NCBI GenBank assembly: GCA_008632985.1
Contig: QPGO01000306.1
Location: forward strand, 1 to 63,969
Source of the DNA: Psammoneis japonica
Lineage: Eukaryota
Direction of reading: 5' to 3'
Length of the DNA stretch: 63,969 nucleotides
Part shown: in pieces, positions 1 through 63,969 of the stretch
Layout: each line of letters begins with the position of its first letter
Position numbering within the stretch: the first letter of the stretch is position 1
Notes under the pieces: generated by a model
Database searches by the model: none
Seen by the model: the letters and a program-made list of their open reading frames with translations, nothing else
Told to the model about the DNA's origin: nothing
Position numbers and translations under genes: made by a program

Positions 1-1784
1 TCTTCATCGGCACCGGCACCGCACTGAAGAACAGCGCCGAAGAATTTCCACAGCTCCTGCCATGACTTTGGGATGAGCGTACCGATACTTGACAACCTGG
101 GCTTTTCATGATCCTGCGTGTGCCTAAAGATGGTATTGCTCACCTGTTCCCTAGCGCGTGCAATGGCACTTTTGCTCGTTACGGATACTTCCAGAACATT
201 GGGTAGGATCCGGAGCAGCGGCGGCTTCTTTCTTTCCGTCGAGTCCTCTGGAATGGCACGATCATAAAGAGCACTTTCCTCTCCTTCTCGATTGGCGGCG
301 GCATGACGCCATTTTTGAAGCTGCCCTTGGACTTTATTGTTGAGCCATTGCATTCTTTTCTCGAGCCATTGCTTTCGTTCAACCTCTTCCAACTCGTCCG
401 GCACAAGATCAACCTTGGATAGGACAAGTTGCACCACGGCACCGGGCGCCCTTGCCTGTAATAGTACAAGAAAGCGTTGCACTGCTTCTTCATAAAAAGC
501 GTCGTGTGCCTTATCCGCCGCCACGACAAGTAAAAATAGCGACGACGCCGTCATGAATGGTGCTTGCCCGACAGCATAGTCTTGCTGACCGCCGCAGTCA
601 TAGACCATTAACGTAATTGGATCATCGCTGTATTCATCGGGTGCGTCTATCTGCACAGGTTCCACGTTAAGATAGATTGTCCGTTCCTCCTCGCCCCCCA
701 TGAGCGCCGGGAAACGGCAGGCAATGGCATTGCGCAGGCTCGTCTTTCCTGCTTCCCCACCCCCCACGAGCACCGTTTTGAGCTGTCTGGATCTGATTGC
801 CTCCCCTTTATCCAGGGCTTCAAAGTAACGAGCAATCGCCCCGAGGCCCTGTTTGGCAATCTCGGACGGGGGTTCCAACAGGGGATTACTGTCCACATTA
901 AAATATTCGCACGTTCCCTCAAGTTTGACAAAGGAGCGTGGAAGTCTTGTAATGTAATTGTAGCTCAGGTGCAGCTTCCGGAGATTTGACGCCAATGTAT
1001 TATTCATTTCCAGTACTCTTCCAAGGGCCGCTGCACCCTCGTCTCCAATGGAATTGCCGCCGAGATGAAGCACCGTCAATGTTGTATTCATTTCTAGCGC
1101 TTTTCCAATGTCCGCGGCACCCTCGTCTCCAATGGAATTGTTGAAGAGATGAAGCTCCGTCAATGTTTTATTCATTTCTAGCGCTTTTCCAATGGCCGCT
1201 GCACCCTCGTCTCCAATTGAATTGTAGCCGAGATCAAGTAACGTCAACGTTTTATTCGTTTCCAGTGCTTTTCCAATGGCCACGGCACCCTCGTCTCCAA
1301 TGGAATTGTTGTTGAGAAAAAGATCCGTCAATGTCTGGTTTGTTTCTAGTGCTTTTCCAATGGCCGCTGCACCCTCGTCCCCAATGGAATTGTAGCCGAG
1401 ATTAAGCACCATCAATGTTTTATTCGTCTCCAGCACTTTTCCAATGGCCGCAGCCCCCTCATCTCCAATGGAATTGCTGCTGAGAACAAGCCTCTTCAAT
1501 GTATCATTCATTTCCAGCGCTTTTCCAATGGCCATGGCACCCTCATTTCCGATGGAATTGTTGCTGAGCAGAAGCACCGTCAATGTTTTATTCGTTTTTA
1601 GTGCTTTGCCAATGGCCACGGCACCAGCGTCTCCAATGGAATTGTACCTGAGATTAAGCCTCGTCAATGTTGAATCATTCTCTTGGAAGCGACGAATGCG
1701 CTCTCGTTTATGTTGTGGCAAAGCGCCGAACCAATCCGCTGACATGTCGATGCTGCTGCTATAACTTGACAAAGACTTCTCCAT
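1..1784 (-). CDS. LRR-Roc (Roco) GTPase, paralogue 1; partial, runs off the window start
   Basis: ATG at 1784 (MEKSLSSYSSSIDMSADW), 8 LRRs of 28 aa, Roc P-loop VLVGGGEAGKTSL and DCGGQQDY. Frame checked at 1784, 776 and 50. Collinear with 3586-7140. Absent from the ORF track, presumably because no stop lies in the window. Confidence 0.85.
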   Translation of the reverse strand, partial: MEKSLSSYSSSIDMSADWFGALPQHKRERIRRFQENDSTLTRLNLRYNSIGDAGAVAIGKALKTNKTLTVLLLSNNSIGNEGAMAIGKALEMNDTLKRLVLSSNSIGDEGAAAIGKVLETNKTLMVLNLGYNSIGDEGAAAIGKALETNQTLTDLFLNNNSIGDEGAVAIGKALETNKTLTLLDLGYNSIGDEGAAAIGKALEMNKTLTELHLFNNSIGDEGAADIGKALEMNTTLTVLHLGGNSIGDEGAAALGRVLEMNNTLASNLRKLHLSYNYITRLPRSFVKLEGTCEYFNVDSNPLLEPPSEIAKQGLGAIARYFEALDKGEAIRSRQLKTVLVGGGEAGKTSLRNAIACRFPALMGGEEERTIYLNVEPVQIDAPDEYSDDPITLMVYDCGGQQDYAVGQAPFMTASSLFLLVVAADKAHDAFYEEAVQRFLVLLQARAPGAVVQLVLSKVDLVPDELEEVERKQWLEKRMQWLNNKVQGQLQKWRHAAANREGEESALYDRAIPEDSTERKKPPLLRILPNVLEVSVTSKSAIARAREQVSNTIFRHTQDHEKPRLSSIGTLIPKSWQELWKFFGAVLQCGAGADE

Positions 1785-3585
1785 AAGTTTTTTGAAAACG
1801 AGACTTGTTTCCAAGCAATCCAATCCCAGGCAAGCAGCGCCAGTATCTTTTTCGTTTCACTCGATTTTTCGCATGAGTCGTCCGTCACATTCGTTGGTTG
1901 CGTTGCCTCTCTGCGATGAAACTGCTCGAATGGAGCAAATGTGTTGGTGTATCTGACGAGAAGAGACAGTATCAATGATGGGAATGTTATACCGTGTATT
2001 GTATGAAGGTTACAGTGTAATGGATAATGGCTCTTGCTCGCTTGTGATCCTCATCATCGTCGTGCGTCAGTGGCTTTTTGCGAACGGATTGATTCTGATG
2101 CATGACCGATCGAAGGTCATGCATTTTTCGTCTGCCCGTGTGTCTTCGCTTTTACCCCCACAGCGTGAAATTCTCAATCCGTGGCCATCGGAGTCGCACA
2201 AATAATACGCTGTACAGTATCAACAATGACCCGCTCACCGTCGTCGCCGCTTGTGTGGTGTGGCACTTTTTATTGATATGGGCGTATCCTTCATTGTCTA
2301 ACACACCTCGTGATGTGTTGGTGGATTGCTGAGGTGATATGTGTAGCGTTGCCGGTTGCCGTTTGTTCAAGCGCCGATGATTGAGGATTTCATCTTTGCG
2401 TAGAATTTGTATGGATGTCTACAGGGCGTCATTTTTGGTGTCAAGAGAACGCATTCGATTTGAGTACCAAGTTTATTATGGATGATCCAGATTGTTGTAT
2501 TTTGATGTTTAGCACTATTTTTTTAAATAGCTCGTGATTTTCGAATTTCCCCGTACTTCGCCCGTGTTATTTTGCGAAGCCTCTGAGCACCCCCAAACAC
2601 ATATGAGTGTGCCCAGCCCCCATCAGGGCTGGTAGACCTTTAGGTGAACTACACATATTAACCTTCAAACGCCAATTATCGTGTTTGGTACAGTTGTTAT
2701 ATCCGATAAAGCACGATTTTTCGCCAAAATTAGACTGCTTATGGTAGATAGGTCGTAACTTTCCAGGAAAAGCCGGTAATTGGCTTTTAACCGGCTATAG
2801 ACATATCTACAATTGTTAAGCTACACATCGCGCATGGTCGCAACCGTCATATGTGCATTCTATGTTGTCTTACAAACAGACAAAGTTCGACCCATCGCTG
2901 ATTTTTTTTTCGGCGAACGCGCGCATTATTAGTACGACAAATCCGGGTTATTTTTAGATATTTACGAGCTCTAAATAAAATCGACCGCTAAACAACGATC
3001 CATCCTTAGACGCGTCGATTCATGCCTTGGTTTTGTAGCATAGAATAGTGTGGGAGCAACGCGAGCGGCTTTTATCGCCATGGCCATGTCGTTTCATGGT
3101 GAATGTAAACAGTCAGTTGTGTTTGCAAGTTCGTCGAAATGTTCTTCAAGGAGGACCCAATGGCAGCAGTTCTCTAAGCTTAGCGTTGTCCTCAACAAAG
3201 CTCTGGCGTTGAAAGGAGCTCTGCAAAGGCTGATCCTTCAGTGTGCCCGAACAATGGTTCAAAGTTCGGATGCAAGAGCGATTTCTAAAGCATTAATCTG
3301 AAAACTAGAAAAAAACAGGAGTCGCATTTACGATGTGTGCCTAGAAGAAAAACCTTTAGATGCTGCTTCTACAAGTTGAAAGTGGGATCGTTGAAAGGTG
3401 TCAGATGCTTTCATTGGGCTCTTCTCTCTTCACCCTCTAGCGTTGAGTAAAGCTCAAAAGCTAGCCGTCTAGAGAGAGAGGAGCAGGTGTCGATCGGTCG
3501 ATCGATTGTTTAGCGTTGCTACGCACACCCGCCCTGCAACGCCGGCGCTAACAGGTTAGCCATATCTTCGCACTGCCTAAGGGCC

Positions 3586-6500
3586 CTACTCTCCAGCTTT
3601 GTGAACTCGAACAAAGCTTTCTAAGCTCGAGTCAATACCTGGAACGTCTTGCCTCCCCCGGTGTTCTTCGACGTACTGGATTAGCTTGTCTTTTAATGAC
3701 AGCGCATCCCAATCTGAACGGTCTTGTCGTCCACATTTCAGGCGCTTAATGAGGTCTGGCCACAGTACCTCCACCAAAAAATATGCCGGGTCCTCCGTCC
3801 GAGACTTGCGCCAGTTGATCTCCCTCACGGCTGGTGCAAAATTATTATCGAGTTTTTGTATCTTCCAAAGATATGGGAGCACAACTAAGTTTCCCTTGCT
3901 CCGACGCATCATGAAGGTATTAAGCTCCATGACACAGTAATCACTCTCTCGAAACCCAGGTGACAACAAAACCAAAGCATGTGAAGAGCTATGCGCAGGT
4001 TCCATTAGAGAACGCATCTTGTAGTCACCGGTTTTCATGCGATCATCATCAAAGAAAGCGGTGAGACCCAATATTTCTGATAAGAACCAATGCGTAGGAC
4101 GAGCAATAGTCTCTTTGGTATCGATACCTCTATGCGACAAAAACACGTACGGATCACCACCAAGGTTGTACTGCCAAACGCTGCTTGGGTTCACCACCCC
4201 AGCCATTGACAACTCTCCAACATCTGTCTCGATACCATCCAACAGTGCTTGCGTGTACAAGCTAGAGATGTTGCGTTCACCGGCTGCAATCGGCGAGACG
4301 TAGGTTGGCGAATGGCCAGGTATATCTTGTGCCGGATAAAGGTGATTCAGGCGTTCCATCATTTTGTCAAGCAACTCATCCTTCTGAATAAACTTGCTCT
4401 CGTGGAATGTTCCATCTCCAGTATGGCACACCCTTCCGACTTGAACAACTTCTTTGCATACATCACACACAAGAGAATCCGTTGTCCTGGACGCAGCTAC
4501 ATCAGACCAGTCGAATTCGTGGCACTCGTTGATGGCTCTACCAAGGTTTATGCAGCGTGCGCAAGCGAGTACACAGTCGAAATCCAAACCTGGAAAATGA
4601 TCGTTTCTTTCCGCGATAACAAATTCGACTGCACCTTGTAACAACATCCACATGTCCCTGTCAACGCGAGCACCACGAGCTGTGAATACTAACCATGCCT
4701 CTCCTTCCATCTCAACAATCTCCGACCGCAAGCGACGGTTGGTGTTCTCGTCGAGGACAATCGAGCCATAAAGCCATGCACAGATACATTTCCCATGCGC
4801 ATGAGTCGCGGCGGCAAAATGTGCAGCGAGACTTGGAGGACAGCCTTCCCACATCTTCAGGCGCAGCTCTTGTTGTTGTTGGTCATCAAGCACTTCTTTT
4901 GGCCACGCCTTTCGCAACTCTTCCGGTTGCACTTTTTTTTGTTGGCGAAAGAGAACCACGGGCTTGAGGCCACGCAAACTGTCATCAAGCAAAGATACAA
5001 AAATAACGTCCGAATCCAGAAGCATCTGGAGGATCATCGGAAAATCCTTGTAATCCTTTACTAAGTCATGCCACAAGAAGGGAAGAATCACGGGGTCCAA
5101 CTCTCCCTTTTCTATCAGCTTCTTGAGTCCCTCAATTATGAGATTCCGCAGTCCAGCAGGCGGTCTCATAACTCCTTTTACAAATGTTCCAATACGTTTT
5201 TTGAAAGCCTGTGATTTTATTTTTTCGAGTGTCAACGTTTCGTCTATGAGAGGTTTGATCAACTTGGTTACAAAAGACGGTTCCAGATACGCCAACCCAG
5301 CATCAACAAAAATACTGCCCCGGGCTTCAAGCAATCCAAGTGCATCACTAAACGTATTGTCGTCAGCCAAGGGGGCGTGCAAGATTCGAAATTGATTCCA
5401 CAATGACTTGAGCTTCGCAACTGAACAGTATGGTCCTTTTGCAGATGTGTCCGTTTCACCATCTGTTGCCGTCCTCATATTCCCGATCTCGCCCAATGGG
5501 ATGGCGTCATCCGAACTTGCTACGGAGAAAAGCGCTTCCTCATCGGCATCTGTGCCGCACTGAACAACCGCGCCAAAGAATTTCCACAGCTCCCACCATG
5601 GCTCTGGGATTAGCGTACCGACACTCGACAGCCTCGGCTCAACACGATCCTGTGTGTGCCTAAATATGGCATTGCTCACATCTTCCCTCGCGCGCGTAAT
5701 GTAAATTTCACTCATCACGGATACTCCCAGGACATTGGGTAGGATCCGGAGCAGCGGTGGCTTCTTTTTCTTCGAGTCCTCTGGAATGACACGACCATAA
5801 AGAGCAGCTTCCTCTCGATCAGCAGCGGCATCACGCCATGCTTGAAGCTGCCCGCGGACTTTATCCTCCAGCCATTGCGCTCTATTCTCGAGGCATTGCT
5901 TTCGCTCACACTCGTCGAACTTGTCCGACACAAGATCGACCTTAGATAGGACAAGTTGCACTATGGCACCCGGCGCCCTTGCCTGTAGCATCACAAGAAA
6001 GCGATGCACTACTTCTTCATAGAAAACGTCATGTGCCTTATCCACCGGCACGACAAGTAAAAAGAGTGACGACGCTGTCATGAATGGTGCCTGTCCGACA
6101 GCATAGTCTTGCTGACCACCGCAGTCATAGACCATTAGCGTAATTGGATAATCGCTGAGTCCTTCAGGTGCATATATCCGCACGGGTTCCACATCGAGAT
6201 AGATCGTCCGTGTCGCCTCACCCTCAGTGCGCGCCGGTAAACGGCTGGCAATGGCATTGCGCAGACTTGTCTTTCCTGCTTCCCCGTCCCCCACGAGCAC
6301 CGTCTTGAGCTGTCTGGATGTGGTTGCCTCCCCTTTATCCACGGCTTCAAAGTAGCGAGCAATCGCGTGGAGGCCCTGTTTGGCAATCTCGGGCGGGGGT
6401 TCCAACAGTGGATTATTGATCACATTAAACTCGCACGTTCCCTCAAGTTTGACAAAGGAGCGTGGAAGTCTTACAATGTTGTTCAAGTTCATGTCCAGCC

Positions 6501-7140
6501 TTTGGAGATTTGACGCCAATGTTGAATTCATTTCTAGCGCTTTTCCAATGGCCGCAACACCCTTGTCTCCAATGCAATTGTCTTCGAGAATAAGCTTCGT
6601 CAATGTTTGGTTTTTTTCTAGCGCTTTTCCAATGGCTACGGCACCCTCATCTCCAATGGAATTGTCGCTAAGATAAAGCTGCATCAACGTTTTATTCGTT
6701 TCTAGTGCTTTTCCAATGGCCGTGGCACCCTCAACTCGCATGGAATTGCCGCCGAGAGAAAGCTTCGTCACTGTTGAATTCGTTTCCAGGGCTTTTCCAA
6801 TGGCCATGGCACCCTCATCTCCAATGTAATTGTCGCCAAGAACAAGCTCCGTCAATGTTTTATTGATTTCTAGTGCTTCGCCAATAGCCGTGGCACCCTC
6901 GTCTCTAATGTAATTGTCGTAGAGACGAAGCACCGTCAATGTTGTATTCGCTTCTAGCACTTTTCCAATGGCCACGGCACCCGCGTCTCCAATGGAATTG
7001 AACCAGAGTTCAAGCCTCGTCAATGTTGGATCATTCGCTTGGAAGCGACGAATTTTCTCTTGATCATCTTGTGTTAAAGCGACGAACCAATCCGCTGACA
7101 TGTAAATGCTGCTGCTGTAACTTGCCAGCGACTGCTCCAT
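3586..7140 (-). CDS. LRR-Roc-COR-TIR protein (Roco with C-terminal TIR)
   Basis: 1249-aa ORF from 7335; Met 7140 matches the paralogue start. 6 RI-type LRRs plus a cap, GDGEAGKTSL/DCGGQ/SKVD Roc motifs, COR region, CARC..CDVC pair, TIR motifs YVFLSHRGIDTK, AFFDDD, SPGFRESDYCVMEL. Intronless. Confidence 0.9.
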   Translation of the reverse strand: MEQSLASYSSSIYMSADWFVALTQDDQEKIRRFQANDPTLTRLELWFNSIGDAGAVAIGKVLEANTTLTVLRLYDNYIRDEGATAIGEALEINKTLTELVLGDNYIGDEGAMAIGKALETNSTVTKLSLGGNSMRVEGATAIGKALETNKTLMQLYLSDNSIGDEGAVAIGKALEKNQTLTKLILEDNCIGDKGVAAIGKALEMNSTLASNLQRLDMNLNNIVRLPRSFVKLEGTCEFNVINNPLLEPPPEIAKQGLHAIARYFEAVDKGEATTSRQLKTVLVGDGEAGKTSLRNAIASRLPARTEGEATRTIYLDVEPVRIYAPEGLSDYPITLMVYDCGGQQDYAVGQAPFMTASSLFLLVVPVDKAHDVFYEEVVHRFLVMLQARAPGAIVQLVLSKVDLVSDKFDECERKQCLENRAQWLEDKVRGQLQAWRDAAADREEAALYGRVIPEDSKKKKPPLLRILPNVLGVSVMSEIYITRAREDVSNAIFRHTQDRVEPRLSSVGTLIPEPWWELWKFFGAVVQCGTDADEEALFSVASSDDAIPLGEIGNMRTATDGETDTSAKGPYCSVAKLKSLWNQFRILHAPLADDNTFSDALGLLEARGSIFVDAGLAYLEPSFVTKLIKPLIDETLTLEKIKSQAFKKRIGTFVKGVMRPPAGLRNLIIEGLKKLIEKGELDPVILPFLWHDLVKDYKDFPMILQMLLDSDVIFVSLLDDSLRGLKPVVLFRQQKKVQPEELRKAWPKEVLDDQQQQELRLKMWEGCPPSLAAHFAAATHAHGKCICAWLYGSIVLDENTNRRLRSEIVEMEGEAWLVFTARGARVDRDMWMLLQGAVEFVIAERNDHFPGLDFDCVLACARCINLGRAINECHEFDWSDVAASRTTDSLVCDVCKEVVQVGRVCHTGDGTFHESKFIQKDELLDKMMERLNHLYPAQDIPGHSPTYVSPIAAGERNISSLYTQALLDGIETDVGELSMAGVVNPSSVWQYNLGGDPYVFLSHRGIDTKETIARPTHWFLSEILGLTAFFDDDRMKTGDYKMRSLMEPAHSSSHALVLLSPGFRESDYCVMELNTFMMRRSKGNLVVLPYLWKIQKLDNNFAPAVREINWRKSRTEDPAYFLVEVLWPDLIKRLKCGRQDRSDWDALSLKDKLIQYVEEHRGRQDVPGIDSSLESFVRVHKAGE

Positions 7141-7773
7141 ATTTTTTTTGAAAACGAGACTTGTTTCCGAGCAATCCAACAATCCCAGGCAAGCAGCAAG
7201 CAGCGCCAGTATCGTTTTCGTTTCACTCGATTTTGCGCAAGGATGAGGGAGTCGTCCGTCACATTCGTTGGGATGAAATTGCTCGAATGGAGCAAATTTT
7301 GAAAATAACAATGAAGAGACAGACAGTGTCAACATTGTACCGCCCGGTAGGTTGTAGGGCCCTAGGGCCCTACTACTCTCTACTAGGTACTCTACCGGTA
7401 GATATACACATAAATGGGCGTCAGCCAGGGCGTTTGCGCAGGATTGCTTCTGGTTCCTTTCAAGTCAAATTAGTACGACAGTCTTTTTTTAAAAGCCTGA
7501 AGGAAAGGAATCTCTAGAGCTAGGTCGAGTGTTTCTTTTGAAGAATCTTCAACCAATCAAAAATGCCGCTGCGGCGCACTCGTCCCGCCCATCAATTCAA
7601 TCTTAAAACACACACCGCTGCTTTCAGCGGCTACCTTAAGGCTTAGTCACGCCTGATTTTTCCTTTCAATCCACAACCATGGAATGGAGTCAGAGCGTCG
7701 GCACACAAAACAAATGCAACTGCGCTTGGCAAGTCGTGGAGCGCTTGATGACTGCACCCTTTCCTGCCATTGG

Positions 7774-10700
7774 TCAGTCTGTTGTGAAGGCAGTGGCCGC
7801 ACGTTTCGCTGTTGCTGCTGCCGCAAGCCAGTGTCTTTTAAAATCCATGTCTTTGGTTGGCACCTCCTCCATGGACTTAGAAAACCACCTGGCACACTGG
7901 GGCATGTCGGATGGGTGGTTGAAGAATTCTGCACATTCTTCTTCGATCCGCCCATCAAGAACGCTGTTGACAGTGAGTCTTGCTTCCAATGTTGGAGATG
8001 CAGCCGCCCACATTCTGTGTTGCCACATGTCCCATGCTGCATTCCACAGTTGTTGAATGAGACCTGCTGCCCATCTCTCACCTGCATTCCGACGCTGAAT
8101 GAATTCGCAGCACGACTGTTGAGCTGCTGCCCACTCCATGGCAAGGAATCCACGTGCCAGAGAGTGATCGCCAAGTTGCTCTTGTGCTGTGAAAGCCTGT
8201 TGCACCTGCAGATGATCCAATGTTGGTGCAGGACAAGGGAGCTCATCGTGCCAGCTCTCTGCAATGTGGACAACACCCTTCCGTAAGTCCGGGTGAGTTG
8301 AATGATCCGTCATCCACCTCTCCAAGCTTTCCACCTTTTTCTGCCACAGCTCCTGCGCCGCATGGGCCTTGCACTGTAGCATGTGGTCTGTTCCACCTTT
8401 GTTGTCCCCGCATCTTGGGCACGCTGCACTTTTCACTTTTTTCCAATGACACATGTTGTTGTTCGTGGGGACGAAGCCTGTGTTCCACTTTGGTTGCCAC
8501 AGTTGCTGAAACGTTGGACACCTGTGCATTGCTCGTCCCAGTGCTTGCCAACCGACAGTCACGTGGGTGTGTTCAATCTGCAGCTTCTTCTTCCAGCATG
8601 CTGTTGCAGGCGGACTGCATGTGTGATCAAGAACCATCATTTGTTCTTTCCATGATGTCAATGTTGTGTCACGCAGCCCAACCATCCAGATCGGTTGTGC
8701 AATCTTGCATGGAGTGGTGCCTTTGTGCTCTCGCAGAGCTTCCCAGCACGTTTTGGCTGAGAGATCCATTTCAACATTCAGTTGTTCAATGTAGGACAGT
8801 TCCTGCAATGGCACAATCTGATCCTTGTGACCCTCAACCTCGACAGCCTCCACTGTTGTCGGAAGTTCCTGAAGCACACTCCTGACAGTGTGGGTCAGAT
8901 CACAGTTGGTGAGAGTCGGATCATTGTAAGAGTTGCAGAAGCAGGTCCTCAATCCAAGGTTGCAGTTGCATGCAAGGGTCATCCTCCCGCTGCTGATGTT
9001 GTGCTGTTTGCACAGTCTTCAGAGAAATGCCACCATGCCAAAAACACCACCCAACTCCCCTCTGCAGGGCACAAGGTCTGTGGTCACTCCCAGCGTCTGA
9101 TTCACTCCCTTGTGCCGGTGTGAGTGTCCTTCACAGGGCAGCAAGATCATCCCTGCCGCTGCCAGTCCATCTTTGTGCGACCCATCTGTGTCACTCAAGG
9201 CAGTCCCATTTTCAATTCCTTGGACCAGTGCGGACAATTCCGGTTGGCGTCCGCATGGAATGAATGACCAATCCGTGTCACTGAGAGTTCTCCCCTGCTC
9301 TGCCACCTGCTGGATTGGTGATGTTCCTGTTGGTTTGATCCTGGTGCTGTTGCTTGTGACCTGAGTTGGCAAGGCGTCCTGTGGCATGGCATGGACGGTG
9401 CCATTTAGTTGATGCCGTGATTGCCTGTTGCGCCTGTTTTGAGGGAGTCTTGTGTGCAGTGCAATGCCATGCTCCTCATTGCAGCACACTCTGTCATCCA
9501 TTTCCGAATGCCACCATGCTGCAGTCAGTTTCTGCATCCACATTTTGAGTGGTCGCCAAAGTCGGAGTTGCTGGTTCCCACCTGCAACCAGGAAACTTGT
9601 TGTCAGTGCTTCTTGCCACAGTTGCCAACACGGTCTGGAGGGATGCCCTGCCTTTGGCCAGTTGTGCGTTGTCTGGCAGGTTGCAGTGCCGTGCCAACAG
9701 TCTGGGAGTGTCCTTCTGCCATCCCTGACACAATGTCCGACAAACATGCCACTTTCAGCCACATTCTGCACAGATTGATCTTCCTTTGATGGTTGCCTTT
9801 GTAGCTGTGTGCTTTGAATGCTTCCATCAAAAACATGTCATTTTGCCACAGCGTTGGAATCGTGACCATCGGGGCGTGCAATTCAATCAAGCATGATGAA
9901 CAGAAGTGCCACAGCAATTTGGTCCATGTCTTTGTGGCTAAAATTGCAAGTTTGTTGCAATCTAGTGAGAAGACATGGTCCCCATGCCCGAGTTCGAGCA
10001 CCATGGTTTCGCACACATGTTGTGTCTCTCTCCCTGTCATCAATGGTGTGTCCATTTGTTGCAAGTAGACCGCCACTTTTGCGGGTCCCTTGTTTCACAA
10101 AGAGTTCCAACAGGCCCAGTCCGTCAAACCGTTTTGGTGCATAGAGAATTTTCTTGGGGAATGACCGAGGACATCCCATTGCGGGCAATGCCACTTCGTA
10201 CAGCAGTTTCTCCATGTGTTTGCACTCTGCTTTTGTCAGAGATGTTGCTGCCAGTGGACACTCTGTGGATCGCATGATTCCACCAGTCAGAGAAAACCAG
10301 GCCTCAGTTCTGTTGAGATGTCTGCAACGCACTTGGTCTGCCCATTTTTCCACTTTGATTTCCATTGCCTCGATCTGAGCCTCCGAGTTCCCGTCTGGTG
10401 CGATGTGCACCCCCAGTGACTCTAGTGCTTCCGACACCTCAATTCTTTCTGCCATTGTCCTGTTTCCCTCATGATCTAGTGGGGTGATGTTGCCTGGTGA
10501 TTCCTCCTTGCTCTGATGAGTCCAGCGGTCATTTAGCCACTTGAAGGATGCAAGGGACCAGCAGCTTTTCTCTGGCACCAATGCACCTCCTGTGGCCCAG
10601 ATTCCTCCTTCCCAGCAACAAGACACATCTTGAATCTCATTCAGCACATCTTCGTACGTTGAGTCATCAGAGCCAGGGAAGCACGGAAGGTCTGTGTCAT

Positions 10701-13253
10701 CAACAAACGTGTGGCACACACAATGGCATGCGTTCTTAGAGATCGGTGTCATTGCCTGAATGCCGCAGCCTTCTGCTTGAGCGTGTCAATTGTTGGGATG
10801 CCAACCACAAGCCAAATGGCCGGTGCTGCTCTATGACCTTGAAAGATGCCTTGCAAGGGAATCTTGATGGTGCCATGTGGTTCTTCTGAATCTCCGTGTG
10901 CTGTTCTAACACAGTGCTTCATCTGCATCAGTGTCCCAGTCATCATGAAGACTTCATCCTCTCCTGCTCCAAACCTTCTCATGCACAGAGCGGCTGCTGC
11001 ATGAAGAATGCAATCACAGCATGATTTGGCATCCGTGCTGTTGACAGCTCCCAGTTGATGTGACTGGTGGAACATGTCTCCCATCAGTGCCTTGTTGAGA
11101 GCACACAGAATCACTTGATGCCTCTTCCTGCTGCCGCACACCTCCCATGGAATTGCTCTGCATGCCTCTGCATTGTTGACGAGGGCCCTTGCCATGTGCT
11201 TGTTCATCTTGTCATGCATGGCATCGAATGGTGCAATGATTTGAAGTTTCTTGACATGTGAGGAGTCCATTTTCTTGGGGATCATGACGTCTGTGGCCCC
11301 AGTCCAACACTTGGGTGCACATCCATGCTCAGCCGGAATGGCTGACACTCACAGGAGTCAAACTCCGCCAAGGTCTCATCTGAACACCCTGCCTTGTAAT
11401 CCAAGAAGGCCAAAGGGGCTGCTGGTTGTGTGAGCCTTCATTTTCTTCCAGCCTGTGACATGCTCCTTGGTGGTGCAGTCCAGACAGATGTCCGGGAGTG
11501 GTGGTTGTGGTCACTTGAGCTGCTCAATGTATTTTGCTGCGTGTTCATCCACTCCTGGGGGGATGACATGGGTTCCGTCTAGCACTCTTTTTGCTGCAGG
11601 GGCATGAAAATTACAGCCAAAATCCCTGAGGAGAGGTTCTTTCACAAATGGAGCTGTGCATTGCCTTGTTCGAGTTTGGCCACATCTGGAGCGTCCTTCT
11701 CCTTTGCATGCTTCCTCCATTCCCTCTTTCATTGAGAACACCTTGTCTCTACCCTGTTTGGTCCCGGTGCCGTGACTGTTTGAAGAGCCAGTCAGGTTTG
11801 CCAGTCACTCTTTTGATGCGACTGAACATTCTCTTTTGCCAGTGGCTGTGCCGAACAGTGCGTTCCTCTTTCTCCTGAGTCATGCCAATTCTTCTGCTTG
11901 TTTTGCACATCGGATCTTGAACTCATCTTGACAAAGCTTTGCAGCTCGTCTTTTGAGTTTGCAATGTTGTTTCATTGCCAATTTGTGTTCTTCTAATGCT
12001 TGGTGAGGTCGAAGCCTGAGCGCGTCCATCCGTCCTGCACACTGCATCCGCCTTTCAATGATCTTCATGCCAACTCTCCAAAAATGGTGCAGCTTGTACA
12101 CCAGTCTCCACAGGTGAATCTCTTTTCTTGCTTTGTTGATGACATTGCTGCACTCCACCTCGTTCATGTGCAGTTTCCTGCATTGCAATTTTGCCTCTAA
12201 CCTGATTTGATGATTCAGTTGAAAGATTGACTTGCACTCTTGTTGTTCCGCCAGGCCAAAGTCATCAGAGTTTTCCAGTCAAATGGCTCTTTGCAGTGGA
12301 TCGTGTTTAAGAATTGCTGCCACCACGAGCTGGATGTCCTTCTTCACAACCTTTGGATCTTTCAATTTTCCTGCCAATTGATCCAAGATGTTCTCTGAAA
12401 GCTTTGGTGGTGTGAAACCCAATGCACTAGATTTCAAAATGTCAACCCACAGGAGGCAGTGGTCGGAGGTGCAATCAAAGTCACCAAATCCTGTCATTCC
12501 TGCCTTCGTCACTTCTGAGGTGGGGGATGTGAGTGTTGCATCAACCAGAATGTTGGAACGATTCTTGTCACATGTTGCCACTGCTGGAAGGTCCGGATGG
12601 TTGGTTTTCAGTGCATCAATTAGATGAAGGGACCCACACCATGCAATGAATGTCGTCCCTTGAACACTCTCATTGAAATTGCCTCTGACTACAATTGGGT
12701 TGCCCTCTGCCTGCCATTCCTTGATGTGGTTTGCCACGTCTTCTGGCACTGTTTGTTGAGGACAGCAAAGATCATTCTTAGAGAAGAGATGTGTTTCTTG
12801 TTGTGAATGGACTCTTCCTGGATTCGCTTGATTGTCTCAAACCAGTCAACACACTGCGACAATCCTTGTGTGTGCGCCTGATTTGCCCCGCAGTCTCGCC
12901 CATGTCCATCTGCCCAGTCCTGATGGATCTTCTCCACTTGAGACTAAATGGTGATTGACATGCCTTGTTAAAAGTTGTCCCACCCCACTGCACTGTCTTT
13001 TGTTTTCCGTTGAACAGTGCTTGTCAGTTGAGACGAGAGAGCTGTGTTTTGAAAGGTTCCGCCATTGATCTTTCCATTGCTTGTGTTTGGGGATTTGCTT
13101 GAAGTTCAAATTAATCTCTGTTGAGCCCATGATGTCAGAATGGTGTTCTGTGATCCAATTCATTGTTCCTTTGTGTTTGTCCTCAGAAGAAGGTGAAACT
13201 GGAAGCCCTCCGACATCACGAAATGCAATTCTGATGACGTTGTGTCGTTTCAT
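7774..13253 (-). pseudogene. LINE ORF2 (APE-RT-RNaseH-zinc finger), frameshifted
   Basis: APE: IRIAFRDVGGLP, GNFNE, SDHCLLWVD. RT: DAKSCCDCI (=KSCYDRI), QGIFQG, FVDDTD. RNase H: TDGSHKDG, RGELGG, VEGHKD, LNVEMDLSAK. Finger: CPRCG..HMLQC. Confidence 0.85.
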
Positions 13254-13305
13254 TGATGTGCTGTCTCCCCATGCCTTGTCCAGTTGACGACCAGCAGTGT
13301 CTTGA

Positions 13306-15642
13306 TTAACGTCCTCCTTTTGCGGTGGTTGTCGTGACCACTGAGGATGGCAGGGACTGGGGATCCTGGCCTGCTCCCTCGGCCTGAGAGCTGGGATGAT
13401 CTTCTGGGTCTCCTTGCTTGGAGTCCATCTGGGCCAAACCAGTGTCTTGGTCTTTTTCTGCTGGCAGCTCCTCCAATTCTTGAATCAGTGCTTTGTTCTG
13501 TTCTTGTGCTTCCTTTAATTTCAATCTGGTCAAGGGCACAGTTTTGACAGATGCACCCTCCTCTTGTTCGCATTCCTGATGATTCTCCAGATTCTCAAGG
13601 TCAAAGGTTGCCGAGCGTCTCGTGGCGGATGCATGCTGCGTGTCATTGTCCTTGTTCCTTGTGTGGCCAACAGATTCCACATCAGCAGCTTGGGATGGTT
13701 TTGCAGCCACTTCCTGTGCTGCTGCAGGTGGGGATTTGAGACCAGCTCCCATCCATCTGCTTGCTTCTTTTTGAGCATTCAATTCAGAGAACTTCCGTCT
13801 TTCCGCACCATCCGCTTGTGCTTTCTCATCAGTCCACTGCTCTTCCACACCCCAGGGGTCCTCCTTGATCACATCTGACAACATTTTGCTGTCCTTGGAT
13901 GTTGTGAGTCCAGTTTCTGGATCACACTTTGACTGCTTGTACATGGCTGTCCCTGTGGCTGTGAACCAGGGTTCTGCGGAGGCTCCACAGACATGCAAAC
14001 ATTCCGGGACAATGTTGTTGATCATTTGTGCCACGTGATCAACCAATTTCCTTGGGAATGTGATTGCATGATCGGTCGGTCTATTCCACTTGACATCAAG
14101 ATGATGAATCAGTGGAATGATCTTTTCTGGATTGGTGGGATCTGGAATCCTTTTCTGCATGAGATGTTGCAGTGGTGCCATCTCTCCACCAGTGGCATGT
14201 GTCTTACGGTCCGGGTTGTCTAGAAAGCCAAAGTCAAGTTGTCCCACAACTTTCTGACAAAAGAAGTGTTGACGTTTTTGGAATTTGTTGATGTTCTTGT
14301 TGGTTTTGTCTGAGGCATGCTGTGTGGTGGAGTTTGAACAGCAAGGAACAAAACTTGGTTCCAGTCCTAGATCCTTTTTCCTGGCACCTGCCCTCCACAG
14401 TTGTTCAGCTGCGAGCTTGACTTTGTGCGCTTTGCTGGACTCAACAATGACATGAAGAGCTTCCGGATTCTCAGTCGGTGCATTTCTGTCAAAGGTGGGA
14501 CGTTTTCTGTCCCTTCCTGCAATGGATCTCCATTGAATGCCCAGGCTGTCACAATCTTTGCCTGAGCCAAGAGCTTTGCCAAACTGTTTGTGTGGTGTCC
14601 GCTCGCTCATTGTTTTGGTGCTCTGATGCAACCATCCAATGCATTCAAAGTGCATTGATTGACAAGGCATGGGGTTGTGTGCGATGGAGAATTTGCCTTT
14701 TTCCATGTCAGCAAACATCCCTGAAAGTTGAGAGCCACAGTTTGCCACAGTTCAAGGACTGCAATCTTCTGACACCTGGATGAGATGAAGTTGGCAGCAT
14801 GTCGTGTGTTCACAGTTGGCTCTTGGGTTGAGATGATTGACTCCCAGGAAGGCGCTTAAGATTTCTCTTTCTTTTGCTGGTCCTTCCGGAACATCTTCTG
14901 GAGAGGCCAGTTCACCAAAGGTGTCCTCTAGATCAGGGTCCCATGTGCCAATGCGTGCTTTGTGTCCAAGCATCTCCTGCGTTGTTGCAAACAATTCTCT
15001 TGGGACAGAAGCCACTGCTTTCAAGGGCTTTTTGGAAGGTGGGATGGTTGGAAATGCATTGCATCACAACTGACGCCAAGGGATGCCTTCTGCTTGCTCA
15101 GTGGATTTGGTTTCTTGTGGTGTGTTGGTTTGCTGCAACTCCCTGTCATTCGCTTCTTCCTCATTTTCTTCGTCTTGTAGTGTGTTGGTTTGCTGCAACT
15201 CCTTTTTGTTCGTTTCTTCCTTGTTTTCTTTGTCAGATTCTGTTGAATGGTTTTTGCTTGTGAGTTGTTGAAAGGTTTCCTCTTCATCTGAGGGTTCTTC
15301 ATGCATGTGATCTTCTTCTGTGATTGCAATTTCCACCGGAGTGATTGCTTTTGTGTTCTCATCTTTTTGGTTTTTTCTGCCACGTGTGAAAGGTTTCTCA
15401 TCGTCCGGTGTGAATTTTTTCTCCTTGGTGTTGTCTTCCTTGGTGCGTGAATTGTGCGTAGAATTTGTGCAGGAGTTTTTGGTTTTTATGGTCTTCCACT
15501 TGTTTGTTTCATTGTTCCGTTCCTCATTGTGAGATCCTTTGGTTGTTTCATTGATTTGACCTTTGCCCTTTTTCTTTTTGTCTCCTTTGTGTGGTGAGGT
15601 GTTTTTCTTTCCGCCGGTGCTTCTGCGTTTTGTGCCACCCAT
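13306..15642 (-). pseudogene. LINE ORF1, fragmented
   Basis: Basic/acidic low-complexity N-terminus MGGTKRRSTGGKK and consecutive fragments (15064-15642, 14752-15024, 13306-14748) directly upstream of ORF2. Confidence 0.65.
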
Positions 15643-15783
15643 TGTGCAATTTTTTTAGCTTGTTGTTTGTGCGCATCAAAGGAACAGTCAAAGCCATTGT
15701 TGTTGCATTGTGCACCAGGGCCCTGCTGCTGTTGCTCTGCTCTGCTCTACTCTAAAAATCACACACGCAAAACAAGAATCAAA

Positions 15784-17842
15784 ATGGGAAAAAAGACGGC
15801 TGATGCAAGTCTCAAGGGCAAAAAGCCCATTCATCGAGGCACTCAAAAGATGGCCACTGCGTCCAATCCGGGTTGGATTGGGAACAAACTGAAATGCTTG
15901 GAAATGCACGGAAAGCATCTCATGGAAAAGAAGCGTCAAAAGAACATGGCTCATCGTCAACGCGCCAAGGAAGCCAAGGCACTCAAAGAAGAAGCTCCAG
16001 CAAAGCCCACGCTGCGAACTCTCCAAAACACGCGCGAGTTGGAGCTGTTGGAAATGGTGGGTTAAAAGTTCAAACACCAAAATTAGACAGTGTGAAGAAG
16101 ACGCATGTGTCAGCGCTCATGTGCTCCACGTGAAGCAACAAAACTGCCGATGGAAGCAGTCATTGTTCTCTTTTGACTGTTGCAATTTATCTTTCTCTCC
16201 ACCAGGGTCAAGGATCCAAACAAATCGGATTGGCCAAAGCTGGCGAGGCTCATGAATTTCCTCAAGACAACCCATCTTGATGTCACAGTCATGTCGGCTG
16301 GAGAAAAAGTCATCATTGAGTGGCACACGGATGCCGCATTTGCAGTCCATCCGGACTGCAAAAGTCACACAGGTTCTGCCATGACCCTTGGAAAAGGTGT
16401 CATTGCATCAGTCAGCACGAAGCAGAAGATCAACACCAGGAGTTCTACAGAAGCAGAGATTGTCGCAGGAGACAATGTTTTGGCAAAGGTCCTTTGGACC
16501 AAGTGTTTTGTTGAAGCTCAAGGTTTTGAAGTCAAGCGTGACATCATGCATCAAGACAACCAAAGTTGCACGAAACTAGAACAAAATGGCAAGGCCAGCT
16601 TGGGCAAACGCATGGGACATTTCAACCTCAAGCATTTTTACATCACTGACCTCATCAAGCGAGGAGAACTTGAGATTGAGTTCTGCCCAACAGACAAGAT
16701 GATGGCAGATCACATGACCAAACCAGTGGTTGGTAAAAAGTTCATTGTTGATCGTCAAGCCATCATGAACATCCAAGTGCCCAAGATGGTCAAATTTGGA
16801 AACAGCAAGAATCTTGTCATTGGTCAGCAGGAGTGTGTTGGAAATGGTGAACTAAAAGTTCAAACACCAAAATTAGATGGCGTGAAGAAGACGCATGTGT
16901 CAGCGCTCATGTGCTCCACGTGAAGCAACAAAACTGCCGATGGAAGCAGTCGTCATTCTCTTTTGACTCTTAGAAAGCATTGTCATAACAAGCTTGTCCA
17001 TTTTGGCCTCAGGATCAGACCTCAGAGGATTGAGGTGGCTCTGGAATGGTCACCAGAAGGATAAATTACAACAGCAACCAATGCCAGCAAAACCACACGA
17101 TGAACAAGTTGCCGCCAATGAAGCCAAAGATGGGTTTGCACCGCACTTTGATGATCAAGTGTGGCCCAAAATGCTCATCACCACAAGACCACGTCCGTTG
17201 AAACAGCTCTTTTATTTCATTGCAGACTTGCAATGATTCATTCCGCAAGTGCACTTTTGTCCTCTTAAATCCTTTACAGTCAAGGAAATTTGTGGCTTTG
17301 CTGCCAATCGCGGCTTTGCCCATTTGATTGTGTTGAGTGAAAAGTCCAAAGCATGCAATGGCATGACCATCTTGCACATGCGGGTGCAAAAAGGACACGT
17401 GACGGCCGGCCCCACCGCCTCTTTCAAGGTGAGCAATGTCATTTCATTGACCAACGTTCCCAATCATGGGTCGGCCGCCAGCCACATTCCCGAATTGGTC
17501 TTGAATGGATTTGGAACACAACTTGGACATCAGGTCGGGCATTTTTTGGGGAGTTTGTTTCCACACAATGCTCAGTTTCAGGGACGGCAAGTGGCGACCT
17601 TTCACAATCAGCGGGACTTTGTCTTTGTCAGACATCATCGACATGTCTTTGAGCCGTCCAAGAATGTCAGCAAAGAAACACAGCAACCCAAGACCAAGGC
17701 AAGGTTTAAAGAATTGGGACCTTGATTTGCTCTCAAGCTCTGGTGGATTCAGGAGGGTGCATTTGACACCATGTTTGGTGAGTGCAAATGGATTCACAAG
17801 CGCAAAGAGATGGACACGACGTGCAGAAAGTTTCACTTGTAA
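15784..17842 (+). pseudogene. RPF1: RPF1-like Brix-domain ribosome biogenesis protein pseudogene, interrupted by Copia
   Basis: N-terminus ..IGNKLKCLEMHGKHLMEKKRQK..TLQNTRE; after the insertion PKMLITTR, GPTASFKVSN, HIPELVLNGFGTQLG, GRQVATFHNQRDFVFVRHHRHVF, ELGP*FALKL, RKFHL*. Internal stops. Confidence 0.85.
16046..17073 (+). mobile_element. Internally deleted Ty1/Copia (CoDi-like): partial LTR, RNase H, PPT, LTR
   Basis: Direct repeat TGTTGGAAATGG.. at 16046 and 16836, the second preceded by CAGCAGGAGTG. ORF 16180-16923 carries Copia RNase H motifs DAAFAVHPD, SSTEAE, QDNQS, ADHMTKP. Right end approximate. Confidence 0.85.
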
Positions 17843-18252
17843 GATTTTGCTGGCAGTGCAGCACCGGCAGCACAGCTGATGATTGTCAATGATCCATTGT
17901 TTGCAAGTTTTTTGTGTGGTGCTGAAATGCTAAAGAACATGCACATGGATTGGATGTGACCCAGTTGGTTCCCTGTCACATGTTCGACATGCCGCCGCCG
18001 TCTTGCACCATTTCGTGAAGTCGCGTGCGTCATTGTCTTCTGCCTTGTTTTTGAGGCTTGGGGTTTTGGGGGGAAAATTTTTCAACAAAAGGGGGGATCC
18101 CCCAGATGAAAAAGCGGGGGTCCAGATTTTGGAAAGCACTGAGAATGGATGATCAAACAAACCTAGAAAGCTTCAACTGTTGGTGCCTGGACTGACCTGT
18201 CATTGCATGCAAGGAATGGAGACAGTCTCATCTTGTTTGATAGAATTCTTGT

Positions 18253-18400
18253 TTAGTTTTCATTGAAAAAGAAGTTCCTCAGCAGAGAAAAGATGTGCTC
18301 GGCAGCACCAGAAGATGGCTGAACTAAAGCAACGAGGCATGGGAGTGGAGCTGCATGCAGAAGCGGCGGCTTGTCACCGGATGATTCATCTGCAACAGGC
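18253..18400 (-). pseudogene. hAT-like transposase C-terminal dimerisation fragment
   Basis: LVALVQPSSGAAEHIFSLL resembles the hAT PxSSAxxERxFS motif; lies in a decayed TpA-poor block (about 18060-20880). Confidence 0.4.
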
Positions 18401-20885
18401 GCATCTTCCACCGTCACATTGTTTTCATTGTCTCTTGTCTCCGTGCTGTGTTGCAACTTGCAACTCACCACTTGCTGCAAAATGGCACACTGCGTGCTGC
18501 GCATGATGCACTCACAACCCAGGTCTGCCAGACACAAACAAACTGCCCCCCCCTGCTCCCCCAAAACCCTTGAGCCCATGTGTCAAGGCTTGTTCTTGTC
18601 TGCAAAACAAAATGCTGTGTTGTGCATTGCCCATCAGTGCAGCTCAGGATCTCACATCATGGTTGTTCCATCGCCCTGTCAGAGAAAGCAAACTTGTGCC
18701 CTCCAACCTTGTAGAATGCCATCTTGTGCATGGTTGGAGAGTGCACTTGCACTTGACTTGATGGCAACTGAGGAGATTCTCTGCCATTGGTTGTCTCATG
18801 GTCATGCCACAGCCACAAGATTCAAAAACAGCTTCAGAGTTGAAATTGGTTCAAAGACAAAAGTGAGAATTGGCGTGGCAAAACAAAAAGCATTGGCAAC
18901 AATCATCAAAAACACAGCCACAACAGTCGTGCGGTGCTCCAAACCAAAAGAGCTCACATGGAAGGGTGCCACAAAAAAAGTGCAAGCAGGAGCAGAAGGA
19001 TGCATTGTTTTTGCTTTTGTGCTGAAAAACACAACAACAAAAGCAAGGCTTCTTTCTGTTTTGTCCTTTCCTCTTTTCCAGGCTGCTGCTCTCATTGTGG
19101 CCAAGCACTGACGAGGAGCAGGTGACAAGGTTGTTGGGTTGGTGGGTGGGTCACAGCTCATGGTGTGGTGCTGGCAGCCATGCAGCAGGCTGCACAAAGG
19201 ATGCAGAGATGACCATGGGCTCCAGCTCTGCAAGGTGCAAGAGGGGGCACAAGGGTGCTTGCATGGAGTGTGGTGAGCTCTTAGAAACTCACAATGAAAC
19301 TGCAGTCTCTGGTGGTGAGTGCGCAAGTTGGCCAATTTGTCTGCTGTGCACCTGCTGACATGGTGAAATGCAAACTGAGTTTGCAAAGCGCTGGTGGCAG
19401 CTCAGGGAAGTTGTGTTGTTCCAAGACCAAATGGTCACCTTGTGCAATCCTGGGCCAATCATCAGGACAAAGATGCTGCAGCACCCTGGTCTGCTGGTCA
19501 GGCACAAGACATGCTGGTTCTAGCTCAGGGGTGAGCAAGCAAGGTGGTCAAGCAATCTGTGCCTCATGGCAGTGCAAGGGCCGGCCAAGGGCCAAATTGA
19601 TCAACACATGCACATTGACTTGCTCTTTGGCCAAGCAGGGGCCCAAAACTGAGGTGGCCCTGTTTTCCGGTGTTGTGCACATCAAGCAGACTAAAACCTC
19701 CTTCCCAAAACAGCTTGGCAACTGTGCATGCTGCAGGAAAACAAAGATGAAGGTGTGGCAGATTTCACACAAATGCATCATGTTGATGCAAACCTTTCTC
19801 TTTCCGCAAACAATGCCCTGGTGGGAACAAGAGCCAGCGGTTGACAAATCACTGAAGCAAAGCTCAAAACACACAACACGCACCCATCATGATGCAGGCA
19901 AAACAGCTCAAAACCCAAAAAACCAAGAGCAGGCAAGGGCCATTGTCATCTTCTGTTGGTCAGATCTCATTGCACCCTTCTTGATCTGCCAAAAGGCCCC
20001 CACACCAAGAAAAATGGCCAGCTCATTGTTGCTGCGCCTGGCGTTGCCATGATGAGTGCTGGCAATGGCGCAAATGTGCTGGAGGCCATTGTTGCAGCTG
20101 CTGGGGACCCCACCACTTTCACTGCAGTGAGAGCAAACTCACCACATGCCAGCACCAGATGCTTTGCCCTGGATGCTTTGTTGCCCCAGACCAGAGCCAT
20201 GCCATTGTGGCTGGTGGCCACACACAAAATGTGTCCAAAATCACCTTTGCAAGTCTCCAGCCCACAAACTCACATGTGAGCCACCCTCAATTTGCTGCAG
20301 CAATGCACCCATGCACAGCCACAGAGCTGTTTTTTTTTTCCTGCCAGCCCTTTGATGAAGAAGACACAATCATAGAAGTCGTTGTCGCTCCATGGCAAGA
20401 AGAGGCACTGGCGCGAGAGCGCAAAAAAATTGAGCAGAAGCCAATCTTGTGCACCTGACAAACAAGCAGGCAAGGCATGCTTGTGTTGCAACTCCCTGGG
20501 AAGGCGGTCCATTGGGTGTCTTTTGTGAGGCAACGAGGCTGCTCCCCCAGATGTTGCCTTGTGCTGCACGTGTTGTCCTTTGTGCAAAATGTGCCTTTGT
20601 TTTCTGAGGCAACTCTGCCACAGATGGACTGTGCAATCTCGCGGTTGTTTGTTTGGCAGACGATGGTTTCGCTTCTCCATTGTTTGTTTTTTCCTCGTTC
20701 CACGTGGAAGCAGAATGACCAACGATCCTGATCCTAGCTTTGCGAACTAAACTTTGCAGCCTGTTTTAGCCGTTTTCTGGCCTTTTTGGCCTCTTTAGGA
20801 CGTTTTGACGCTTTTAGGCTTTTCTAGAGTGACAACAGTTGTGGCGGTTTGTTGCTGTTTCAGGCTCTTCTGTTTGGATTGCGGA

Positions 20886-21176
20886 TGCCAAGTGGCGCCA
20901 AGCAACAGTGTGAAGCAGCGTTGTAAAGTTGACTGTTGCTAACATTGTGAGAAGAAATGAAAGAGATTCGGCTGCTCCGAAATCTCGTAGAATTAACACT
21001 AAGAAACCGCGTAGAAATGTGAAGAAACAATCTTTCGAGAGGCATCGAGATGTATCGAGAAAGGAGAAGAGGTTTCTAGAAAGTGTCATCGTTGACATCC
21101 TTTTGACACTTTTGACACCAGGTTGACACCCACGAATGAATGTACGAATGAACACAGATGACCGTGACATTCGGCA
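20886..21176 (-). repeat. 3' LTR of Gypsy copy A
   Basis: 291 bp, one of four copies, adjacent to the PPT. Confidence 0.95.
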
Positions 21177-21197
21177 CTCGCTTCCCCAATTGAGACG

Positions 21198-24100
21198 TTA
21201 GAAGACAGGGTGAAGACGGCGGATGTTGATACGTTCAGTGACGTGAGGCGAGCGCTGGATGGTAACGGTTCCATTGGTGTGGACACGTACGATACGGAAA
21301 GGACCATCTTTGGTGTTGAGTTTGCGTTGGATGTCTTTGGTCATAACGAAGACTTGATCGCCGATGTTGTAGTCGCAAGTAAGACGTTTTGCGTTTTCGC
21401 GGAGATTGTTGCGTAGGACATCGCGCTTGCGACGGGTGTTAATCATTTTCCAGTTCGCAAGATAAGTAGCAGAAATGACCATGTCTCGACCGAAGACAAT
21501 TTGTCCGGGAGACGACATAAGGGCAGTATGGTAGGTACTGCGCAAGGCCCATGCAACGGATTGCAAAATTCCATGAATTGTGTCTTCATCATGATCGCGA
21601 GAAGGGAGATCCATCGCACGGAGAGAATCGGCTATCACTTGATGAATACGTTCAACGAACGCGTTGGCTTGAGGATTCTTGATTGTTGTAGGTTTCGGTT
21701 TAACACCATAACTGTAGAGGAGATCTGTAAACTCGGAAGTGAATTCGGAACCGTTGTCATAAATGACAATTTCTGGTCGCGGATAGCGACAAAACCACTC
21801 GCGATCGACGATAAGTGAAATGTCTTCGGACGTTTTGAACTTATAGTTCGCGAGTTCGACCCAACGGGTTGCGACATCAATAATTGAAACGGCTCTGATT
21901 TTGCGATCGACACCATTTTTGTCGGCACACGTCCAGGGACCGAAAAGATCGACTTGAGTTGCCTGCCAAGGTTTATAAGTAGTATCTGGAAGAGGCAATT
22001 CGCCATAGTTTGCCGTAGTACGCTTGGATTTGGAACACGTGCGGCACTTACGGACAAAAGTACGGACTTTCGTCTGCATGTCGCGAATGTAAAAATGTGA
22101 AGCCAAAGTTTGGTGGGTGCGATTAGCACCAGGATGGCAGAGAGTTTCATGGTGCCACCGTAGAACTGCAGGAAAAAGCGTTGGAGGGAGGACAATCTTG
22201 TTCTTGTAAAGGACAATCTGTTTTCCGTTGAACAGTTCGGCTGAGTAGGATTCGGACTTGTCGAGTCGTTGCTGAAGAGCAGAATCTTTTTTCTGATGGT
22301 CGGCGATAATATCGAAAGTAACGGGGAATATTGAAGGATCGATTTCCAACGAAGTCATTTCCTCGTAATCGCTTTGATCGACTTGGACAATAGGATGGCG
22401 ACTCAAAAAATCAGCCACGACATTCTTGTGGCCTGGCAGGTACTCGAAAGAGCAATCGCATTCCTCGAGAAGCAAACGCCAGCGTTTGACGCGTTCTGAC
22501 TTGAATTTGTCAAATGTAAGATTTTTGTGATCGGTAAATAGGCAGCATCGATGACCAAAAAGGATGCTTTTGAAATTTTCGGTCGTTTCCACGAGCGACA
22601 GTAGCTCTTTTTCCATTGTCGTGTAGTTTCGTTGCGCTTGAGATGATTTTCGGCTGTAGAATGCAATTGGCCATTCGCCATCGTCAAAATCTTGAGTAAT
22701 TATTGCACCAAGTTGATAATCACTCGCATCCGGATAGACATTGAAAGGTTGAGAGAAGTCGGGGAATCGGAGGAGGATTTCGCGTGCCATAATTTTTTTC
22801 ATCTGATTGAAAGCTTCCGTGTGGACGTCAGTCCACTTGAATTTGACTTTGTCTGATGACAGCGCAGTTAAGGGCGTAAGAGTGTGGCTGCGTCGGTACC
22901 ACAATTTCTTGTAATAATTCACGAATCCGATGAAACCACGTAATTGTCGACGGTTTTGAGGGCGAGCGAAGCGAAGTGAGGGCAGGATTTTCTTTTTCTG
23001 AGGCTGAACACCTTTTGTAGTCATGGTATAGCCTAAGCAGTCGACGGTCTTGGCGGCAAGATAGGATTCTTCGACATGTGCGTGAAGATTGTTCGCGAGG
23101 AGCCGTTGCAAGACGAGTTCGAGTCGTTGACAGTGATGGTTGAAGTTGTTCTTGGTAAAGAGGATGACATTGTCGATGTAGACTATGATATCTTCCACAT
23201 CATGAAAAATGTCTGTCATGTAAGCTTGAAAAATATCGCTTGCCGGTTTGATTCCTTGCGGTAGGCGGTTGTAGCAATACTTGCCCCACGGCAGGATGAC
23301 ACCGCAGAGTTTTTTTGACTCGTCGTCAAGCACGAAGTGACAGTAGCCTCGGTTGAGGTCCAAACATGTCGCATGGGTAAAGCCGTTCATTTTCCATACG
23401 ACGTCGTCGATAATAGGTAGTGGATATGGATGCCGTTCGAGACACTCGTTGAGTTTCCGTAAATCGGATAAGAAACGGATACCACCGCTTTTCTTTGATC
23501 GAAAAAGACAGGGTGCGCCCCAAGGAGAGTGAAGTTTGCGCGTAATAACATCGATTTTTTCCAATTCATCCACTTCTTTGCGAGCCATGGGATATAACGC
23601 TTGCGGAATAGTGTAAGCTTTCGCACAGCATGGACGCGATCCTGGTTTCAGGGTCAAATGGACGGGTTTACCGGGTACAGCTCCAAGTGTACCATCGAAT
23701 AATTGCGGGTATCGTCCGAAGAGTTCGATGAGTTGGTGCTGTTGATCGTTATCAAGGTGTTTGCAGCGTAGAACCATGTCGCGATAATTGTGCTTGTCGT
23801 ACGCATTGCTCGTCATACCTCGAACTTGACGGTTGACGGCATTCTGGAAGAACTTGGGTAATTCAGCATCGCCGGGATGAATTGCATTAACTTCGACTTG
23901 GTCGAAAGAGCCCTTGGATCGCATGGATAGGGTAACATCGCCCCACGTGATTGTTTGATGTCGAAAATCAAAAACGAGTCCCATTTCTGTGGCGGTTTTC
24001 TTCCGATGATAACATCGTGTTTTCCTACGGCTTTGTCTTCCACATGAGCATCGACGGAAACCTTCTTGGACGATGCGAAGTCTGGGAACTTCAATGTCAG

Positions 24101-25420
24101 CGTCGCAATCTCGTGTAGATTAACGGTGCTGTAACGGCCTTTAACGGGAACGTCACATTTACGGATTTTGTGAGGAATCCCGCGAAGGGCTGAGCGCTTC
24201 ACAAAATTGCGATTTGCGCCGGTGTCGAGTGGAGCAACACGGAACTTGTGCATTCCAGAATGAGCATCAATCATCTGGACACGCGCTTCCGTGGCAAGAT
24301 TGTCTTCTATTTCGGATTCGATGGAATCGTCTAGAAGAGACGTGACGTCTTCAAAAATGTCGTTGACATCGTCTGACGCGACGCTATCGACATCGTTAGA
24401 AGCGGAGCGACTGGCTTTGGAGTCCACATTATTGTTTTCGACGTTCCGTGTGCGGCTCCGTGTGGGACAGCGGTGTGTCGGCTCGTTTCGAGAGTTATTT
24501 TGTTGATTCGGCGCACTCCGATTTGCGCGGTTCCGCTCATAATTTTCACGTTCACGACGGATGACATTGCACTCTTGACCGTTCGGATGTACAACGCCAT
24601 GGATTGGACATGTTTGTTCACTGTTGTTTTGATTCCTGTTCCTGGTGTCGCGATTTTGGTCGTTGTTCTGGCCGCGACGCGCATTTCGACCGTTGTTGCG
24701 TCGATTCCGATTGTCATTGCGTCTGTTGTCATCGGTAGACCCTTTGTCACCACGTCGTTCCATACGTCGGAGAGTCTCGTAGTGTTGAGCTTGGTCGTTC
24801 AAGTTTAAGTTGCGAAGACGGGCTTTAGTCTGAGTTTCGGCCCATGATCTTGGTCCACATTTTCGAAGGATTACGGACAATTCCGCTTCCGTGAATGACG
24901 GAACTCTTTCGGCGTCATCTTCGGTTGGCGTAGGCATGACATTAATCAACTTATTAAAGCGACGGATGTCATTAACAAATGACTTGACAGTTTGGTTCCT
25001 GGGTTTCTTGAGGCTTTGAAGCCATTCCTTGGCATCAAGGGCAATTTCTCCATCCATGCATTGGAGCAGAAATTCTTCACGACAAGTGTCGAATGTAACT
25101 TGGTCGCGGTTTTCGTATTCGTCTACGACGATTTCCCAGTCGTCTTTTGGTGTTCCGGTCATAAGTCTGGTCACGAGCCGGAAACGTGGCTGTCCTTCAG
25201 CCGCACCGAGATCGTTGACAAGTTCATCGAAGTTTGACCAGAAGGTAAGAACATCTTCCGGTTCAGTTGAAGCTAACTTACGTACCTCGATCGTAGTTTT
25301 AAGCCCATCTGGATCGTCAGGATCAATGGGGCTTTCAAAAGACACGAATTGGTCTTTGCGTCGCTCTTCCTCAGAGCGGTCAGGATGCTCAAGTTCGAAT
25401 GGGCAGTTTTCTGCTGACAT
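21198..25420 (-). pseudogene. gag-pol of copy A with a 1-bp frameshift near 23996-23999
   Basis: ORFs 23813-25420 and 21198-23984; 4 T versus 5 T in copy B at GGCGGTTTT(T)CTTCC. Confidence 0.9.
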
Positions 25421-25493
25421 GTCTGGTCAGGACAATATGATCGGTAGATATATCTCAAGAGAGATAAATAAGTGTTTGGGAGTAAATTTACTA

Positions 25494-25784
25494 TGCCAAG
25501 TGGCGCCAAGTAACAGTATAAAGTAGCGTTGTAAAGTTGACTGTTGCCAATGTTGTGAGAAGAAATGAAAGAGATTCGGCTACTCCGAAATCTCGTAGAA
25601 TTAATACTAAGAAACCGCGTAGAAATATAAAGAAACAATCTTTCGAGAGGCATCGAGATGTATCGAGAAAGGAGAAGAGGTTTCTAGAAAGTGTCATCGT
25701 TGACATCCTTTTGACACTTTTGACACCAGGTTGACACCCACGAATGAATATACGAATGAATATAGATGACCGTGATATTCGGCA
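25494..25784 (-). repeat. 5' LTR of Gypsy copy A
   Basis: 291 bp, upstream of the gag ATG at 25420. Confidence 0.95.
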
Positions 25785-25875
25785 ACGGATCTTCGAGCCT
25801 CACAATTTTGAAGCGTTGCAAACCAGCACAATTTAGGTACATTCTTCCTTCATTTTTCGTTTCAAGTCTTCTACG

Positions 25876-26610
25876 ATGAAGTGTTTTAGCTGCGTTCTTG
25901 TTACCTTGGCCATTTCCCTGGTCCACGGGGAAGGAGATCATGAACACGGTCACCATGATCATTCTTGTGCTTGCGAAGCGCAAGAATTCGGATTTTCGAT
26001 TAACTGCCGCGACCAGGATTCCATGCTGGCAGCCTTATCCGTTCTCCAAGACGCTGACAACAACTGCAAGGCCGACTGCACGTCGGAAATCTGTCACAAG
26101 AACTTCCTCATTGTCAAGTCTCACCACGACTACTGTCTTCACGATGAAGCCCCTGAGCCTCTCGAGGACGGCATTCACTTTTTCGAAGACAGCTGCGAAG
26201 GCTGCGAGATTGGCCGCCGGCCGGATCCCAACCTCCCGGACTGCCCCACTGCATCGTGTAACGACAGCGGCAACGACGCGTGTCAGAGTCTCCTGAATGG
26301 CGGATGCCTCGACAGCTGCAACACCGAAGAGTGTACCAGCAGCTACCGCATTCTCCGTGCTGTCCACGACAACTGTCCAGAGGATACACTTGATCAGATT
26401 GCGGAATCCGGCATTCACGACTTTGAAGAGCCTTGCGAGGAGCACAACTGCAACTCACACTCGGGTGCCGAGGACCTAGCCAAGCAACTCGTTTGTGAAG
26501 AAGATCCAGAACCTCAGGACAACAACTCGGCTGCTCCGGGGTTGGGGTCTGTCGGCTTGTGGGTTCTCTCCTTTGGTGGTGTTATCATGGCTGCGGCTCA
26601 AATGGCCTAA
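25876..26610 (+). CDS. Secreted/surface Cys- and His-rich protein with two internal repeats; putative metal-binding, possible GPI anchor
   Basis: Signal peptide, HEHGHHDH, two C..HD.C..D....E.GIH.FE..C units, hydrophobic C-terminus. Confidence 0.8.
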   Translation: MKCFSCVLVTLAISLVHGEGDHEHGHHDHSCACEAQEFGFSINCRDQDSMLAALSVLQDADNNCKADCTSEICHKNFLIVKSHHDYCLHDEAPEPLEDGIHFFEDSCEGCEIGRRPDPNLPDCPTASCNDSGNDACQSLLNGGCLDSCNTEECTSSYRILRAVHDNCPEDTLDQIAESGIHDFEEPCEEHNCNSHSGAEDLAKQLVCEEDPEPQDNNSAAPGLGSVGLWVLSFGGVIMAAAQMA

Positions 26611-26666
26611 ATCCTATACATTTTTGTTGTAGTGTTTTAGTAAAGAATAGAGTCGATGTCACAGTA

Positions 26667-27250
26667 GGGCCAGTACTTATGTTTTCTTGTAGCAATAGCT
26701 CAAAACAAAGAGTGGTAATCCATTCTGGAAATAGTGTACCAGCATCAGCGTGACGAGTTCCGCGGCTAACTACCGGTATAGTCCATCGTGTGTTACACCT
26801 TTCTCAATCCCTCAAGCTACACCAAATGGCTTGCTGTAATGTTGGAGTAAAGAATTGAGACGATGTCATCGTTGGGCCAGTGCTAAATTGTCTCTACTAG
26901 GTAGTAGCAATAGCCCAAAGCAAAGAGCGGTACTCCATTCCCGAAAATAGTGTATGAGCATTATCAAGACGATATTCGAGAAACTTGAAATATACAAGAA
27001 AAAAATGAGATCAACAAGGAAAATAAAAATAACTACACACTACGACGTTCACAATCAAGCAGCGACGCTGTTGCGAATAGGTGATTTGGGGCCAGTGCTA
27101 AATAGCAATACCCCAAGGCAACGAGCGGTGTTAATCCATTCCCGAAAATCTATCGAGACGAGTAAGAAACTTTAAATATCGCTACAAAATGAGATCAGAC
27201 CACAAACGAGGTCCCTACGACGTTCACAAATAATCAAGCAGCGACGAGTC
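26667..27250. repeat. Degenerate ~210-bp tandem repeat (3 units)
   Basis: GGGCCAGT..TAGCAATA..ATCCATTC at about 26667, 26874 and 27089; CTACGACGTTCACAA..TCAAGCAGCGACG occurs twice. Confidence 0.7.
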
Positions 27251-27763
27251 TACAGGACGATATTTTTCATTTGCTACCGAAAAAGCATTGTCGCATCTTT
27301 TCGAGCCAGTCGATTGTAGACTTGTGGATGCAGCATGTCGCGGACACTTGCAATGTTGTGGTTTTGAATCGCCTTGCGAATGGCCGTGCTGGATTCGTTG
27401 TTGGAGAGGATGCTTCCCCTAATGCAAACGGCTTGACAATTTTTGGGTCGCCGACTTGTAGTACCTGGTCGTTCTACAACCACGCACCATGGCTGTTGAT
27501 ACAATTGACATTTCTCCGCATGATCTGCTCCGCACACATAGTTCACTGACACGTTCGGGCCAAGTGCTTCTAACAAATGGTTTCGCACGTCGGGAAAGTC
27601 CATCAGTCGTGGTTGTGAAATCTCCCAATCGTCCACAATGATACGTTCCGTAGCTACGAGTCGGCAGAGTTCTACTTTGGTGGAATTGTCGAGACTACCA
27701 AATGGCTTGCGTTGACTCCACCGAGCATCACTTGGCGATAGTATGCAACCCAAGACGGCCGTA

Positions 27764-28054
27764 TGCCAAGTGGCGCCAAGTAATAGTATAAAGTAGCGTT
27801 GTAAAGTTGACTGTTGCTAATATTGTGAGAAGAAATGAAAGAGATTCGGCTACTCCGAAATCTCGTAGAATTAACACTAAGAAACCGCGTAGAAATATAA
27901 AGAAACAATCTTTCGAGAGGCATCGAGATGTATCGAGAAAGGAGAAGAGGTTTCTAGAAAGTGTCATCGTTGACATCCTTTTGACACTTTTGACACCAGG
28001 TTGACACCCACGAATGAACACACGAATGAACATAGATGACCGTGATGTTCGGCA
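27764..28054 (-). repeat. 3' LTR of Gypsy copy B
   Basis: 291 bp TGCC..GGCA. Confidence 0.95.
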
Positions 28055-28075
28055 CTCGCTTCCCCAATTGAGACG

Positions 28076-31000
28076 TTAGAAGACAGGGTGAAGACGGCGG
28101 ACATTGATACGTTCAGTGACGTGAGGCGAGTGCTGGATGGTAACGGTTCCATTGGTGTGGACACGTGCGACACGGAAAGGACCATCTTTGGTGTTGAGTT
28201 TGCGTTGGATGTCTTTGGTCACAACGAAGACTTGATCGCCGATGTTGTAGTCGCAAGTAAGACGTTTTGCGTTTTCGCGGAGATTGTTGCGTAGGACATC
28301 GCGTTTGCGACGGGTGTTAATCATTTTCCAGTTCGCAAGATAAGTGGCAGAAATGACCATGTCTCGACCGAAGACAATTTGTCCGGGAGACGACACAAGG
28401 GCAGTGTGGTGGGTGCTGCGCAAGGCCCATGCAACGGATTGCAAAATTCCATGAATTGTGTCTTCATCATGATCGCGAGAAGGGAGATCCATCGCACGGA
28501 GAGAATCGGCTGTCACTTGATGAATGCGTTCAACGAACGCGTTGGCTTGAGGATTCTTGATTGTTGCAGGTTTCGGTTTAACACCACAACTGCAGAGGAG
28601 ATCTGCAAACTCGGAAGTGAATTCGGAACCGTTGTCATAAATGACAATTTCTGGTCGCGGATAGCGACAAAACCACTCGCGATCGACGACAAGTGAAATG
28701 TCTTCGGACGTTTTGAACTTGCAGTTCGCGAGTTCGACCCAACGGGTTGCGACACCAACAATTGAAACGGCTCTGATTTTGCGATCGACACCATTTTTGT
28801 CGGCACACGTCCAGGGACCGAAAAGATCGACTTGAGTTGCCTGCCAAGGTTCATAAGTAGCATCTGGAAGAGGCAATTTGCCACAGTTTGCCGCAGTGCG
28901 CTTGGATTTGGAACACGTGCGGCACTTGCGGACAAAAGTGCGGACTTTCGTCTGCATGTCGCGAATGTAAAAATGTGAAGCCAAAGTTTGGCAGGTGCGA
29001 TTAGCACCAGGATGGCAGAGAGTTTCATGGCACCACCGTAGAACTGCAGGAAAAAGCGTTGGAGGGAGGACAATCTTGTTCTTGTAAAGGACAATCTGTT
29101 TTCCGTTGAACAGTTCGGCTGAGTGGGATTCGGACTTGTCGAGTCGTTGCTGAAGAGCAGAATCTTTTTTCTGATGGTCGGCGACAACATCGAAAGTAAC
29201 GGGGAACATCGAAGGATCGATTTCCAACGAAGTCATTTCCTCGTAATCGCTTTGATCGACTTGGACAATGGGGTGGCGACTCAAAAAATCAGCCACGACA
29301 TTCTCATGGCCTGGCAGGCACTCGAAAGAGCAATCGCACTCCTCGAGAAGTAAACGCCAGCGTTTGACGCGTTCTGACTTGAATTTGTCAAATGCAAGAT
29401 TTTTGTGATCGGCAAACAGGTAGCATCGATGACCAAAAAGGATGCTTTTGAAATTTTCGGTCGTTTCCACGAGCGACAGTGGCTCTTTTTCCATTGTCGT
29501 GTAGTTTCGTTGCGCTTGAGATAATTTTCGGCTGTAGAATGCAATTGGCCATTCGCCATCGTCAAAATCTTGAGTGGTTGCTGCACCAAGTTGATGATCA
29601 CTCGCATCCGGATAGACATTGAAAGGTTGAGAGAAGTCGGGGAATCGGAGGAGGATTTCGCGCGCCACAATTTTTTTCATCTGATTGAAAGCTTCCGTGT
29701 GGACGTCAGTCCACTTGAATTTGACTTTGTCTGATGACAGCGCAGTTAAGGGCGTAAGAGTGTGGCTGCGTCGGTGCCACAATTTCTTGTAATAATTCAC
29801 GAACCCGATGAAACCACGTAATTGTCGACGGTTTTGAGGGCGAGCGAAGCGAAGTAAGGGTAGGATTTTCTTTTTCTGAGGCTGAATACCTTTTGCAGTC
29901 ATGGCATGGCCTAAGCAGTCGACGGTCTTGGCGGCGAGATAGGATTCTTCGACATGCACGTGAAGATTGTTCGCGAGGAGCCGTTGCAAGACGAGTTCGA
30001 GTCGTTGACAGTGATGGTTGAAGTTGTTCTTGGTAAAGAGGATGATATTGTCGATGTAGACTATGATATCTTCCATATCATGAAAAATATCTGTCATGTA
30101 AGCTTGAAAAATATCGCTTGCCGGTTTGATTCCTTGCGGTAGGCGATTGCAGCAATACTTTCCCCACGGCAGGATGACACCGCAGAGTTTTTTTGACTCG
30201 TCGTCAAGTACGAAGTGATGGTAGCCTCGGTTGAGGTCCAAACATGTCGCACAGGTAAAGCCGTTCATTTTCCATACGACGTCGTCGATAATAGGTAGTG
30301 GATATGGATGCCGTTCGAGACACTCGTTGAGTTTCCGTAAATCGGATAAGAAACGGATACCACCGCTTTTCTTCGATCGGAAAAGACAGGGTGCGCCCCA
30401 AGGAGAGTGAAGTTTACGCGTAATAACATCGATTTTTTCCAATTCATCCACTTCTTTGCGAGCCATGGGATATAACGCTTGCGGAATAGTGTAAGCTTTC
30501 GCACAGTATGGACGCGATCCTGGTTTCAGGGTCAAATGGACGGGTTTACCGGGTACAGCTCCAAGTGTGCCATCGAATAATTGCGGGTGTCGTCCGAAGA
30601 GTTCGATGAGTTGGTGCTGTTGATCGTTATCAAGGTGTTTGCAGCGTAGAACCATGTCGCGATAATTGTGCTTGTCGTACGTGTTGCTCGTCATACCTCG
30701 AACCTGACGGTTGACGGCATTCTGGAAGAACTTGGGTAATTCAGCATCGCCGGGATGAATTGCATTAACTTCGACTTGGTCGAAAGAGCCCTTGGATCGC
30801 ATGGATAGGGTAACATCGCCCCACGTGATTGTTTGATGTCGAAAATCAAAAACGAGTCCCATTTCTGTGGCGGTTTTTCTTCCGATGATAATATCGTGTT
30901 TTCCTACGGCTTTGTCTTCCACACAAGCATCGACGGAAACCTTCTTGGACGATGCGAAGTCTGGGAACTTCAATGTTAGCGTCGCAATCTCGTGTAGATT

Positions 31001-32299
31001 AACGGCACTGTAACGGCCTTTAACGGGAACGTTACATTTACGGATTTTGTGAGGAATCCCGCGAAGGGCTGAGCGCTTCACAAAATTGCGATTTGCGCCG
31101 GTGTCGAGTAGAGCAACACGGAACTTGTGCATTCCAGAATGAGTGTCAATCATCTGGACACGCGCTTCCGTGGTAAGATTGTCTTCTACTTCGGATTCGA
31201 TGGAATCGTCTAGAAGAGACGTGACGTCTTCAAAAATGTCGTTGATGTCGTCTGACGCGACGCTATCGACATCGTTAGAAGCGGAGCGACTAGCTTTGGA
31301 GTCCACATTGTTGTTTTCGACGTTCCGTGTGCGGCTCCGTGTAGGACAGCGGTGTGTCGGCTCGTTTCGAGAGTTATTTTGTTGATTCGGCGCATTCCGA
31401 TTTGCGCGGTTCCGCTCATAATTTTCACGTTCACGACGGATGACATTGCACTCTTGACCGTTCGGATGTACAACGCCATGGATTGGACATGTTTGTTCAC
31501 GATTGTTTTGATTCCTGTTCCTGGCATCGCGATTTTGGTCGTCATTCTGGCCGTGACGCGTGTGTCGACCGTTGTTGCGTTGGTTCCTATTGTCATTGCG
31601 TCTGTTGTTGTCGGCAGACCCTTTGTCACCACGTCGTTCCATGCGTCGGAGAGTCTCGTAGTATTGAGCTTGGTCGTTCAAGTTTAAGTTGCGAAGACGG
31701 GCTTTAGTCTGAGTTTCGGCCCATGATCTTGGTCCACATTTTCGAAGGATTACGGACAATTCCGCTTCCGTGAATGACGGAACTCTTTCGGCGTCATCTT
31801 CGGTTGGCGTAGGCATGACATTAATCAACTTATTAAAGCGACGGATGTCATTAACAAATGACTTGACAGTTTGGTTCCTGGGTTTCTTAAGGCTTTGAAG
31901 CCATTCCTTAGCATCAAGGGCAATTTCTCCATCCATGCATTGGAGTAGAAATTCTTCACGACAAGTGTCGAATGTAACTTGGTCGCGGTTTTCGTATTCG
32001 TCTACGACGATTTCCCAGTCGTCTTTTGGTGTTCCGGTCATAAGTCTGGTCACGAGCCGGAAACGTGGCTGTCCTTCAGCCGCACCGAGATCGTTGATAA
32101 GTTCATCGAAGTTTGACCAGAAGGTAAGAACATCTTCCGGTTCAGTTGAAGCTAACTTACGCACCTCGATCGTAGTTTTAAGCCCATCTGGATCGTCAGG
32201 ATCAATGGGGCTTTCAAAAGACACGAATTGGTCTTTGCGTCGCTCTTCCTCAGAGCGGTCAGGACGCTTAAGTTCGAATGGGCAGTTTTCTGCTGACAT
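28076..32299 (-). CDS. Single-ORF Gag-Pol polyprotein (1407 aa)
   Basis: Gag CPIH..H....EC, protease LLDTGA, RT LDL/RLPQG/YIDN, RNase H DASD..EKE..DH..ADFLSR, integrase H..H..C..C, D,D(35)E, GPF. Confidence 0.95.
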   Translation of the reverse strand: MSAENCPFELKRPDRSEEERRKDQFVSFESPIDPDDPDGLKTTIEVRKLASTEPEDVLTFWSNFDELINDLGAAEGQPRFRLVTRLMTGTPKDDWEIVVDEYENRDQVTFDTCREEFLLQCMDGEIALDAKEWLQSLKKPRNQTVKSFVNDIRRFNKLINVMPTPTEDDAERVPSFTEAELSVILRKCGPRSWAETQTKARLRNLNLNDQAQYYETLRRMERRGDKGSADNNRRNDNRNQRNNGRHTRHGQNDDQNRDARNRNQNNREQTCPIHGVVHPNGQECNVIRRERENYERNRANRNAPNQQNNSRNEPTHRCPTRSRTRNVENNNVDSKASRSASNDVDSVASDDINDIFEDVTSLLDDSIESEVEDNLTTEARVQMIDTHSGMHKFRVALLDTGANRNFVKRSALRGIPHKIRKCNVPVKGRYSAVNLHEIATLTLKFPDFASSKKVSVDACVEDKAVGKHDIIIGRKTATEMGLVFDFRHQTITWGDVTLSMRSKGSFDQVEVNAIHPGDAELPKFFQNAVNRQVRGMTSNTYDKHNYRDMVLRCKHLDNDQQHQLIELFGRHPQLFDGTLGAVPGKPVHLTLKPGSRPYCAKAYTIPQALYPMARKEVDELEKIDVITRKLHSPWGAPCLFRSKKSGGIRFLSDLRKLNECLERHPYPLPIIDDVVWKMNGFTCATCLDLNRGYHHFVLDDESKKLCGVILPWGKYCCNRLPQGIKPASDIFQAYMTDIFHDMEDIIVYIDNIILFTKNNFNHHCQRLELVLQRLLANNLHVHVEESYLAAKTVDCLGHAMTAKGIQPQKKKILPLLRFARPQNRRQLRGFIGFVNYYKKLWHRRSHTLTPLTALSSDKVKFKWTDVHTEAFNQMKKIVAREILLRFPDFSQPFNVYPDASDHQLGAATTQDFDDGEWPIAFYSRKLSQAQRNYTTMEKEPLSLVETTENFKSILFGHRCYLFADHKNLAFDKFKSERVKRWRLLLEECDCSFECLPGHENVVADFLSRHPIVQVDQSDYEEMTSLEIDPSMFPVTFDVVADHQKKDSALQQRLDKSESHSAELFNGKQIVLYKNKIVLPPTLFPAVLRWCHETLCHPGANRTCQTLASHFYIRDMQTKVRTFVRKCRTCSKSKRTAANCGKLPLPDATYEPWQATQVDLFGPWTCADKNGVDRKIRAVSIVGVATRWVELANCKFKTSEDISLVVDREWFCRYPRPEIVIYDNGSEFTSEFADLLCSCGVKPKPATIKNPQANAFVERIHQVTADSLRAMDLPSRDHDEDTIHGILQSVAWALRSTHHTALVSSPGQIVFGRDMVISATYLANWKMINTRRKRDVLRNNLRENAKRLTCDYNIGDQVFVVTKDIQRKLNTKDGPFRVARVHTNGTVTIQHSPHVTERINVRRLHPVF

Positions 32300-32372
32300 G
32301 TCTGGTCAGGACAATGTGATCGGCAGACACATCTCAAGAGAGATGAACAAGTGTTTGGGAGTAAATTTACTG

Positions 32373-32663
32373 TGCCAAGTGGCGCCAAGTAACAGTATAA
32401 AGTAGCGTTGTAAAGTTGACTGTTGCTGATGTTGTGAGAAGAAATGAAAGAGATTCGGCTACTCCGAAATCTCGTAGAATTAATGCTAAGAAACCGCGTA
32501 GAAATATAAAGAAACAATCTTTCGAGAGGCATCGAGATGTATCGAGAAAGGAGAAGAGGTTTCTAGAAAGTGTCATCGTTGACATCCTTTTGACACTTTT
32601 GACACCAGGTTGACACCCACGAATGAATGCACGAATGAACATAGATGACCGTGATATTCGGCA
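32373..32663 (-). repeat. 5' LTR of Gypsy copy B
   Basis: 291 bp TGCC..GGCA. Confidence 0.95.
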
Positions 32664-32932
32664 CCGTACCTTGGTTCTCAAAGTGCTTCGCCGCCAATTC
32701 AAGCATGTTCGTGTGGCCAACATGGACTGGATTCATGGAGCCCGTTGTAAACAGCACCACGGCTGGCTTCTCTAGATCATGGCGTTTGCACTTTTCAATC
32801 AAGTTTTGCATGTTATTGCTCTTGCATTACAAGCGAAAGTGGTGCGAACAGGTGGGCGAACAGGTAGGCGAACAGTGAATGAATCGAAACGTGCAAAATT
32901 ACAAAACTTCAAACTGCGATCTGCGCGCGCAC

Positions 32933-35171
32933 CACCCCTGTGGTAGGGGAGCTGTGTGTGTGTGCGTGGTTGTGCGCGCACGGCTTCGCCGTGCGTTGAG
33001 TTTTAATGTTAACATCCACACGCATGTGTGTGTTCCACAAGTAAAAATTCCCATTCCACAGCTCCCCTAAAACTCTAACCACCAAAAACCGAGGGGTCGG
33101 AAGCGCACTTTCGGGAGCTCTTTTTCTCCGCACAAAAAACACGCGTTTCGTCGACTCGACCATGATGATGCCTCGTGGTTCTTCCCCATCGCCTTCCCAG
33201 GACGCCGATCCTACTGACGCCATTGCCAATGACACTGATGCAACAGGCAATGTCATCATTCCGGTTCTCGTGGGTGTGATGCGTACAAAATAAGATGCTA
33301 CAAACTCACACTGTTGTTTGCACGCTCCACCGCCTCCCACAGATGCTGTCACGAATTCCAACGCCGCACCTGCGTTTTGGCCCCCTAGCATGCCCGATGC
33401 TGTTGCTCCTGCCCTTGCTGCCATCACTCCTGCCCTCACTGCCGCAGGTGCTGTTGATGCTGTCATTGCATTTTGCCAATGACGTCCACAATGAAGTGCC
33501 AATGACTCGCACTTCTTTCATTCTCGCCCCACCGCCTCCCACAGATGCTGTCACGAATTCCAGTGCTGCACCTGCGTTTCGGCCCCCTGGCATGCCCGAC
33601 ACTGTCACTCCTGCCCTCACTGCCGCAGGTGCTGTTGATGCTGTTGTTGTCTTTTGCCAACAACGTCCACAACGAAATGCTTGTAACTCACACTTCTTTC
33701 ATTCTCGCCCCACTGCCTCCCACAGATGCCATCATGAATTCCAATGCCGTGCCTGCGTTTCGGCCCCCTGGCATGCCCGACACTGCCAATCCCACCCTTG
33801 CTGCTGCAGTTGCTGTTGATGCTGTTGTTGTTTTTGCTTTGGAAGGAACACAATGGATGACGGATGACGGCGGACCAGGAAACCCACGCAACCACGGCCT
33901 GCTGATGGACGACACATCAATGGACATGAATGGTGCCTCTTGGTTGGCTCTCGAGTGCAGTCTAATCTTTGGAACATGCAGACACAGCATGCAGCTCTCT
34001 GTGGGTTAGAAACCTGACAACAATTGGATGGCAGGCATGCTTTCACAGTTTTTTAGTTTCAAGTTGGAGAGGTCAGCGAATTGGCATTTGTTTGCAGGTG
34101 ACTTGGCAAGGTTTCAAATGGTGCATGTGACTTGGACACTGCTCTGTTTTCCAGGACCAGGTCATTGTGTGCAATTCCACAAGAGGCCACTCTCGCCGTT
34201 TGAGTTCTGCATGTGATGTGCAACATGCTGTTTTTGCATGTTGCTAAAATGGAGGCAGGCAGCAACGTGCTTTTGGCAAACACTCACTGTGTTTGTCACT
34301 GTCAGACCTTCAAAACTGGTGCCTTGTCGACAGCCATGCTGCCACTTTGCATGCCGGCACCTTCTCTGCCCGCACTCCATTGGCTGCGTCCTCCTTCACA
34401 TGTTGCTGCGGTTCATCTTGACACTTGTTGTTGGCTCCGATTGGTTCCGCTGGGCTCTGGGTGAGTCTCAATCACCTCCAGATGGACAAGGTTCTGCTTG
34501 GGAACAATTGTCCTGAGAAAGGTTGTCACCATGCCTCCTGTCATAGATGCTCCTCTGCCACGCCCACTGAACCTTGACGTCGGTTTGTTGCTTTTGTTTT
34601 TTGACCTGGTTTCGGAGCTGCACCCCAGACCGTTTGAGAGAAGGCTCATCAGTGCCTTCCACAACACGGCGATGCGAACGAGAATCCAGTTTTTCCAGGG
34701 ACGCAATGACAGGAGCAGACCAATCACGGGGCGCTGTGTTTGTGTTTCAGGCACAGGATCTGGTGAACAGAACCCCAAATCCTCCGGATGGCAAATCGGC
34801 TGTGTTTGGGTAACGACAGCGGGTGCAATGGCACCGGCCATTGCAGGAGGGACTGCCGCATCAGACATGGCAGGCAGGGATGCGTCAGGTGGTGTGGGGG
34901 ACGAAGAACGGGAGGTCGTCATGGTCGAGTCGACGAAACGCGTGTTTTTTGTGCGGAGAAAAAGAGCTCCCAAAAGTGCGCTTCCGACCCCTCGGTTTTT
35001 GGTGGTTAGAGTTTTAGGGGAGAATATGGTTCAGGATTTTTCCTGCTACTATTAGCATTTGTGTACAAATGCATAAATAAATGTGAGGACATTTATATAA
35101 AAATATAATGAATAAGATATAAACTGCCACGTAACCATGACATCACCATATTCTCCCCTACCACAGGGGTG
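32933..35171. mobile_element. Non-autonomous TIR DNA transposon (9-bp TSD, Mutator-like)
   Basis: Perfect 19-bp TIR CACCCCTGTGGTAGGGGAG (32933-51, 35153-71), TSD CGCGCGCAC (32924-32, 35172-80), inner inverted repeats of more than 100 bp starting 33062 and ending 35022. No transposase seen. Confidence 0.88.
33300..33845. repeat. ~190-bp tandem repeat x3 inside the TIR element
   Basis: CCACCGCCTCCCACAGATGC..GAATTCCA..CATGCCCGA recurs at about 33327, 33529 and 33709. Confidence 0.8.
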
Positions 35172-35399
35172 CGCGCGCACGAGATCGAGATCATCGGAAG
35201 CAGGATTCTGAAATTTCGATGACGTCAACGGGACATTTCCGACGTGTCACAATGTCGCCACGTGCCGTTGCGTGGCGGCGAAACCTGCCGAAAATTTTGA
35301 ATCTCGCGTTCGCTGGAACGGAATCTGATGCATCTCTGTGCATCTGTGAATGTCCATAAGATGCGTTCTTCACCACAAGAGAGACACAGGGCAAAGACA

Positions 35400-37370
35400 A
35401 TGCGTTATCCTCGAAGAGCAGAGTCCATTACAGTGGCTCTGATTTGCTCCTTATATAATGCCGATCCAATTTCGTCGTTTCAAATGCCCATTCGGTCTTT
35501 GGCGCGAGGAGTCGGGAAAGGACCAACCGCTTCGCCGAGGCGACAAATCATCTCCAGTCCCGCATTGAAAGAAGCAAATGACGACAGCTCCATATCAATT
35601 TCAAATGAAGCCATTGATCTTTTCAGCGACGAGACAACATTATTTAATCCTCCGTCAACACTGGCTCCGGAAACGTTGGCTGGAATTTCTGGGTTGGAAA
35701 ATACGACGGTTGAAACTCTCACGGCAGAATGGATATCCCGAGATACTTCCGCTGTAAGCGATTTTCCGAGCGCAGACTTGAATGCAGAAACAGCATCTGA
35801 AACTGAGATGGAGTCGTCATTGGAAGCTCCCGATGTCAAGAAAGTGCTCAGGTTTGCGATCCCCGCATTAGGAGTTTGGCTTTGCAGCCCGTTGCTGTCC
35901 CTCATTGACACGAGTGCCGTAGGACTGCTATCGGGGACAGCCCAACAAGCTGCGTTAAACCCCGCCGTGGCAGTAACTGACTATGGATCACTGCTTGTCG
36001 CCTTTGTCTACACGGCAACGACCAATCTTGTTGCCACAGCTAATGAAAAGGATCGAAATGTGGAGGGCAAACCGCAAACGACCAAGACCTTGACTGCCGC
36101 GCTGCAACTTGCTTCTCTCGTTGGTATCGGGTTTGGGGCATTCTTTGGTATCTTTTCCAAGTTCTTCATGAAGGCACTCATTGGCAATGATGCTATTGAT
36201 CCTGTTGTGTTTGCTGCAGCATTACGATATGTACGAATTCGGGCCCTTGGTTTGCCTGCTGCCGTTGTGATTGGGTCGGGACAAGCGGCATGTCTTGGTT
36301 TGCAGGACATTAAGAGTCCTCTCTATGTGCTTCTTGCCGCAGCGGTTGTAAATTTCTTTGGTGATCTTGTATTTGTGGGGAGTAGTAACCCGCTTATCGG
36401 AGGGTGTGCGGGTGCGGCTTGGGCGACTGTCTTTTCGCAATACGCCGCCTTGGTCATGTTTTTGGGTTGGCTTCAAAGAAAACCAAAAGCCGCGTCCAGC
36501 AACAATACTTCAGGGACACTAATCACGAGAGGTATATTATCTGGAAAGTTCCGAAAGCGAGATATATTCAAAGTCCCGCCACTGGAGAAGGCAAAACAGT
36601 TCTGGCCGTACGTGATTCCCGTCACAACGACGGCGATTGGTCGAGTGTCTGGCTACATTGCAATGTCCCACGTGGCTTCGAGCACACTGGGGATGACCGA
36701 CATGGCGGCTCAGCAAATTCTTTTGGCCTTCTTCATGTGCTTCACACCGATTTGTGATTCATTGAATCTTACAGCACAGAGCTTTGTTCCTGGTATCTTT
36801 GAACGCAAACCGAGTTTGGCAAGAACAAACGCCCTCAAACACACCGTCAAGAGCTTTGTCAAGGCGGGAATCATCATGGGAACCGGTTTGCTGGGTATGG
36901 TATCATGTATGCCAGTGTTTAGCAAATTCTTCACTCTTGACGCCCTGGTGTCTTCCAAGGTGGCGTCAGCCACTCCATTCTTGGCGGCCATTTTCGCCTT
37001 GTCAGGAATCGTCTGCGCTGGAGAAGGTAAGCAGTTTTTTTGCGAGACGTTTGAATGTGCCGCGGTTGAATCTTGTCAATGCTAACCGTGCTCGTCCTTC
37101 GTCGTATCATGCCACGCAGGCCTCCTCTTGGGACAAAAGGATTTGGGCTTCTTGGGCAAGTCTTATGCAGCTTACTTCTTTGCAGTGCCATTTTTCCTGC
37201 TCCGCTTGAAAAAGGTTGCAGCCAGTGGCATTCACAATGTGGGAGTTTCCTCCATGTGGCAAATCTTTACGGTTTATCAGAGTATACGGTGTGCCATGTG
37301 GCTTATCCGACTGCGATTACTTCATCGACAAAGAAGAGCAAGTCAACCAGTTGGAGCTGTCGCTGTATGA
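35400..37370 (+). CDS. MATE family transporter (DTX45/46-like); intron 37027-37119
   Basis: FAIPALGVWLCSPLLSLIDTSAVG, YVRIRALGLP, AAQQI. Splicing GT..AG joins GE-GLLLGQKD. Confidence 0.9.
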
Positions 37371-37556
37371 CCACGTGTCTGGAAGCGATGCTCATGCTAT
37401 AATAATCGAAACGATAGAACTTTGCAGTAGCTAAGTGCAAAGATAGAACGCAAACGAGATAGATTTCACTGTTCTACTGAGATATTAAAATCGCCTAACC
37501 ACTACAACACACATACTGTAGATTGAAGAAGAGGCCCATCCTTTTGCTCACCAACC

Positions 37557-39233
37557 CTACGAAATTGTAAATTGCAAGTCGCCGCCATTTTCGTCATCCG
37601 CAGCCGATTCGACATTGTTGTTCTTATCCAAAGGCATGTACTGCGCCAAAATGCCCCGAACCTCGGCGTGCATTCTGTTTTGGGACCGCCGGTAAAGAAT
37701 CAGTCCAACGCAGGAAAAGATAAGTACAACGGCCACCAGGGTACCCATAAAGACGGCGGGCGAAAGAAACGTGTCTGCCGCGGCTCCAGCGCAGTGTCCC
37801 GTTTCGACGCAACTGAGTTCATCGTGGCAGTTCATGCAGGTCTCACAGACGGCGGGTTTAGTTCCCGACTCGAAACCAGCACAGACGCCCTTGAAAATGG
37901 TCGAAAAGGTCAAGGCCCCGCGAATGGCAACATTGTTGACAAAGGCGGCCGGCATAATCACAACACCCGAGGATTTCTTGGCACCAATTTCGGATTCCAA
38001 AATGGAGTTTTCCTTATCGCCCTCCAGACCACCAGAATCTTTCATGCACGCCTCAATCTTGTGGTGATCAACACCCGCGTGGTTCATGGCATCCTTGATA
38101 CAATCCATATTGGTGAACAAGCCGGGTTCATCGCATCGGGCCATAAACTCCAACACGTAGTCCCACCACGGCTCACCCACTCCATCACCCACACCATAGT
38201 TCTTCCAAATACAAAGACGACGCAAGCTCTCCCCGACAACATCGGCACCCGAAATTCCCTTGTCCAAATCATTGTCTGGATCAGTCGCACAGTAGCGTCC
38301 CGAGTTGGTACAGAGATTGTAGCACTGGTCTTCTCCGCTATCACTTCGGCATCCCGACACGATTCCATCGTACACATACATGTGGGGCGTAAAGGACGCA
38401 TGGCTACCCAACGCTATGGCCGCGTGCTTGAATTGACGCTGAAAGGCTCGACTCACCATGTCGGTGGGGGTCGTCCAGAGCTCATACTCCACGTGGTTGT
38501 CGGGACTCGGCAAGGCCCAAGCCATTTCCAACCTTACCACCTTGTCCTCCTTCAAGGCCTTCTTGATGGGATCGGCGTCTTGCTTAAACATGAGAAAGGA
38601 CGGAATGGAAATATCCGACCCGGATCCATCGTCGGCCATGTAGGGCTCTTGCGTTTCGCACGGTTCATTGTCTTCGGATACGCAGGAATCTCCCGCCGAG
38701 CACAGACACGAATCATCCGCAATAATCACAGCGGCTGCACCCGACCTCTGAGCGTTGCGGACCTTGATGACAAAGGTACACCCACCGCGATCCACCATGA
38801 GAATATAAGGAGCAGCCCAGGGTTTCATTTCGCCGTCTTCGCCCTTGGAGCGACTCGGATAACCCGCTCTCGTGTCGACATTGGGATCACAGAGGTTCGA
38901 ATCGGCGTAGTATACGTTTTGCTGAATCGAACCGCCATAGGGCGGCACACCAAAGAGTGCTTCGCGATGATCATAGCCGCCAGGTCTGTAGAATTCATGA
39001 GGAATCTAGAGATACAACAAGAGAAACGGCACGTATGCATGAGAAAAAGATTTTTCGGGGTCATTCTAGCAGAAACCCTACGAAATTTGCCGTAGAAACT
39101 GAAAATGACGAAAAAATCTTTGCTTTCTACAGGGAAAACTCACGTGAACTTGCAGTTGACTCGAGACACCCGCACCGTTGGCATAAGCCATAAGGTTGGA
39201 TAGAGCCAAGACTGCGCTTAACAGAATCTTCAT
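37557..39233 (-). CDS. VSR: Vacuolar sorting receptor (PA domain, one TM); intron 39006-39143
   Basis: Signal peptide, ALFGVPPYGG, VDRGGCTFV.KVRNAQ, GRYCATDPD, TM followed by EVRGILAQYMPL. Confidence 0.92.
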
Positions 39234-39689
39234 TGTGAATGGATGGCTTTGCTTTGCATGCAGCAGTCGACCAGAGGTGATGCTGTTGTTGTTGTTCATG
39301 CTGGAGCCTTCGCGCGTCGTCGTCGTGCGGTGTGTTGGTGCAGTTGGTGGGAGTTGCACAATGACCCCACCCGCGTTTTGTACTGATTTTCTACGACACA
39401 TAGTGTCCGTTAAATGCTGCGAAAACACGTAGAATTCTACGGAAGAAGTCATAACTTGTGTTATAAGATATTTAAGACCTAAATAAGATATATCAAATTT
39501 CTACTGAAAGATTGCGTTCAGTTCTTAGTATGTAGAAGTCATACAACGATCACTTCTCATTCCTTTTTCCGGAAAAGGGTGTCATGCTGTACGATTTCGA
39601 ACCACTCAACGCAATGTCAATCAATTGTACTCCGCATCAAGCAATTTATCAATCAAGCAATTGATGTAATCTTCTGCCAGCGACCTGAC

Positions 39690-42250
39690 AACAGCACCAC
39701 AGAGGGAAAAAGATGTTTTCTGGTGTGTCGCACATGAGGGGGGAAATGGATCTTGAGGGTTGATGTGAGGCCTTTGGCATTCTTCACATGCGGTCAATCC
39801 AAAACATCTTGATGTCTCAGGCAGCAAAGTGCATGACCCCAACAGCCACAACGCTCAAGTGGAAGGGAGTCACAGGCAGAACAACACTGGCAAGAGCTCT
39901 CCAGAGACACTCTCACCCATGATGACTTGCAACATCCTCTGTCTTTTGTGCACCACTGGCTTTGCTGGTTGCCGCTGCCCCCAGGCAACCAAGCAAAAGA
40001 TCAAGTGATTTTCTGGGTCAACAAAAAGCAACATTTTCCATCAAAAGCTGTTGTTGAGCACACACGCATCCATTTTCCTTTCCAACAACCTGCTGGCCTG
40101 CTGCAGCTGCAAAGTTTCCTCTTCACCTGTTGCTTGCACTTTCTGGTGAGAACAGAGCTGGGCTTGCATTTGGTTGTTTCCTTTTTGGCAAATGCCCTGT
40201 CCATTGCTGGCACACCCTGCTGCACTGCCTGGCCTGAGTGCTTCTTTCTTGTCTGCTGTGCTTTTGAGTTGACATCCATTCTAAACCAGAGCCAACTTGG
40301 CCATTGAGTTTGCTGACACTGTCTTTTGGCTCCAGCCAAGGAAGCAGGGTTGCTGCCTTGTGCGCAGCATGCTTGTTTGTTTGCAGCTTGCATCACCGGC
40401 ACACCTTGAGATGAGTTGTTCACAATGAATTTGCAAATTCTGGAGTGTTGTCATTTGGACAAGATGGCAGGTTGGCATTTCTGGCACTTTTGTCATCTGC
40501 CACTGGTGCTGCTGCTCAAGCAACTTGTGCTGCTGGGGGTGCCCCATTTCTCCATGTCAGCAGAAGATTGCAGTGCAGCTGTGGCTGCAGGCTCTGTTGG
40601 GCCACAGTTGCCTTTTTCTGCTGATGATTTTGTTGTTTCATTGTCTGCAACACCCATGAGAGGCTTCAACAGAGAAACAAAAGAGCCAACAGTGCCAGAG
40701 TTGGTCTTGGCTTTGGAGCAGGCAGCACAGCAGGACTGGCTGGCATCAGCGCAGGTGGGGCATGGGAGGATCAGGTGGCACAGGATGGGCAGCAGGTGGG
40801 CTCTTGGAGGAGTGGGCAGCTTTGAAGCATGCAGCTTTGGAGCTGGTGACTGCTCAGTTTGGCTGGAGGAGCAGCCCCAGTGCATCATGATCTCTCACAG
40901 CAGCACAAGCAGTGTGGGGGACATCCCTCTGGCCCAGCAACTCCATTGTGTTTGACCTTAATTTGCATGATTCTGTGTGGGAAAATCACAATGTGCTGCA
41001 TGTGTTGCTGTGCTGCGTGGTGGGCCCATGCGTGGTGAGACTGGGTTCATGTTTCTTGACACTGGTGCAACATGTGAAAAAACACATGAGAAATGACAGC
41101 AAGTGGTCACTCAGCAAAGGTGCTTGCCATTTCTGCAAATCCTTTGATTGTTTGTGCTGTGGCATTGGCCAAACTTTCACAAACACCAGCAAAGTCATCT
41201 GCACCTCATGGTGTCAAAATCCTGGAATTTTTGCACTGCAGACCCCCCACGAAGTTGCAGGTTGGGGCAGAGCCACACTTTTGGCAAACCAGACAATGAG
41301 TTGCTTCAGACAGCCACTTTGTGCCTCCACCAAGTGTGCAATGGCAAGTTTAAAGAAGCTGTCAAAAACTGGCACATTCATTGCTGCACCTTTCATTGAG
41401 GTGCCACTTTTGCATGAGTGGGCACCACTGCTGCTTCATTTCCAGCACATCATCAAGCCCAATGTGGGCTTGCTTCAGCAGCACTGTCAACAGCATGTTG
41501 CAATGCAAAGCATCTTTTGTCACACCAAGAAATCACAAAAGCATCAGAAAAGTGGCTTGCGGTGGTGTGCCCCTTTCATTTGGTGCTTCAGGATCATCCA
41601 TTGTCATGCCAAAACTTGTGAGCAATGGCAACGTTGTTTCGGGATCACATTTGCATCAATGGCATTGTTCACAACTGGCCCCATTCCACAAACACAAACA
41701 GTGCAAGCATGGTCACACATTGTCAACACTGTTCCACAAAAGTGCTGCTTGCCATCAATGTGAAAAACAAGACTGTGAAAGGATTTTGCATGTGTGCCAC
41801 CAGCCAGAGCCACCAGCGAGAGCCATCACCACACACGGGCCCTTGTTGACTGTCACATCTCCTTGTTTGTGCTCTGCTCCCTTGAAGTTTTCATCCACCA
41901 AACATGTGGTTTGTTCAATCCACAATTCTTGTTTTTGATGCAGGCTCTTCATTGAAGTCAAAGAACGATGGAGGCTGTCCCTTTTGGGAGGAGTGTCTTT
42001 TTTGTGAACACCACCCGGCATGTGCAATGCTTTCTTTTGTGCCTCTGACAAAGAAAGGCTCTCCTGAAAGTTCAGTAAAAATGTCCACCAAGCCAAGTGA
42101 TGCAACACTCACATGCATCTTGAATGAACTGGTGAATGTCCAGCGCACACGTGTTGTTGTTGATCGGCTGATCATTCATGGTGCCTCCGCCAAAACATGA
42201 GAAAACTGGCGTCAAGGCACACAAAAGAATGAACACCTTTCAACACTTTT
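39690..42250. other. Decayed TpA/CpG-depleted block, possibly containing a DENN-domain pseudogene on the minus strand (about 41200-41800)
   Basis: TG/CA-saturated sequence. Fragments KSFHSLVFHIDGKQHFCGTVLTMCD and LKQLIVWFAKSVALPQP weakly resemble uDENN/DENN motifs. Confidence 0.35.
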
Positions 42251-42738
42251 TGAAACCTTTTTTTTAACCATTTTTTGCCGGTCCTTACCTCACATTGTCT
42301 CCTAAAGCCGTTGTCTATTTCACCACAACGAAAGAATGCAAACGACAAAGAGCTGTCGCGTCGTCGTCATGGCAGAGTGGGAGCCACCAACAGTCACGCA
42401 CAGGCGTCGTAGATTCTGTACGCAACGGACAATCATAGGCATAGCATCGGCATGCGTTTTATCCATCATCGTATGATGTCAAATACCGGTTACGTCTCTA
42501 CGTGAACGAATGTCCGAGTTATTTTATCGGTACAGTATGTGCTGGAATTCCAAATACCATATTGCGTTGGTGTACCGGTAGTTCCTACAGTACCTGAATT
42601 TGTGGTTTGGTTGTTGGTTGCTGGTTGCTGACCGCTGACTTTCCACAAAGCCAGCTCGAACGGCATTGCATTAAGCAATAAGGTAGCCTAGTAAGTTACT
42701 AAGACAGAGAAGAGCCACCCTATCTTACGTGCAGCAAC

Positions 42739-44385
42739 ATGTCTTCGTCTTGGGCTCGATTCGCTATCTGGGCCACAAACTTAATCTTGAATGCGCCATC
42801 GCAGTTTCTGCGTGAAAGCGCCAACATCGTTGTGGTCAATACCTTTGCCAACCGCATTCCACCGCGACCTCGCCCGTTAGCCTTGGACGCGGATTACACG
42901 ACGTGGAATGGACTCACGAATCGGACATACAACGGCCGCATCCTTCCAGCGGACCGAGAATACACCAAAACCCTCCCCGACCTCGACAAGGTTCTAGCTT
43001 TGTTTGCTCGTGGCGATGAGACGATTCTTGACGAACGCACAACTCTCCTTTTTCCTTTGTTCGCTCAATGGTTTGTAGATGGCTTCTTGCGAACCAATCA
43101 AAAAGATTTCAGGCTCACCGAAGCGCCCGACCATGAGATAAACTTAAATCAGCTGTATGGCACGGGTGAAGCTCAGACAAACATGCTGAGATCTAAGACA
43201 GGAGGTAAACTGAAATCTCAGGTTTTTAAAGGAGAAGAGTACCCTCCGTTCCTTTTTGATTCTAAGACTCTTGAACTGAAACCGGAGTTCGAAGGCCTGT
43301 ACACTGAGGCCAATTTCGAGCGCGTATTTGGATCTGCATCAGACGAAACAAAACAATATGCCTTTGCCGTTGGACTGGACACTGGTAATTCTGCTATTGG
43401 GCCTTCCATGATGAATATCCTTTTTCTACGAGAGCACAATCGCGTCGCCAGTGTCATTGCCGAGGCGCACAAGGACTGGGATGATGAGCGAATCTTCCAG
43501 ACAACTCGCAACTGCATGATTGCAATGGTGATGCGCATTACTGTTGAGGACTACATATATGCTATTTCACAGATTCCAGTTGTTATGGGGCCAATCGGGT
43601 TTGCTGAGAAAGAACGTTGGTATCGAACCAACTGGCTAAGTATTGAATTCAACCTCCTCTACAGATGGCATGATCTAATACCTGATTCGATAGAGTTCGG
43701 AGCCACAGCATTCGATGCTCCAGCGGCGCTAGGGAACAACAATGCCTTGATGTTTGACCCGGATATGGAAGCGCTACTCGTGGACGCCGCGAACAACCAG
43801 GAAGAGTTCGGAGACCCAGCCTTCGATGCTCCAGCGCTAGTGAACAACAATGCTTTGATCTTTGACCTAGGTATGGAAACGCTGCTCGTGGACGCCTCGA
43901 ACCAGAAGGCCGGAAAGCTGATCCTGGGCAACACTGCCCAGTTCTTGATGCCTGTGCAGAATGCCACGCTTCGAGTGTCACGAGCCTGTGGGCTCCGTTC
44001 CTACAATGAGTACGCTAGGTACTTTGGAATGTCTGTCCCAAAATCGTTTGACGATCTGACTGGCGACCCTGAGTTGTCAAGGAAGCTTGCTAGCGTCTAT
44101 GATAGTGTAGAGCAAGTCGAATGGTACGTTGGACTTTACGCAGCAGAACGGGAGGTACCAAGTATGTTTGCGCCCACATTGATGAGCTTTATGGTTGGAT
44201 ACGATGCCGTGACACACATCTTCACAAACCCTTTGCTCAATAGTGCAGTTTACTCGAAAGACACGTTTTCCAAGGAGGGTTTTGAAATCATGGAAAGTAC
44301 GAATCGGCTTCATGATATCGTCATTCGGAACACGAAGATTACTGATCCCGCGACGGTTTCTCTGGTTTCAGATCGTCGAGACTAA
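42739..44385 (+). CDS. Heme peroxidase-cyclooxygenase family protein (PGHS/fatty-acid dioxygenase-like)
   Basis: FAQWFVDGFLRT, HEINLNQLYG, LREHNRV, WDDERIFQT, IEFNLLYRWH, VEWYVGLYAAE. Intronless. Confidence 0.9.
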   Translation: MSSSWARFAIWATNLILNAPSQFLRESANIVVVNTFANRIPPRPRPLALDADYTTWNGLTNRTYNGRILPADREYTKTLPDLDKVLALFARGDETILDERTTLLFPLFAQWFVDGFLRTNQKDFRLTEAPDHEINLNQLYGTGEAQTNMLRSKTGGKLKSQVFKGEEYPPFLFDSKTLELKPEFEGLYTEANFERVFGSASDETKQYAFAVGLDTGNSAIGPSMMNILFLREHNRVASVIAEAHKDWDDERIFQTTRNCMIAMVMRITVEDYIYAISQIPVVMGPIGFAEKERWYRTNWLSIEFNLLYRWHDLIPDSIEFGATAFDAPAALGNNNALMFDPDMEALLVDAANNQEEFGDPAFDAPALVNNNALIFDLGMETLLVDASNQKAGKLILGNTAQFLMPVQNATLRVSRACGLRSYNEYARYFGMSVPKSFDDLTGDPELSRKLASVYDSVEQVEWYVGLYAAEREVPSMFAPTLMSFMVGYDAVTHIFTNPLLNSAVYSKDTFSKEGFEIMESTNRLHDIVIRNTKITDPATVSLVSDRRD

Positions 44386-44699
44386 ATGCACAATGTTGTT
44401 TAGAGTTTTTTACGTTGGGGTTGAAAGAATCCCATTTTTCAACAGTAGCTAGGGCGTCTCTCCTACTTTTACTTTCCGTGTCTATTGAAATCACACCTGC
44501 TTCCACAAAACCTTGCCAAAGAACCACGCAGCGTGTGCCGGATAAGCACGAATCATGATAGGACCCAAGCCGCGAAAGAGACCCAGAAAGCCACGCTCGC
44601 GATCGATGCGAAATCATTTCTGGAAAGCAGCTGCCAAGAATCATGACATCCCGTCGAGATCGGACGCTGTTTTTTGGCAAGTCAAATGGCATGGCAATT

Positions 44700-47600
44700 G
44701 TTTATCCCAACATTACGCAAAGCCACCTCTGCACAGAAGAAAGTGGATGTCAGACCCTCTTTGAGTACAATGCCAAAGTTGTTTCTCCTGTTTTCCAACC
44801 AAGGACTCACATCAAAAAGTGGCTCAGCTCCTCTGGGATTGATGGCACACAGGTTTCTCAGAGAAGGCACCTCGTTTGTGGGAACAATGCCCACCTGCAT
44901 TGGTTGGGTCTGCAAATGGGACATTTCAGGGGAACCTTGAGTTTGGCTCTGCAGGAGTAAATTCCAAGGGAACCACACACCATGCCATCTTGTCCCCAGT
45001 CTAGCCACAGTTGCCCTGAGCCAAATCCAGTGGCAAAATTTCAATTGTTCTAACATGGCAGGGACACTCTTGAGGAGTCAGCCTGGCACTTCTCTCATTG
45101 GCATTGTGCTGGGATCTTGAGCATGGAGTGTTGAACCAGCAAGTCAAAGTCGCCAACAAAAGGGAATCCGACAAGATTTCTATGCCACTTGTTGCACTTG
45201 CCTTGGCAGTCTCCAGCAGTTGTGGGACACCTTGGTGCATCTGCACAAACTCTGCAACTGCTGCAACAACAGGCATCTCTTGATGCTGACTGACAATCAT
45301 GCAAACCAAATGATTCACTCAAAACAGTGAGAACAAAACACATGCAAGGGATTGATGGCAGTGCTCATTTCTTCACAGAAGGTTGCATCAGCCAACCACA
45401 TCAGGGTCCATGCATCTTTCTTGTTGGTGCATCTGGGTCACACAACTTGACACCTCTGAGTCTCACAACTTCACATTCCTGACACACTCCTGCTGCTTGC
45501 ATTGATGTCTCTTAAAACACAGTCTGACAATGCTTCTTGGGCTTGGACCCATTTCCATTTGAGACACAAAGCACGCTCTGTCCCAACACAAGCCATCAAG
45601 TTCATTGTTGGCACCCTCCAGGTCACAGCGTCAAAAAAGGTTTGCATGCCCCATCCAAAAAGTCAATCAAATCATTGAAAGCATTGGCAATTTTTCATTG
45701 TGCACTCTCTCCACAAAATGCCATGCAAAGGCACATCTCTTGTCTTCTCAATGCTGACACTGAAGTCCATGGACCAACCAATTGATCCACAACCCATCTG
45801 CCAATTGTCTTTGGGGTCAATTTGAGGACCTCCACATTCTTGTGAGTCCACTCTGTCTCTTGGGACTGGCTCAAACAATCTTGCAATTGAAGAAAAAAAA
45901 TGAAACACACCGTGAGCAACTCCTCTCTCTTCTCAATCTTGAGCAAGCTCAAAATGGCTCATTTTGTCATCAGGATTTGTGGGGGACCACAAACCCAATT
46001 GGCGCTGGTGCCACAGGTGGGACAGCTGACTGTCAATTTCTCCATCAATGGGTGGTTGACATCACCTCTGTCCAGGGCAAACTGCAACCCACCATTCCCA
46101 AAGCCTGCAATGCACTCTTCTTTGACAATTCATTGCTCTCATCATGCTTTGCAGTGCTGCTGCAACATGTGCTGCCTTGACACAATCCCTTGCATCCCAC
46201 TGCCTTTGCCAGCATTCTCCTTGGTCTTGTGATCTCTTGCATGGTGCACATCATCCACATCCCAGTGCATGTTGACATCACATTGTGAGGTGTGAAGCAA
46301 ACATTGGCACAGCAGTGGACATGCATTCATGTGCCTGTGGCTCCCAGGTGCTTGCAAAGTCTTCATGTGGGTCCTCCACTTGGCGGTGTCTTTTCTTCCA
46401 CACACAATTCCCACAGCCACTGAAAACAGTCAAGGCAAGTGCAGCAAGTGGTGAAGGAGACCATGTTGGGCTCTCTTTTAGTGACATTGACTTGCCAGCA
46501 ACATTTGCTCCAAAAAGTGAGAACAAAACACATGCAGGGGATCAATGATGGCACTGATCTCTTCACTGAAGGACACACCAGACAGCCACGTGAGGATCCA
46601 CACATCTTGCAGTTGTGAGGTTGGAAGTCTTGAGAGCAAATTTCACAAAGCAAAGTGCAAATTTAAAGAAGACTCAGCATTTGCAATCTGGCAGCAACAA
46701 ATCTCTGACAAGAGCACTCCCCAAGAAATCACTGCACAGCCAAGCAAAGCTGTGAACAGCGCGCTCGCATTCTCAGCTGACAACAACTGGAAAACAAAAA
46801 CAGCCACATCCAAGACATGATTGACAAGGGTGCCCCCCGCTGCTGCCCATGATTGACACAGCAATTGTGCCAGAATGAACACATGTGATGGGGGGGGGGG
46901 GGGCACATTGTTTGGGTCAAAGTCAAAAACAAGGTGTGGTGAGCTCATCAAAGCTTTGTGCGTGAAGCTGGGACATGAAAACCCCCAAGCAAAGACCTCC
47001 AGCCACTTTGTTGCTGGGGTTTGGGGGGGGGGGGGGGTGAGGTTGCATTGAAACTGTGAAGATGCAGTTGGCTTGATCAGAGAGGTCAGAAAAAGAGCTT
47101 GCTTGGGTCATCTGTTGGAGCATCTGGCTCGGGGGACACAACATGTGGCTGACCCAGAAATGAAGTTGTGTCTTTTAAACCATGACGTGGCATGTTGATG
47201 ACTGTTCTTTGGAGAACATCCTCAGTCATTGAACTTGATCGTGATCTCACCAACTTTTTGGAGTGAATCATCTGGTTTGACAACAACAACAAGTGGCACC
47301 TGGTGATGCCCAACAATCCATCAGTTTGCATTCTGTGCATGATGTCAAGGCAAACCACAGCCAACACAGCAACCAGGGCAAGTTTGGCAAGTGGCACAGG
47401 AAGCCCAATGGGGAGGATTTCCTTTTGGTGACTCAGACTTGCCGGTTCAACATTCACTCCAAAGAGTCATTGGCACTTGTTGAGTGTGCACTGACTTGGC
47501 AAAAGTCCACAAGATCATTCATGAGTGTGGCAGAGCATGCAGAAAACAAGCAAAGATTTGTGACCTTCACAAGGATGATGGTGGAAGGGACAACAGAAGC

Positions 47601-50600
47601 CATGCCAAGAACAAGAAGTCTTTCCAATGTGAAATGAAGTTTTGTCCTTCTACACTGGACTGCAATGTGCACAAAGAAGGTCTGCAGATGTGTGCAGAAG
47701 GAATTCAAACAAGGCAAATGTGCTGCAAGATCACTGGAGGACATGAAGCACCTTGACTTTGAGGCCAAGCAAGAAACCAAAATTGAAGCTGTCAACAACC
47801 ACACCTGAGGAGAATGCAGACACTCACATGAGAGAGACCTGAAGAAAAAGGAGTGCAAGGACAAACAGATGGAACACAAATTCCATGCCAAGCACAATGA
47901 ATGCTGCTCAAAACTGAAGCAGTTCAATGAAAACAAATCAAGGCATTTGCTTTGATCATGGATGATTGCTGCACAAACCACATGAGGAACAGGGTCATGA
48001 GTGACCCAAGCTGCAACAAAATCAGGGACAATCCAATTGAGTTGCCAAACTCATCCATTCCTGATGTTCCATTCAATTCAAGGTTGACACCCATTCCATG
48101 CATTGACCAAGTTCCTGAAGAACACACCACAGGTCGTGAGGCAACAATGAAATGAGTCATCATGGATCGGAACAAGACTCCACAACAAGAGATGGCCTGG
48201 GTGGTGAGATGCCAAATGGGTTTGTTGAGAACACCAAGGAGCACAAGAAGGAAAGCAACAGCACCAAGCAAACTGAGCTGAAGAAGACACTGTTTGATGC
48301 CTGAATGATGCACCTGTTTGTCAAGCACAGTGACAACCATTGCCACAAGACTCTGAAGAAGAGCTTCATGAGAGACTGCAGTCTGTGAAATGACATGCAC
48401 CCCAAGGACTTAGACAGGGCAATGGATGTCTTTTTCAACCATGAACAAGATGACAAACAGCAGAGAAGCAACTCAAAGAACCATGACCGTCACAACAAAA
48501 GCAGGAAGGAAAAGAATGACAGCAAGAACAAGTGCCAGAGTTGTGCAGAGAAGGCCAAGAACAAAAGCAGAACAACACGCCACTGTTGCAGCAAAGAGGA
48601 TCAAAAATCCCGGAGTGCACCACAAAGACAAGATGGCTGCCAAAGATTGAGGCGCAATGAGACCAGAAGAAAGCCAGATGCACAGGGACAGAGTTGTGCA
48701 CAAACAAGAGATGGCAATGGAGACCACTCTTTGGCAGACAGTGACATGAGCATCAACGCTGCCAGATTGACAAGATCCACCCATTCAACCCAAAGCAAGG
48801 GATGCTTGGCACTGGTTGCAGCTGGTCAGCAAACTGCAAGAGACAAGCATGAGCAAGTCAAGTGTGGGTGTTGAGACTGATGAGATCATTTTAGACAACA
48901 GATCTGCCCTCAGCATGGCAGCAAGCTGGAGACCAGTGCATGATGCATGACCAGCAAAGACCAAGATTGACCCACCCACAAATGCAGGAGTGTGCACCCT
49001 GGACAAGGATTGCGCCATGCCAGGATGGGGTGACATGGAGTTGGGATCAAAGGGCATGATGGCAAATGTTCCAAGCCTGAAGGATGTGAAGGCCAAGCAC
49101 TGCTTGACATGCAAAGACTGAGTGGCATAAAAGTTTTGACTGCTGAACAAGAAGACTGGCAAACAAGTCACAGTTTTTCAGGCAAACAACATCAAACTGC
49201 ACACATTTGCAGTTTTTTGACCATGCCAAGGGCCTGCAAAGAGCAGAGTCACAAGCAAACATGAACCTGGTCAAGAAGAAAACAAAGAAAAGCAACAAGA
49301 AGCACAGGAGTGCACTGGAGGCCATTGTCCCAACCATGAAGCACAACACCACAGGCTGCTCCAAGAGGAAGGTGGCAAACATTGAGTTGGCACTGCAGCT
49401 GTGCTGCAAGGCCAGTGCACCCAGTGCCAGAGATTTAAATGATTCCTTCATTCCAATCAGGTGAAGAACCTGTTCATTGTGCCAGAGGACATGGACAGGA
49501 TGGTGGACATTTGGGAGCTGCCTGTTGCTGCACTGAAAGGCAAGACCAAACAAGCACACCATCCCCAAGTGAAAACTGATGTGACAGTGACACCACCCAA
49601 GATGTGTGACAAACAAAGAGAAGGCATGATGCTGTGCATCTGCATCATGGAAGCATGTGGCACCAAACTGCTGCTCACTGTCAACAAGATGATCAAGTGT
49701 TGTTGATCAAGTGTGTGGCTAAAATCCAAGGAGCGGGCAGACCTGTGTGAGTTGCCAGACATGGTGCTGTGACAACACAACAAAGCAATGTTCAACACAA
49801 ATTTTGTCAAATGCAACCCCAAGTTCAAGGTCATGCTTGCTGAAATGGCCAGCAGGACAACCCTCAAGCTGTTGCCAGTGAGTGCAAGCAACCATGTGCC
49901 CAAGGTTGAGTGCAGCATCAAAGCTGTTAAAGAAAGGACCCCAGCTGCTGTGCACCACCCACCTCCAAGGCCATGCCCAAGCATGTGTGCAAACATGCAG
50001 TCACAAAAACCACCATGGAAAACATGCATCTGCAGAAAGAGGGCATTTCAAACACCTGCAGCCCACACACCATCATGCAATGCCAAGTTCTTAACTGCAA
50101 CAAACATTTTGAATTTTCCTTTGGGGAATTTGTTCTCTGTCTCATTTTGAGAACAACCCCACCAACACCATGGAGACATGGGGCATTGACAGCATGTGTG
50201 TCTGTGCCAACATTTGACTCTCCAAAAAGGACATTGCACCATGAACCTGCACATGGGGAAACTTCTCAACCCCTGCAAATGCTCCCTCCTCCATGCCCTC
50301 AACTGACACATGTCAGAGCAGTCAAACAGATGGCACAGGCCCAGGGTGCCAAAGACTTTAAATTTGTGGGCAAAGGCAGAGACAATGTTTGCAATGCTGG
50401 CAGGACTGCAGGAGTGGAACAAGATGACAATGACAAAAACAAAAAATGAAGACCAAGAAAGTGAAGACAGCACTGACAAAGAATGCAATGAGATGGACTC
50501 AGATGAAGAATCCAAAGAAGCCAACAACACACATCCTGGCTGGTGAAAGGTCCAGTCCCAACCAGCATGACAAGGACACAGAATCAGAAGATGACAGCTG

Positions 50601-53010
50601 CAGCCACCACAAAGAGGATGACCATGAGGACATTGATGATGCAAAAGATGACAACAAATCTCACAAAGACACCAAAGGAGCTGAAGATGGAACAGAGGAA
50701 AAAGCCAGAGCTGCAACCCACACAACCACAAGGTCTGGAAAAGTCCTTTGCACAAAGGCACAAGAAGCATGAAAAAATGGTCCTGTTCACAGGGGTGACC
50801 CAAACTGATGAAGAGCAGGAAGAGATCACAAAGCTGGGTTGCTGTGCCTCCATCTGCAACCAAATGTGAGTCCAAATCCAGAGAACACCTTTGGGTGCAA
50901 TTCCAAATCAGCAATGGCATCAGTGCAGTTTGTGTGTAAGACAAATGACAGAGTTTCCAAGCTGCCGGAAAGGGTGTTTTGTTTGCCCAACAGCACCCAC
51001 TGCATGAATGCCTGAAAGCGCTCAAAAACAGAAGGGGCATGATGCCTTCAAGAAGGAGACAGAGAACAACTCCACAATGGGGTGTGTGCTTTGCACCAAC
51101 ATCTGTCAAAGAAATTGCTCCAAGTGAAAGGGTCAAGGCCACATGTGCCTTGATGTTCCTTGCAGAGAAACAAGACAGTCAGACTCAAAGGATGAGTGGT
51201 GTGCAATCTACAATGGGACACCAACCATGGAGCAGCTGGACAAAGATGAGTCAGCCAGTCCAGTGGTGTCATTGGAAGGAGTGTTCATGACTGCAATTGT
51301 TGACACCAAGAAAGGGCGCAACATCATGAGCACCAACATGCCCAACTCATTCATCCAAACTCAGGCTCCAGAAGTCAAAGACAGAAAGGATGGGATCGTG
51401 ATGAAGATCACAAAAGTGCCAGCTGATGTGCTTGTCAGCATTGATCTTGACCTTTGTGGACTGCACATGGTCCTGGAAAAGGGCAAGAGACAACTTTGCA
51501 TGCAAGTCCACAAGAATCCAGAAAAGATTGGGTTTGTGCTCAACCCATGTGACCCATGTGTTGCCAATTGCACTGTCAATGGGAAACAGCACGCGGCAAG
51601 ATTCCATGTGGACAATCTGTTGTTGAGCCACCGGAGCCCAAAGTTGAACAACAAATTTTTAGGTTGGTGGTTCAAGGAAGCCCTGCTTGCATGACATGTC
51701 ATGGACTGGTCTCTAGAGATCAATGAACATGTGTTTGATGCAACACTGATTGCAGCTTTGAGGATCTCAAAGAGAAGATGTCAACAAAAAGACAAGGACC
51801 ATGCACTGAGCTGTGGAGCACTGGCAGATTGCAGGCAGTCACACCAACAGACAAGGGCTCAGACTCCACCCAAGTTGGAGATTTGTGGATGACAAAAGCG
51901 CAGCACTCAACAGTGCAACAGTGGCAGGCTCAAGCCTGTGACATGGACACGCAAGGGAGTTGTGGTCCCTTGATGAAGAGAATCACAAGAGAAGCCGGTG
52001 AAACCCAAGACCAACACAGACTGGTTGGGAACAAAACTGGAACAATTTTTGATGCCAAAAAATTGGCGGCATTTGTCCATCATTGTGACATCAAGGTTGG
52101 AACGCAGGCTGCATGATGTGCTGTGCACATGTCGCAAAATGGAGTTCCCAGAGCTGCTCCGAGAGAGAACTGGCAATTGGATCAGCAGCTGCTCCCTGAT
52201 CCACTGGTTGACATCATCAAAGAAAGCATCCGTTGTGCCTGCATTGGGCATTTTGTGGAAGCCACAAAGGGCTGCACAAAAGACATGGCCACTTTCTCAG
52301 ATGAAGGACGTTGTGCCGCCAATCTGCACCATGGCAGCCAAGATGTCAAGTGTGTTGTTGGGAGGAGTGGCACCCCAGAAGATGAGACTGTCAAGTTTCT
52401 CATCCTAAATCCCTGGAACATTGGCAAGAGTGGCAGGGTGTGGAGTCTTTGGCCCGGAAATGCAGCTGCTGCATCTTTTGAACCCTGGCATGGCGCATGT
52501 TGACAGCATTGATGGCTGCTCTTTGGAGAGCATTTTCCATCATTGATTGTGATCTTGCTGACTTTTTGCGCTCACTGTTTGGAGCAAATCATCTGGTTTG
52601 ATCATGACAACAAGTGGCGCTTGCAAACATCCAACAATCTGTCAGCACACGGTTTGCATGCACGACATTGTTGGGGCAAGCCGCGGCCAACACAGCAACC
52701 AGGGCAAGTGCAGCGAGTGGCACAGGAAGCCCAGCAGGTGCCCCTTTTGGCTACATTGATTTGCTGGTTCAACATCATCAGGAGCATTGGAGCTTTCCAA
52801 GGAACAGCTGCTCAGTTTTTTTGGGATGCTTTGCTTTGTTGCTCGCAGAAAACAACCCCAGAAAGTGCTTTTGCAGAAGCAGGTGCGAGCTGTTTGTGGC
52901 TCCCTCATGCTTGTGGCACACAGTTCCTTCATGAGCACACCTCAAAAGCATCCCAGCACTTGTCTGCACATCTTCCATGGGTGTTGCACAGCATCTGTTC
53001 ACTCACTTCA
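44700..53010. other. Large decayed TpA/CpG-depleted repeat block
   Basis: Near absence of TA and CG, dense spurious ORFs, internal dispersed repeats; contains a Copia. Confidence 0.7.
47470..51694 (+). mobile_element. Degenerate Ty1/Copia (CoDi-like) internal region
   Basis: Protease IILDNRSALS, ANVPSL; RT ALMFLAEK, SPVVSLEGVFMTAIVD, PNSFIQT, NPCDPCVAN, FHVDNL. Ends approximate. Confidence 0.8.
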
Positions 53011-53395
53011 TGAGACACAGCGCGAGAGACAGTGACCCGCACAATTTGCTGCGGTTCCGACAGTGAGATTCGATGATGCAACAGCGAGACGCAGCCACGT
53101 CGTTTCTTCCGCGCCGATTGGCTGCAACATCATTGATGAAACGAAAGCGTTTCCCGCCTTGCGAACTCCGTGTCAATTCTCGCTGGATGGAAGAAGCCTT
53201 TGGCATCTGTTTCTACGAGCACTTCAATGACAGTTCTGTAGGATACCGTAGAATTTGTACTGTCCACGTCATTACTGGTCACGGATGAGCTGATGTCACC
53301 ACTTCTGGCATAAGTCGAAGAACACGGCCACGTCAGCGGCGCTTTTCAGAAATTCCCTCCAACGTTTTCAAAATTTTCGTTGCTCCTGCTCCACC

Positions 53396-54596
53396 ATGAA
53401 GATGACCAACACTTGTAAACTCCTCGCCGCGCTCGGCGTCTTTCACTATGCCGTGTGGGGTACTGCCGCATTCGTATCTCAAGTACCAAAGGTAGGAATG
53501 CCAGCTCTTGGTTATCGCTCGAGACGTGGACGTGGACGTCGATACGAATACGATACGGACTACGAGTTGGAGGAACGGGAAAGAGTTCTAGAGGAGAGGG
53601 AAAGGGATTTGGAGGAACGGGAAATGGAAATGGTAAGCAGTTTCAGACTCTAAACTCTTTGTCTGTATTCCCTATTAGTTCTCACAGAGGACTCACCTGC
53701 GTGATGTTTTTGTGACACAGAGAGACAGAGACATTGAAAGAGAGATCGACATGGATCGCTTTGATCGTAGAGGAGGAGATATTGTATATGATGGGCCCCG
53801 TCGTGGGCGTAGTACTGTTGGACGTGACCTTGGCTTTTCTTCTGGCAGAGGGCCCTATGCACGTCAAGGCAAGGATCTAAGAGGTCCACGTCGTGAAGTA
53901 GTTCAAGGAGGGTCGCTCAAGACGTGGTCATTTGATACCGACGTTGTTGATAGCGTGCGAGTTCTGCTCGAGTCTGAGGGTCGCCCGTTGGATGCAGACA
54001 TCGAATTGTGGCAGGGCCCCGACAACACTCCTCATAAAATGAGGATCTACTCCGAAGATGGATTTATGCGCCCCTTCTGTGCCGTGCTTGACACCCCAGG
54101 CAGCCCCAACACCATCACGGTTCGCAACAACGGCATGTTGGAGTTCCCCCTCGATGCATACGTAACGGAAGACTCCATCGCGACCGGATCTGTTGGCGGC
54201 GAAACGGCTGCTATAGCTTACGACATGGTTTCGTACCCAGAGACAATTCAAGGAGGCGCTCTCCGTACATTCGACTTTGACTCCACCGTCGACAGTGTTC
54301 AAGTCTTGTTGGAGAGCGACGGCCGTCCTTTGAATGCGAGAATCGAGTTACTCCAGGGGCCCAACAACAAAAAGCAAGTCGTCGAGTTGTACACGGACGA
54401 TGGAAACTACCGTCCGTTCTACATGATTGTCGAAACACCAGGAAGTGGAAACGTAGTTAGAATTGTAAACTCCGCCACCATGGAATTTCCCTTGTACGCA
54501 AGGGTAGAGCCGTACTCATTCACCGAGTATGAATACGGAACCGGTCGTGGACGCCGTGGCCGTGTTGGTCCATACAGCAGACGAAATGGGTACTAA
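53396..54596 (+). CDS. Diatom-type protein with a duplicated QGG..GRPL..IELxQGP domain; intron 53633-53720
   Basis: Signal peptide plus AAF, phase-0 GT..AG intron, two repeats VQGGSLKTW/IQGGALRTF. Confidence 0.85.
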
Positions 54597-54965
54597 GTTA
54601 CCACAAGGGGCAAAATCGACCAAACAAGATTTTGAAAGGGGTATCGATGCCTTACGCATCTGGCCAGCATTGCCGGACTGCACCAGGCAGCTAGGAATTC
54701 CTAGTTTATAAAAACTTGCAGTCTGTGGGATATTACACATTTCACGATAAAATTAAAATATAATGAGATGCTTGGTTTTCGATACTGCTTTAGGATTCAG
54801 TTGTCTGCTGTGAATTTCTTCTTGTCCCTCGGATTCTCTACGCCATGAAGTCTTCTACAAACGTTACTCCGAATGGTGCTACCGGTACTATTTAGGTCGA
54901 GTATAACCTGAGAACAACAACTTCTTTGAAACTATCACTATACCGGTACCTCGCAAGAGAGAAAA

Positions 54966-55831
54966 CTATATTACAGAGTCCGCCATTCGAGTGTCTCCGA
55001 TGGCATTCTGAACGTGATTTGAAACCATTTCCGGCGTCCCGCTTCCATCGATTTCATGAAAGACATTCTTCTCCTCGTAGAATCTTTTGACGGCGGAGAC
55101 GTTTTCTCGGAATTGCTTTAGTCTAGAAGAAATCTTTTCGACTGTATCATCATCGCGTTGAAACAGCCTCTGTCTAATGTCTTCAGTCGGAGGAGGTGAG
55201 AAAGTCATGTGGTAGATCTTTCCGGAGACCGGATCAATTCTACGTCCAACTACACGTTCAATCATGGTTTTGTCAGGCACATTTAGGAACAGAAACGTAT
55301 CCACCTGTATGCCATCTCCTCCATGGCCTCCGCCTGCGCAAGCGTCCTTGGAAACCCATCTAGTAGCCAGCCTCGCTCTTGGCAGTCCGGCTTCTGGATC
55401 CTTTCCATAACAATCCGAATAATGATCTCGTCCGGAACGAGCTTGCCAGCATTCATGTATTGATTGGCAATCTTTATTGTAGGATGATGTGGTTGTGTCT
55501 TGACAGCTTCTCGCAGCATGTCGCCAGTGGACAAATGAACTAGATTGTACTTGGAAGCAATCATGTTTGATTGAGTGCCCTTTCCGCTGGCTGGGCCTCC
55601 CATAATAACGATCTTTTTAGGGCTCTTATCAGACGGTGGAGGTGCATAGTTCTTCACGATCTTGATTTCAATCTCTGGCTCCATCAAGGATTCGTTAATC
55701 TTGAGCTCACTTTTCCCCGCCACCCAGGGTACCCTCGAGTTCGGGGCAGAACGTGTTTGGGGCGTCGCCATGACCCATTCAGGGCAGAGAAGCAAGGCGC
55801 ATACCGATAAGAATTGAATTCGAGCCATCAC
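54966..55831 (-). CDS. ADK: Adenylate kinase with an apparent 1-bp frameshift near 55310
   Basis: GGPASGKGTQ, STGDMLR, LDGFPRT, then in another frame GRRIDP, QRDDD. N-terminal signal peptide. Confidence 0.85.
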
Positions 55832-56157
55832 TTGGCTTCAAAGCGATCACACAGAGAAGAGAAAAGAAGATTGTGTGATGGATCGCAGTGATGGGAAGTA
55901 GGGCCCTAGTGGAATCCGAAGCTGATGACGTGCGGCGAGTGGCCACCGCATGCAGATCTTTCTCGAAGTCCTGAAATAGTGTAGGACGGTACTGCCGTAG
56001 ATGTCATTATTGAATCTACGCAAATGCCCTGGTACGCACGACTGACGACTGACGTTGTCCGTTCAATCACGCCAGGATTTCCGAGCGAGGCAGGAGCGAG
56101 GCAAGGAGCGAGGAACATACGGTAGACCCTCTAACCACTACTAACGCGTCAGATTGT

Positions 56158-57477
56158 ATGGATAACTCTCTTTACGGCAAGTGGCGAGACGCGAGAACAG
56201 GCGCCTTGCTTATGGTAGTACCAACAGGAAACCTGCTTGTTGATGCTGCCAGGTCATGGAAAGCAACGACGAGATGGTCGTTGAAAACATTATCTCAATT
56301 GGGGAGCAAACCATTGAAATGGAATGCCAAGGTGCTGCTGACGGATGTTGCCTTGCGATTGGCATGCCAACACGATCTATGCACGGAACTCATGCACCAA
56401 GTTAGTTGCTTGACAGACAGCAGCAATCAATCCTCGTCAGCCTCGCCATCGGGTGTGATACGAGCGGTGAACCGACCAGTGCAAATGTCGCTCAAGCAAC
56501 AATTAAGGCATCATCAACTCATGGAGCAAGAGCAGGACAATGCACGTCGACAGCTAAACAATCTACGAGTTCTTCATAATGACACACATCAGCTCGTCCA
56601 AGGCTTGCGAGATCATGAAAGTTTACTGGAACGATTCACATCATCCGACCAACACTTGGTCGCGGCCACTATGGAACAAGTTCGATCTCGACATGCTTCA
56701 ACGGTTGAAACGCTTGCGGATGTTTGTATTGGACTGCGACATGTTGCTCATCAAGGAGGTTCGCATTACAATCTCAAAGGCTTTGATGTCACCGTCGAAA
56801 CCTTTTTGAAGGGTCGTCTTGGTGTACAACTTTTATGCGACCACTATGTTGCATTGAACAAGGGTAAACCAAACGGCGGGATAAGCGTCGATTGTTCACT
56901 CTATGATGTCTTGGACGATGCTGTAACGGAAGCCAAGCACATGTGCGATGCCAATCTAGAATCAGTCCCAGATGTTATAATGCCCGAGTTTGACCACAAA
57001 ATCACGCTGGTGCGGCCCTGGGTGCATCACGCGTTGGTGGAGCTTCTCAAGAACGCAATGAAGTCGTCTGTGGATCGAGCAGAAAGAGATCATTCTAGTC
57101 GCTGCAACCCTTCCCCCATTCATATTCGACCTAGAAAAGACGGCGGATGTCTTTCCGTGGACGTAATCGATCAGGGTTTGGGATTAGACGGAGACAATGG
57201 TGCAATTGATAGAGCTTTTGGTTTTGCGTACTCCTCGGCGATTCAACGATGGGACAGATTAGATGAGCAGCAGTCATATGCGATGGTCCGTTCACCATTA
57301 CAAAGCCTGGGCGTTGGACTGCCGCTGAGCCGTATGATGATGAGACATTTCGGTGGAGACGTAACCTTGAGGAACCGGCCGGAGATTGAAGAAGGACTAT
57401 CTTCAGGTTGCACCGCCGCGGTGAGTCTGAGAATGGATGATACCATCATGGAACAACTTCCTGAGGACAACAACTAA
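56158..57477 (+). CDS. Pyruvate dehydrogenase/BCKD kinase-like protein (GHKL ATPase)
   Basis: ELLKNAMKS (N box), DQGLG (G1), LGVGLPLSR (G2), RLGVQLLCDH. Confidence 0.85.
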   Translation: MDNSLYGKWRDARTGALLMVVPTGNLLVDAARSWKATTRWSLKTLSQLGSKPLKWNAKVLLTDVALRLACQHDLCTELMHQVSCLTDSSNQSSSASPSGVIRAVNRPVQMSLKQQLRHHQLMEQEQDNARRQLNNLRVLHNDTHQLVQGLRDHESLLERFTSSDQHLVAATMEQVRSRHASTVETLADVCIGLRHVAHQGGSHYNLKGFDVTVETFLKGRLGVQLLCDHYVALNKGKPNGGISVDCSLYDVLDDAVTEAKHMCDANLESVPDVIMPEFDHKITLVRPWVHHALVELLKNAMKSSVDRAERDHSSRCNPSPIHIRPRKDGGCLSVDVIDQGLGLDGDNGAIDRAFGFAYSSAIQRWDRLDEQQSYAMVRSPLQSLGVGLPLSRMMMRHFGGDVTLRNRPEIEEGLSSGCTAAVSLRMDDTIMEQLPEDNN

Positions 57478-57550
57478 ACCTACATTTTGTGGACAACTGT
57501 AGAATTCGCCATTGAAACAAGGGTTCACTGTTTCTTATGAACTATGTTGA

Positions 57551-58717
57551 TCAACGCTGTATGGCGCGGTATCCGCCGGGTCCAGCCTTCAGACAGTATC
57601 TCCTGTACAGATCGCCACTATCCCTCGCCACTTCCACATTCGACTTGTCGTCATTTCCCGGCTTACTTTCGATTCCGTGCCTCAATTGAAACCACCTTTC
57701 ATGAAAGGTCAAACAAGACGAATCATGTTTCGTCTCGTTCTGAACGTTCCCACAGTTCCAAGGCAATGGGCAGGCATTCTTCATAGCAACAATTCTGCCA
57801 AACGTCAGGTCACAGATGGATCCACAAGTCGTCCACGAGGAGAAGTGTTCACCACGAGTATCTTTGTTATCGGCCAACGTGTGGTTGGAGCAAGCTTTCA
57901 AAATGTCTTGGACGAGAGCATTCTTAGCTGCTTCACTGGGCCGATGAACGCTAATTGAGCCCGAGACCATGTCGTCAAATGTTGTCGGCTGCTTTGCTTC
58001 TGAGGCCCTTTTAGGGGACTGGTTCTGCGTGTAGTTAAAAGTCGTAGGAAGTAGTACCAGAGATGGCAGTGGCACGCTCGCAACAACGTCCACTCCAACA
58101 AGCTGAGTTGAATACAATGGTATCCTAACCTTCTCAGAAAGGCAAGAATCAGATTCGTATTTCTCCAATAAGTTTGGGAGTCGAATGGCCTCTCGATCCA
58201 CTGTCCTGTATCCTATTGTTCTAAGCGTTGAACCACACTCGGCAACAAGGTGACCTGACAATATGGCATGGAGCTGAATTATTTCTCGATTCTTAAGTTG
58301 CATCGAAATGGAGTGCTGCAAAACAGCCGCCGCATCAATCCAGTGTGCATCACAGCTCGTGATATCCACGACAAACACAACTGTCTGCTGCTTGACAGGC
58401 GGTTTCTTCTTGTCTTGTTTCGGACTGCCCAGTCTGCTCATGCCATGATGGGGGGGCGCTGCTGGTATCGCCGGTTCCAATTTTTCGCGGCTACTTGGAA
58501 AGACAAAACGAAACAACCCGACCGACATTTGCCGTCCAAACAAACCAAGAGGTGGATCGTCGTACTCGTCTCCATAGGTCTCTTGATGAGAAAAATGGTC
58601 ATATAAATGATTCTGATGGTAATCGAAACTCTGCATGCGTTGCCACGCCAAAATCACAAGCAACGCTGCGGAAATCACTAGCGTGTTTTGTACGTATCGT
58701 AAAATGACACGAATCAT
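57551..58717 (-). CDS. Type II membrane protein, divergent glycosyltransferase (GT8-like)
   Basis: N-terminal TM, DAAAVLQHSI, PWNC..HERWFQLR. Family assignment tentative. Confidence 0.55.
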   Translation of the reverse strand: MIRVILRYVQNTLVISAALLVILAWQRMQSFDYHQNHLYDHFSHQETYGDEYDDPPLGLFGRQMSVGLFRFVFPSSREKLEPAIPAAPPHHGMSRLGSPKQDKKKPPVKQQTVVFVVDITSCDAHWIDAAAVLQHSISMQLKNREIIQLHAILSGHLVAECGSTLRTIGYRTVDREAIRLPNLLEKYESDSCLSEKVRIPLYSTQLVGVDVVASVPLPSLVLLPTTFNYTQNQSPKRASEAKQPTTFDDMVSGSISVHRPSEAAKNALVQDILKACSNHTLADNKDTRGEHFSSWTTCGSICDLTFGRIVAMKNACPLPWNCGNVQNETKHDSSCLTFHERWFQLRHGIESKPGNDDKSNVEVARDSGDLYRRYCLKAGPGGYRAIQR

Positions 58718-59251
58718 TTTCGTTTCGTTTGTAATACAAACTTATTGCCTCTCTTTGAAACTACGGTAGGTGATTCTGATTGTGTTAGTAGAAGTAGCAA
58801 CATCAGCCTCGCTTGGTGGGGTTGCGGGTTCTGGTTTCGGCGGAACGCGGAACATTGAGCGAAAGAAAAGGCGGGAAAGACAAAAAAGGACTTGATTATT
58901 CCGATTTTTTTGGAGTTTTCATAGATATCAATGCTCTAATAATTATTACTATACTTTTACTGCCTTTAGCGATGAAGAAAAATATATATATATACATAAC
59001 GCATTAGCATGTATGCTTTTTATGATTAGTCTGTCTGTAGTACGCGGACCATTTGTCACGCTGACAAAAAACACACACACCAAAAATAAATCTTGCACGC
59101 TCTGCTGGTTGTCTTGGACCGGTTGTCTTTGTGTTGTGGTTGCAGCGGCTGTCGTCCGTCTCGAAGTAAAGGCTTACGGTGTGAAAGAGGAGGAGAAGGG
59201 CGCCGCTTGGGTAGAGAAAGAGGTCTATAAAGCCACCCTCACGTTAAAAAG

Positions 59252-61821
59252 ATGGCTGGCAACATGGAATCGATGCTTATGGGAGGGTCGGACGATTCCT
59301 CGTCTGACGATAGCGACAATGAGCTTCAGGAGGTGACTGCCGGCACGGCTGCGTCTGCTGTTGCTGCCGCGGTTGTACCACCACCCGTTGCACCCCCTGC
59401 TCCTGCGCCTGCTGCTCCTCCTCCTATTCCAGCTCCGACCGGTCCGAAAACTCAATCAGATCTAAGTGCTCGCTTAAAGTCGCTCTATTCTCCAGCCAAC
59501 AAAGCAACACCAACTGCGGGACGAACGGTAGCACCTGCCCAGGCTGCCAATATGCCTGCTGTCCCAAACATCACTTCGCCACCCTCTCGTGCTCAAAGTG
59601 GAAGTTCTCATGGACAGCAACAGCAGATACCACAGCAAACACAGCAACTGTCATCGCCACAACAGCAGGCAGCAAACGCTTTTCGTCCGCTCGTTCCCAA
59701 CGCTTCTGCAAAGCCCCATCCACCCAAGCCAAAGGCTGTTCCTCGACAGTCGGATCCCTTTGAACCAACACCTTTAAGGAAAATGATTGAACGAGAACAA
59801 CAAGCGAAAGCTACTCCGCCCGCCGCCATGCCGGTATCAACGGCAGCACCGACACAGCACAACATGGCTTCCACAACCGCCATGCCGGTAGCCAACAATC
59901 GCGTCGCTCCTTCTGGAATCAAAGTTTCGGGTCTTCCTATTCACAGTTCCGGTTCTACAGCAAGCACAAGTAGCAGTGTCAGTACGGTTCGAGCATCCAA
60001 TGTCACGGCGTCACGGGGCGGCACTAGTAGTAGTCGACAAGAGATGGATGCCAAGCGCCGCAAGGAAAAGTTTTTAATGTTTACGCGCGTCTTGATGAAG
60101 TATCTCGAACAAAAGGATCCTCCCATGCACGCACGGGCCAAGTCGGTCATTCGAGAGTGTGCGGAAAAGAACAAGGCCAAGGAAGCGGGCTATGAGAGTG
60201 TGACGGCGAGTATGCAAACGCGGCTGCGTGTGACTGTGGGTGATCAGTATTGGAAGCGAGCGGAGAATTATCTGAATCACTTTTTGACTCAAAAGAAATC
60301 AAAGNNNNNNNNNNNNNNNNNNNNNNNNNNNNNNNNNNNNNNNNNNNNNNNNNNNNNNNNNNNNNNNNNNNNNNNNNNNNNNNNNNNNNNNNNNNNNNNN
60401 NNNNNNNNNNNNNNNNNNNNNNNNNNNNNNNNNNNNNNNNNNNNNNNNNNNNNNNNNNNNNNNNNNNNNNNNNNNNNNNNNNNNNNNNNNNNNNNNNNNN
60501 NNNNNNNNNNNNNNNNNNNNNNNNNNNNNNNNNNNNNNNNNNNNNNNNNNNNNNNNNNNNNNNNNNNNNNNNNNNNNNNNNNNNNNNNNNNNNNNNNNNN
60601 NNNNNNNNNNNNNNNNNNNNNNNNNNNNNNNNNNNNNNNNNNNNNNNNNNNNNNNNNNNNNNNNNNNNNNNNNNNNNNNNNNNNNNNNNNNNNNNNNNNN
60701 NNNNNNNNNNNNNNNNNNNNNNNNNNNNNNNNNNNNNNNNNNNNNNNNNNNNNNNNNNNNNNNNNNNNNNNNNNNNNNNNNNNNNNNNNNNNNNNNNNNN
60801 NNNNNNNNNNNNNNNNNNNNNNNNNNNNNNNNNNNNNNNNNNNNNNNNNNNNNNNNNNNNNNNNNNNNNNNNNNNNNNNAGCACAGCCTCCGACTCCGGG
60901 GTACAGGCTGCGAACATGGTGGCCCCTACGCCTGCTGGAACATCAACCTTGCCACCGTCGCTTCGCGGTTGGGGCAAACGCAACGTTCTTTCGTCGAGAT
61001 CTGCTTGGGCACGAGTCCGTCTTCGAGAATTGCAAGAACAGAAACTAGCAGTCACTGCGAATGGTCAGCCTGTGGTTGCTGGATTTACCCTTCCAGGAAG
61101 CGCCAAACCTGTGCCACCGGCCCCACCTGTAGCAGTTCCTCCTGTACCGCCTGGTCCACCTCTTGTTGCTGCACCGGCTGCTCCAGCTCAGGTCCAGGCG
61201 CCCGCTCCCACTGCGGCATGGTTCAACGAGGAAAAGGCAGAAGAAGACAAGACTCTTGCCATGCTGAGTGAAGCGACCGATATTTACTTGAAATCGATGT
61301 TGGAGAAGGCGATTCATTCGGCTCGGCAGCGTGAGAATTTGGACGGAATTCGTTTGTGGCATTTACAGCACAACACAATGCAGAAACCTCCTCTTGCGCT
61401 GCGGCTAGGCTGTGATGTGAAGCGTCAGGTAGCGCAGGCTGCAGGGAATGCTGCTAAAACGACGCAACGAATGGAAGAAGCGCTGGAACGGCAAAAGGGA
61501 ATTCCAGCCAAAGCCAGAGCATTGGATAGTGACGAAACGTTGTATGAAGCTTCGAGTATGGCCGACCTCGCCTTGAGACCCATGCTGGCAAAAGCTGCTC
61601 CTGAGGCTGACCTTAATGCCAAGAGGAGCTATGAAGTATATGGGGGAAAGGATAGCGGCGCTCCTCCGTTTGGGCGAGTTCCAAAGAAAGTCAAGATTGA
61701 GGTTAAAGATTTTCAATTTGGCTTGGAGAACTCTTGGTCCTCACCAACGGACGGACATTGCTGCTTCGTCCTTTATTTAGTTGAGAATCTGGGTTTCGAC
61801 TTGAGAAGTCATTACATTTAA
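59252..61821 (+). CDS. TAF4-like transcription factor spanning an assembly gap
   Basis: Pro/Gln-rich N-terminus, helical RST-like segment FLMFTRVLMKYLEQKD, histone-fold-like MLSEATDIYLKSMLEKAIHSARQR. Join across the Ns is inferred. Confidence 0.6.
60305..60879. other. Assembly gap (N run)
   Basis: 575 N. Confidence 1.
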
Positions 61822-61882
61822 GAATTGTATAATTATAGGGAAAGTTAATCCCCTTCTTCATTGCCAGATTGTGTGCAAATAG

Positions 61883-63532
61883 TTACAAGGGTGGCATTGA
61901 TTTTGACGACAAGCGACCGCTTATCATTGACTCATCGTTACTGCTGACTTTCTCTCCAGTCCACCTGGCCAATCGCTGTGTCTGAACTCCATGAAGTGCG
62001 CAAAGTGAAATGAGCCGTTCCCTCAAATCATGTGTTTCCTTCGCTGCACGCGGTTGTCGTCGCTTGGTGGCCGTTATCATTACATTCTTACTCGTGTGCT
62101 CCCCGCCAATAAACTCAAACACTTGAACATTGTAGCCTGCAATTTCCAATAGCAAGGCTCGAATGGAATCCGTCGCCGTTTCAGCGGCTCGTTCGCGGTA
62201 AATGTTGTGACGAAGAATGTCCGCTAGTGGATGATCCTTGCCCATCTTGACAACGTAGGGATCCAATTGCTTTCTCACTTCCTTGTGGCAGCATGGTGCA
62301 ACAACAATCACATTTGCACGACCCCGAATCCCAGTCCACAAGGCATCGTCTGTAGCAGTATCACAAGCGTGCAACGCAATCAACACATCTAGTGAATCTT
62401 TGTCATGCTGGTCACTTTCTCTTGACAATAGACTTTCGATTGTTCCTTCTTCAAACTGCAGCCCCGCAAAATCAGGTCCGAGAGAACGAGCAATTGCGGT
62501 GATTTCGTTGATGAGCTTTGGGCGCATATCGATACCGCGAGACTGAACCACTGGTCCATGAATCTTTTCGAGAAACGAGTGCAACGAAAAGGTAAGATAG
62601 CCGCGTCCGCAACCCATGTCGACAACCGAAATGTTGGTTACGTTTTCGTCATTGGATAGAGAAGATTCCACGAGACCTCCCACGATTTCTACAAACTTTT
62701 GGCATTGTCGCAACTTGGACGACATGCCCGGGCGTGGCTTTCCATCGGCTTTGGACAGACCAAGTGCCTGCAGAAATGGCGCATCGGAAGGAAGTGGGAC
62801 CTGCTTTGTGCGATCATGAGCTGTCGGAGACGCGACTGCCCGATTGTTTCCGATGGACCGCCGTTTCCAAAGTTTGGGTTTCTTTCGTTTCAGGTCCATT
62901 TCCCACGTGCTATCGGTGCTAACGAGCTCACCGCGATGAATGCCCAATTCCGATCCGACAGGATTAAGGCCCCGTTCTCTCCACTCGGACATCACCACGC
63001 TCTCGTCACTGGATGAAGGCAGTAACAACGAATGCAGTCCCTTTTCAACTTCATCAACTCTCCAATTCTTTGCCACATCTGTTGCCCCATGATACTTGAT
63101 GGTAATCTGCAGAAACGTTGTGTCTTGCTTTGCTTGTTTCTTGCTGTTGTTCAGAACAATCATGCGTCCCTGTACTTGTCGTATACAACCTCGTAATCGA
63201 CCCTTATCGCCCTTGTGCTTGCCTTTCTTTGGAACTGACGGCCCTCGTAAATTGAAGGACACAAAGGATTCTTTCTGAACCGATTGTGTGATGTGCTTGA
63301 TAAAGTCACGGACAGTTGCAGTTACTTGAGGTGATGCGGAGGACGTAGATATCGATGAAGTTGATGAACTATCCTCTGATACAGATGACGAGAAGAGAAT
63401 TGATGCAGAGTTTGTCTCGTGCCATCTCAACTTCGTTGTTCTGGTTGAAGGGCGTGTGCCTTGGAAACCGCATACCAAGCTCATCATGATGAATGAGAAT
63501 GAAGCCAACATCATTCTGGAGCAAAATTTCAT
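61883..63532 (-). CDS. SAM-dependent methyltransferase (Methyltransf_32-like), likely organelle-targeted
   Basis: VVDMGCGRGYLTF, LHACDTATD, APCCH, EHTSKN; signal peptide plus Ser-rich transit-like region. Confidence 0.88.
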   Translation of the reverse strand: MKFCSRMMLASFSFIMMSLVCGFQGTRPSTRTTKLRWHETNSASILFSSSVSEDSSSTSSISTSSASPQVTATVRDFIKHITQSVQKESFVSFNLRGPSVPKKGKHKGDKGRLRGCIRQVQGRMIVLNNSKKQAKQDTTFLQITIKYHGATDVAKNWRVDEVEKGLHSLLLPSSSDESVVMSEWRERGLNPVGSELGIHRGELVSTDSTWEMDLKRKKPKLWKRRSIGNNRAVASPTAHDRTKQVPLPSDAPFLQALGLSKADGKPRPGMSSKLRQCQKFVEIVGGLVESSLSNDENVTNISVVDMGCGRGYLTFSLHSFLEKIHGPVVQSRGIDMRPKLINEITAIARSLGPDFAGLQFEEGTIESLLSRESDQHDKDSLDVLIALHACDTATDDALWTGIRGRANVIVVAPCCHKEVRKQLDPYVVKMGKDHPLADILRHNIYRERAAETATDSIRALLLEIAGYNVQVFEFIGGEHTSKNVMITATKRRQPRAAKETHDLRERLISLCALHGVQTQRLARWTGEKVSSNDESMISGRLSSKSMPPL

Positions 63533-63969
63533 ACTGACAATTAAGTCGCCTCTCTAGCCGCGTCTAATACATCCTAAAGGGCGCCGCCCAACTCATCCAT
63601 CATAAGTATCGCCGCCATGGCCGTCCATGCCGCCATCTATCGGCATCACAGTCTCACTTGGGGTTTACCATAGGCTGATGTGCTGTTCGCACGGAATGGA
63701 TGGATGGACGGACGCGGACGCGCGGACGGACGTACGCGGAACTCGAATCATCGAGTGATCGTGAGTGCGTGATAGACTCCTCCAACTCTAGGGCCCTAGC
63801 TACTACTAGTAGCTAGAGCTAGAGTAGAGAGTAGTCTACGAGCGGAAGCTACCATAAAGTGCCGATAAGAAATCAAAAGGGACAGTCGTAGCTCTCTAGT
63901 ATTTTATCTTCTAAGCATGTGCTTCACGTTTGGCTGTAGCTAGAAAACATTTTGCTGGAGAGAGAGAGA

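Follow-up and report, generated by a model that had tools for sequence, protein, structure and literature searches.

The gene on the minus strand at positions 3586..7140 of the 63,969-nt stretch of Psammoneis japonica DNA analysed here (the window) belongs to an expanded, recombining diatom family and probably encodes an NLR-like intracellular receptor with a predicted NAD+-cleaving output. It is likely to sense pathogens, because its repeat surface changes fast and its rear modules are swapped between copies. To our knowledge, the way in which diatoms sense viruses, oomycetes and bacteria is largely open, and the mostly open-access literature searched yielded neither a mechanism of pathogen detection in diatoms nor an earlier report of a diatom Roco-TIR family. 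Should diatoms possess the combinatorial repertoire proposed below, it would be a first entry point to how this major group of phytoplankton senses pathogens inside the cell, and would allow the Roco-TIR design to be tested in a eukaryote. The features of the window are as follows.

3586..7140, minus strand: LRR-Roc-COR-Zn-TIR gene, 1184 aa in a single open frame, start backed by paralogs
6523..7026, minus strand: six 28-residue LRRs of the ribonuclease-inhibitor type (residues 39–206), hypervariable at positions 5, 7, 9 and 10 of the units
5638..6330, minus strand: Roc GTPase (residues ~271–501), from Pfam and model; G1 GDGEAGKT, G2 Thr, G3 DCGG, G4 SKVD
4564..5637, minus strand: COR-A and COR-B (residues ~502–859), from structure match; the rear part is a 'type A' cassette
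4456..4563, minus strand: two CxxC pairs (C860/C863, C892/C895) at the end of COR-B, a predicted zinc site
4147..4293, minus strand: conserved linker (residues 950–998), the crossover zone at the boundary between the COR-B and TIR partitions
3736..4146, minus strand: TIR, 'type I' cassette (residues ~999–1135), from Pfam and PDB matches; codon of E1072 at 3925–3927
3..1787, minus strand: tandem paralog with eight LRRs, Roc and the start of COR, truncated by the contig end; open frame 3–1856, start approximate

The initial annotation had placed LRR, Roc-COR, a CxxC pair and TIR in one reading frame, which is borne out by the frame of 1184 codons, by Pfam and by a model of Roc-COR. The frame extends from an ATG at 7140 to a stop at 3586 without an internal stop, and a second in-frame ATG is located upstream at 7335. 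Position 7140 is the likely start, because five paralogs carry a Met at the equivalent place and three of the five have a stop about 20–30 codons upstream of it. The unbroken frame and the collinear paralogs suggest that the gene is intronless.

The contig also encodes a diatom pyrenoid shell gene (Pfam E 4e-85) and a further gene whose nearest Atlas cluster consists mostly of Bacillariophyta. Bacterial contamination was rejected on these grounds and, judging from gene content, the host is a diatom. The observed/expected ratio of TpA is 0.53 in the gene, 0.39–0.69 in ordinary genes and 0.10 in a neighbouring decayed element. That the copy at 3586..7140 is a broken gene was likewise rejected, with frame and motifs intact and TpA uneroded.

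HMM searches, one of the checks suggested in the initial annotation, matched Pfam LRR_6 (106 bits), Roc (35.6 bits, cut-off 27, residues 279–402), TIR_2 (34.9 bits, cut-off 28, residues 999–1114) and TIR (25.3 bits, cut-off 21.3). Pfam COR gave no match at E ≤ 1 in the 1184-aa protein. Structure prediction, the other check, was run on residues 271–920 and recovered the Roc-COR fold (pLDDT 90.5, pTM 0.91). The model aligns end to end with LRRK2 1329–1867 (Z 26.6, rmsd 5.6, 483 aligned) and with Roc-COR of Chlorobium tepidum (Z 18.6, rmsd 5.6, 434 aligned), and it also matches LRRK1, with Z between 18.6 and 26.6 over LRRK1/2 and the C. tepidum protein; the COR-only chain 3dpt was matched with E 2.4e-6. 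COR is located directly behind Roc in the model, and a helical insertion of about 60 residues follows G4 of Roc. Based on Roc motifs and modelled COR fold, the protein is a Roco GTPase, for which a GTP cycle is predicted. The CxxC pairs presumably bind metal. While the LRR-Roc-COR core fold is shared with LRRK1/LRRK2 and the C. tepidum Roco, the diatom gene lacks kinase and WD40 domains, has a TIR as output and is fast-changing and multi-copy rather than single-copy.

As read earlier from the letters, the TIR starts with FLSHRGIDTK (residues 1000–1009) and retains the Glu of a CxxEL-type motif, here YCVMEL with E1072. Comparison with PDB gave E values of 3.6e-8 for the single sequence and 1.7e-11 for a profile; a single-sequence fold prediction reached a pLDDT of only 34, too low to be of use. 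The top solved matches are enzymatic TIRs (AbTIR and plant TNL TIRs), with whose catalytic Glu E1072 is aligned, so that this residue is common to AbTIR, the plant TIR-NB-LRRs (RPP1, Roq1, L6/L7) and the diatom TIR. It is present in 71 of 74 TIRs of the clade and in 20 of 21 from the P. japonica genome. Y1068 occupies the position of W204 of AbTIR, where an aromatic residue, found in 63 of the 74, is a feature of ADPR-cyclising TIRs. From sequence, the TIR is predicted to be an NAD+-cleaving enzyme.

A retained Glu alone is a weak predictor of NADase activity, because one published screen detected a product for 25 of 154 TIRs overall and, among those of unicellular eukaryotes with the Glu, for only 4 of 29. 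TLR2-type TIRs likewise retain the Glu and have no activity. The few active proteins in the screen would suit a TIR that has hardly any enzymatic activity itself, or none, and acts as a docking domain that recruits proteins with a TIR of the same clade; the receptor would still be variable. The genome indeed features this clade in TIR-U-box, TIR-Kelch-TIR, helicase-TIR, Ank-TIR and other architectures, and partner choice could be set by the two TIR types of the family. However, Glu, Cys, beta-A Ser and beta-B Asp are conserved in the clade at merely 30–50% identity, and TLR1/6 and SIGIRR are much weaker matches than the enzymatic TIRs, which makes docking unlikely. A TIR pattern scan, which reaches close relatives only, confirmed as relatives none of 25 matches in viral contigs, 49 in prokaryote genomes and 88 in metagenome contigs. 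A genome search for a SLOG-type (STALD) receiver gave no match, with controls equally silent.

The LRRs of the family show excess amino-acid change on their concave face. Across 51 units from 10 genes, concave-face pN is 0.547 compared to a framework pS of 0.259, which corresponds to a corrected ratio of 3.1 (bootstrap 2.5–3.75). A second comparison, of 57 units paired randomly and disjointly, gives an uncorrected ratio of 2.3 (2.05–2.64), and the first units of six genes yield a pN of 0.65 and a pS of 0.20. The dN/dS values, 0.39 for the LRR framework in the 51 units and 0.25–0.38 for Roc, COR and TIR, come from pairwise counting of repeats that recombine and are not independent, and are not estimates of a site model. 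Roc, COR and TIR are under purifying selection.

The brown-algal Roco LRR genes cited in the initial annotation differ in host, which here is a diatom, and in output, as brown-algal Rocos lack a TIR. According to the accessible text of Zambounis et al. 2012 (PMC3341825) and Teng et al. 2024 (PMC11378527), the LRR-ROCO candidate receptors of brown algae share with the diatom family an expansion of stramenopile Rocos, local duplications, pseudogenes, repeat-number variation and four concave positions of the LRR under positive selection. The Ectocarpus LRR proteins described there have no TIR and shuffle their repeats as exons, with one repeat per exon, whereas the diatom gene carries 28-residue repeats within one frame and a fused effector. 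In the same portion of Teng et al., no species of diatoms or of other SAR taxa outside the brown algae exceeds four Rocos; also named there is a TPR-ROCO-TIR of the red alga Chondrus crispus, which is also a eukaryotic combination of Roc-COR and TIR but has TPR instead of LRR as sensor.

Diversifying selection on the LRR does not by itself identify the selecting agent and is compatible with balancing selection of whatever cause. The protein could instead be a sensor, likewise with NADase output, by which diatom cells tell self from non-self or recognise mating partners, comparable to fungal incompatibility receptors. Allele-like copies differ chiefly in the sensor, and the PNP effector found on relative P0013 is reminiscent of fungal NLRs. 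On the other hand, the protein appears cytosolic, because no signal peptide or membrane helix is visible by eye in the sequence; diatom cells are known to fuse at sex only; and about a dozen dispersed copies better match a pathogen-facing repertoire. We judge such a role to be quite unlikely.

The family, which the initial annotation did not notice, occupies 14 places in GCA_008632985.1, including the tandem paralog in the same window. Seven of them have a single frame from LRR to TIR, five are frame-broken and three cut by a contig end, one place being both. At least two frame breaks coincide with homopolymer runs and could stem from sequencing errors, and copy number may be inflated by haplotigs. 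Copies C121 and C399 are, from their sequences, probable alleles: the flanks match at 94–97%, the 5' parts are 84–85% identical with 8 and 11 repeats, and the region behind the LRR is 99.9% identical over 3054 bp, a stretch that could be an assembly collapse.

Among nine copies, a split in COR-B/zinc is backed by 166 sites, all within residues 600–949, and a different split in the TIR by 78 sites, all within residues 1000–1184. Each domain rejects the tree of the other (delta lnL > 600). Either COR-B/zinc type is found with either TIR type, and each of the four combinations is present on two separate contigs. On this phylogenetic pattern, rear modules are evidently swapped between family copies. 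Under a neutral or decaying expansion beside transposons, gene conversion would account for the LRR pattern and misassembly for the mosaics. The decayed element adjoins the gene, a number of copies are broken and 7 of the 12 examined are followed by partial TIR duplicates, all of which is in line with decay. The low synonymous divergence of the variable strand (pS 0.07–0.20) with divergent facing residues is not expected from old retained tracts, however. Purifying selection, the uneroded TpA, the recurrence of every cassette combination and a COR-Zn-TIR fusion in an unrelated metagenome protein (37% identity) also speak against a neutral origin, which we therefore regard as very unlikely.

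Paralog family, LRR-face change, differing repeat numbers and exchange of modules and effectors partly support the initial proposal of an NLR-analogous receptor, except that its centre is not a STAND ATPase. An LRR sensor with a diversifying concave face is shared with plant TIR-NB-LRRs; the diatom gene differs in its Roc-COR GTPase switch and in having the TIR C-terminal and the LRR N-terminal. Since Roc-COR takes the place of a central NB-ARC or NACHT, the protein is not an NLR, although it may work like one.

Layout resembles that of prokaryotic proteins predicted by Kaur et al. 2021 to counter invaders, which combine LRR, AP-GTPase (Roc), COR and a variable effector. As far as the available text of that study (PMC8195603) goes, domain order, fast-evolving N-terminal LRRs and several paralogs per genome are shared, TIR is one of 24 or more exchangeable effectors at the C-terminus, and the Roco-TIR layout was thus already published for bacteria. 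The diatom family likewise combines a variable LRR and Roc-COR with an interchangeable effector; it differs in being eukaryotic, in the zinc site before the TIR and in the exchange of COR-B/Zn and TIR cassettes. Related chassis terminate in PNP_UDP_1, Trypsin_2, CHAT, GT4-conflict or Death domains instead of TIR, the same effector set as in the available text of PMC8195603. According to the Fig. 3 legend of a preprint (bioRxiv 10.64898/2026.04.20.719644), the domains found in cADPR-making TIR proteins include Roc, COR and LRR, which implies at least one eukaryotic Roc-COR-bearing TIR protein, a likeness based on legend text alone.

For the preferred function as a pathogen receptor, a foreign molecule would be recognised by the variable LRR face, upon which the Roc-COR GTPase would switch the assembly state under nucleotide control. 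Clustered TIRs, which would have to build a multi-TIR active site, would then cleave NAD+, leading to a signal or cell death; the aromatic residue at 1068 suggests cyclic ADPR as product. Pathogens would be the selective agent, and the repertoire is probably built without introns, through unequal exchange both among paralogs and inside the array of 84-bp repeats. More tentatively, with doubts slightly prevailing, we propose that diatoms possess a combinatorial, GTPase-switched immune repertoire with intronless LRR sensors rebuilt between alleles, freely recombining two-state COR-B/zinc and TIR cassettes, and an NAD-derived messenger or cell death as output upon infection. An immune-receptor role of Rocos was put forward for brown algae in 2012 (PMC3341825) and for bacteria in 2021 (PMC8195603), and the portions of this literature surveyed describe no direct readout. 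Such a readout is available with a single-exon Roco fused to a TIR, as NAD+ products are measurable in E. coli. Natural LRR alleles are material for specificity swaps, natural COR-B/TIR recombinants reveal interchangeable parts, and the family could reveal how a Roc-COR switch operates if the enzyme that it drives is not a kinase.

Among 175 proteins compared, both chassis and TIR were matched only by the query and the two-member cluster P0019/P0160, with 100 matches to the chassis only and 69 to the TIR only. A word-index search with the Roc-to-TIR region returned only five proteins, all matched via Roc. The nearest named chassis belong to one pelagophyte and one haptophyte.

The gene in question occupies the minus strand near the start of the contig, where a second copy was found in tandem:

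7140 to 3586, minus strand: LRR-Roc-COR-Zn-TIR gene, single open frame from ATG to stop, 1184 residues
3 to 1856: tandem second copy of the Roco-TIR gene, cut by the contig end

A Pfam scan of the window protein placed LRR_6, Roc (residues 279-402) and TIR_2/TIR (999-1114) above the curated cut-offs and gave no match for COR. Residues 271-920 were modelled with a 57-sequence alignment as input (pLDDT 90.5, pTM 0.91). Foldseek places the model closest to LRRK1, LRRK2 and the Chlorobium Roco, with E-values from 1e-19 to 7e-13, and it aligns end to end with LRRK2 1329-1867 (Z 26.6, rmsd 5.6, 483 residues), so that a COR domain is present despite the silence of Pfam. The Roc motifs G1-G4 are intact. 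Two CxxC pairs (860/863 and 892/895) are shared by most relatives reaching that region. Among solved structures, the TIR matches AbTIR (E 3.6e-8) and the TIRs of plant TNLs best, with E1072 aligned to their catalytic Glu. The initial annotation, which had read LRR, Roc-COR, a CxxC pair and a TIR with the catalytic-position Glu in one ORF, is confirmed, Roc and the TIR by profile search and COR by structure prediction. The protein is a Roco with a TIR, not a STAND NLR. Two genes of the contig identify the host as a diatom: a pyrenoid shell gene of diatom type, and a methyltransferase gene for which Bacillariophyta make up most of the nearest Atlas cluster.

In the 91 Mb assembly, searches with Roc and COR-B, which yield lower bounds, found 14 places: 12 with a Roc of at least 79% identity (self included), one recognised solely by its COR-B and TIR, and a diverged one at 38%. 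Some are probably haplotigs. In seven of the 14 the frame runs unbroken from the LRRs through the TIR, although one of these has Kelch-like repeats inserted ahead of a different TIR; five places have broken frames and three are cut by contig ends, one place being both. For diatoms and other non-brown SAR taxa, Teng et al. 2024 (PMC11378527) give up to 4 Rocos per species. Elsewhere in this genome, TIRs of the clade occur in fusions with a helicase, ankyrins, Kelch repeats and a U-box, and at two more loci Roc, COR-A and another kind of TIR lie in consecutive frames. Some of these architectures, and a TIR-NB-ARC-TPR, are placed as follows (coordinates local to each locus):

L033:1696-6037, minus strand: second kind of Roco-TIR, Pfam COR-A positive, TIR in next frame
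L034:3497-6273, plus strand: second kind of Roco-TIR, Pfam COR-A positive, TIR in next frame
L045:1297-3312: TIR-NB-ARC-TPR
L016:1761-5972 (contig C183), plus strand: helicase-TIR, 1404 aa, DEAD/ResIII/SLFN-g3-type helicase
L029:5767-7959 (contig C310), plus strand: TIR-Kelch-TIR protein, immediately preceded by two LRR frames

The TIR of the helicase fusion is 76% identical to that of the window protein, and the fusion may be a sensor of nucleic acids that shares its output. The TIR-Kelch-TIR layout is repeated in the related protein P0011. Degenerate partial duplicates of the TIR rear half lie just 3' of the stop in 7 of 12 fetched copies (L014, L017-L022); none was among the matches listed behind the window copy. 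Two paralogs (L013, L014) start with MGxxxS, the pattern of N-myristoylation, and the window copy with ME. In L023, L025, L027 and L028, TIRs of the clade are followed by a common domain without Pfam match; Ala replaces the catalytic-position Glu in L027.

The LRR unit is 28 residues long, and six copies with both end anchors carry 6, 8, 11, 2, 8 and 6 units, the 2-unit copy being frame-broken. Among 51 units of 10 genes, beta-strand positions 5, 7, 9 and 10 show an entropy of 2.7-3.1 bits and a pN of 0.547, compared to a framework pS of 0.259 (corrected ratio 3.1, bootstrap 2.5-3.75; uncorrected 2.3, 2.05-2.64, for random disjoint pairs of 57 units). Counted pairwise on units that are related and recombine, rather than fitted with a site model, dN/dS is 0.39 for the LRR framework (same 51 units), 0.25 for Roc, 0.30-0.38 for COR and 0.38 for the TIR. 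The first units of six genes, at the same array position, have a pN of 0.65 against a pS of 0.20, and synonymous divergence within the strand stays at 0.07-0.16; old retained tracts therefore do not account for this variability. Neutral expansion or an assembly artefact is an improbable account of the family.

The comparison for cassette exchange took in nine copies; C121 (as the twin of C399), the copy with Kelch-like repeats, two truncated ones and the diverged one were set aside. COR-B/zinc types A and B share about 55% amino-acid identity (about 90% within A), and TIR types I and II 62-68% (85-89% within I). All four combinations are present, each on two contigs of the assembly:

A-I: window gene, C9a
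A-II: C9d, C263b, C263c
B-I: C130, C9c
B-II: C263a, C399

Biallelic informative sites supporting A|B (166) all fall in residues 600-949 and those supporting I|II (78) in residues 1000-1184; 250 support other splits. The tree of the COR-B region is rejected by the TIR region and vice versa (delta lnL 617 and 625, with a warning about few replicates from the AU test). The switch lies in the conserved linker 950-998, and in the helicase fusion TIR likeness starts at about the same place.

Copies C121 and C399 look like alleles differing in the sensor. Their flanks agree at 96.7% over 6.9 kb upstream and about 94% downstream, and the 3054 bp behind the LRR, a stretch whose near-identity may also stem from assembly collapse, show 2 substitutions and a single homopolymer difference. 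Their 5' parts are 84-85% alike, with 8 versus 11 repeats, and four other paralogs (89-94%) resemble the C121 end more than C399 does.

A protein search over 1.84 billion representatives gave 675 matches. Among the best 150, the best chassis matches end near residue 880; two of them belong to the pelagophyte Chrysophaeum taylorii, and one cluster includes Prymnesium polylepis. Pfam scans of 49 relatives, and of 20 in greater depth (18 already scanned), revealed other C-terminal domains on the Roc-COR chassis: PNP_UDP_1 (P0013), Trypsin_2 (P0029), CHAT (P0051, P0110), GT4-conflict (P0106, P0124), Death (P0133) and a weak ART match (P0035). TPR, WD40 and Kelch proteins likewise carry TIRs of the clade. 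In metagenome fragment P0160, a COR-Zn-TIR follows the order of the query with 37% identity, which shows that this fusion is not confined to the Psammoneis japonica genome.

The LRR-Roc-COR-effector design with TIR was already predicted for bacteria (Kaur et al. 2021, PMC8195603), and a TPR-Roco-TIR is noted in Chondrus (PMC11378527), whereas the window protein has an LRR sensor. Brown-algal Rocos share the concave-face LRR selection but, according to Zambounis et al. 2012 (PMC3341825), are without TIR and diversify by exon shuffling. Relative to the known design, the novelty lies in the host group, the size of the family, diversification without introns and the swapping of cassettes.

From the observed domain content, conservation and evolutionary pattern we infer each functional step of a mechanism that is the most likely reading, held with moderate confidence. 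A ligand bound at the LRR face would release the Roc-COR switch, which would gather the TIRs into an assembly; the assembled TIRs would cleave NAD+, and the result would be either a cyclic ADPR messenger or depletion of NAD+ and death. That the receptor serves partner recognition rather than pathogen sensing is quite unlikely. The TIR alignment comprised 80 rows from 93 domain matches (13 too short). The catalytic-position Glu is kept in 77 of 80 rows, and in 71 of 74 after removing six rows from three proteins resembling plant TIRs; in 63 of these 74 the 1068-equivalent position is occupied by Y, F or W. Manik et al. describe an aromatic residue there in all cyclase TIRs and an active site formed between two TIRs. 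The Fig. 3 legend of bioRxiv 10.64898/2026.04.20.719644 implies cADPR made by a Roc-COR-bearing eukaryotic TIR. Against NAD+ cleavage, only 4 of 29 Glu-bearing protist TIRs were active in the screen of that preprint. A TIR acting as docking domain is an unlikely alternative to the NAD+-cleaving one.

The window gene has a TpA o/e of 0.53, compared to 0.39-0.69 for six ordinary window genes and 0.10 for a decayed element upstream. TpA o/e of mostly 0.01-0.2 with CpG depletion occurs in sharp blocks (window 7500-21000, 33000-35000, 40000-42000 and 45000-53000). Adjoining genes have normal values, and the repeated Roco genes escape the depletion of neighbouring blocks. A putative gypsy-like retrotransposon (motifs by eye) is present in two near-identical copies on the minus strand (21198-25426 and 28076-32305), one with a 1409-codon open frame. 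An animal-type haem peroxidase gene (42703-44385, plus strand) is flanked by two TpA-eroded blocks.

Follow-up and report, generated by a model that had tools for sequence, protein, structure and literature searches.

Probable TpA to TpG/CpA hypermutation of transposon domains after integration in the nuclear genome of Psammoneis japonica

TpA-poor blocks and their contents

The window analysed here is the whole stretch of 63,969 nucleotides at positions 1-63,969 (forward strand) of contig QPGO01000306.1 from Psammoneis japonica (GCA_008632985.1). The following features were located.

7650..20880, unstranded: hypermutated block B1 (TA observed/expected (o/e) 0.10, CG 0.39, TG/CA 1.6-1.7)
7777..13484, minus strand: near full-length LINE ORF2-like gene; motifs recognised by eye are endonuclease GNFNE/SDH, reverse transcriptase (RT) DAKSCCDCI and FVDD, and a CCHC knuckle
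13309..14751, minus strand: 481-aa open frame upstream of the LINE ORF2
16177..16920, plus strand: Ty1/copia Pol C-terminal (RNase H)-like fragment, its translation judged by eye
17237..17722, plus strand: pseudogene of Rpf1, the Brix-domain ribosome production factor 1 (Brix E=6e-18; Rpf1 chains E=6e-33)
20886..25784, minus strand: young Ty3/gypsy copy E1 (LTRs 20886-21176 and 25494-25784)
27764..32663, minus strand: young Ty3/gypsy copy E2 (LTRs 27764-28054 and 32373-32663), with a perfect 5-bp target-site duplication CCGTA
33250..34750, unstranded: block B2, internal TA-poor part of an element present in many copies
39600..42000, unstranded: block B3 (TA o/e 0.00-0.04, CG o/e 0.03-0.34)
44500..52900, unstranded: block B4 (TA o/e 0.00-0.19, CG o/e 0.00-0.33)

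Between 7630 and 20880, TA occurs 88 times as compared to 848 expected from base composition (o/e 0.10) and CG 312 times as compared to 796 (0.39). TG (1494 observed, 923 expected, 1.62) and CA (1258 observed, 731 expected, 1.72) are in excess, and their joint surplus of 1098 covers most of the TA+CG deficit of 1244. In 500-bp windows, the TA o/e of B1 stays at 0.00-0.19 from about 7650 to 20500 and beyond. The same state was found in the three other blocks, at about 33250-34750, 39600-42000 and 44500-52900, all with sharp edges. By comparison, genes and young elements of the window have a TA o/e of 0.3-1.0 and a CG o/e of about 1. An unaffected LRR-Roc-TIR gene starts about 190 bp from the left edge of B1. 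Overall, with block edges being sharp and adjoining genes showing ordinary TA, the signature is localised to integrated foreign or mobile DNA. In a host paralogue control (1-1509 against 5537-7036), the TA<->TG/CA class made up only 26 of 246 substitutions. A preliminary description of this DNA had stated that TpA and CpG were both nearly erased in old repeats. As to TA, this holds throughout; as to CpG, it holds at 18.5-20.2, 39.6-42 and 44.5-52.9 kb only (CG o/e 0.0-0.3), and not in the LINE part of 7630-20880, where CG o/e is 0.3-0.5. The description of B1 as old repeats is only partly borne out: the block holds the LINE, the copia-like fragment and the pseudogene, and for most of it no repetition was found within the window.

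The LINE ORF2-like gene carries 12 in-frame TGA codons and a frameshift near 10750-10785; the 481-aa frame upstream is possibly ORF1 of the same LINE. Tyrosine makes up 0.2-0.5% of the LINE residues, as compared to a median of 2.8% in its relatives. As had been proposed, the RT motif KSCCDCI is an altered KSCYDRI: the window reads DAKSCCDCI where the consensus of 16 aligned relatives is DAKSCYDRI. At the 16 columns occupied by tyrosine in at least 9 of 13 relatives, the window shows no tyrosine, 10 cysteines, 4 histidines and 2 other residues. Since tyrosine codons are TAY, an excess of Cys over His is indeed predicted by the preference for a 3′ pyrimidine described below. Conserved arginine is kept at 18 of 35 columns, and its replacements include Gln (4), His (3) and Cys (3). 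A direct repeat of 136 nt (16046-16181 and 16836-16971) borders the copia-like fragment on both sides. The Rpf1 pseudogene has the composition of B1 and in-frame TGA stops on both sides, one of which, beyond the end of the alignment, presumably sits at an arginine of the solved Rpf1 chains. In B4, two stretches (47150-47453 and 52450-52775) form a direct repeat that has diverged to 70% identity. The B2 element ends in inverted repeats of 126 nt (33062-33187 and 34897-35022), and further repeats of 181-202 bp lie inside it.

At 80 related LINE loci, TA and CG are ordinary (TA o/e 0.55-0.89). The signature was present in none of 1811 one-kb windows of these loci, against 98 of 246 in the window studied here, showing that it is not intrinsic to the LINE family. 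These relatives, together with the specific replacement of conserved Tyr and Arg and the change still in progress in young copies, contradict an intrinsic composition of the LINE and gypsy copies, namely that they were TA- and CG-poor from birth or became so by selection. What speaks for such a composition is B2, which is high-copy and uniformly TA-poor (read depth 2500-4700 against 60; TA o/e 0.04-0.20), so that at least one family has spread in that state; as a general explanation it is nevertheless very improbable. Because B2 is present in many copies at a likeness of at least 97%, its TA poverty is older than its spread and is no mark of age.

Differences between and within two young Ty3/gypsy copies

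E1 and E2 differ at 167 columns, 135 of which are TA<->TG/CA. Of 166 substitutions, 159 are transitions and 7 transversions. The 135 columns include 19 TG<->CA doublets, each best explained by one ancestral TA of which one strand was hit in E1 and the other in E2. Differences affect 116 of 239 TA sites, as compared to 11 of 738 columns at CpG and 20 among the 3696 that remain; outside TA sites there are 31 differences, with only about one A<->G at AA.

Polarity was assigned by taking TA as ancestral wherever the copies differ. This is supported by contigs from public reads of the same organism, compared over 26000-36000: among 26 listed differences, the reads have TA and the window TG/CA at 20 places, the reverse holds at 2, and 4 are of other kinds. 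In the single-copy flanks, the four differences (26282, 26743, 32825 and 32854) all belong to the first of these classes. One read contig lacks the E2 insertion; this empty allele reveals two haplotypes and thereby accounts for the differences in the flanks.

Reverse transcription provides an element with two LTRs that are identical when it integrates. The LTR pairs now differ at 15 places in E1 and 8 in E2, all of them TA-derived sites; therefore, these changes post-date integration. In E2 this has happened while the insertion is still polymorphic in the sample. In agreement with the preliminary description, TAY>TGY or RTA>RCA accounts for 25 of 29 LTR events, the others being three TAA>TGA and one CTA>CCA. 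The left LTR of E1, which adjoins B1, has 14 TA hits and the right one 3. The target-site duplication of E1 reads GCGGA/ACGGA, its sole mismatch being a TA>TG change in the flank.

Hits are clustered in patches in both copies (E1, p=3e-4; E2, p=2e-6), as in the following one.

28100..29600, unstranded: converted patch of E2, with 38 of 58 TA sites converted against 6 of 58 at the same columns of E1

Within these 1.5 kb, the TA o/e is 0.2 and CpG is intact (CG o/e 1.1-1.4). The copy from which E2 derives could already have carried the patch, which then would not have arisen in place, so that the strictly in situ evidence is that of the LTR and flank differences.

The same read comparison bears on a technical explanation, in which base modifications, 5mC in CpG and a modified A or T in TpA, lead a long-read base caller to report TG or CA in place of CG or TA. 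Such miscalls too would be bound to domains and fall randomly on TG or CA; the 20 of 26 differences with TA in the reads are those expected from them, and for several differences the window's letter is found in no contig. However, B2, with its TA o/e of 0.04-0.20, is covered by contigs at a likeness of at least 97% with no listed difference, at five places within E2 both TA and TG/CA are represented among the contigs, the empty-site contig attests two haplotypes, and frameshifts are also present in the LINE. In addition, Illumina-sequenced mutation-accumulation lines of another species, Bigelowiella natans, gave the same signature, as described in the main text of a preprint (Mettrop et al., bioRxiv April 2026, 10.64898/2026.01.13.699255). 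We consider an artefact very unlikely.

Flanking bases, the attacked base and CpG loss

The rate at which TA sites of E1 and E2 were hit, counted per strand, depends on the base 3′ to the A (17/244 before A, 47/280 before C, 14/166 before G, 57/266 before T; p=3.5e-6). It is about 0.19 before a pyrimidine and about 0.075 before a purine, a preference of about 2.5-fold for A followed by a pyrimidine. None of positions –3, –2, +2 and +3 had a significant effect in the E1/E2 comparison, showing that +1 alone matters. Thus, lost and retained TpA do differ in flanking base, the very bias whose absence would have spoken against the preliminary description. The site classes behave additively, with 58/130 RTAY, 16/54 YTAY, 54/232 RTAR and 7/62 YTAR sites hit. 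Both strands are equally affected (62 TG and 73 CA products, p=0.39).

The stronger targeting of A before a pyrimidine entails that YTAR sites live longest. Indeed, 51 of the 88 TA surviving in 7630-20880 are YTAR (TTAG 16, CTAG 13, TTAA 11, CTAA 11), as compared to 250 of 1377 in unaffected parts of the window (Fisher p=1.7e-15), which confirms the earlier remark that residual TA is mostly YTAR. Over the four blocks, YTAR accounts for 67 and RTAY for 8 of 123 residual TA; in the background, RTAY accounts for 367 of 1377.

The preliminary description had named the A of T-A-Y as preferred target. The directional loss of TA to TG/CA and its dependence on one flanking base stand; the assignment of A as the attacked base does not, because T-A-Y on one strand is R-T-A on the other and the footprint fits attack on A or on T. 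Under the same targeting, a TET/JBP-type dioxygenase could oxidise the T of R-T-A to 5-hydroxymethyl- or 5-formyluracil, and T>C would follow from mispairing of the product with G. In other protists, base J and 5hmU show enrichment at TpA, 5-formyluracil induces T>C mutations, and both the strand-symmetric footprint and the identity of "T preceded by R" with "A followed by Y" across strands are as this chemistry would have them. In contrast, neither a TET/JBP-type enzyme nor such a modified base was seen here, and neither was met in the literature searched. The B. natans preprint leans to adenine deamination, likewise as a hypothesis (10.64898/2026.01.13.699255). Attack on thymine is thus unlikely, though deserving of more weight than the explanations that follow.

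The flanking-base data also bear on two further sources of A>G change. A Y-family polymerase of the Pol eta type, acting during error-prone repair of the domains, had been listed as a candidate, and Pol eta does make A>G at WA in somatic hypermutation. Here, AA is spared although it is a WA site (the 31 non-TA differences include about one A<->G there), a 5′ T is obligatory and, transversions being so few (7/166), the candidate had to be dropped as very improbable. The other source is ADAR-like A-to-I editing of transposon RNA, fixed through retrotransposition. ADARs favour a 5′ U and retrotransposons are among the affected elements, but strands are equally hit, the 3′ preference is for Y and not G, the LTRs of one element differ solely at TA sites (23/23), and single-copy flanks and one target-site duplication are altered as well. 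The LTR and flank data contradict RNA editing, which is left with scarcely any probability.

The slower CpG decay that had been proposed to accompany the loss of TA was verified: between E1 and E2, 11 of 738 CpG differ against 116 of 239 TA sites, and in the E2 patch TA is depleted while CG is not. Across the blocks, CG o/e is 0.0-0.5, and Arg is replaced by Cys, His or Gln at 10 of the 35 conserved LINE columns. Diatom transposons are methylated, and conversion of CpG to TpG/CpA in the same domains would most simply proceed by deamination of 5-methylcytosine; judging from composition, CpG in these domains is probably methylated. This resembles the ordinary decay of CpG in methylated transposons, with CG>TG/CA in the same domains and CGN arginine codons giving Cys, His or Gln, and it is slower than the TpA process.

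Proposed process and comparison with known systems

From the observed signature, with its direction, context rule, post-integration timing, strand symmetry and confinement to domains, we propose, at a probability of about 0.78, that transposon domains of the P. japonica nuclear genome undergo DNA-level TpA to TpG/CpA hypermutation after integration. A:T would be converted to G:C at TpA on either strand, with T-A-Y (R-T-A on the other strand) favoured and YTAR persisting longest. The process would act in patches of about 1-1.5 kb, spill over a few hundred bases into single-copy flanks, and run about 45 times faster per base than other substitutions, leading to sequence from which TA and CG have nearly vanished and in which TG/CA has reached saturation. 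By the genetic code, TA>TG/CA creates no new stop codon; elements would therefore be disabled by missense changes, such as Tyr to Cys or His, and keep long frames. In this one window, chromatin or methylation state seems somewhat more probable as the guide than sequence repetition.

The eukaryotic hypermutation defences known to us, RIP and AID/APOBEC, all deaminate cytosine. The present process resembles fungal RIP in being a transition hypermutation of transposon DNA at one dinucleotide, with leakage into flanks and skewed blocks. RIP, however, turns CpA into TpA and makes stops, whereas here TpA is destroyed and no stop can arise; with TpA lost rather than gained and conserved Tyr changed to Cys/His, RIP was rejected. 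AID/APOBEC enzymes likewise hypermutate mobile DNA as a defence in a short sequence context. They deaminate C on one strand, mostly while the cDNA is single-stranded and not yet integrated, giving G>A on the plus strand; the change described here is A:T>G:C, made after integration and on both strands.

In the literature searched, a natural A:T to G:C process in genomic DNA has a single report, the B. natans preprint (10.64898/2026.01.13.699255). According to its main text, TpA>TpG/CpA arose about 1000-fold over background in integrated viral DNA of some mutation-accumulation lines only; the measured targets were a giant-virus insert and a virophage insert, a single-copy region was hit, unlike what dependence on duplication would predict, and TpA-poor, CpA+TpG-rich clusters were enriched in reverse transcriptase and DDE domains (10.64898/2026.01.13.699255). 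Changes there were nearly all A>G/T>C, at TpA only, on both strands, in foreign DNA only, far above background and irregular. The window shares the near-exclusive A>G/T>C change, the confinement to TpA, the hits on both strands, the irregular occurrence and the localisation to mobile DNA. It differs in host, B. natans being a chlorarachniophyte (Rhizaria) and the present organism a diatom-like stramenopile, and in targets, which here are LTR, LINE and copia-like retrotransposons and a pseudogene rather than viral inserts. The main text of the preprint contains none of the words CpG, flanking, trinucleotide and retrotransposon (10.64898/2026.01.13.699255), so that the T-A-Y rule, the erosion of CpG alongside TpA, the comparison of LTR pairs and the leak into flanks appear to be new here. 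That a diatom-like genome bears this signature as well suggests a process that is either widely distributed or was invented repeatedly. The rules added are testable, namely T-A-Y preference, both strands, post-integration action, patches, flank leakage and lagging CpG loss.

With regard to chemistry, we give even odds to conversion of adenine to hypoxanthine in DNA by a candidate polynucleotide adenine deaminase. TadA and ADAT2-ADAT3, like adenine base editors, convert A to I beside a 5′ U/T. The natural substrate is A34, which follows the invariant U33 of the anticodon loop, and an obligatory 5′ T would thereby be explained. The natural enzymes differ in acting on tRNA, activity on DNA being engineered. 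All current adenine base editors of which we are aware rest on an engineered tRNA enzyme, and the responsible enzyme would be of direct interest. DNA activity has been claimed for a few ADAT2 proteins, as cited in the preprint (10.64898/2026.01.13.699255). Searching the 63,969-nt window revealed no deaminase gene, as had been stated. More tentatively, diatoms might possess a natural chromatin-guided T-A-Y DNA adenine deaminase system that rewrites new mobile DNA while its insertion is still polymorphic, spreads in cis to flanks and operates also in Rhizaria, as an old and widespread eukaryotic defence mirroring RIP/APOBEC from which some families, such as the 33.0-35.0 kb element, escape by shedding TpA.

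These data also concern diatom annotation. A Pfam search assigned a transposon family to none of 124 frames, and neither the LINE ORF2-like frame nor the copia-like fragment gave a Pfam match. Since hypermutated transposons keep long stop-free frames while losing their Pfam signals, they may be mistaken for orphan genes.

Composition of the window and content of its TA-poor blocks

The window is nuclear eukaryotic DNA with long, uninterrupted genes (LRR-Roc-TIR, MATE, haem peroxidase, PDK/BCKDK-type kinase and methyltransferase). For two of its genes, the named homologues are all from diatoms (Odontella, Fragilaria, Chaetoceros, Seminavis, Nitzschia, Cylindrotheca and others); the best matches reach 53% and 74% identity. 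The host is therefore termed diatom-like, and it differs from Bigelowiella natans. In 500-bp steps, two compositional states with sharp edges were observed. Genes and young elements have a TA observed/expected ratio (o/e, from base composition) of 0.3-1.0 and a CG o/e of about 1. Four blocks have a TA o/e of 0.00-0.19, a CG o/e of 0.00-0.8 and a TG+CA o/e of 1.3-2.1:

about 7650-20500 and beyond: block B1
33250-34750: block B2
39600-42000: block B3
44500-52900: block B4

Within 7630-20880, 88 TA are found where 848 are expected, and 312 CG where 796 are expected. TG rises from 923 expected to 1494 observed and CA from 731 to 1258, so that the TG+CA surplus (1098) is close to the TA+CG deficit (1244). 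This bears out the preliminary description of this stretch as nearly devoid of TpA and saturated with TG and CA. The surviving TA lie mostly in YTAR context (R, purine; Y, pyrimidine), as also described: 51 of 88, compared to 250 of 1377 in unaffected parts of the window (p=1.7e-15). In all four blocks, YTAR accounts for 67 and RTAY for 8 of the 123 residual TA. The claim that CpG was nearly erased as well holds for the older-looking parts but not for the part occupied by a LINE. The following features were recognised in B1:

13370 to 7825, minus strand: near full-length LINE, ORF2-like, in the left 7 kb of 7630-20880
between 16046-16181 and 16836-16971: copia-like fragment, recognised by eye only
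17000-17900, plus strand: pseudogene of Rpf1 (ribosome production factor 1), with in-frame TGA stops (Brix, E=6e-18; Rpf1 chains, E=6e-33)

The LINE has 3290 relatives in a representative library. It contains 0.2-0.5% Tyr as compared to a median of 2.8% in the relatives, and 3.8-4.4% Cys as compared to 1.7%; none of the 150 best relatives has less than 1% Tyr. At 16 columns with conserved Tyr (Tyr in at least 9 of 13 aligned relatives), no Tyr is left; 10 are Cys (TAY>TGY), 4 are His (TAY>CAY) and 2 are other residues. Accordingly, the LINE reads DAKSCCDCI where the consensus of the relatives is DAKSCYDRI, a motif change already pointed out. Conserved Arg is retained at 18 of 35 columns; among its replacements are Gln (4), His (3) and Cys (3), the CpG route. 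No stop codon can arise by TA>TG/CA; accordingly, open frames of 200-480 codons persist in the dead LINE. Pfam gave no match with its read-through proteins. In 80 related metagenome loci, found by a scan that demanded an intact ...C[YF]DR... or QGNGA motif and is therefore biased towards unmutated copies, TA o/e is 0.55-0.89. TA depletion with TG/CA enrichment is present in none of their 1811 one-kb windows, compared to 98 of the 246 one-kb windows of the window. Since related loci have ordinary TA contents, the LINE composition was acquired and not inherited with the family.

The copia-like fragment is flanked by a 136-nt direct repeat (16046-16181 and 16836-16971, 93% identity), pointing to a nested insertion or else a duplication within B1. 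The Rpf1 pseudogene arose either through retro-copying by the LINE family next to it or through engulfment of a host gene by the domain; the genome should carry a functional copy at another place. As both this pseudogene and the copia-like fragment are hypermutated, the rule covers any DNA in the domain, not transposons alone. When 124 open frames from the four blocks, each at least 90 aa long, were searched with Pfam, the Brix match was the sole return, with no transposon family. A 376-aa frame of B4 had no usable match in a protein atlas, and neither a tblastn search of the blocks with Pol from the young gypsy elements nor tblastx of block against block revealed kinship. B4 also contains a diverged direct repeat (47150-47453 and 52450-52775, 70% identity, about 5.3 kb apart) that could be the LTR remains of an old element; its interior matched no family.

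Direction, timing and context of the changes in two gypsy copies

Two young copies of one Ty3/gypsy family, each with a target-site duplication, were compared:

20886-25784, minus strand: E1, adjoining B1
27764-32663, minus strand: E2

The copies are 96.6% identical. Among 167 differing columns, 159 are transitions and 135 concern TA versus TG or CA. The latter include 19 places with TG in one copy and CA in the other, the trace expected if an ancestral TA was hit on opposite strands. TA sites differ in 116 of 239 cases, CpG columns in 11 of 738 and other columns in 20 of 3696.

Both LTRs of an element are copied from one template and hence identical at integration. All differences between the LTRs of one element lie at TA-derived sites (15/15 in E1, 8/8 in E2), and the E1 target-site duplication has one mismatch, which stems from TA>TG in the flanking DNA. 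Therefore, the changes were made in chromosomal DNA, after insertion. In E1, 14 LTR hits are in the LTR adjoining B1 and 3 in the distal one.

Each TA was then scored separately on both strands. What sets the hit rate is the base 3′ to the A: 17/244 for A, 47/280 for C, 14/166 for G and 57/266 for T (p=3.5e-6). Positions –3, –2, +2 and +3 have no significant effect on the TA hit rate. The flanking-base bias that the preliminary description had predicted among lost and retained TpA is thus clear, with only the +1 base mattering. Site classes behave additively (RTAY 58/130, YTAY 16/54, RTAR 54/232, YTAR 7/62). TAY>TGY and RTA>RCA make up 25 of the 29 LTR events, in line with what had been described for the LTRs. 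Because Tyr codons are TAY, the rule also predicts the excess of Cys (10) over His (4) at lost Tyr codons of the LINE.

Both strands are hit equally (TG 62, CA 73; p=0.39). A processive single-strand deaminase should leave same-strand runs; these were not evident across the full copies (39 and 25 runs; p=0.37 and p=0.25). Hits are patchy (heterogeneity p=2e-6 in E2 and 3e-4 in E1): in alignment columns 498-1835, 38 of 58 TA sites are converted in E2 versus 6 of 58 in E1. A hand count in the E2 patch, post hoc and weak, gave 15 same-strand runs versus about 21 expected. In this patch, TA o/e is about 0.2 with a CG o/e of 1.1-1.4; the values are 0.1 and 0.3-0.5 in the LINE, and 0.03 and about 0.1 in B3/B4. 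Together with the few differing CpG columns, this agrees with the earlier proposal of a slower CpG decay layered on top.

Insertion polymorphism and spread in cis

Two public runs that share the organism code supplied read contigs, which were aligned to positions 26000-36000 only. One contig, at single-copy depth, joins 27758 to 32664, skipping E2 and one copy of the duplication (5-bp CCGTA; site 27759-32668). As E2 is skipped exactly, there is an allele without it, and the insertion is recent and still polymorphic, which implies recent activity of the gypsy family. Reads cover E2 at a depth of about 180-1600 versus 60 for unique DNA.

Window and read contigs differ at 26 listed places: 20 with TA in the reads and TG/CA in the window, 2 in the opposite sense and 4 of other kinds. 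Four of the 20 (26282, 26743, 32825 and 32854) are in the single-copy flanks, where no other difference is listed. Since all flank differences have TA in the reads, the insertion-carrying haplotype lost flank TA, showing leakage in cis. At five places within E2, both TA and TG/CA forms occur in the contigs, so that variation exists in the read data itself. A base-calling artefact at modified bases would give the same pattern and thus mimic the signature. However, its probability is low in view of the contigs over 26000-36000: the reads hold both forms within E2, two haplotypes are demonstrably present, and B2 is reproduced by the read contigs with no listed differences.

B2 lies within the following feature:

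33014-35022: high-copy element, read depth 2500-4700 versus 60

Its terminal inverted repeats, 126 nt long, lie at 33062-33187 and 34897-35022 and are 93% complementary; it also has internal repeats of 181-202 bp, and one contig variant is without 34053-34228. The element is TA-poor in the reads too (97% likeness or more) and therefore spread while already TA-poor. Its family may escape hypermutation through absent targets.

Candidate chemistry, precedent and surroundings

Overall, the process shown by the data acts episodically on DNA, after integration and within restricted domains; it strictly requires a 5′ T and prefers a pyrimidine on the 3′ side. The LTR, flank and strand data rule out RNA editing. 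Judging from the sequence changes, the simplest chemistry would be deamination of adenine in DNA to hypoxanthine. TadA/ADAT2 enzymes act on U33-A34 of the anticodon loop, and the obligatory 5′ T is reminiscent of this substrate, by analogy. RIP and APOBEC, in contrast, act on cytosine, in the opposite direction. Pol eta, one of the mechanisms initially put forward, does not fit, as AA is spared and transversions are rare. Thymine oxidation at R-T-A would leave the same footprint as adenine deamination, and we consider it an unlikely source of the TA>TG/CA changes. For adenine deamination, stramenopile-only deaminase-SAM-Tudor proteins (Iyer et al. 2011, PMC3239186) are a lead towards a candidate enzyme.

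A literature search returned one report of the signature, a preprint of April 2026 on Bigelowiella natans, and none for diatoms. In mutation-accumulation lines of B. natans, two integrated viral regions were reported to carry 231 mutations, 230 of them A>G or T>C, with GC-biased changes all on TpA, at a rate about 1000-fold above background in some lines only; ADAT2 was proposed as candidate enzyme (Mettrop et al., bioRxiv 10.64898/2026.01.13.699255). The main text of that preprint does not take up CpG, flanking bases or retrotransposons. We file the window signature with B. natans TpA hypermutation, a very young kind. The basic signature was already published a few months earlier, in another organism. 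The window adds a second eukaryotic supergroup, retrotransposon targets and the T-A-Y rule, as well as post-integration action, spread in cis and the order of TA then CpG loss. The signature offers a testable way towards a natural A-to-G DNA editor.

Two tandem paralogues encoding LRR-Roc GTPase proteins, 83% identical over 1.5 kb, adjoin B1 and are unaffected by hypermutation:

3-1856, minus strand: LRR-Roc paralogue
3586-7464, minus strand: LRR-Roc paralogue, complete, also with a TIR domain

They contain internal 84-bp tandem repeats (28-residue LRR) and resemble innate-immunity receptors. An assembly gap of 575 N, at about 60100-60900, lies within a stretch of lower G+C (0.37-0.38).

Follow-up and report, generated by a model that had tools for sequence, protein, structure and literature searches.

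TpA-specific A:T-to-G:C transitions in two Ty3/gypsy retrotransposon copies of a diatom, probably made after integration

In the stretch of DNA from the diatom Psammoneis japonica that we analysed (the window, 63,969 nt), two copies of a long terminal repeat (LTR) retrotransposon lie close to each other, and the letters in which their LTRs differ raise the question of what process changed them, in which molecule and when. The evidence base was one assembly and the contigs of one sample, and the mutational events were deduced from these. The two insertions and their parts are located as follows.

20881–20885, unstranded: left target-site duplication (TSD) of copy A, GCGGA; T20880 and its first base read TG, the same site being TA in the right copy and in the insertion-free allele
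20886–25784, minus strand: Ty3/gypsy LTR retrotransposon copy A, with an LTR pair and ORF pieces
20886–21176, minus strand: 3' LTR of copy A (left in the window), 14 of 23 inferred ancestral TpA sites converted
25494–25784, minus strand: 5' LTR of copy A, 3 of 23 TpA sites converted
25785–25789, unstranded: right TSD of copy A, ACGGA
25790–27758, unstranded: unique spacer between copies A and B, with normal TpA content and without hypermutation
27759–27763, unstranded: left TSD of copy B, CCGTA, identical to the right copy at 32664–32668
27764–32663, minus strand: Ty3/gypsy LTR retrotransposon copy B, with an intact 1407-aa ORF at 28076–32299
27764–28054, minus strand: 3' LTR of copy B, 5 of 23 TpA sites converted
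32373–32663, minus strand: 5' LTR of copy B, 7 of 23 TpA sites converted

The LTR ends (TGCC...GGCA), the 5-nt TSD and the order of reverse transcriptase, RNase H and integrase are those of Ty3/gypsy elements, and in copy B the Pfam domains follow each other as RVT_1, RT_RNaseH, Integrase_H2C2 and rve. The ORF of copy A is present in two pieces (21198–23984 and 23813–25420), with a 1-nt deletion near 23995 as the only frame break. The elements are multi-copy, as indicated by a contig depth of 260–1250 in comparison to ~60 for unique DNA.

The four LTRs, each of 291 nt, differed in 21 columns, and all 21 were transitions in TA/CA/TG sites. Because such sites occupy just 46 of the 291 LTR columns, the probability of this outcome by chance is ~1.5e-17. 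All 15 CpG columns were invariant across the four LTRs. The same counts had been given in a first-pass annotation made from the letters alone, which reported 15 differences between the LTRs of copy A and 8 between those of copy B, all of them transitions at TpA, with about 15 CpGs unchanged; the three-state site that it quoted (GCTAACATT, GCCAATGTT, GCTAATATT, GCTGATGTT) is indeed present. Within copy A the conversion was uneven, and the difference between its two LTRs was significant (Fisher p = 0.0018).

The hypermutation signature was confirmed as real, and it extends past the LTRs to the whole copies. The comparison of copies A and B (4908 and 4909 nt) gave 165 substitutions and one 1-nt indel; 158 of the substitutions were transitions and 135 fell in TA/CA/TG sites, including 19 sites at which one copy has CA and the other TG. 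Transitions with a 5' base other than T numbered ~22 in total, and 358 CpGs were shared while 9 were changed. In these young copies 28–39% of TpA had been converted, and the CpG rho was 1.36. Despite the 135 TA-class events, neither copy contained a premature stop codon. Independent k-mer data showed the pattern across the family: of 807 variant places, 696 were transitions, and among the variants listed inside the elements 8 of 9 belonged to the TA class; at 9 listed element positions the letter of the window occurred in no Logan contig, such contigs dropping rare variants. As a control we used related gypsy copies from 78 metagenome loci, in which the pairs with at least 20 substitutions had roughly 10–30% of them in the TA class and CA/TG flips numbered at most 5 among up to 677 substitutions. 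When the TpA signature was sought in the copy and LTR pairs of these 78 loci, the spectrum was ordinary, and no TpA-exhausted 1-kb window was found in them; this sample is biased against mutated copies, because the loci were found via intact protein motifs.

The events also had a wider sequence context. An A followed by Y was hit in 104 of 546 cases and an A followed by R in 31 of 410 (p = 3e-7), and in terms of site classes the conversion reached 45% for RTAY and 11% for YTAR. Both strands were affected, with 28 CA and 26 TG events in copy A and 45 CA and 36 TG in copy B. Strand-coordinated runs, which we sought as a sign of single-strand deamination, were not found in either copy (25 vs 27.9 expected and 39 vs 41.0; p = 0.25 and 0.37); known single-strand DNA deaminases, in contrast, leave clusters of changes that are coordinated by strand. 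Along both copies the events were patchy (chi-square p = 2e-4 and 2e-6).

As to the direction of change, the 19 sites with CA opposed to TG require a TA ancestor, since CpG sites barely change. Out of the 70 non-synonymous events entered in the polarity test, 33 were in non-conserved columns and the other 37 in columns with the same residue in at least 8 of 10 outgroup proteins; in these 37 testable columns the outgroup had the residue of the TA state in 30, the derived residue in none and neither of them in 7. Among the four LTRs, 15 of 17 singleton states were CA/TG rather than TA. The ancestral TpA rho, back-calculated by arithmetic from the A/B counts, was ~0.74, in comparison to a median of 0.73 in the 78 related loci. 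The initial claim that TA is the ancestral state was thus borne out by outgroup proteins and quartet logic alike, and the reverse situation, with CA/TG as the outgroup state, was seen in 0 of the 37 columns.

The timing of the changes can be read from several features. The LTR distances were star-like (15, 15, 15, 8, 6 and 8, with no non-TA differences), the LTR partners in one element being no closer to each other than LTRs across elements. The non-synonymous share was 70/107, against 63% expected from random hits (p = 0.69). An insertion-free allele was represented by a contig of unique depth that joins 20880 to 25785 and 27758 to 32664. At the joint of copy A no letter fits both sides ('both' = 0), so the empty allele reads TTACGGA and the occupied one TTGCGGA, this TSD evidence being a single site taken from joint coordinates rather than from contig letters. 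At the joint 27758>32664 of copy B the value of 'both' was 5. The star pattern of the LTRs, the TSD (TG) compared with the empty allele (TA) and the lack of purifying selection support changes at the DNA level, later than integration, which is what the first-pass annotation had claimed. Its statement that RNA editing is insufficient also holds, as A>G and T>C both occur on one strand and the LTR partners differ. Polishing or assembly with reads from other family members could have made the assignment of variants to individual LTRs partly chimeric, and this would weaken the star-pattern argument, not the evidence from polarity, neutrality and TSD.

The changes were confined to the elements. The stretch 25785–27758 contains 84 TpA, and 1 letter in 1974 differs from the insertion-free contig; even at the lowest LTR rate, the probability of at most one change in this spacer is 1e-4. 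Flanks and spacer together had 3 differences from the empty allele in 2891 nt. In a genic segmental duplication (1–900 and 5537–6436, ~83–85% identity) the spectrum was ordinary, with 17 of 132 substitutions in the TA class, while the TpA-exhausted DNA at 18.2–20.8 kb had a depth near single-copy. Of the proposal of a mutator aimed at repeats, the data support the confinement to elements and leave a trigger in repetition or homology, which the label 'reverse RIP' implies, as a conjecture. They agree better with a process directed at mobile-element or gene-poor compartments than with one directed at repeats as such, because the genic duplication is unaffected, near-single-copy DNA is exhausted and the viral insert hit in Bigelowiella natans (see below) is single-copy.

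A long-term footprint was present in four gene-poor blocks, which make up 26,300 of the 63,969 nt (41% of the window). In these blocks the rho values were 0.05–0.10 for TA, 1.63–1.96 for CA and TG and 0.18–0.60 for CpG.

7701–20800, unstranded: block 1, rho TA 0.10, CG 0.39, CA 1.72, TG 1.63; copy A at its right edge
33301–35000, unstranded: block 2, rho TA 0.09; depth 3800–6800 vs ~60 for unique DNA
39601–42400, unstranded: block 3, rho TA 0.06, CG 0.21
44501–53200, unstranded: block 4, rho TA 0.05, CG 0.18

Only TA, CG, CA and TG deviated out of the 16 dinucleotides. The tandem repeat at 33323–33837 within block 2 bears CA/TG flips, and an old LTR-like direct repeat pair in block 4 (47150–47453 and 52450–52775) has 126 substitutions, with 14 CA/TG flips. 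The 130 TpA left in the blocks were in the YTAR context in 56% of cases vs 20% elsewhere (p = 1e-17) and in RTAY in 5% vs 28%, and this residual context is the one avoided by the young events. More than 90% of the TpA of the blocks appears to have been stripped over time by the same process as in the young copies, and a slower loss of CpG appears to feed the same CpA/TpG pool in old blocks. A Pfam search for mobile-element genes in the blocks matched 1 of 43 stop-to-stop ORFs, with a Brix domain at 17237–17722. As mobile-element genes are mostly unrecognisable there, a mobile origin of the blocks is suggested by their depth and by the one old LTR-like pair. The window also contains the short pairs 16046–16181 / 16836–16971 and 33062–33187 / 34897–35022, which have few differences, too few to judge.

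On this basis we consider it probable that two recent Ty3/gypsy insertions were mutated in the chromosome, from TpA to TpG or CpA, after their integration. In this process the palindromic TpA becomes TpG or CpA by an A:T to G:C change on either strand, the changed A being preceded by T. The data show that it favours 5'-TAY-3' (RTA on the other strand), acts on both strands in an uncoordinated way and in patches, and essentially spares CpG and other contexts as well as the unique DNA between the copies. No stop codons are made, so that the reading frames remain open although conserved residues disappear (Tyr to His or Cys, Ile to Val, Thr to Ala and Leu to Pro or Ser). For the lesion itself, we give an enzyme that deaminates adenine in DNA to hypoxanthine about an even chance; a thymine modification that mispairs with G has the same outcome, and because TpA is palindromic, A-to-G on one strand is indistinguishable from T-to-C on the other. 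Mobile or silent DNA may be marked for it by chromatin or small RNAs, and the process may be a defence of the genome, the role proposed for it at the outset.

Other explanations have to be weighed against this one. A RIP-like or methylation-driven C-to-T change, in which TpA would have been derived from an ancestral CpA/TpG or CpG, has in its favour that fungal RIP leaves TA vs CA/TG differences and that, according to the available text of PMC9998398, the DNMT4 enzymes found in diatoms are relatives of RID, the enzyme of RIP in fungi. It is, however, refuted by polarity, as the outgroup residue corresponds to the TA state in 30 of 37 columns and to the CA/TG state in 0, and the LTR singletons are CA/TG in 15 of 17. 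The 19 CA/TG sites would need a CpG source, yet 358 CpGs were kept and 9 changed; there are no premature stops, although CpA-to-TpA makes TAA and TAG; and the blocks are depleted of TpA, not enriched. We regard its probability as negligible, and the reversed polarity together with the retention of 358 of 367 CpGs agrees with the earlier statement that neither RIP nor CpG decay fits. Editing during retrotransposition, by an adenosine deaminase that acts on genomic RNA and/or single-stranded cDNA (in APOBEC3 style, on A), so that copies arrive mutated, would explain without any targeting device why the elements were hit and the spacer was not. The chance-level non-synonymous share fits one burst in the last cycle, and in copy A the heavier load of changes lies in the 3' LTR, whose minus strand, as we read the standard reverse-transcription scheme, remains single-stranded longest. 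However, LTR partners are copied from one another and should match at integration, whereas they differ at 15 and 8 sites, and the 3' LTR of copy A has 8 CA and 6 TG, where late minus-strand editing would give one kind. Moreover, the TSD, which is host DNA, shows TA-to-TG in comparison to the empty allele, the motif footprint is found in 26 kb of blocks that are for the most part not recognisable as retroelements and in the tandem repeat of block 2, and the changes in B. natans are de novo events in DNA that already resides in the chromosome. Arrival of the copies in an already mutated state is thus quite unlikely.

The same signature and targeting could also be produced by another chemistry, in which the thymine of TpA is modified (e.g. 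oxidised) or in which patch repair of silent chromatin employs an error-prone polymerase that places G opposite T. The palindromic nature of TpA makes A-to-G and T-to-C equivalent for such a scheme as well, and uncoordinated hits on both strands suit an enzyme that reads double-stranded TpA. The error hotspot WA of polymerase eta includes TA, which favours the polymerase variant; WA should, however, include AA, and the A/G change preceded by A amounts to ~1/165 (class 'A/GR'). We consider these chemistries unlikely. Finally, the pattern could be technical, from base-call errors at modified bases or from a chimeric consensus made by polishing repeats with reads of other copies. The assembly is scaffolded (N run at 60305–60879), and the copy-private letters lack confirmation in contigs. 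On the other hand, unique flanks and spacer match independent contigs with 3 differences in 2891 nt, and the variation of the family in independent contigs is of the same class. Erroneous base calls would not bring back the outgroup residue in one copy and abolish it in the other, chimerism reshuffles variants without creating them, and an artefact would not yield 26 kb of DNA that is free of TpA and matches in its residual context. An artefact is therefore very unlikely.

Hypermutation of resident copies after integration resembles known systems in part. Fungal RIP also consists of DNA-level, dinucleotide-specific transitions on the CpA/TpG–TpA axis, which ruin mobile elements in place and leave large aberrant blocks. 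It requires duplicated sequence and a premeiotic stage, and it changes CpA to TpA, giving stops and AT-rich DNA, whereas here TpA is changed to CpA/TpG and no stops are made. Single RIP events typically give strand-coordinated runs, which were absent here. ADAR hyperediting of RNA and APOBEC3 editing of cDNA likewise leave clustered deaminase-type transitions in retroelements, and ADAR prefers a 5' U. Both act before integration and on one strand, so that LTR partners would be alike and the sense strand would show a single kind of change, A>G with ADAR and G>A with APOBEC; in our case, both kinds of change occur on one strand, the LTR partners differ and the host TSD is hit. In the decay of CpG through 5-methylcytosine, a palindromic dinucleotide is also lost to TpG/CpA on either strand, but the dinucleotide and the base are different; the young copies here keep CpG, and the two processes co-occur in old blocks.

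The TpA-only signature was already described in 2026, which is its only earlier occurrence in the literature that we found. According to the main text of that preprint, integrated giant-virus and virophage DNA of the chlorarachniophyte B. natans undergoes TpA-restricted A:T-to-G:C hypermutation, which arises de novo in only some of the lines, at ~1e-7 to 1e-6 per site per generation (Mettrop et al., bioRxiv 10.64898/2026.01.13.699255). Its authors draw a comparison to RIP and suggest that adenine is deaminated in the DNA, and the depleted clusters in that genome are enriched for reverse transcriptase and DDE domains (10.64898/2026.01.13.699255). As far as the preprint text describes it, both systems have nearly only A>G/T>C at TpA, giving TpG or CpA depending on the strand; particular non-host regions are hit in an episodic or patchy manner while the remaining DNA is normal; and both leave a footprint depleted of TpA and enriched in CpA and TpG, in mostly unannotatable clusters. 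On the same basis they differ in the host (a rhizarian there, a diatom here), in the targets (a single-copy 186-kb viral insert and virophage there, multi-copy LTR retrotransposons here) and in the evidence, since the events were seen de novo in mutation-accumulation lines there and deduced from LTR pairs, outgroups and an empty allele here. The depletion is deeper in our window (rho 0.05–0.10 vs 0.45 in the viral region of B. natans), and the loss of CpG is coupled to it. The main text of the preprint is without the words 'trinucleotide', 'context' or 'diatom', so the TAY preference is new in relation to that text. The first-pass annotation knew of no description in diatoms; our literature search likewise found none for diatoms, and nothing of the kind is mentioned in the available text of Maumus et al. 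2009 (PMC2806351).

More speculatively, with somewhat less than an even chance, diatoms and chlorarachniophytes may share an old enzymatic adenine editor of double-stranded DNA (TpA, motif TAY), for which mobile and viral DNA would be marked by chromatin or small RNAs rather than recognised by homology. Such an editor would inactivate insertions before ordinary mutations accumulate and would make much of the genome (41% of the window) TpA-free, stop-codon-poor and unannotatable, thus acting as a natural adenine base editor in genome immunity. P. japonica would join B. natans as the second organism in which inserted DNA undergoes TpA-specific A:T-to-G:C hypermutation, and it would be the first such diatom. 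A curiosity of one species would then become a candidate for a widespread defence in the SAR group, home of major marine primary producers. To the preprint our data would add the LTR partners, TSD and empty allele, which place the events after integration, and TAY as a fingerprint of the enzyme. A natural TpA-specific DNA adenine deaminase would be of direct interest for base editing.

In such genomes, dating by LTR divergence is invalid, as LTRs are 2.7–5% diverged here without any ordinary substitution. TpA-exhausted DNA also distorts gene and repeat annotation: because TAA and TAG vanish, long spurious ORFs arise and the mobile origin is hidden. No relatives were found for a 376-aa ORF in the exhausted blocks. 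A 481-aa ORF (13309–14751, minus strand) had 107 relatives, 11 of them at E <= 1e-30, and no Pfam family was detected in 10 scanned relatives. In this ORF Tyr accounts for 0.2% of residues vs 2.0% in 29 relatives, and the conserved Tyr columns, only 2 in number and too few to count, read V and C.

The hypermutated DNA belongs to two Ty3/gypsy elements that lie 2 kb apart, each bounded by LTRs of 291 nt with TG...CA ends and each flanked by a target-site duplication (TSD) of 5 nt:

20886-25784, minus strand: copy A, full-length Ty3/gypsy LTR retrotransposon (LTRs, ORF, TSD)
27764-32663, minus strand: copy B, full-length Ty3/gypsy LTR retrotransposon (LTRs, ORF, TSD)

In copy B a 1407-aa ORF is intact, with the domain order reverse transcriptase, RNase H, integrase, and the frame of copy A differs by a single 1-nt deletion in A. 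The closest relatives in the protein collection were 46-55% identical. The top named matches of the neighbouring vacuolar-sorting-receptor gene (58-68% identity) were found in Ditylum, Synedra, Odontella, Attheya, Seminavis and Pseudo-nitzschia, and the host is a diatom. The element family is multi-copy, with a summed depth of 260-1250 vs ~60 in the contigs of one public sample. The reverse-transcriptase active site reads YIDN, not the usual YxDD (residues 748-751 of protein P0001; window ~30049-30060, minus strand); since YIDN was invariant across 11/11 aligned family members, it characterises the family and does not stem from hypermutation.

Our recount agreed with the first-pass annotation, which had reported 15 differences between the LTRs of copy A, 8 between those of copy B, transitions at TpA-derived sites and unchanged CpGs: 21/21 variable LTR columns were transitions inside TA/CA/TG sites (hereafter the TA class; chance ~1.5e-17), and 15/15 CpGs were identical across the four LTRs. 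The signature extended past the LTRs, as the alignment of the whole copies contained 165 substitutions, of which 158 were transitions and 135 lay in TA/CA/TG sites, while 358 CpGs were common and 9 different. The observation holds and is larger in extent than first reported. In related elements from 78 metagenome loci (copy pairs with at least 20 substitutions) the TA class made up ~10-30% of substitutions, and flips, i.e. sites that read CA in one copy but TG in its counterpart, were almost absent; these relatives, which come from other samples, were without the signature. The genic segmental duplication that served as internal control (1-1940 / 5537-7297, ~80-83% identity) had an ordinary spectrum, with the TA class in 17/132 substitutions. 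As these controls were ordinary, the signature reflects neither the clade nor the counting method. Variation within the family, as seen in the sample's contigs, was of this kind too: 696/807 variant places were transitions (19.9 kb compared), and 8/9 variant rows listed inside the elements were of the TA class. The data comprise one assembly and one sample, the latter as contigs, and assembly may have reshuffled variants among repeat copies; the copy-private letters are provisional.

The earlier claim that TA is the ancestral state was borne out by three independent lines: flips, LTR singletons and outgroup proteins. Copies A and B showed flips at 19 sites, for which two parents are possible, TA (one step each) and CpG; since CpG barely changes, the parent was TA. 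Among the four LTRs, the singleton state was CA or TG 15 times and TA twice (our own count). We also aligned ten outgroup polyproteins, calling a column conserved when at least 8/10 agreed. Among 70 non-synonymous events, 33 fell in non-conserved and 37 in conserved columns, and in the latter the outgroup residue equalled the TA state 30 times, the derived state 0 times and neither 7 times; typically, an invariant Tyr (TAY) had been replaced by His in one copy and by Cys in its counterpart. RIP-type CpA->TpA change is thus ruled out, its polarity being opposite; it would also create stop codons, and hypermutation introduced none in either copy.

Change at the DNA level after insertion, as the first-pass annotation had proposed, was likewise substantiated by the LTR star pattern, the TSD in comparison with an empty allele, and the neutrality of the hits. 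The LTR distances were star-like (15, 15, 15, 8, 6, 8), sharing an element did not make two LTRs more alike, and all differences among the four LTRs were of the TA class, indicating that both copies had one common LTR sequence on entry and diverged later. The non-synonymous share of hits (70/107) was at the level of random TpA hits (63%, p = 0.69); there was no filtering of the copies through later cycles of transposition. In the public sample, a 2891-nt contig of unique depth runs directly from 20880 to 25785 and from 27758 to 32664 and represents an allele without either insertion, with 3 letters in 2891 differing from the window flanks and spacer (the unique DNA between the copies). Both insertions are hence young, and either polymorphic or heterozygous. 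Five letters at joint B can be assigned to either side (TSD CCGTA). No letter can at joint A, so the empty allele reads TTACGGA and the left side of the occupied allele TTGCGGA. This difference, a single site deduced from joint coordinates rather than contig letters, is a TpA->TpG change at a host position 5 nt away from the LTR, and cannot be older than the integration.

Counted on one strand, the events were 28 CA and 26 TG in copy A and 45 CA and 36 TG in copy B; strand-coordinated runs were looked for along both copies and not found. The hits were patchy (chi-square p = 2e-4 and 2e-6), and the two LTRs of copy A had 14/23 vs 3/23 sites converted (p = 0.002). On the strand that carries the changed A, conversion occurred in 104/546 cases where a pyrimidine came next and in 31/410 where a purine did (p = 3e-7); by site class the rates were 45% for RTAY, 30% for YTAY, 23% for RTAR and 11% for YTAR. 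The 1974-nt spacer, with 84 TpA, showed one difference from the empty allele, where 11 hits are expected at the lowest LTR rate (P(<=1) = 1e-4). The process acts in the elements and in gene-poor blocks only. Of the repeat-aimed mutator suggested earlier, the post-integration TpA process on DNA stands, and aiming by repetition is a hypothesis; the genic duplication in the window is ordinary.

After integration, a TpA-specific A:T->G:C process acted on the chromosomal DNA, hitting either strand. Pre-integration editing of RNA or cDNA does not explain the data, because LTR partners differ, the 3' LTR of copy A holds mixed kinds of change, and the TSD, which is host DNA, was altered too. The exclusive transition type and strict 5' T would suggest deamination of adenine to hypoxanthine as the lesion; tRNA adenosine deaminases act at U33-A34, and the preference of ADAR is alike. 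A thymine modification mispairing with G would have the same outcome, and sequence cannot tell the two apart. An error process of the polymerase eta type (WA) is improbable, since an A preceded by A was almost never changed in the copies.

A long-term footprint was seen in four blocks outside the interval of the two elements, occupying long gaps between recognisable genes (26,300/63,969 nt in total):

7701-20800: TpA-exhausted block 1
33301-35000: TpA-exhausted block 2
39601-42400: TpA-exhausted block 3
44501-53200: TpA-exhausted block 4

In the blocks, rho was 0.05-0.10 for TA vs 0.60 elsewhere, raised to 1.63-1.96 for CpA and TpG, and 0.18-0.60 for CpG vs 1.01 elsewhere, the remaining twelve dinucleotides being normal. 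The residual TpA (n=130) was 56% YTAR vs 20% elsewhere (p = 1e-17) and 5% RTAY vs 28% (p = 5e-10), a context complementary to the young-copy preference; this links the blocks to the process acting on the young copies. An old LTR-like pair in one block had 14 flips among 126 substitutions, and a tandem repeat in another 4 among 21. Parts of the blocks reached depths of 800-6800 in the sample, which marks them as highly repeated. The young copies have full CpG (rho 1.36), so that TpA loss runs well ahead of CpG loss.

The signature, confinement and footprint are common to our case and to a system in Bigelowiella natans (Mettrop et al., bioRxiv 10.64898/2026.01.13.699255), and on these grounds the P. 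japonica case belongs with this very recently described phenomenon. According to that preprint, 230/231 new mutations in integrated giant virus and virophage DNA were A>G or T>C, and every one of these fell at TpA; the rate was ~6e-7 per site per generation, and not all lines were affected; clusters depleted in TpA and enriched in CpA+TpG occur elsewhere in the genome, and an ADAT2-like DNA deaminase was proposed. P. japonica differs in host lineage, target (LTR retrotransposons), kind of evidence, TAY motif, depletion depth and coupling to CpG loss. The words 'diatom', 'trinucleotide' and 'context' have zero occurrences in the preprint's main text. In the accessible text of the sources searched (including PMC2806351 and PMC9998398) no diatom report of TpA hypermutation was found, consistent with the first-pass statement that none was known.

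With TAA and TAG nearly gone, the blocks contain many long frames (78 stop-to-stop frames of at least 110 aa on both strands), and gene miscalls are likely. One stop-free frame of 481 aa (13309-14751, minus strand) had 107 relatives among metagenome proteins (best E = 1e-36), with no Pfam family in 10/10 of those scanned; its Tyr content was 0.2% vs 2.0% in 29 relatives, and it is possibly a relic of an undescribed mobile-element protein. A Brix-domain fragment (17237-17722, plus strand, E = 6e-18) inside exhausted DNA of depth ~2000 vs 60 may be part of a host gene that was captured or became a pseudogene inside a repeat. At 16046-17086 a contig skips 1041 nt with TG..CA ends and has 8 other letters in place; the skipped stretch starts with a direct repeat pair of 136 nt (16046-16181 / 16836-16971, 93% identical), and the whole resembles another polymorphic insertion or replacement. 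A 126-nt leader (33062-33187, 34897-35022; 93% identical) is common, in inverted orientation, to two convergent Pro/Ala-rich ORFs, of which one carries 181-202-nt tandem repeats (33323-33837); the stretch reaches 60-110x unique depth in the sample. The segmental duplication carries 84-nt tandem repeats within an LRR-Roc-TIR gene (ORF 3586-7335, minus strand). The 2-kb stretch 60001-62000, which includes a scaffold gap of 575 N (60305-60879), has a G+C of 37% vs ~48% elsewhere in the window.

Follow-up and report, generated by a model that had tools for sequence, protein, structure and literature searches.

Loss of TpA dinucleotides from integrated Gypsy retrotransposons of the diatom Psammoneis japonica

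Retrotransposon copies in the genome of the diatom Psammoneis japonica carry mutations that fall overwhelmingly on TpA dinucleotides, which have become TpG or CpA. We are confident that a TpA-erasing hypermutation is at work. The fuller statement, that integrated retrotransposon copies are hit by targeted TpA hypermutation, with an adenine deaminase as the preferred chemistry, is in our view probable, while adenine deamination as the specific chemistry is, taken by itself, quite possible but somewhat doubtful. The data described below show directly in what context and direction the changes occur, and that they postdate integration, fall equally on both strands, come in patches, stay confined and eventually reach saturation. 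That the process is a defence is how we interpret its outcome.

Two Gypsy copies and the context of their differences

The window, by which we mean the whole stretch of DNA analysed, is contig QPGO01000306.1 of the P. japonica assembly GCA_008632985.1 (positions 1-63,969). Its minus strand carries two Ty3/Gypsy LTR retrotransposons, A and B, that are 96.6% identical; the span 21198-32299, with which the first-pass annotation dealt, runs from the end of the copy A ORF to the start of the copy B ORF. Copy A (20886-25784, minus strand, 4899 bp) has its 3' LTR at 20886-21176 and its 5' LTR at 25494-25784, and a 1-bp deletion near 24000 divides its gag-pol between two ORFs, 21198-23984 and 23813-25420. 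Copy B (27764-32663, minus strand, 4900 bp) has its 3' LTR at 27764-28054, its 5' LTR at 32373-32663 and an unbroken gag-pol ORF of 1407 aa (P0001, 28076-32299). The LTRs of both are 291-bp direct repeats of the form TGCCGAA...CTTGGCA, ending in TG...CA, and 5-bp target site duplications (TSDs) flank both elements, exact in B (CCGTA, 27759-27763 and 32664-32668) and with a single TA to TG mismatch in A (GCGGA at 20881-20885 on the low side, ACGGA at 25785-25789). The Ty3/Gypsy Pol order of RT, RNase H and integrase is present in both; in B the domains span residues 643-798 (RVT_1), 863-987 (RT_RNaseH), 1079-1134 (Integrase_H2C2) and 1151-1250 (rve), the last scoring 27.7 bits, below the cut-off of 32.6, as against 40.3 bits in A.

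Aligned over 4913 columns, A and B show 167 differences: 159 transitions, 7 transversions and 1 indel. Steps between TA and TG or CA account for 136 of the 159 transitions, where composition predicts 20.7% (binomial p 1.7e-68), and only 9 are of the CpG type. A table of Y-R steps gives 62 TA sites lost in B only, 35 lost in A only, 123 kept, and 19 double hits, at which a single dinucleotide reads CA in one copy and TG in the other. Given that only ∼9 double hits are expected under independence, some sites are hotter than a simple model permits. CpG is largely intact in these young copies (358 of 367 sites, CG observed/expected ratio (o/e) 1.1-1.5), whereas TpA is already down by a quarter to a third (TA o/e 0.43-0.6).

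We count ∼54 TA-loss events in copy A and ∼81 in copy B. Setting these events over ∼258 TA sites, and 30 non-TA substitutions over ∼4400 positions, TA sites are changed ∼30-50 times more often per base than other sites. The losses are balanced between the strands (28:26 and 45:36) and do not run by strand (runs tests, z -0.8 and -0.45). They favour an adenine followed by a pyrimidine, with 97 of 524 T-A*-Y sites changed against 30 of 408 T-A*-R sites (odds ratio 2.9, p 7e-7). Along the elements they are patchy (chi-square p 1.6e-4 in A, 1e-6 in B); the most heavily hit patch of B (27914-29664, minus strand, from the integrase end through the 3' part) has a TA o/e of 0.19-0.31, compared with ∼0.5 in the corresponding part of A, and between element positions 3250 and 4750 of B 41 of 65 TA sites are gone. 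The LTRs of copy A are unequal too, with 9 TA left in the 3' LTR and 20 in the 5' LTR.

Polarity of change and its consequences for Pol

Among the four LTRs there are 21 variable positions, every one a TA-type transition, and the 17 singletons comprise 15 TA losses and 2 TA gains (binomial p ∼0.002). The script itself returned 12:2 with 3 'other'; these three were reclassified by hand as TA losses because the neighbouring base is altered in the sister LTR. Protein outgroups give the same direction. We used 26 outgroup Pol proteins overall and polarised a change when 9 or more of the 12 close outgroups agreed; of the 31 nucleotide changes that qualified, 25 are TA losses, 1 is a TA gain, 2 are CpG changes and 3 are other. 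The minority direction, TG to TA, is seen twice in the LTRs and once in coding sequence. Both data sets thus support the polarity proposed in the first-pass annotation, away from conserved Tyr and Leu.

That annotation quoted eight residue pairs that distinguish A from B, all of which are found in the two copies. Pol codon 694 is Cys (TGT) in A and His (CAT) in B, and codons 717 and 994 are both Tyr in A and Cys in B; outgroups have Tyr at all three, as they do at positions 1090, 1139 and 1238, so Cys or His is not the conserved state among relatives. Codons 798-799 read Tyr-Thr in A and His-Ala in B. At codon 902 (Tyr in A, His in B) Tyr is not invariant, being the residue in only 8 of the 12 close outgroups. 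Leu is ancestral at codons 397 (A Pro, B Leu), 926 (A Ser, B Leu) and 940 (A Leu, B Pro), the outgroups carrying Leu at each.

Where 85% or more of the 26 outgroups share a Pol residue, Tyr is altered in 6 of 15 columns, while there are no changes at Arg (21/21), Gly (23/23), Pro (26/26) or Trp (10/10). In an alignment of 121 relatives, Cys or His occupies 6 of the 15 conserved Tyr columns in copy B and no more than one in each of the other 120. When the codon changes are tabulated, as the annotation had proposed, the non-synonymous share of altered codons is 0.613, close to the 0.645 predicted by neutral TA loss, and the TA-loss changes are therefore not under selection.

Because loss of TA destroys TAA and TAG and makes no new stop codon, reading frames remain open. 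Under a simulated polarity like that of repeat-induced point mutation (RIP), copies A and B acquire on average 11.0 and 6.4 stops (probability of none, 0 and 0.0005), yet neither has any, which upholds the contrast with RIP that had been drawn. The accompanying view, that elements are disabled by missense in an open frame, is correct as an outcome, since TA loss is unable to generate a stop, but needs two qualifications: only copy B has a fully open frame, owing to the 1-bp frameshift in A, and older blocks do gain TGA codons. Four independent tests, namely the LTR quartets, the protein outgroups, the double hits and the stop simulation, agree on change from TA to TG or CA.

Timing, boundaries and older blocks

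Within a single element, the LTRs are distinguished by 15 positions in A and 8 in B, all of TA type; non-TA differences within either pair are nil. A contig from a public sequencing run (of the same or another strain than the assembly) joins 20880 to 25785 and 27758 to 32664, excising each element together with one copy of its TSD. Since this run holds an empty site for both insertions, A and B are polymorphic and young. The empty allele reads T|ACGGA, and thus the low-side TSD of A, GCGGA, has gone from TA to TG at a site 5 bp beyond the LTR. The LTR differences and the TSD change place the TA damage after integration.

Between the elements lies a single-copy spacer of ∼2 kb (25790-27758) that retains 84 TpA (o/e 0.64; 0.51-0.80 in 1-kb windows) and, compared with the empty-allele contig, shows a single difference in ∼85 sites (26743, CA in the window and TA in the contig). 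The linked duplicates are mutated and the single-copy DNA between them is spared, a pattern compatible with a duplication trigger such as that of fungal RIP; the process stops at the element ends and does not spread into the spacer. Host genes have a TA o/e of 0.5-0.8, and host LRR-Roc paralogues show TA-type changes in only 16 of 142 transitions, together with 104 transversions. In 17 LTR-like pairs of related elements on metagenome contigs, TA-type changes make up 9 of 52 transitions, and at 78 metagenome loci related Gypsy elements lack extreme TA depletion (o/e 0.42-1.08), so generality in diatoms is not established.

Older blocks, which contain remains of Copia elements and a dead copy of a Brix gene and fall in gene-poor repeat DNA, make up ∼38% of the window, and nearly all their TpA and CpG has turned into TpG or CpA (TA o/e 0.03-0.1, CG o/e 0.02-0.5). 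Observed over expected counts are 83/827 TA, 299/776 CG, 1450/888 TG and 1244/722 CA in the block at 7600-20500; 25/529 TA, 55/455 CG, 822/413 TG and 1014/583 CA at 44600-52600; 6/126 TA and 15/124 CG at 39600-41600; and 20/90 TA and 75/108 CG in a smaller depleted block at 32800-34400, which includes 181-bp tandem repeats (33424-33785). In these four blocks the excess of TG and CA approximates the deficit of TA and CG, the share of Y-R steps staying at ∼0.24. The block at 44600-52600 contains an old Copia-type LTR element (47192-52776, plus strand) with integrase (49434-50519) and RT (51167-51679) remnants, in which 0 of 12 conserved Tyr and 3 of 18 conserved Arg are kept. The members of its LTR-like pair (47192-47454 and 52506-52776) share 88% identity when compared in purine/pyrimidine space. 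This 12% divergence, compared with 7 transversions per 4913 bp between the young copies, shows depletion to track age.

The Brix-domain pseudogene (15784-17839, plus strand, in pieces 15784-16044 and 17069-17839) is broken by a Copia pol fragment (16198-16869) that has a 133-bp direct repeat on its flanks (16046-16178 and 16836-16968). None of its 3 conserved Tyr is kept (they are now Cys, Cys and His), and 6 of 13 conserved Arg are; the others have become Cys, His, Gln or stop, through the codons TGC, CAT, CAA/CAG and TGA, matching decay of CGN. Two in-frame TGA stand where Arg is conserved, which illustrates that CpG decay in old blocks does produce stops. As this copy is host-derived and sits inside a saturated block, targeting is not strictly confined to transposon sequence.

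Candidate mechanism, rival explanations and known systems

In the mechanism we favour, A:T pairs of the palindromic 5'-TpA-3' would become G:C, so that the read strand changes from TA to TG or CA. Both strands would be targeted equally often, with ∼3-fold efficiency where a pyrimidine follows the A (5'-TAY, as in Tyr codons), and action would come in patches of ∼0.5-1.5 kb that end at element boundaries. Tyr codons would turn into Cys or His, NTA codons for Leu, Ile and Val into Pro, Ser, Thr, Ala or Met, and a first-position A after T would yield Ile to Val and Thr to Ala, the element dying by missense with its frame open. Given time, TpA loss would go to completion and, with slower decay of CpG to TpG or CpA superimposed, leave blocks nearly devoid of TpA and CpG. 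tRNA adenosine deaminases act at U33-A34 and prefer a 5' U or T next to the edited A. A candidate TadA/ADAT2-like deaminase, recruited to silenced repeats, may convert adenine to hypoxanthine, which is read as G, as proposed for the chlorarachniophyte Bigelowiella natans, in which TpA-specific hypermutation of integrated viral DNA has been described (Mettrop et al., 2026, bioRxiv preprint 10.64898/2026.01.13.699255). According to the accessible text of that preprint, mutation-accumulation lines yielded 231 mutations in two regions of integrated viral DNA, 230 of which are A to G or T to C, all at TpA; they arise de novo and in place, intermittently and at ∼1000-fold the background rate; the main target is single-copy; an ADAT2-like deaminase is a proposed candidate only; and ADAR is noted in the Discussion to favour a 5' U or T beside the edited A (10.64898/2026.01.13.699255).

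Since A to G on one strand is T to C on the other, and the two are inseparable in all our data, adenine deamination is indistinguishable from a route through thymine, in which an enzyme such as a TET/JBP-type oxygenase would mark the T of TpA in each strand, for instance as 5-hydroxymethyluracil, with mispairing or faulty repair to follow. The 5-hydroxymethyluracil of dinoflagellate DNA shows a preference for TpA and TpC, and a two-strand mark would suit strand-symmetric changes at a palindrome; the accessible text on B. natans favours adenine deamination, by inference, and we consider the thymine route unlikely. It is also conceivable that no dedicated enzyme is needed, TpA being intrinsically mutable in the silent chromatin of transposons through replication errors or unrepaired damage. 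The depleted blocks are indeed gene-poor repeat DNA in which CpG is decaying too, and the Brix pseudogene is affected without being a transposon. Such passive decay is, however, hard to reconcile with the excess of change at TA over other sites of the same young elements, with LTR pairs free of any non-TA difference, with a spacer left untouched from 5 bp beyond the LTRs, with the contrast between the two LTRs of copy A, or with a process that, in the available B. natans text, is switched on in some lines only; we think it quite improbable.

Editing before integration, in which transposon RNA (by ADAR-like A-to-I conversion) or cDNA is deaminated and the edited copy inserted, would follow a precedent well known for retroelements in animals, and cDNA editing could in principle make LTRs differ. 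Single-strand editing would not be expected to treat the strands equally and interleave its changes, to alter a TSD base outside the element, or to reach a host pseudogene, and blocks ∼95% saturated at TA are too much for one replication cycle; the B. natans changes, moreover, appear in place in cultured lines, as far as the available text goes. We regard this origin as very improbable. Miscalling of modified TpA bases in transposon DNA seems to us highly improbable, even though dense base modification could lead some long-read platforms to make transition errors in particular contexts and the best public run contains only 0.46 of the sampled 31-mers of copy B. Contigs of that run match the depleted flanks with differences at 0/381, 1/1974 and 2/297 bases at a k-mer depth of ∼60, which implies accurate reads; other copies of the family in them show TA-type changes at 25 of 40 listed variants, plus 2 CA/TG doubles; and depletion scales with independent age markers. 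The reverse polarity, which is that of fungal RIP, with C to T at CpA (TpG to TpA when read from the opposite strand), involves the same three dinucleotides, CA, TG and TA, but is effectively refuted here: the polarised changes run the opposite way, TA is depleted rather than enriched in both copies and blocks, CA-versus-TG double hits are impossible by RIP, and the stops it predicts are missing.

Targeted TpA hypermutation would ruin retrotransposon proteins without stop signals, and may be a kind of genome defence. It is possible, and we suggest it only tentatively, that an ancient guided defence that mirrors RIP is common to diatoms and chlorarachniophytes, in which a DNA-acting adenine deaminase, or another enzyme that modifies TpA, is steered to newly inserted repeats with base-pair-sharp boundaries. 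If so, homology, small RNA or chromatin could act as the guide, TpA would be rewritten to TpG or CpA while an insertion is still polymorphic, a large share of the genome would have been silently shaped (as in the 38% of the window), and old transposons would escape annotation, their frames open while their domains fade.

We found no report of a TpA hypermutation signature in diatoms in the literature; it has been reported once before, in the unrelated B. natans as described in the accessible preprint text. That text and our data have in common changes that are almost only A to G or T to C at TpA, yielding TpG or CpA, and their confinement to foreign or selfish DNA in an otherwise normal genome, the Brix pseudogene being the diatom exception. 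Action is uneven in both, by line in B. natans and by patch in the diatom. Elsewhere in the B. natans genome there are clustered windows poor in TpA and rich in CpA and TpG, like those in our window, and reverse transcriptase and DDE domains are over-represented among its low-TpA genes, which we take as a further shared feature. The differences are that B. natans, a rhizarian, mutates de novo in culture, in 186-kb giant-virus and 25-kb virophage inserts, whereas in the diatom, a stramenopile, mutation is deduced from LTR retrotransposon copies. Beyond what the accessible text describes, the diatom shows a TAY preference, polymorphic insertions, changes that stop within a few bases of the LTRs, almost complete exhaustion of TpA (TA o/e 0.03) and parallel erasure of CpG, a term with no occurrence in that text.

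Animal APOBEC3 (C to U, on cDNA) and ADAR (A to I, on dsRNA) also inactivate retroelements through deaminase-type clusters of transitions, but they act on single-stranded cDNA or RNA, before integration and with strand asymmetry, whereas those in the diatom are strand-symmetric, postdate integration and reach a flanking TSD base and a host pseudogene. Methylation-driven decay of silenced transposons resembles the CpG to TpG or CpA change of the old diatom blocks; here, however, CpG loss is slow and secondary, most CpG in young copies being intact. RIP in ascomycetes is similarly fast, restricted to transitions, dinucleotide-specific and directed at selfish or repeated DNA after its entry into the genome, and its action, too, is patchy and eventually leaves blocks of aberrant composition. 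It nevertheless converts CpA to TpA, raising TA, lowering GC and creating many stops, while in the diatom TpA is destroyed, GC rises and no stops are made.

Two Gypsy copies and the differences between them

Targeted, post-integration hypermutation of TpA to TpG or CpA acts on retrotransposons in Psammoneis japonica, a diatom. Our argument begins with two Ty3/Gypsy elements on the minus strand, copy A (20886-25784) and copy B (27764-32663), each with 291-bp LTRs (TGCCGAA...CTTGGCA), a 5-bp target-site duplication and a Pol region in the order RT, RNase H, integrase. Copy B retains an uninterrupted 1407-aa gag-pol frame (28076-32299); copy A, whose frame a 1-bp deletion breaks at codon 474, contains no stop codon when read in that of B. 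Both copies (20886-32663) are unusually rich in CpG, with an observed/expected ratio of 1.1-1.5 against ∼1.0 in host genes. A Gypsy Pol profile compared with the six frames of the window gave no match beyond A and B. Relatives of the elements with a named source belong to Fistulifera, Fragilaria and Epithemia. No close family copies of the Gypsy elements were found in the protein database, where the best relative of B Pol is 57% identical, and internal synonymous sites are consequently not polarised by sister copies.

In a public run, a single contig passes directly from 20880 to 25785 and from 27758 to 32664, so that each insertion is missing precisely, and the empty site of B recurs in a second run of that sample. 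Each of the two is therefore polymorphic or heterozygous and, since the empty sites share a contig, A and B go together on one haplotype or strain while another lacks both.

The alignment of A and B, 4913 columns long, contains 159 transitions, 7 transversions and 1 indel. As many as 136 of the 159 transitions fall at steps that read TA in one copy and TG or CA in the other (TA-type changes), where composition predicts 20.7% (p = 1.7e-68). Among pyrimidine-purine steps, TA persists in A and B alike at 123, is gone from B alone at 62 and from A alone at 35, and a further 19 steps pair CA with TG across the copies; by arithmetic from the counts, TpA bases changed ∼30-50 times more often than the other bases of the two elements. 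The first-pass annotation had singled out eight residue pairs in Pol, several of them conserved Tyr codons turned to Cys or His. All eight are found in A and B, and the pattern and polarity it described extend well past the quoted codons.

An artefact of assembly could in principle write such a signature, but it is unlikely to lie behind this one: the depleted flanks are reproduced in the accurate contigs of the public run, and these contigs show the same kind of variation. Among the 40 variants listed for other family copies in that run, 25 are TA-type, 2 are CA/TG doubles and 2 are transversions. This comparison draws on public-run contigs only, and the share of copy B's sampled 31-mers present in the run (0.46) is uninformative on the presence of the variants particular to A or B. 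As a control, host LRR-Roc paralogues gave 16 TA-type changes in 142 transitions, with 104 transversions. The signature is likewise absent from 17 LTR-like pairs of related Gypsy elements in metagenome contigs (9 of 52 transitions TA-type); several of these terminal repeats match at 100% and could be overlaps left by assembly. None of 78 metagenome loci of related Gypsy elements showed extreme TA depletion; these loci serve as a control on the method, not as evidence that the process is missing from other diatoms.

Direction and properties of TpA loss

That TA is ancestral, as had been claimed from the codons alone, is supported by five concordant lines of evidence. The LTRs provide one, the two LTRs of an element being identical at integration. 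The four LTRs vary at 21 positions, every one a transition at a TA-type step, and at the 17 singletons TA was lost in 15 cases and gained in 2 (a scripted tally gave 12:2 plus three 'other', those three being losses where the sister LTR changed the adjacent base); 15 CpG are kept by all four. Protein outgroups point the same way. Polarising a change only where one copy was matched by at least 9 of the 12 close outgroup proteins, we obtained 31 nucleotide changes, comprising 25 TA losses, 1 TA gain, 2 CpG changes and 3 others, and the lone gain (codon 781) is better read as two losses from GTA. The invariant Tyr columns 694 and 1090 read Cys in one copy and His in the other, and copy B has Cys or His at 6 of 15 conserved Tyr columns, where each of 120 relatives has at most one; Cys/His is thus not the conserved state in relatives. 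Neither copy contains a stop, where simulation of the opposite, RIP-like polarity gave means of 11.0 (A) and 6.4 (B), with a probability of none of 0 and 0.0005, which bears out the earlier contrast with RIP. Lastly, judged against the empty-site allele and the other copy of the target-site duplication, the T|A step just outside the 3' LTR of A became T|G.

Two other accounts of the Pol differences were considered and rejected. The His/Cys pairs might have originated by CpG deamination of Arg CGY codons, but the outgroups have Tyr at these sites, and A and B share 358 unchanged CpG against only 9 CpG-type transitions. The CpG of these young copies is undecayed, which argues that they are not, or not yet, exposed to methylation-driven loss. 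Purifying selection, in turn, might explain why the frames are open. Tabulating the codon changes between A and B, we counted 76 non-synonymous and 48 synonymous (a non-synonymous share of 0.613), where random TA loss predicts 0.645; the share is that of neutral expectation, and conserved residues are hit. The TpA loss in A and B is neutral decay, not selection, and the missense decay described by the first-pass annotation stands.

The changes are spread evenly over both strands (28:26 in A, 45:36 in B), and neither copy shows strand runs or the strand-coordinated clustering that would point to single-strand deamination. A target A followed by a pyrimidine was changed at 97 of 524 sites, compared with 30 of 408 otherwise (odds ratio 2.9, p = 7e-7), and it is because of this TAY preference that Tyr codons are so conspicuous. 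Loss is patchy along the elements (chi-square p = 1.6e-4 and 1e-6): copy A keeps 9 TA in its 3' LTR against 20 in its 5' LTR, and the integrase end of copy B has lost 41 of 65 TA sites, with an rve score under the Pfam cut-off. The process is confined to the elements. The 1969-bp single-copy spacer between them is spared, keeping 84 TA, with one site that differs from the empty-allele contig. There are no non-TA differences within the LTR pairs, and the damage to A and B must have been fast. Adenine deamination would be the leading chemistry, with thymine modification at TpA by a TET/JBP-type oxygenase as its rival; we infer, too, that the process may be guided and may serve defence.

Saturated blocks and their neighbours

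Almost all TpA and the greater part of CpG have gone from four sharp-edged blocks, which cover 38% of the window (∼24.5 kb): ∼7600-20500, ∼32800-34400, ∼39600-41600 and ∼44600-52600. In the last of these, 25 TA are observed against 529 expected and 55 CG against 455, a combined deficit of 904 that is balanced by an excess of 840 TG and CA. Pyrimidine-purine steps make up ∼0.24 of steps in the blocks, as elsewhere in the window, and the host genes between blocks have TA observed/expected ratios of 0.5-0.8 and CG ratios of ∼1.

The blocks are old repeats. An LTR-like pair (47192-47454 and 52506-52776; 88% identity when compared in purine/pyrimidine space) encloses Copia integrase and RT remnants; of the conserved residues of this relic, none of 12 Tyr and 3 of 18 Arg are left. 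Nor does sequence of host origin escape inside a block: a Copia pol fragment (E = 1e-79 to diatom Copia polyproteins) interrupts a dead, hypermutated copy of a Brix-domain ribosome-biogenesis gene (15784-17839, plus strand). In this Brix copy TGA occurs twice, each time at a conserved Arg position. Its three conserved Tyr are all gone (now Cys, Cys and His) and 6 of 13 Arg remain (the rest now Cys, Gln, His, stop and Leu), together with 15 of 15 Phe, 6 of 6 His and 5 of 5 Lys. In the old DNA, then, slower CpG decay has been added to TpA loss. Among 118 block ORFs of at least 90 aa, and 18 long ORFs also searched, Brix was the only credible Pfam domain, and 117 of the 118 were without one.

Several further features were noted. 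A direct repeat of 133 bp, whose copies agree at 100% in purine/pyrimidine space, flanks the Copia fragment in the Brix copy. A TA-depleted block contains two tandem units of 181 bp with 88% identity (33424-33785), with more diverged copies at 33289-33835 (purine/pyrimidine space). Strong A/T skew occurs inside saturated blocks, with T in excess on the plus strand at 8000-16000 and A in excess at 47500-51500 (A 0.31-0.37, T 0.17-0.20). Old retroelements that have A-rich sense strands and lie in opposite orientations would fit these skews; of the two stretches, only 47500-51500 is tied to a Copia relic.

Outside the blocks, two LRR-Roc GTPase paralogues (3-1856 and 3586-7464, both minus strand; ∼83% identical) each contain an 84-bp tandem-repeat array encoding LRR units (906-1709 and 6430-7065), and the longer has a C-terminal TIR domain; for a diatom protein, this architecture resembles that of an immune receptor. 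Right next to a saturated block lies an apparently intact pyrenoid shell gene (53679-54596, plus strand; Pfam DiatomPyrShell, 4e-85), whose match to a diatom family agrees with a diatom host. Low GC in the last composition bin reflects a scaffold gap of 575 N (60305-60879) and no real feature.

Consequences and comparison with known systems

For annotation, LTR-divergence dates of these elements are badly inflated, given that all 23 within-pair LTR differences are TA-type; open reading frames in blocks are no evidence of function, and saturated relics are missed by domain-based annotation. Dinucleotide maps (TA and CG low, TG and CA high, pyrimidine-purine steps constant) offer a cheap way of finding them. 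Model diatoms are genetically editable; should such species show the signature, knock-outs of candidate deaminases or oxygenases would be feasible. Anyone searching for natural DNA adenine editors would have reason to look at the TAY preference and at what appears to be action on double-stranded DNA.

A full-text literature search brought up one relevant paper, a 2026 preprint on Bigelowiella natans (10.64898/2026.01.13.699255), and nothing on TpA hypermutation in diatoms; an apparent lead, PMC9258296, proved unrelated. According to the accessible part of the preprint, two integrated viral regions in mutation-accumulation lines mutate ∼1000-fold faster than the rest, 230 of 231 mutations are A to G or T to C with all 230 on TpA, only some lines are affected, and the genome holds 124 clusters of TpA-poor windows rich in CpA and TpG. 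For the enzyme, its authors go as far as proposing an ADAT2-like DNA adenine deaminase. That part mentions neither diatoms nor stramenopiles nor CpG.

The signature described there matches that of the diatom process, which may accordingly be classed, by analogy, with B. natans-type TpA hypermutation. If real, ours would be the second eukaryotic hypermutation defence that writes A:T to G:C at TpA, in a phylogenetically distant lineage, the first being known only through that preprint. It would then show that ordinary LTR retrotransposons are attacked, not giant-virus inserts alone, and suggest that such a system is widespread among algal lineages. Relative to B. natans as the available text describes it, the LTR-retrotransposon targets, the TAY preference, the base-sharp confinement, the young polymorphic targets and the saturation with co-erasure of CpG are new. 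Set beside fungal RIP, the diatom process is like its mirror image.
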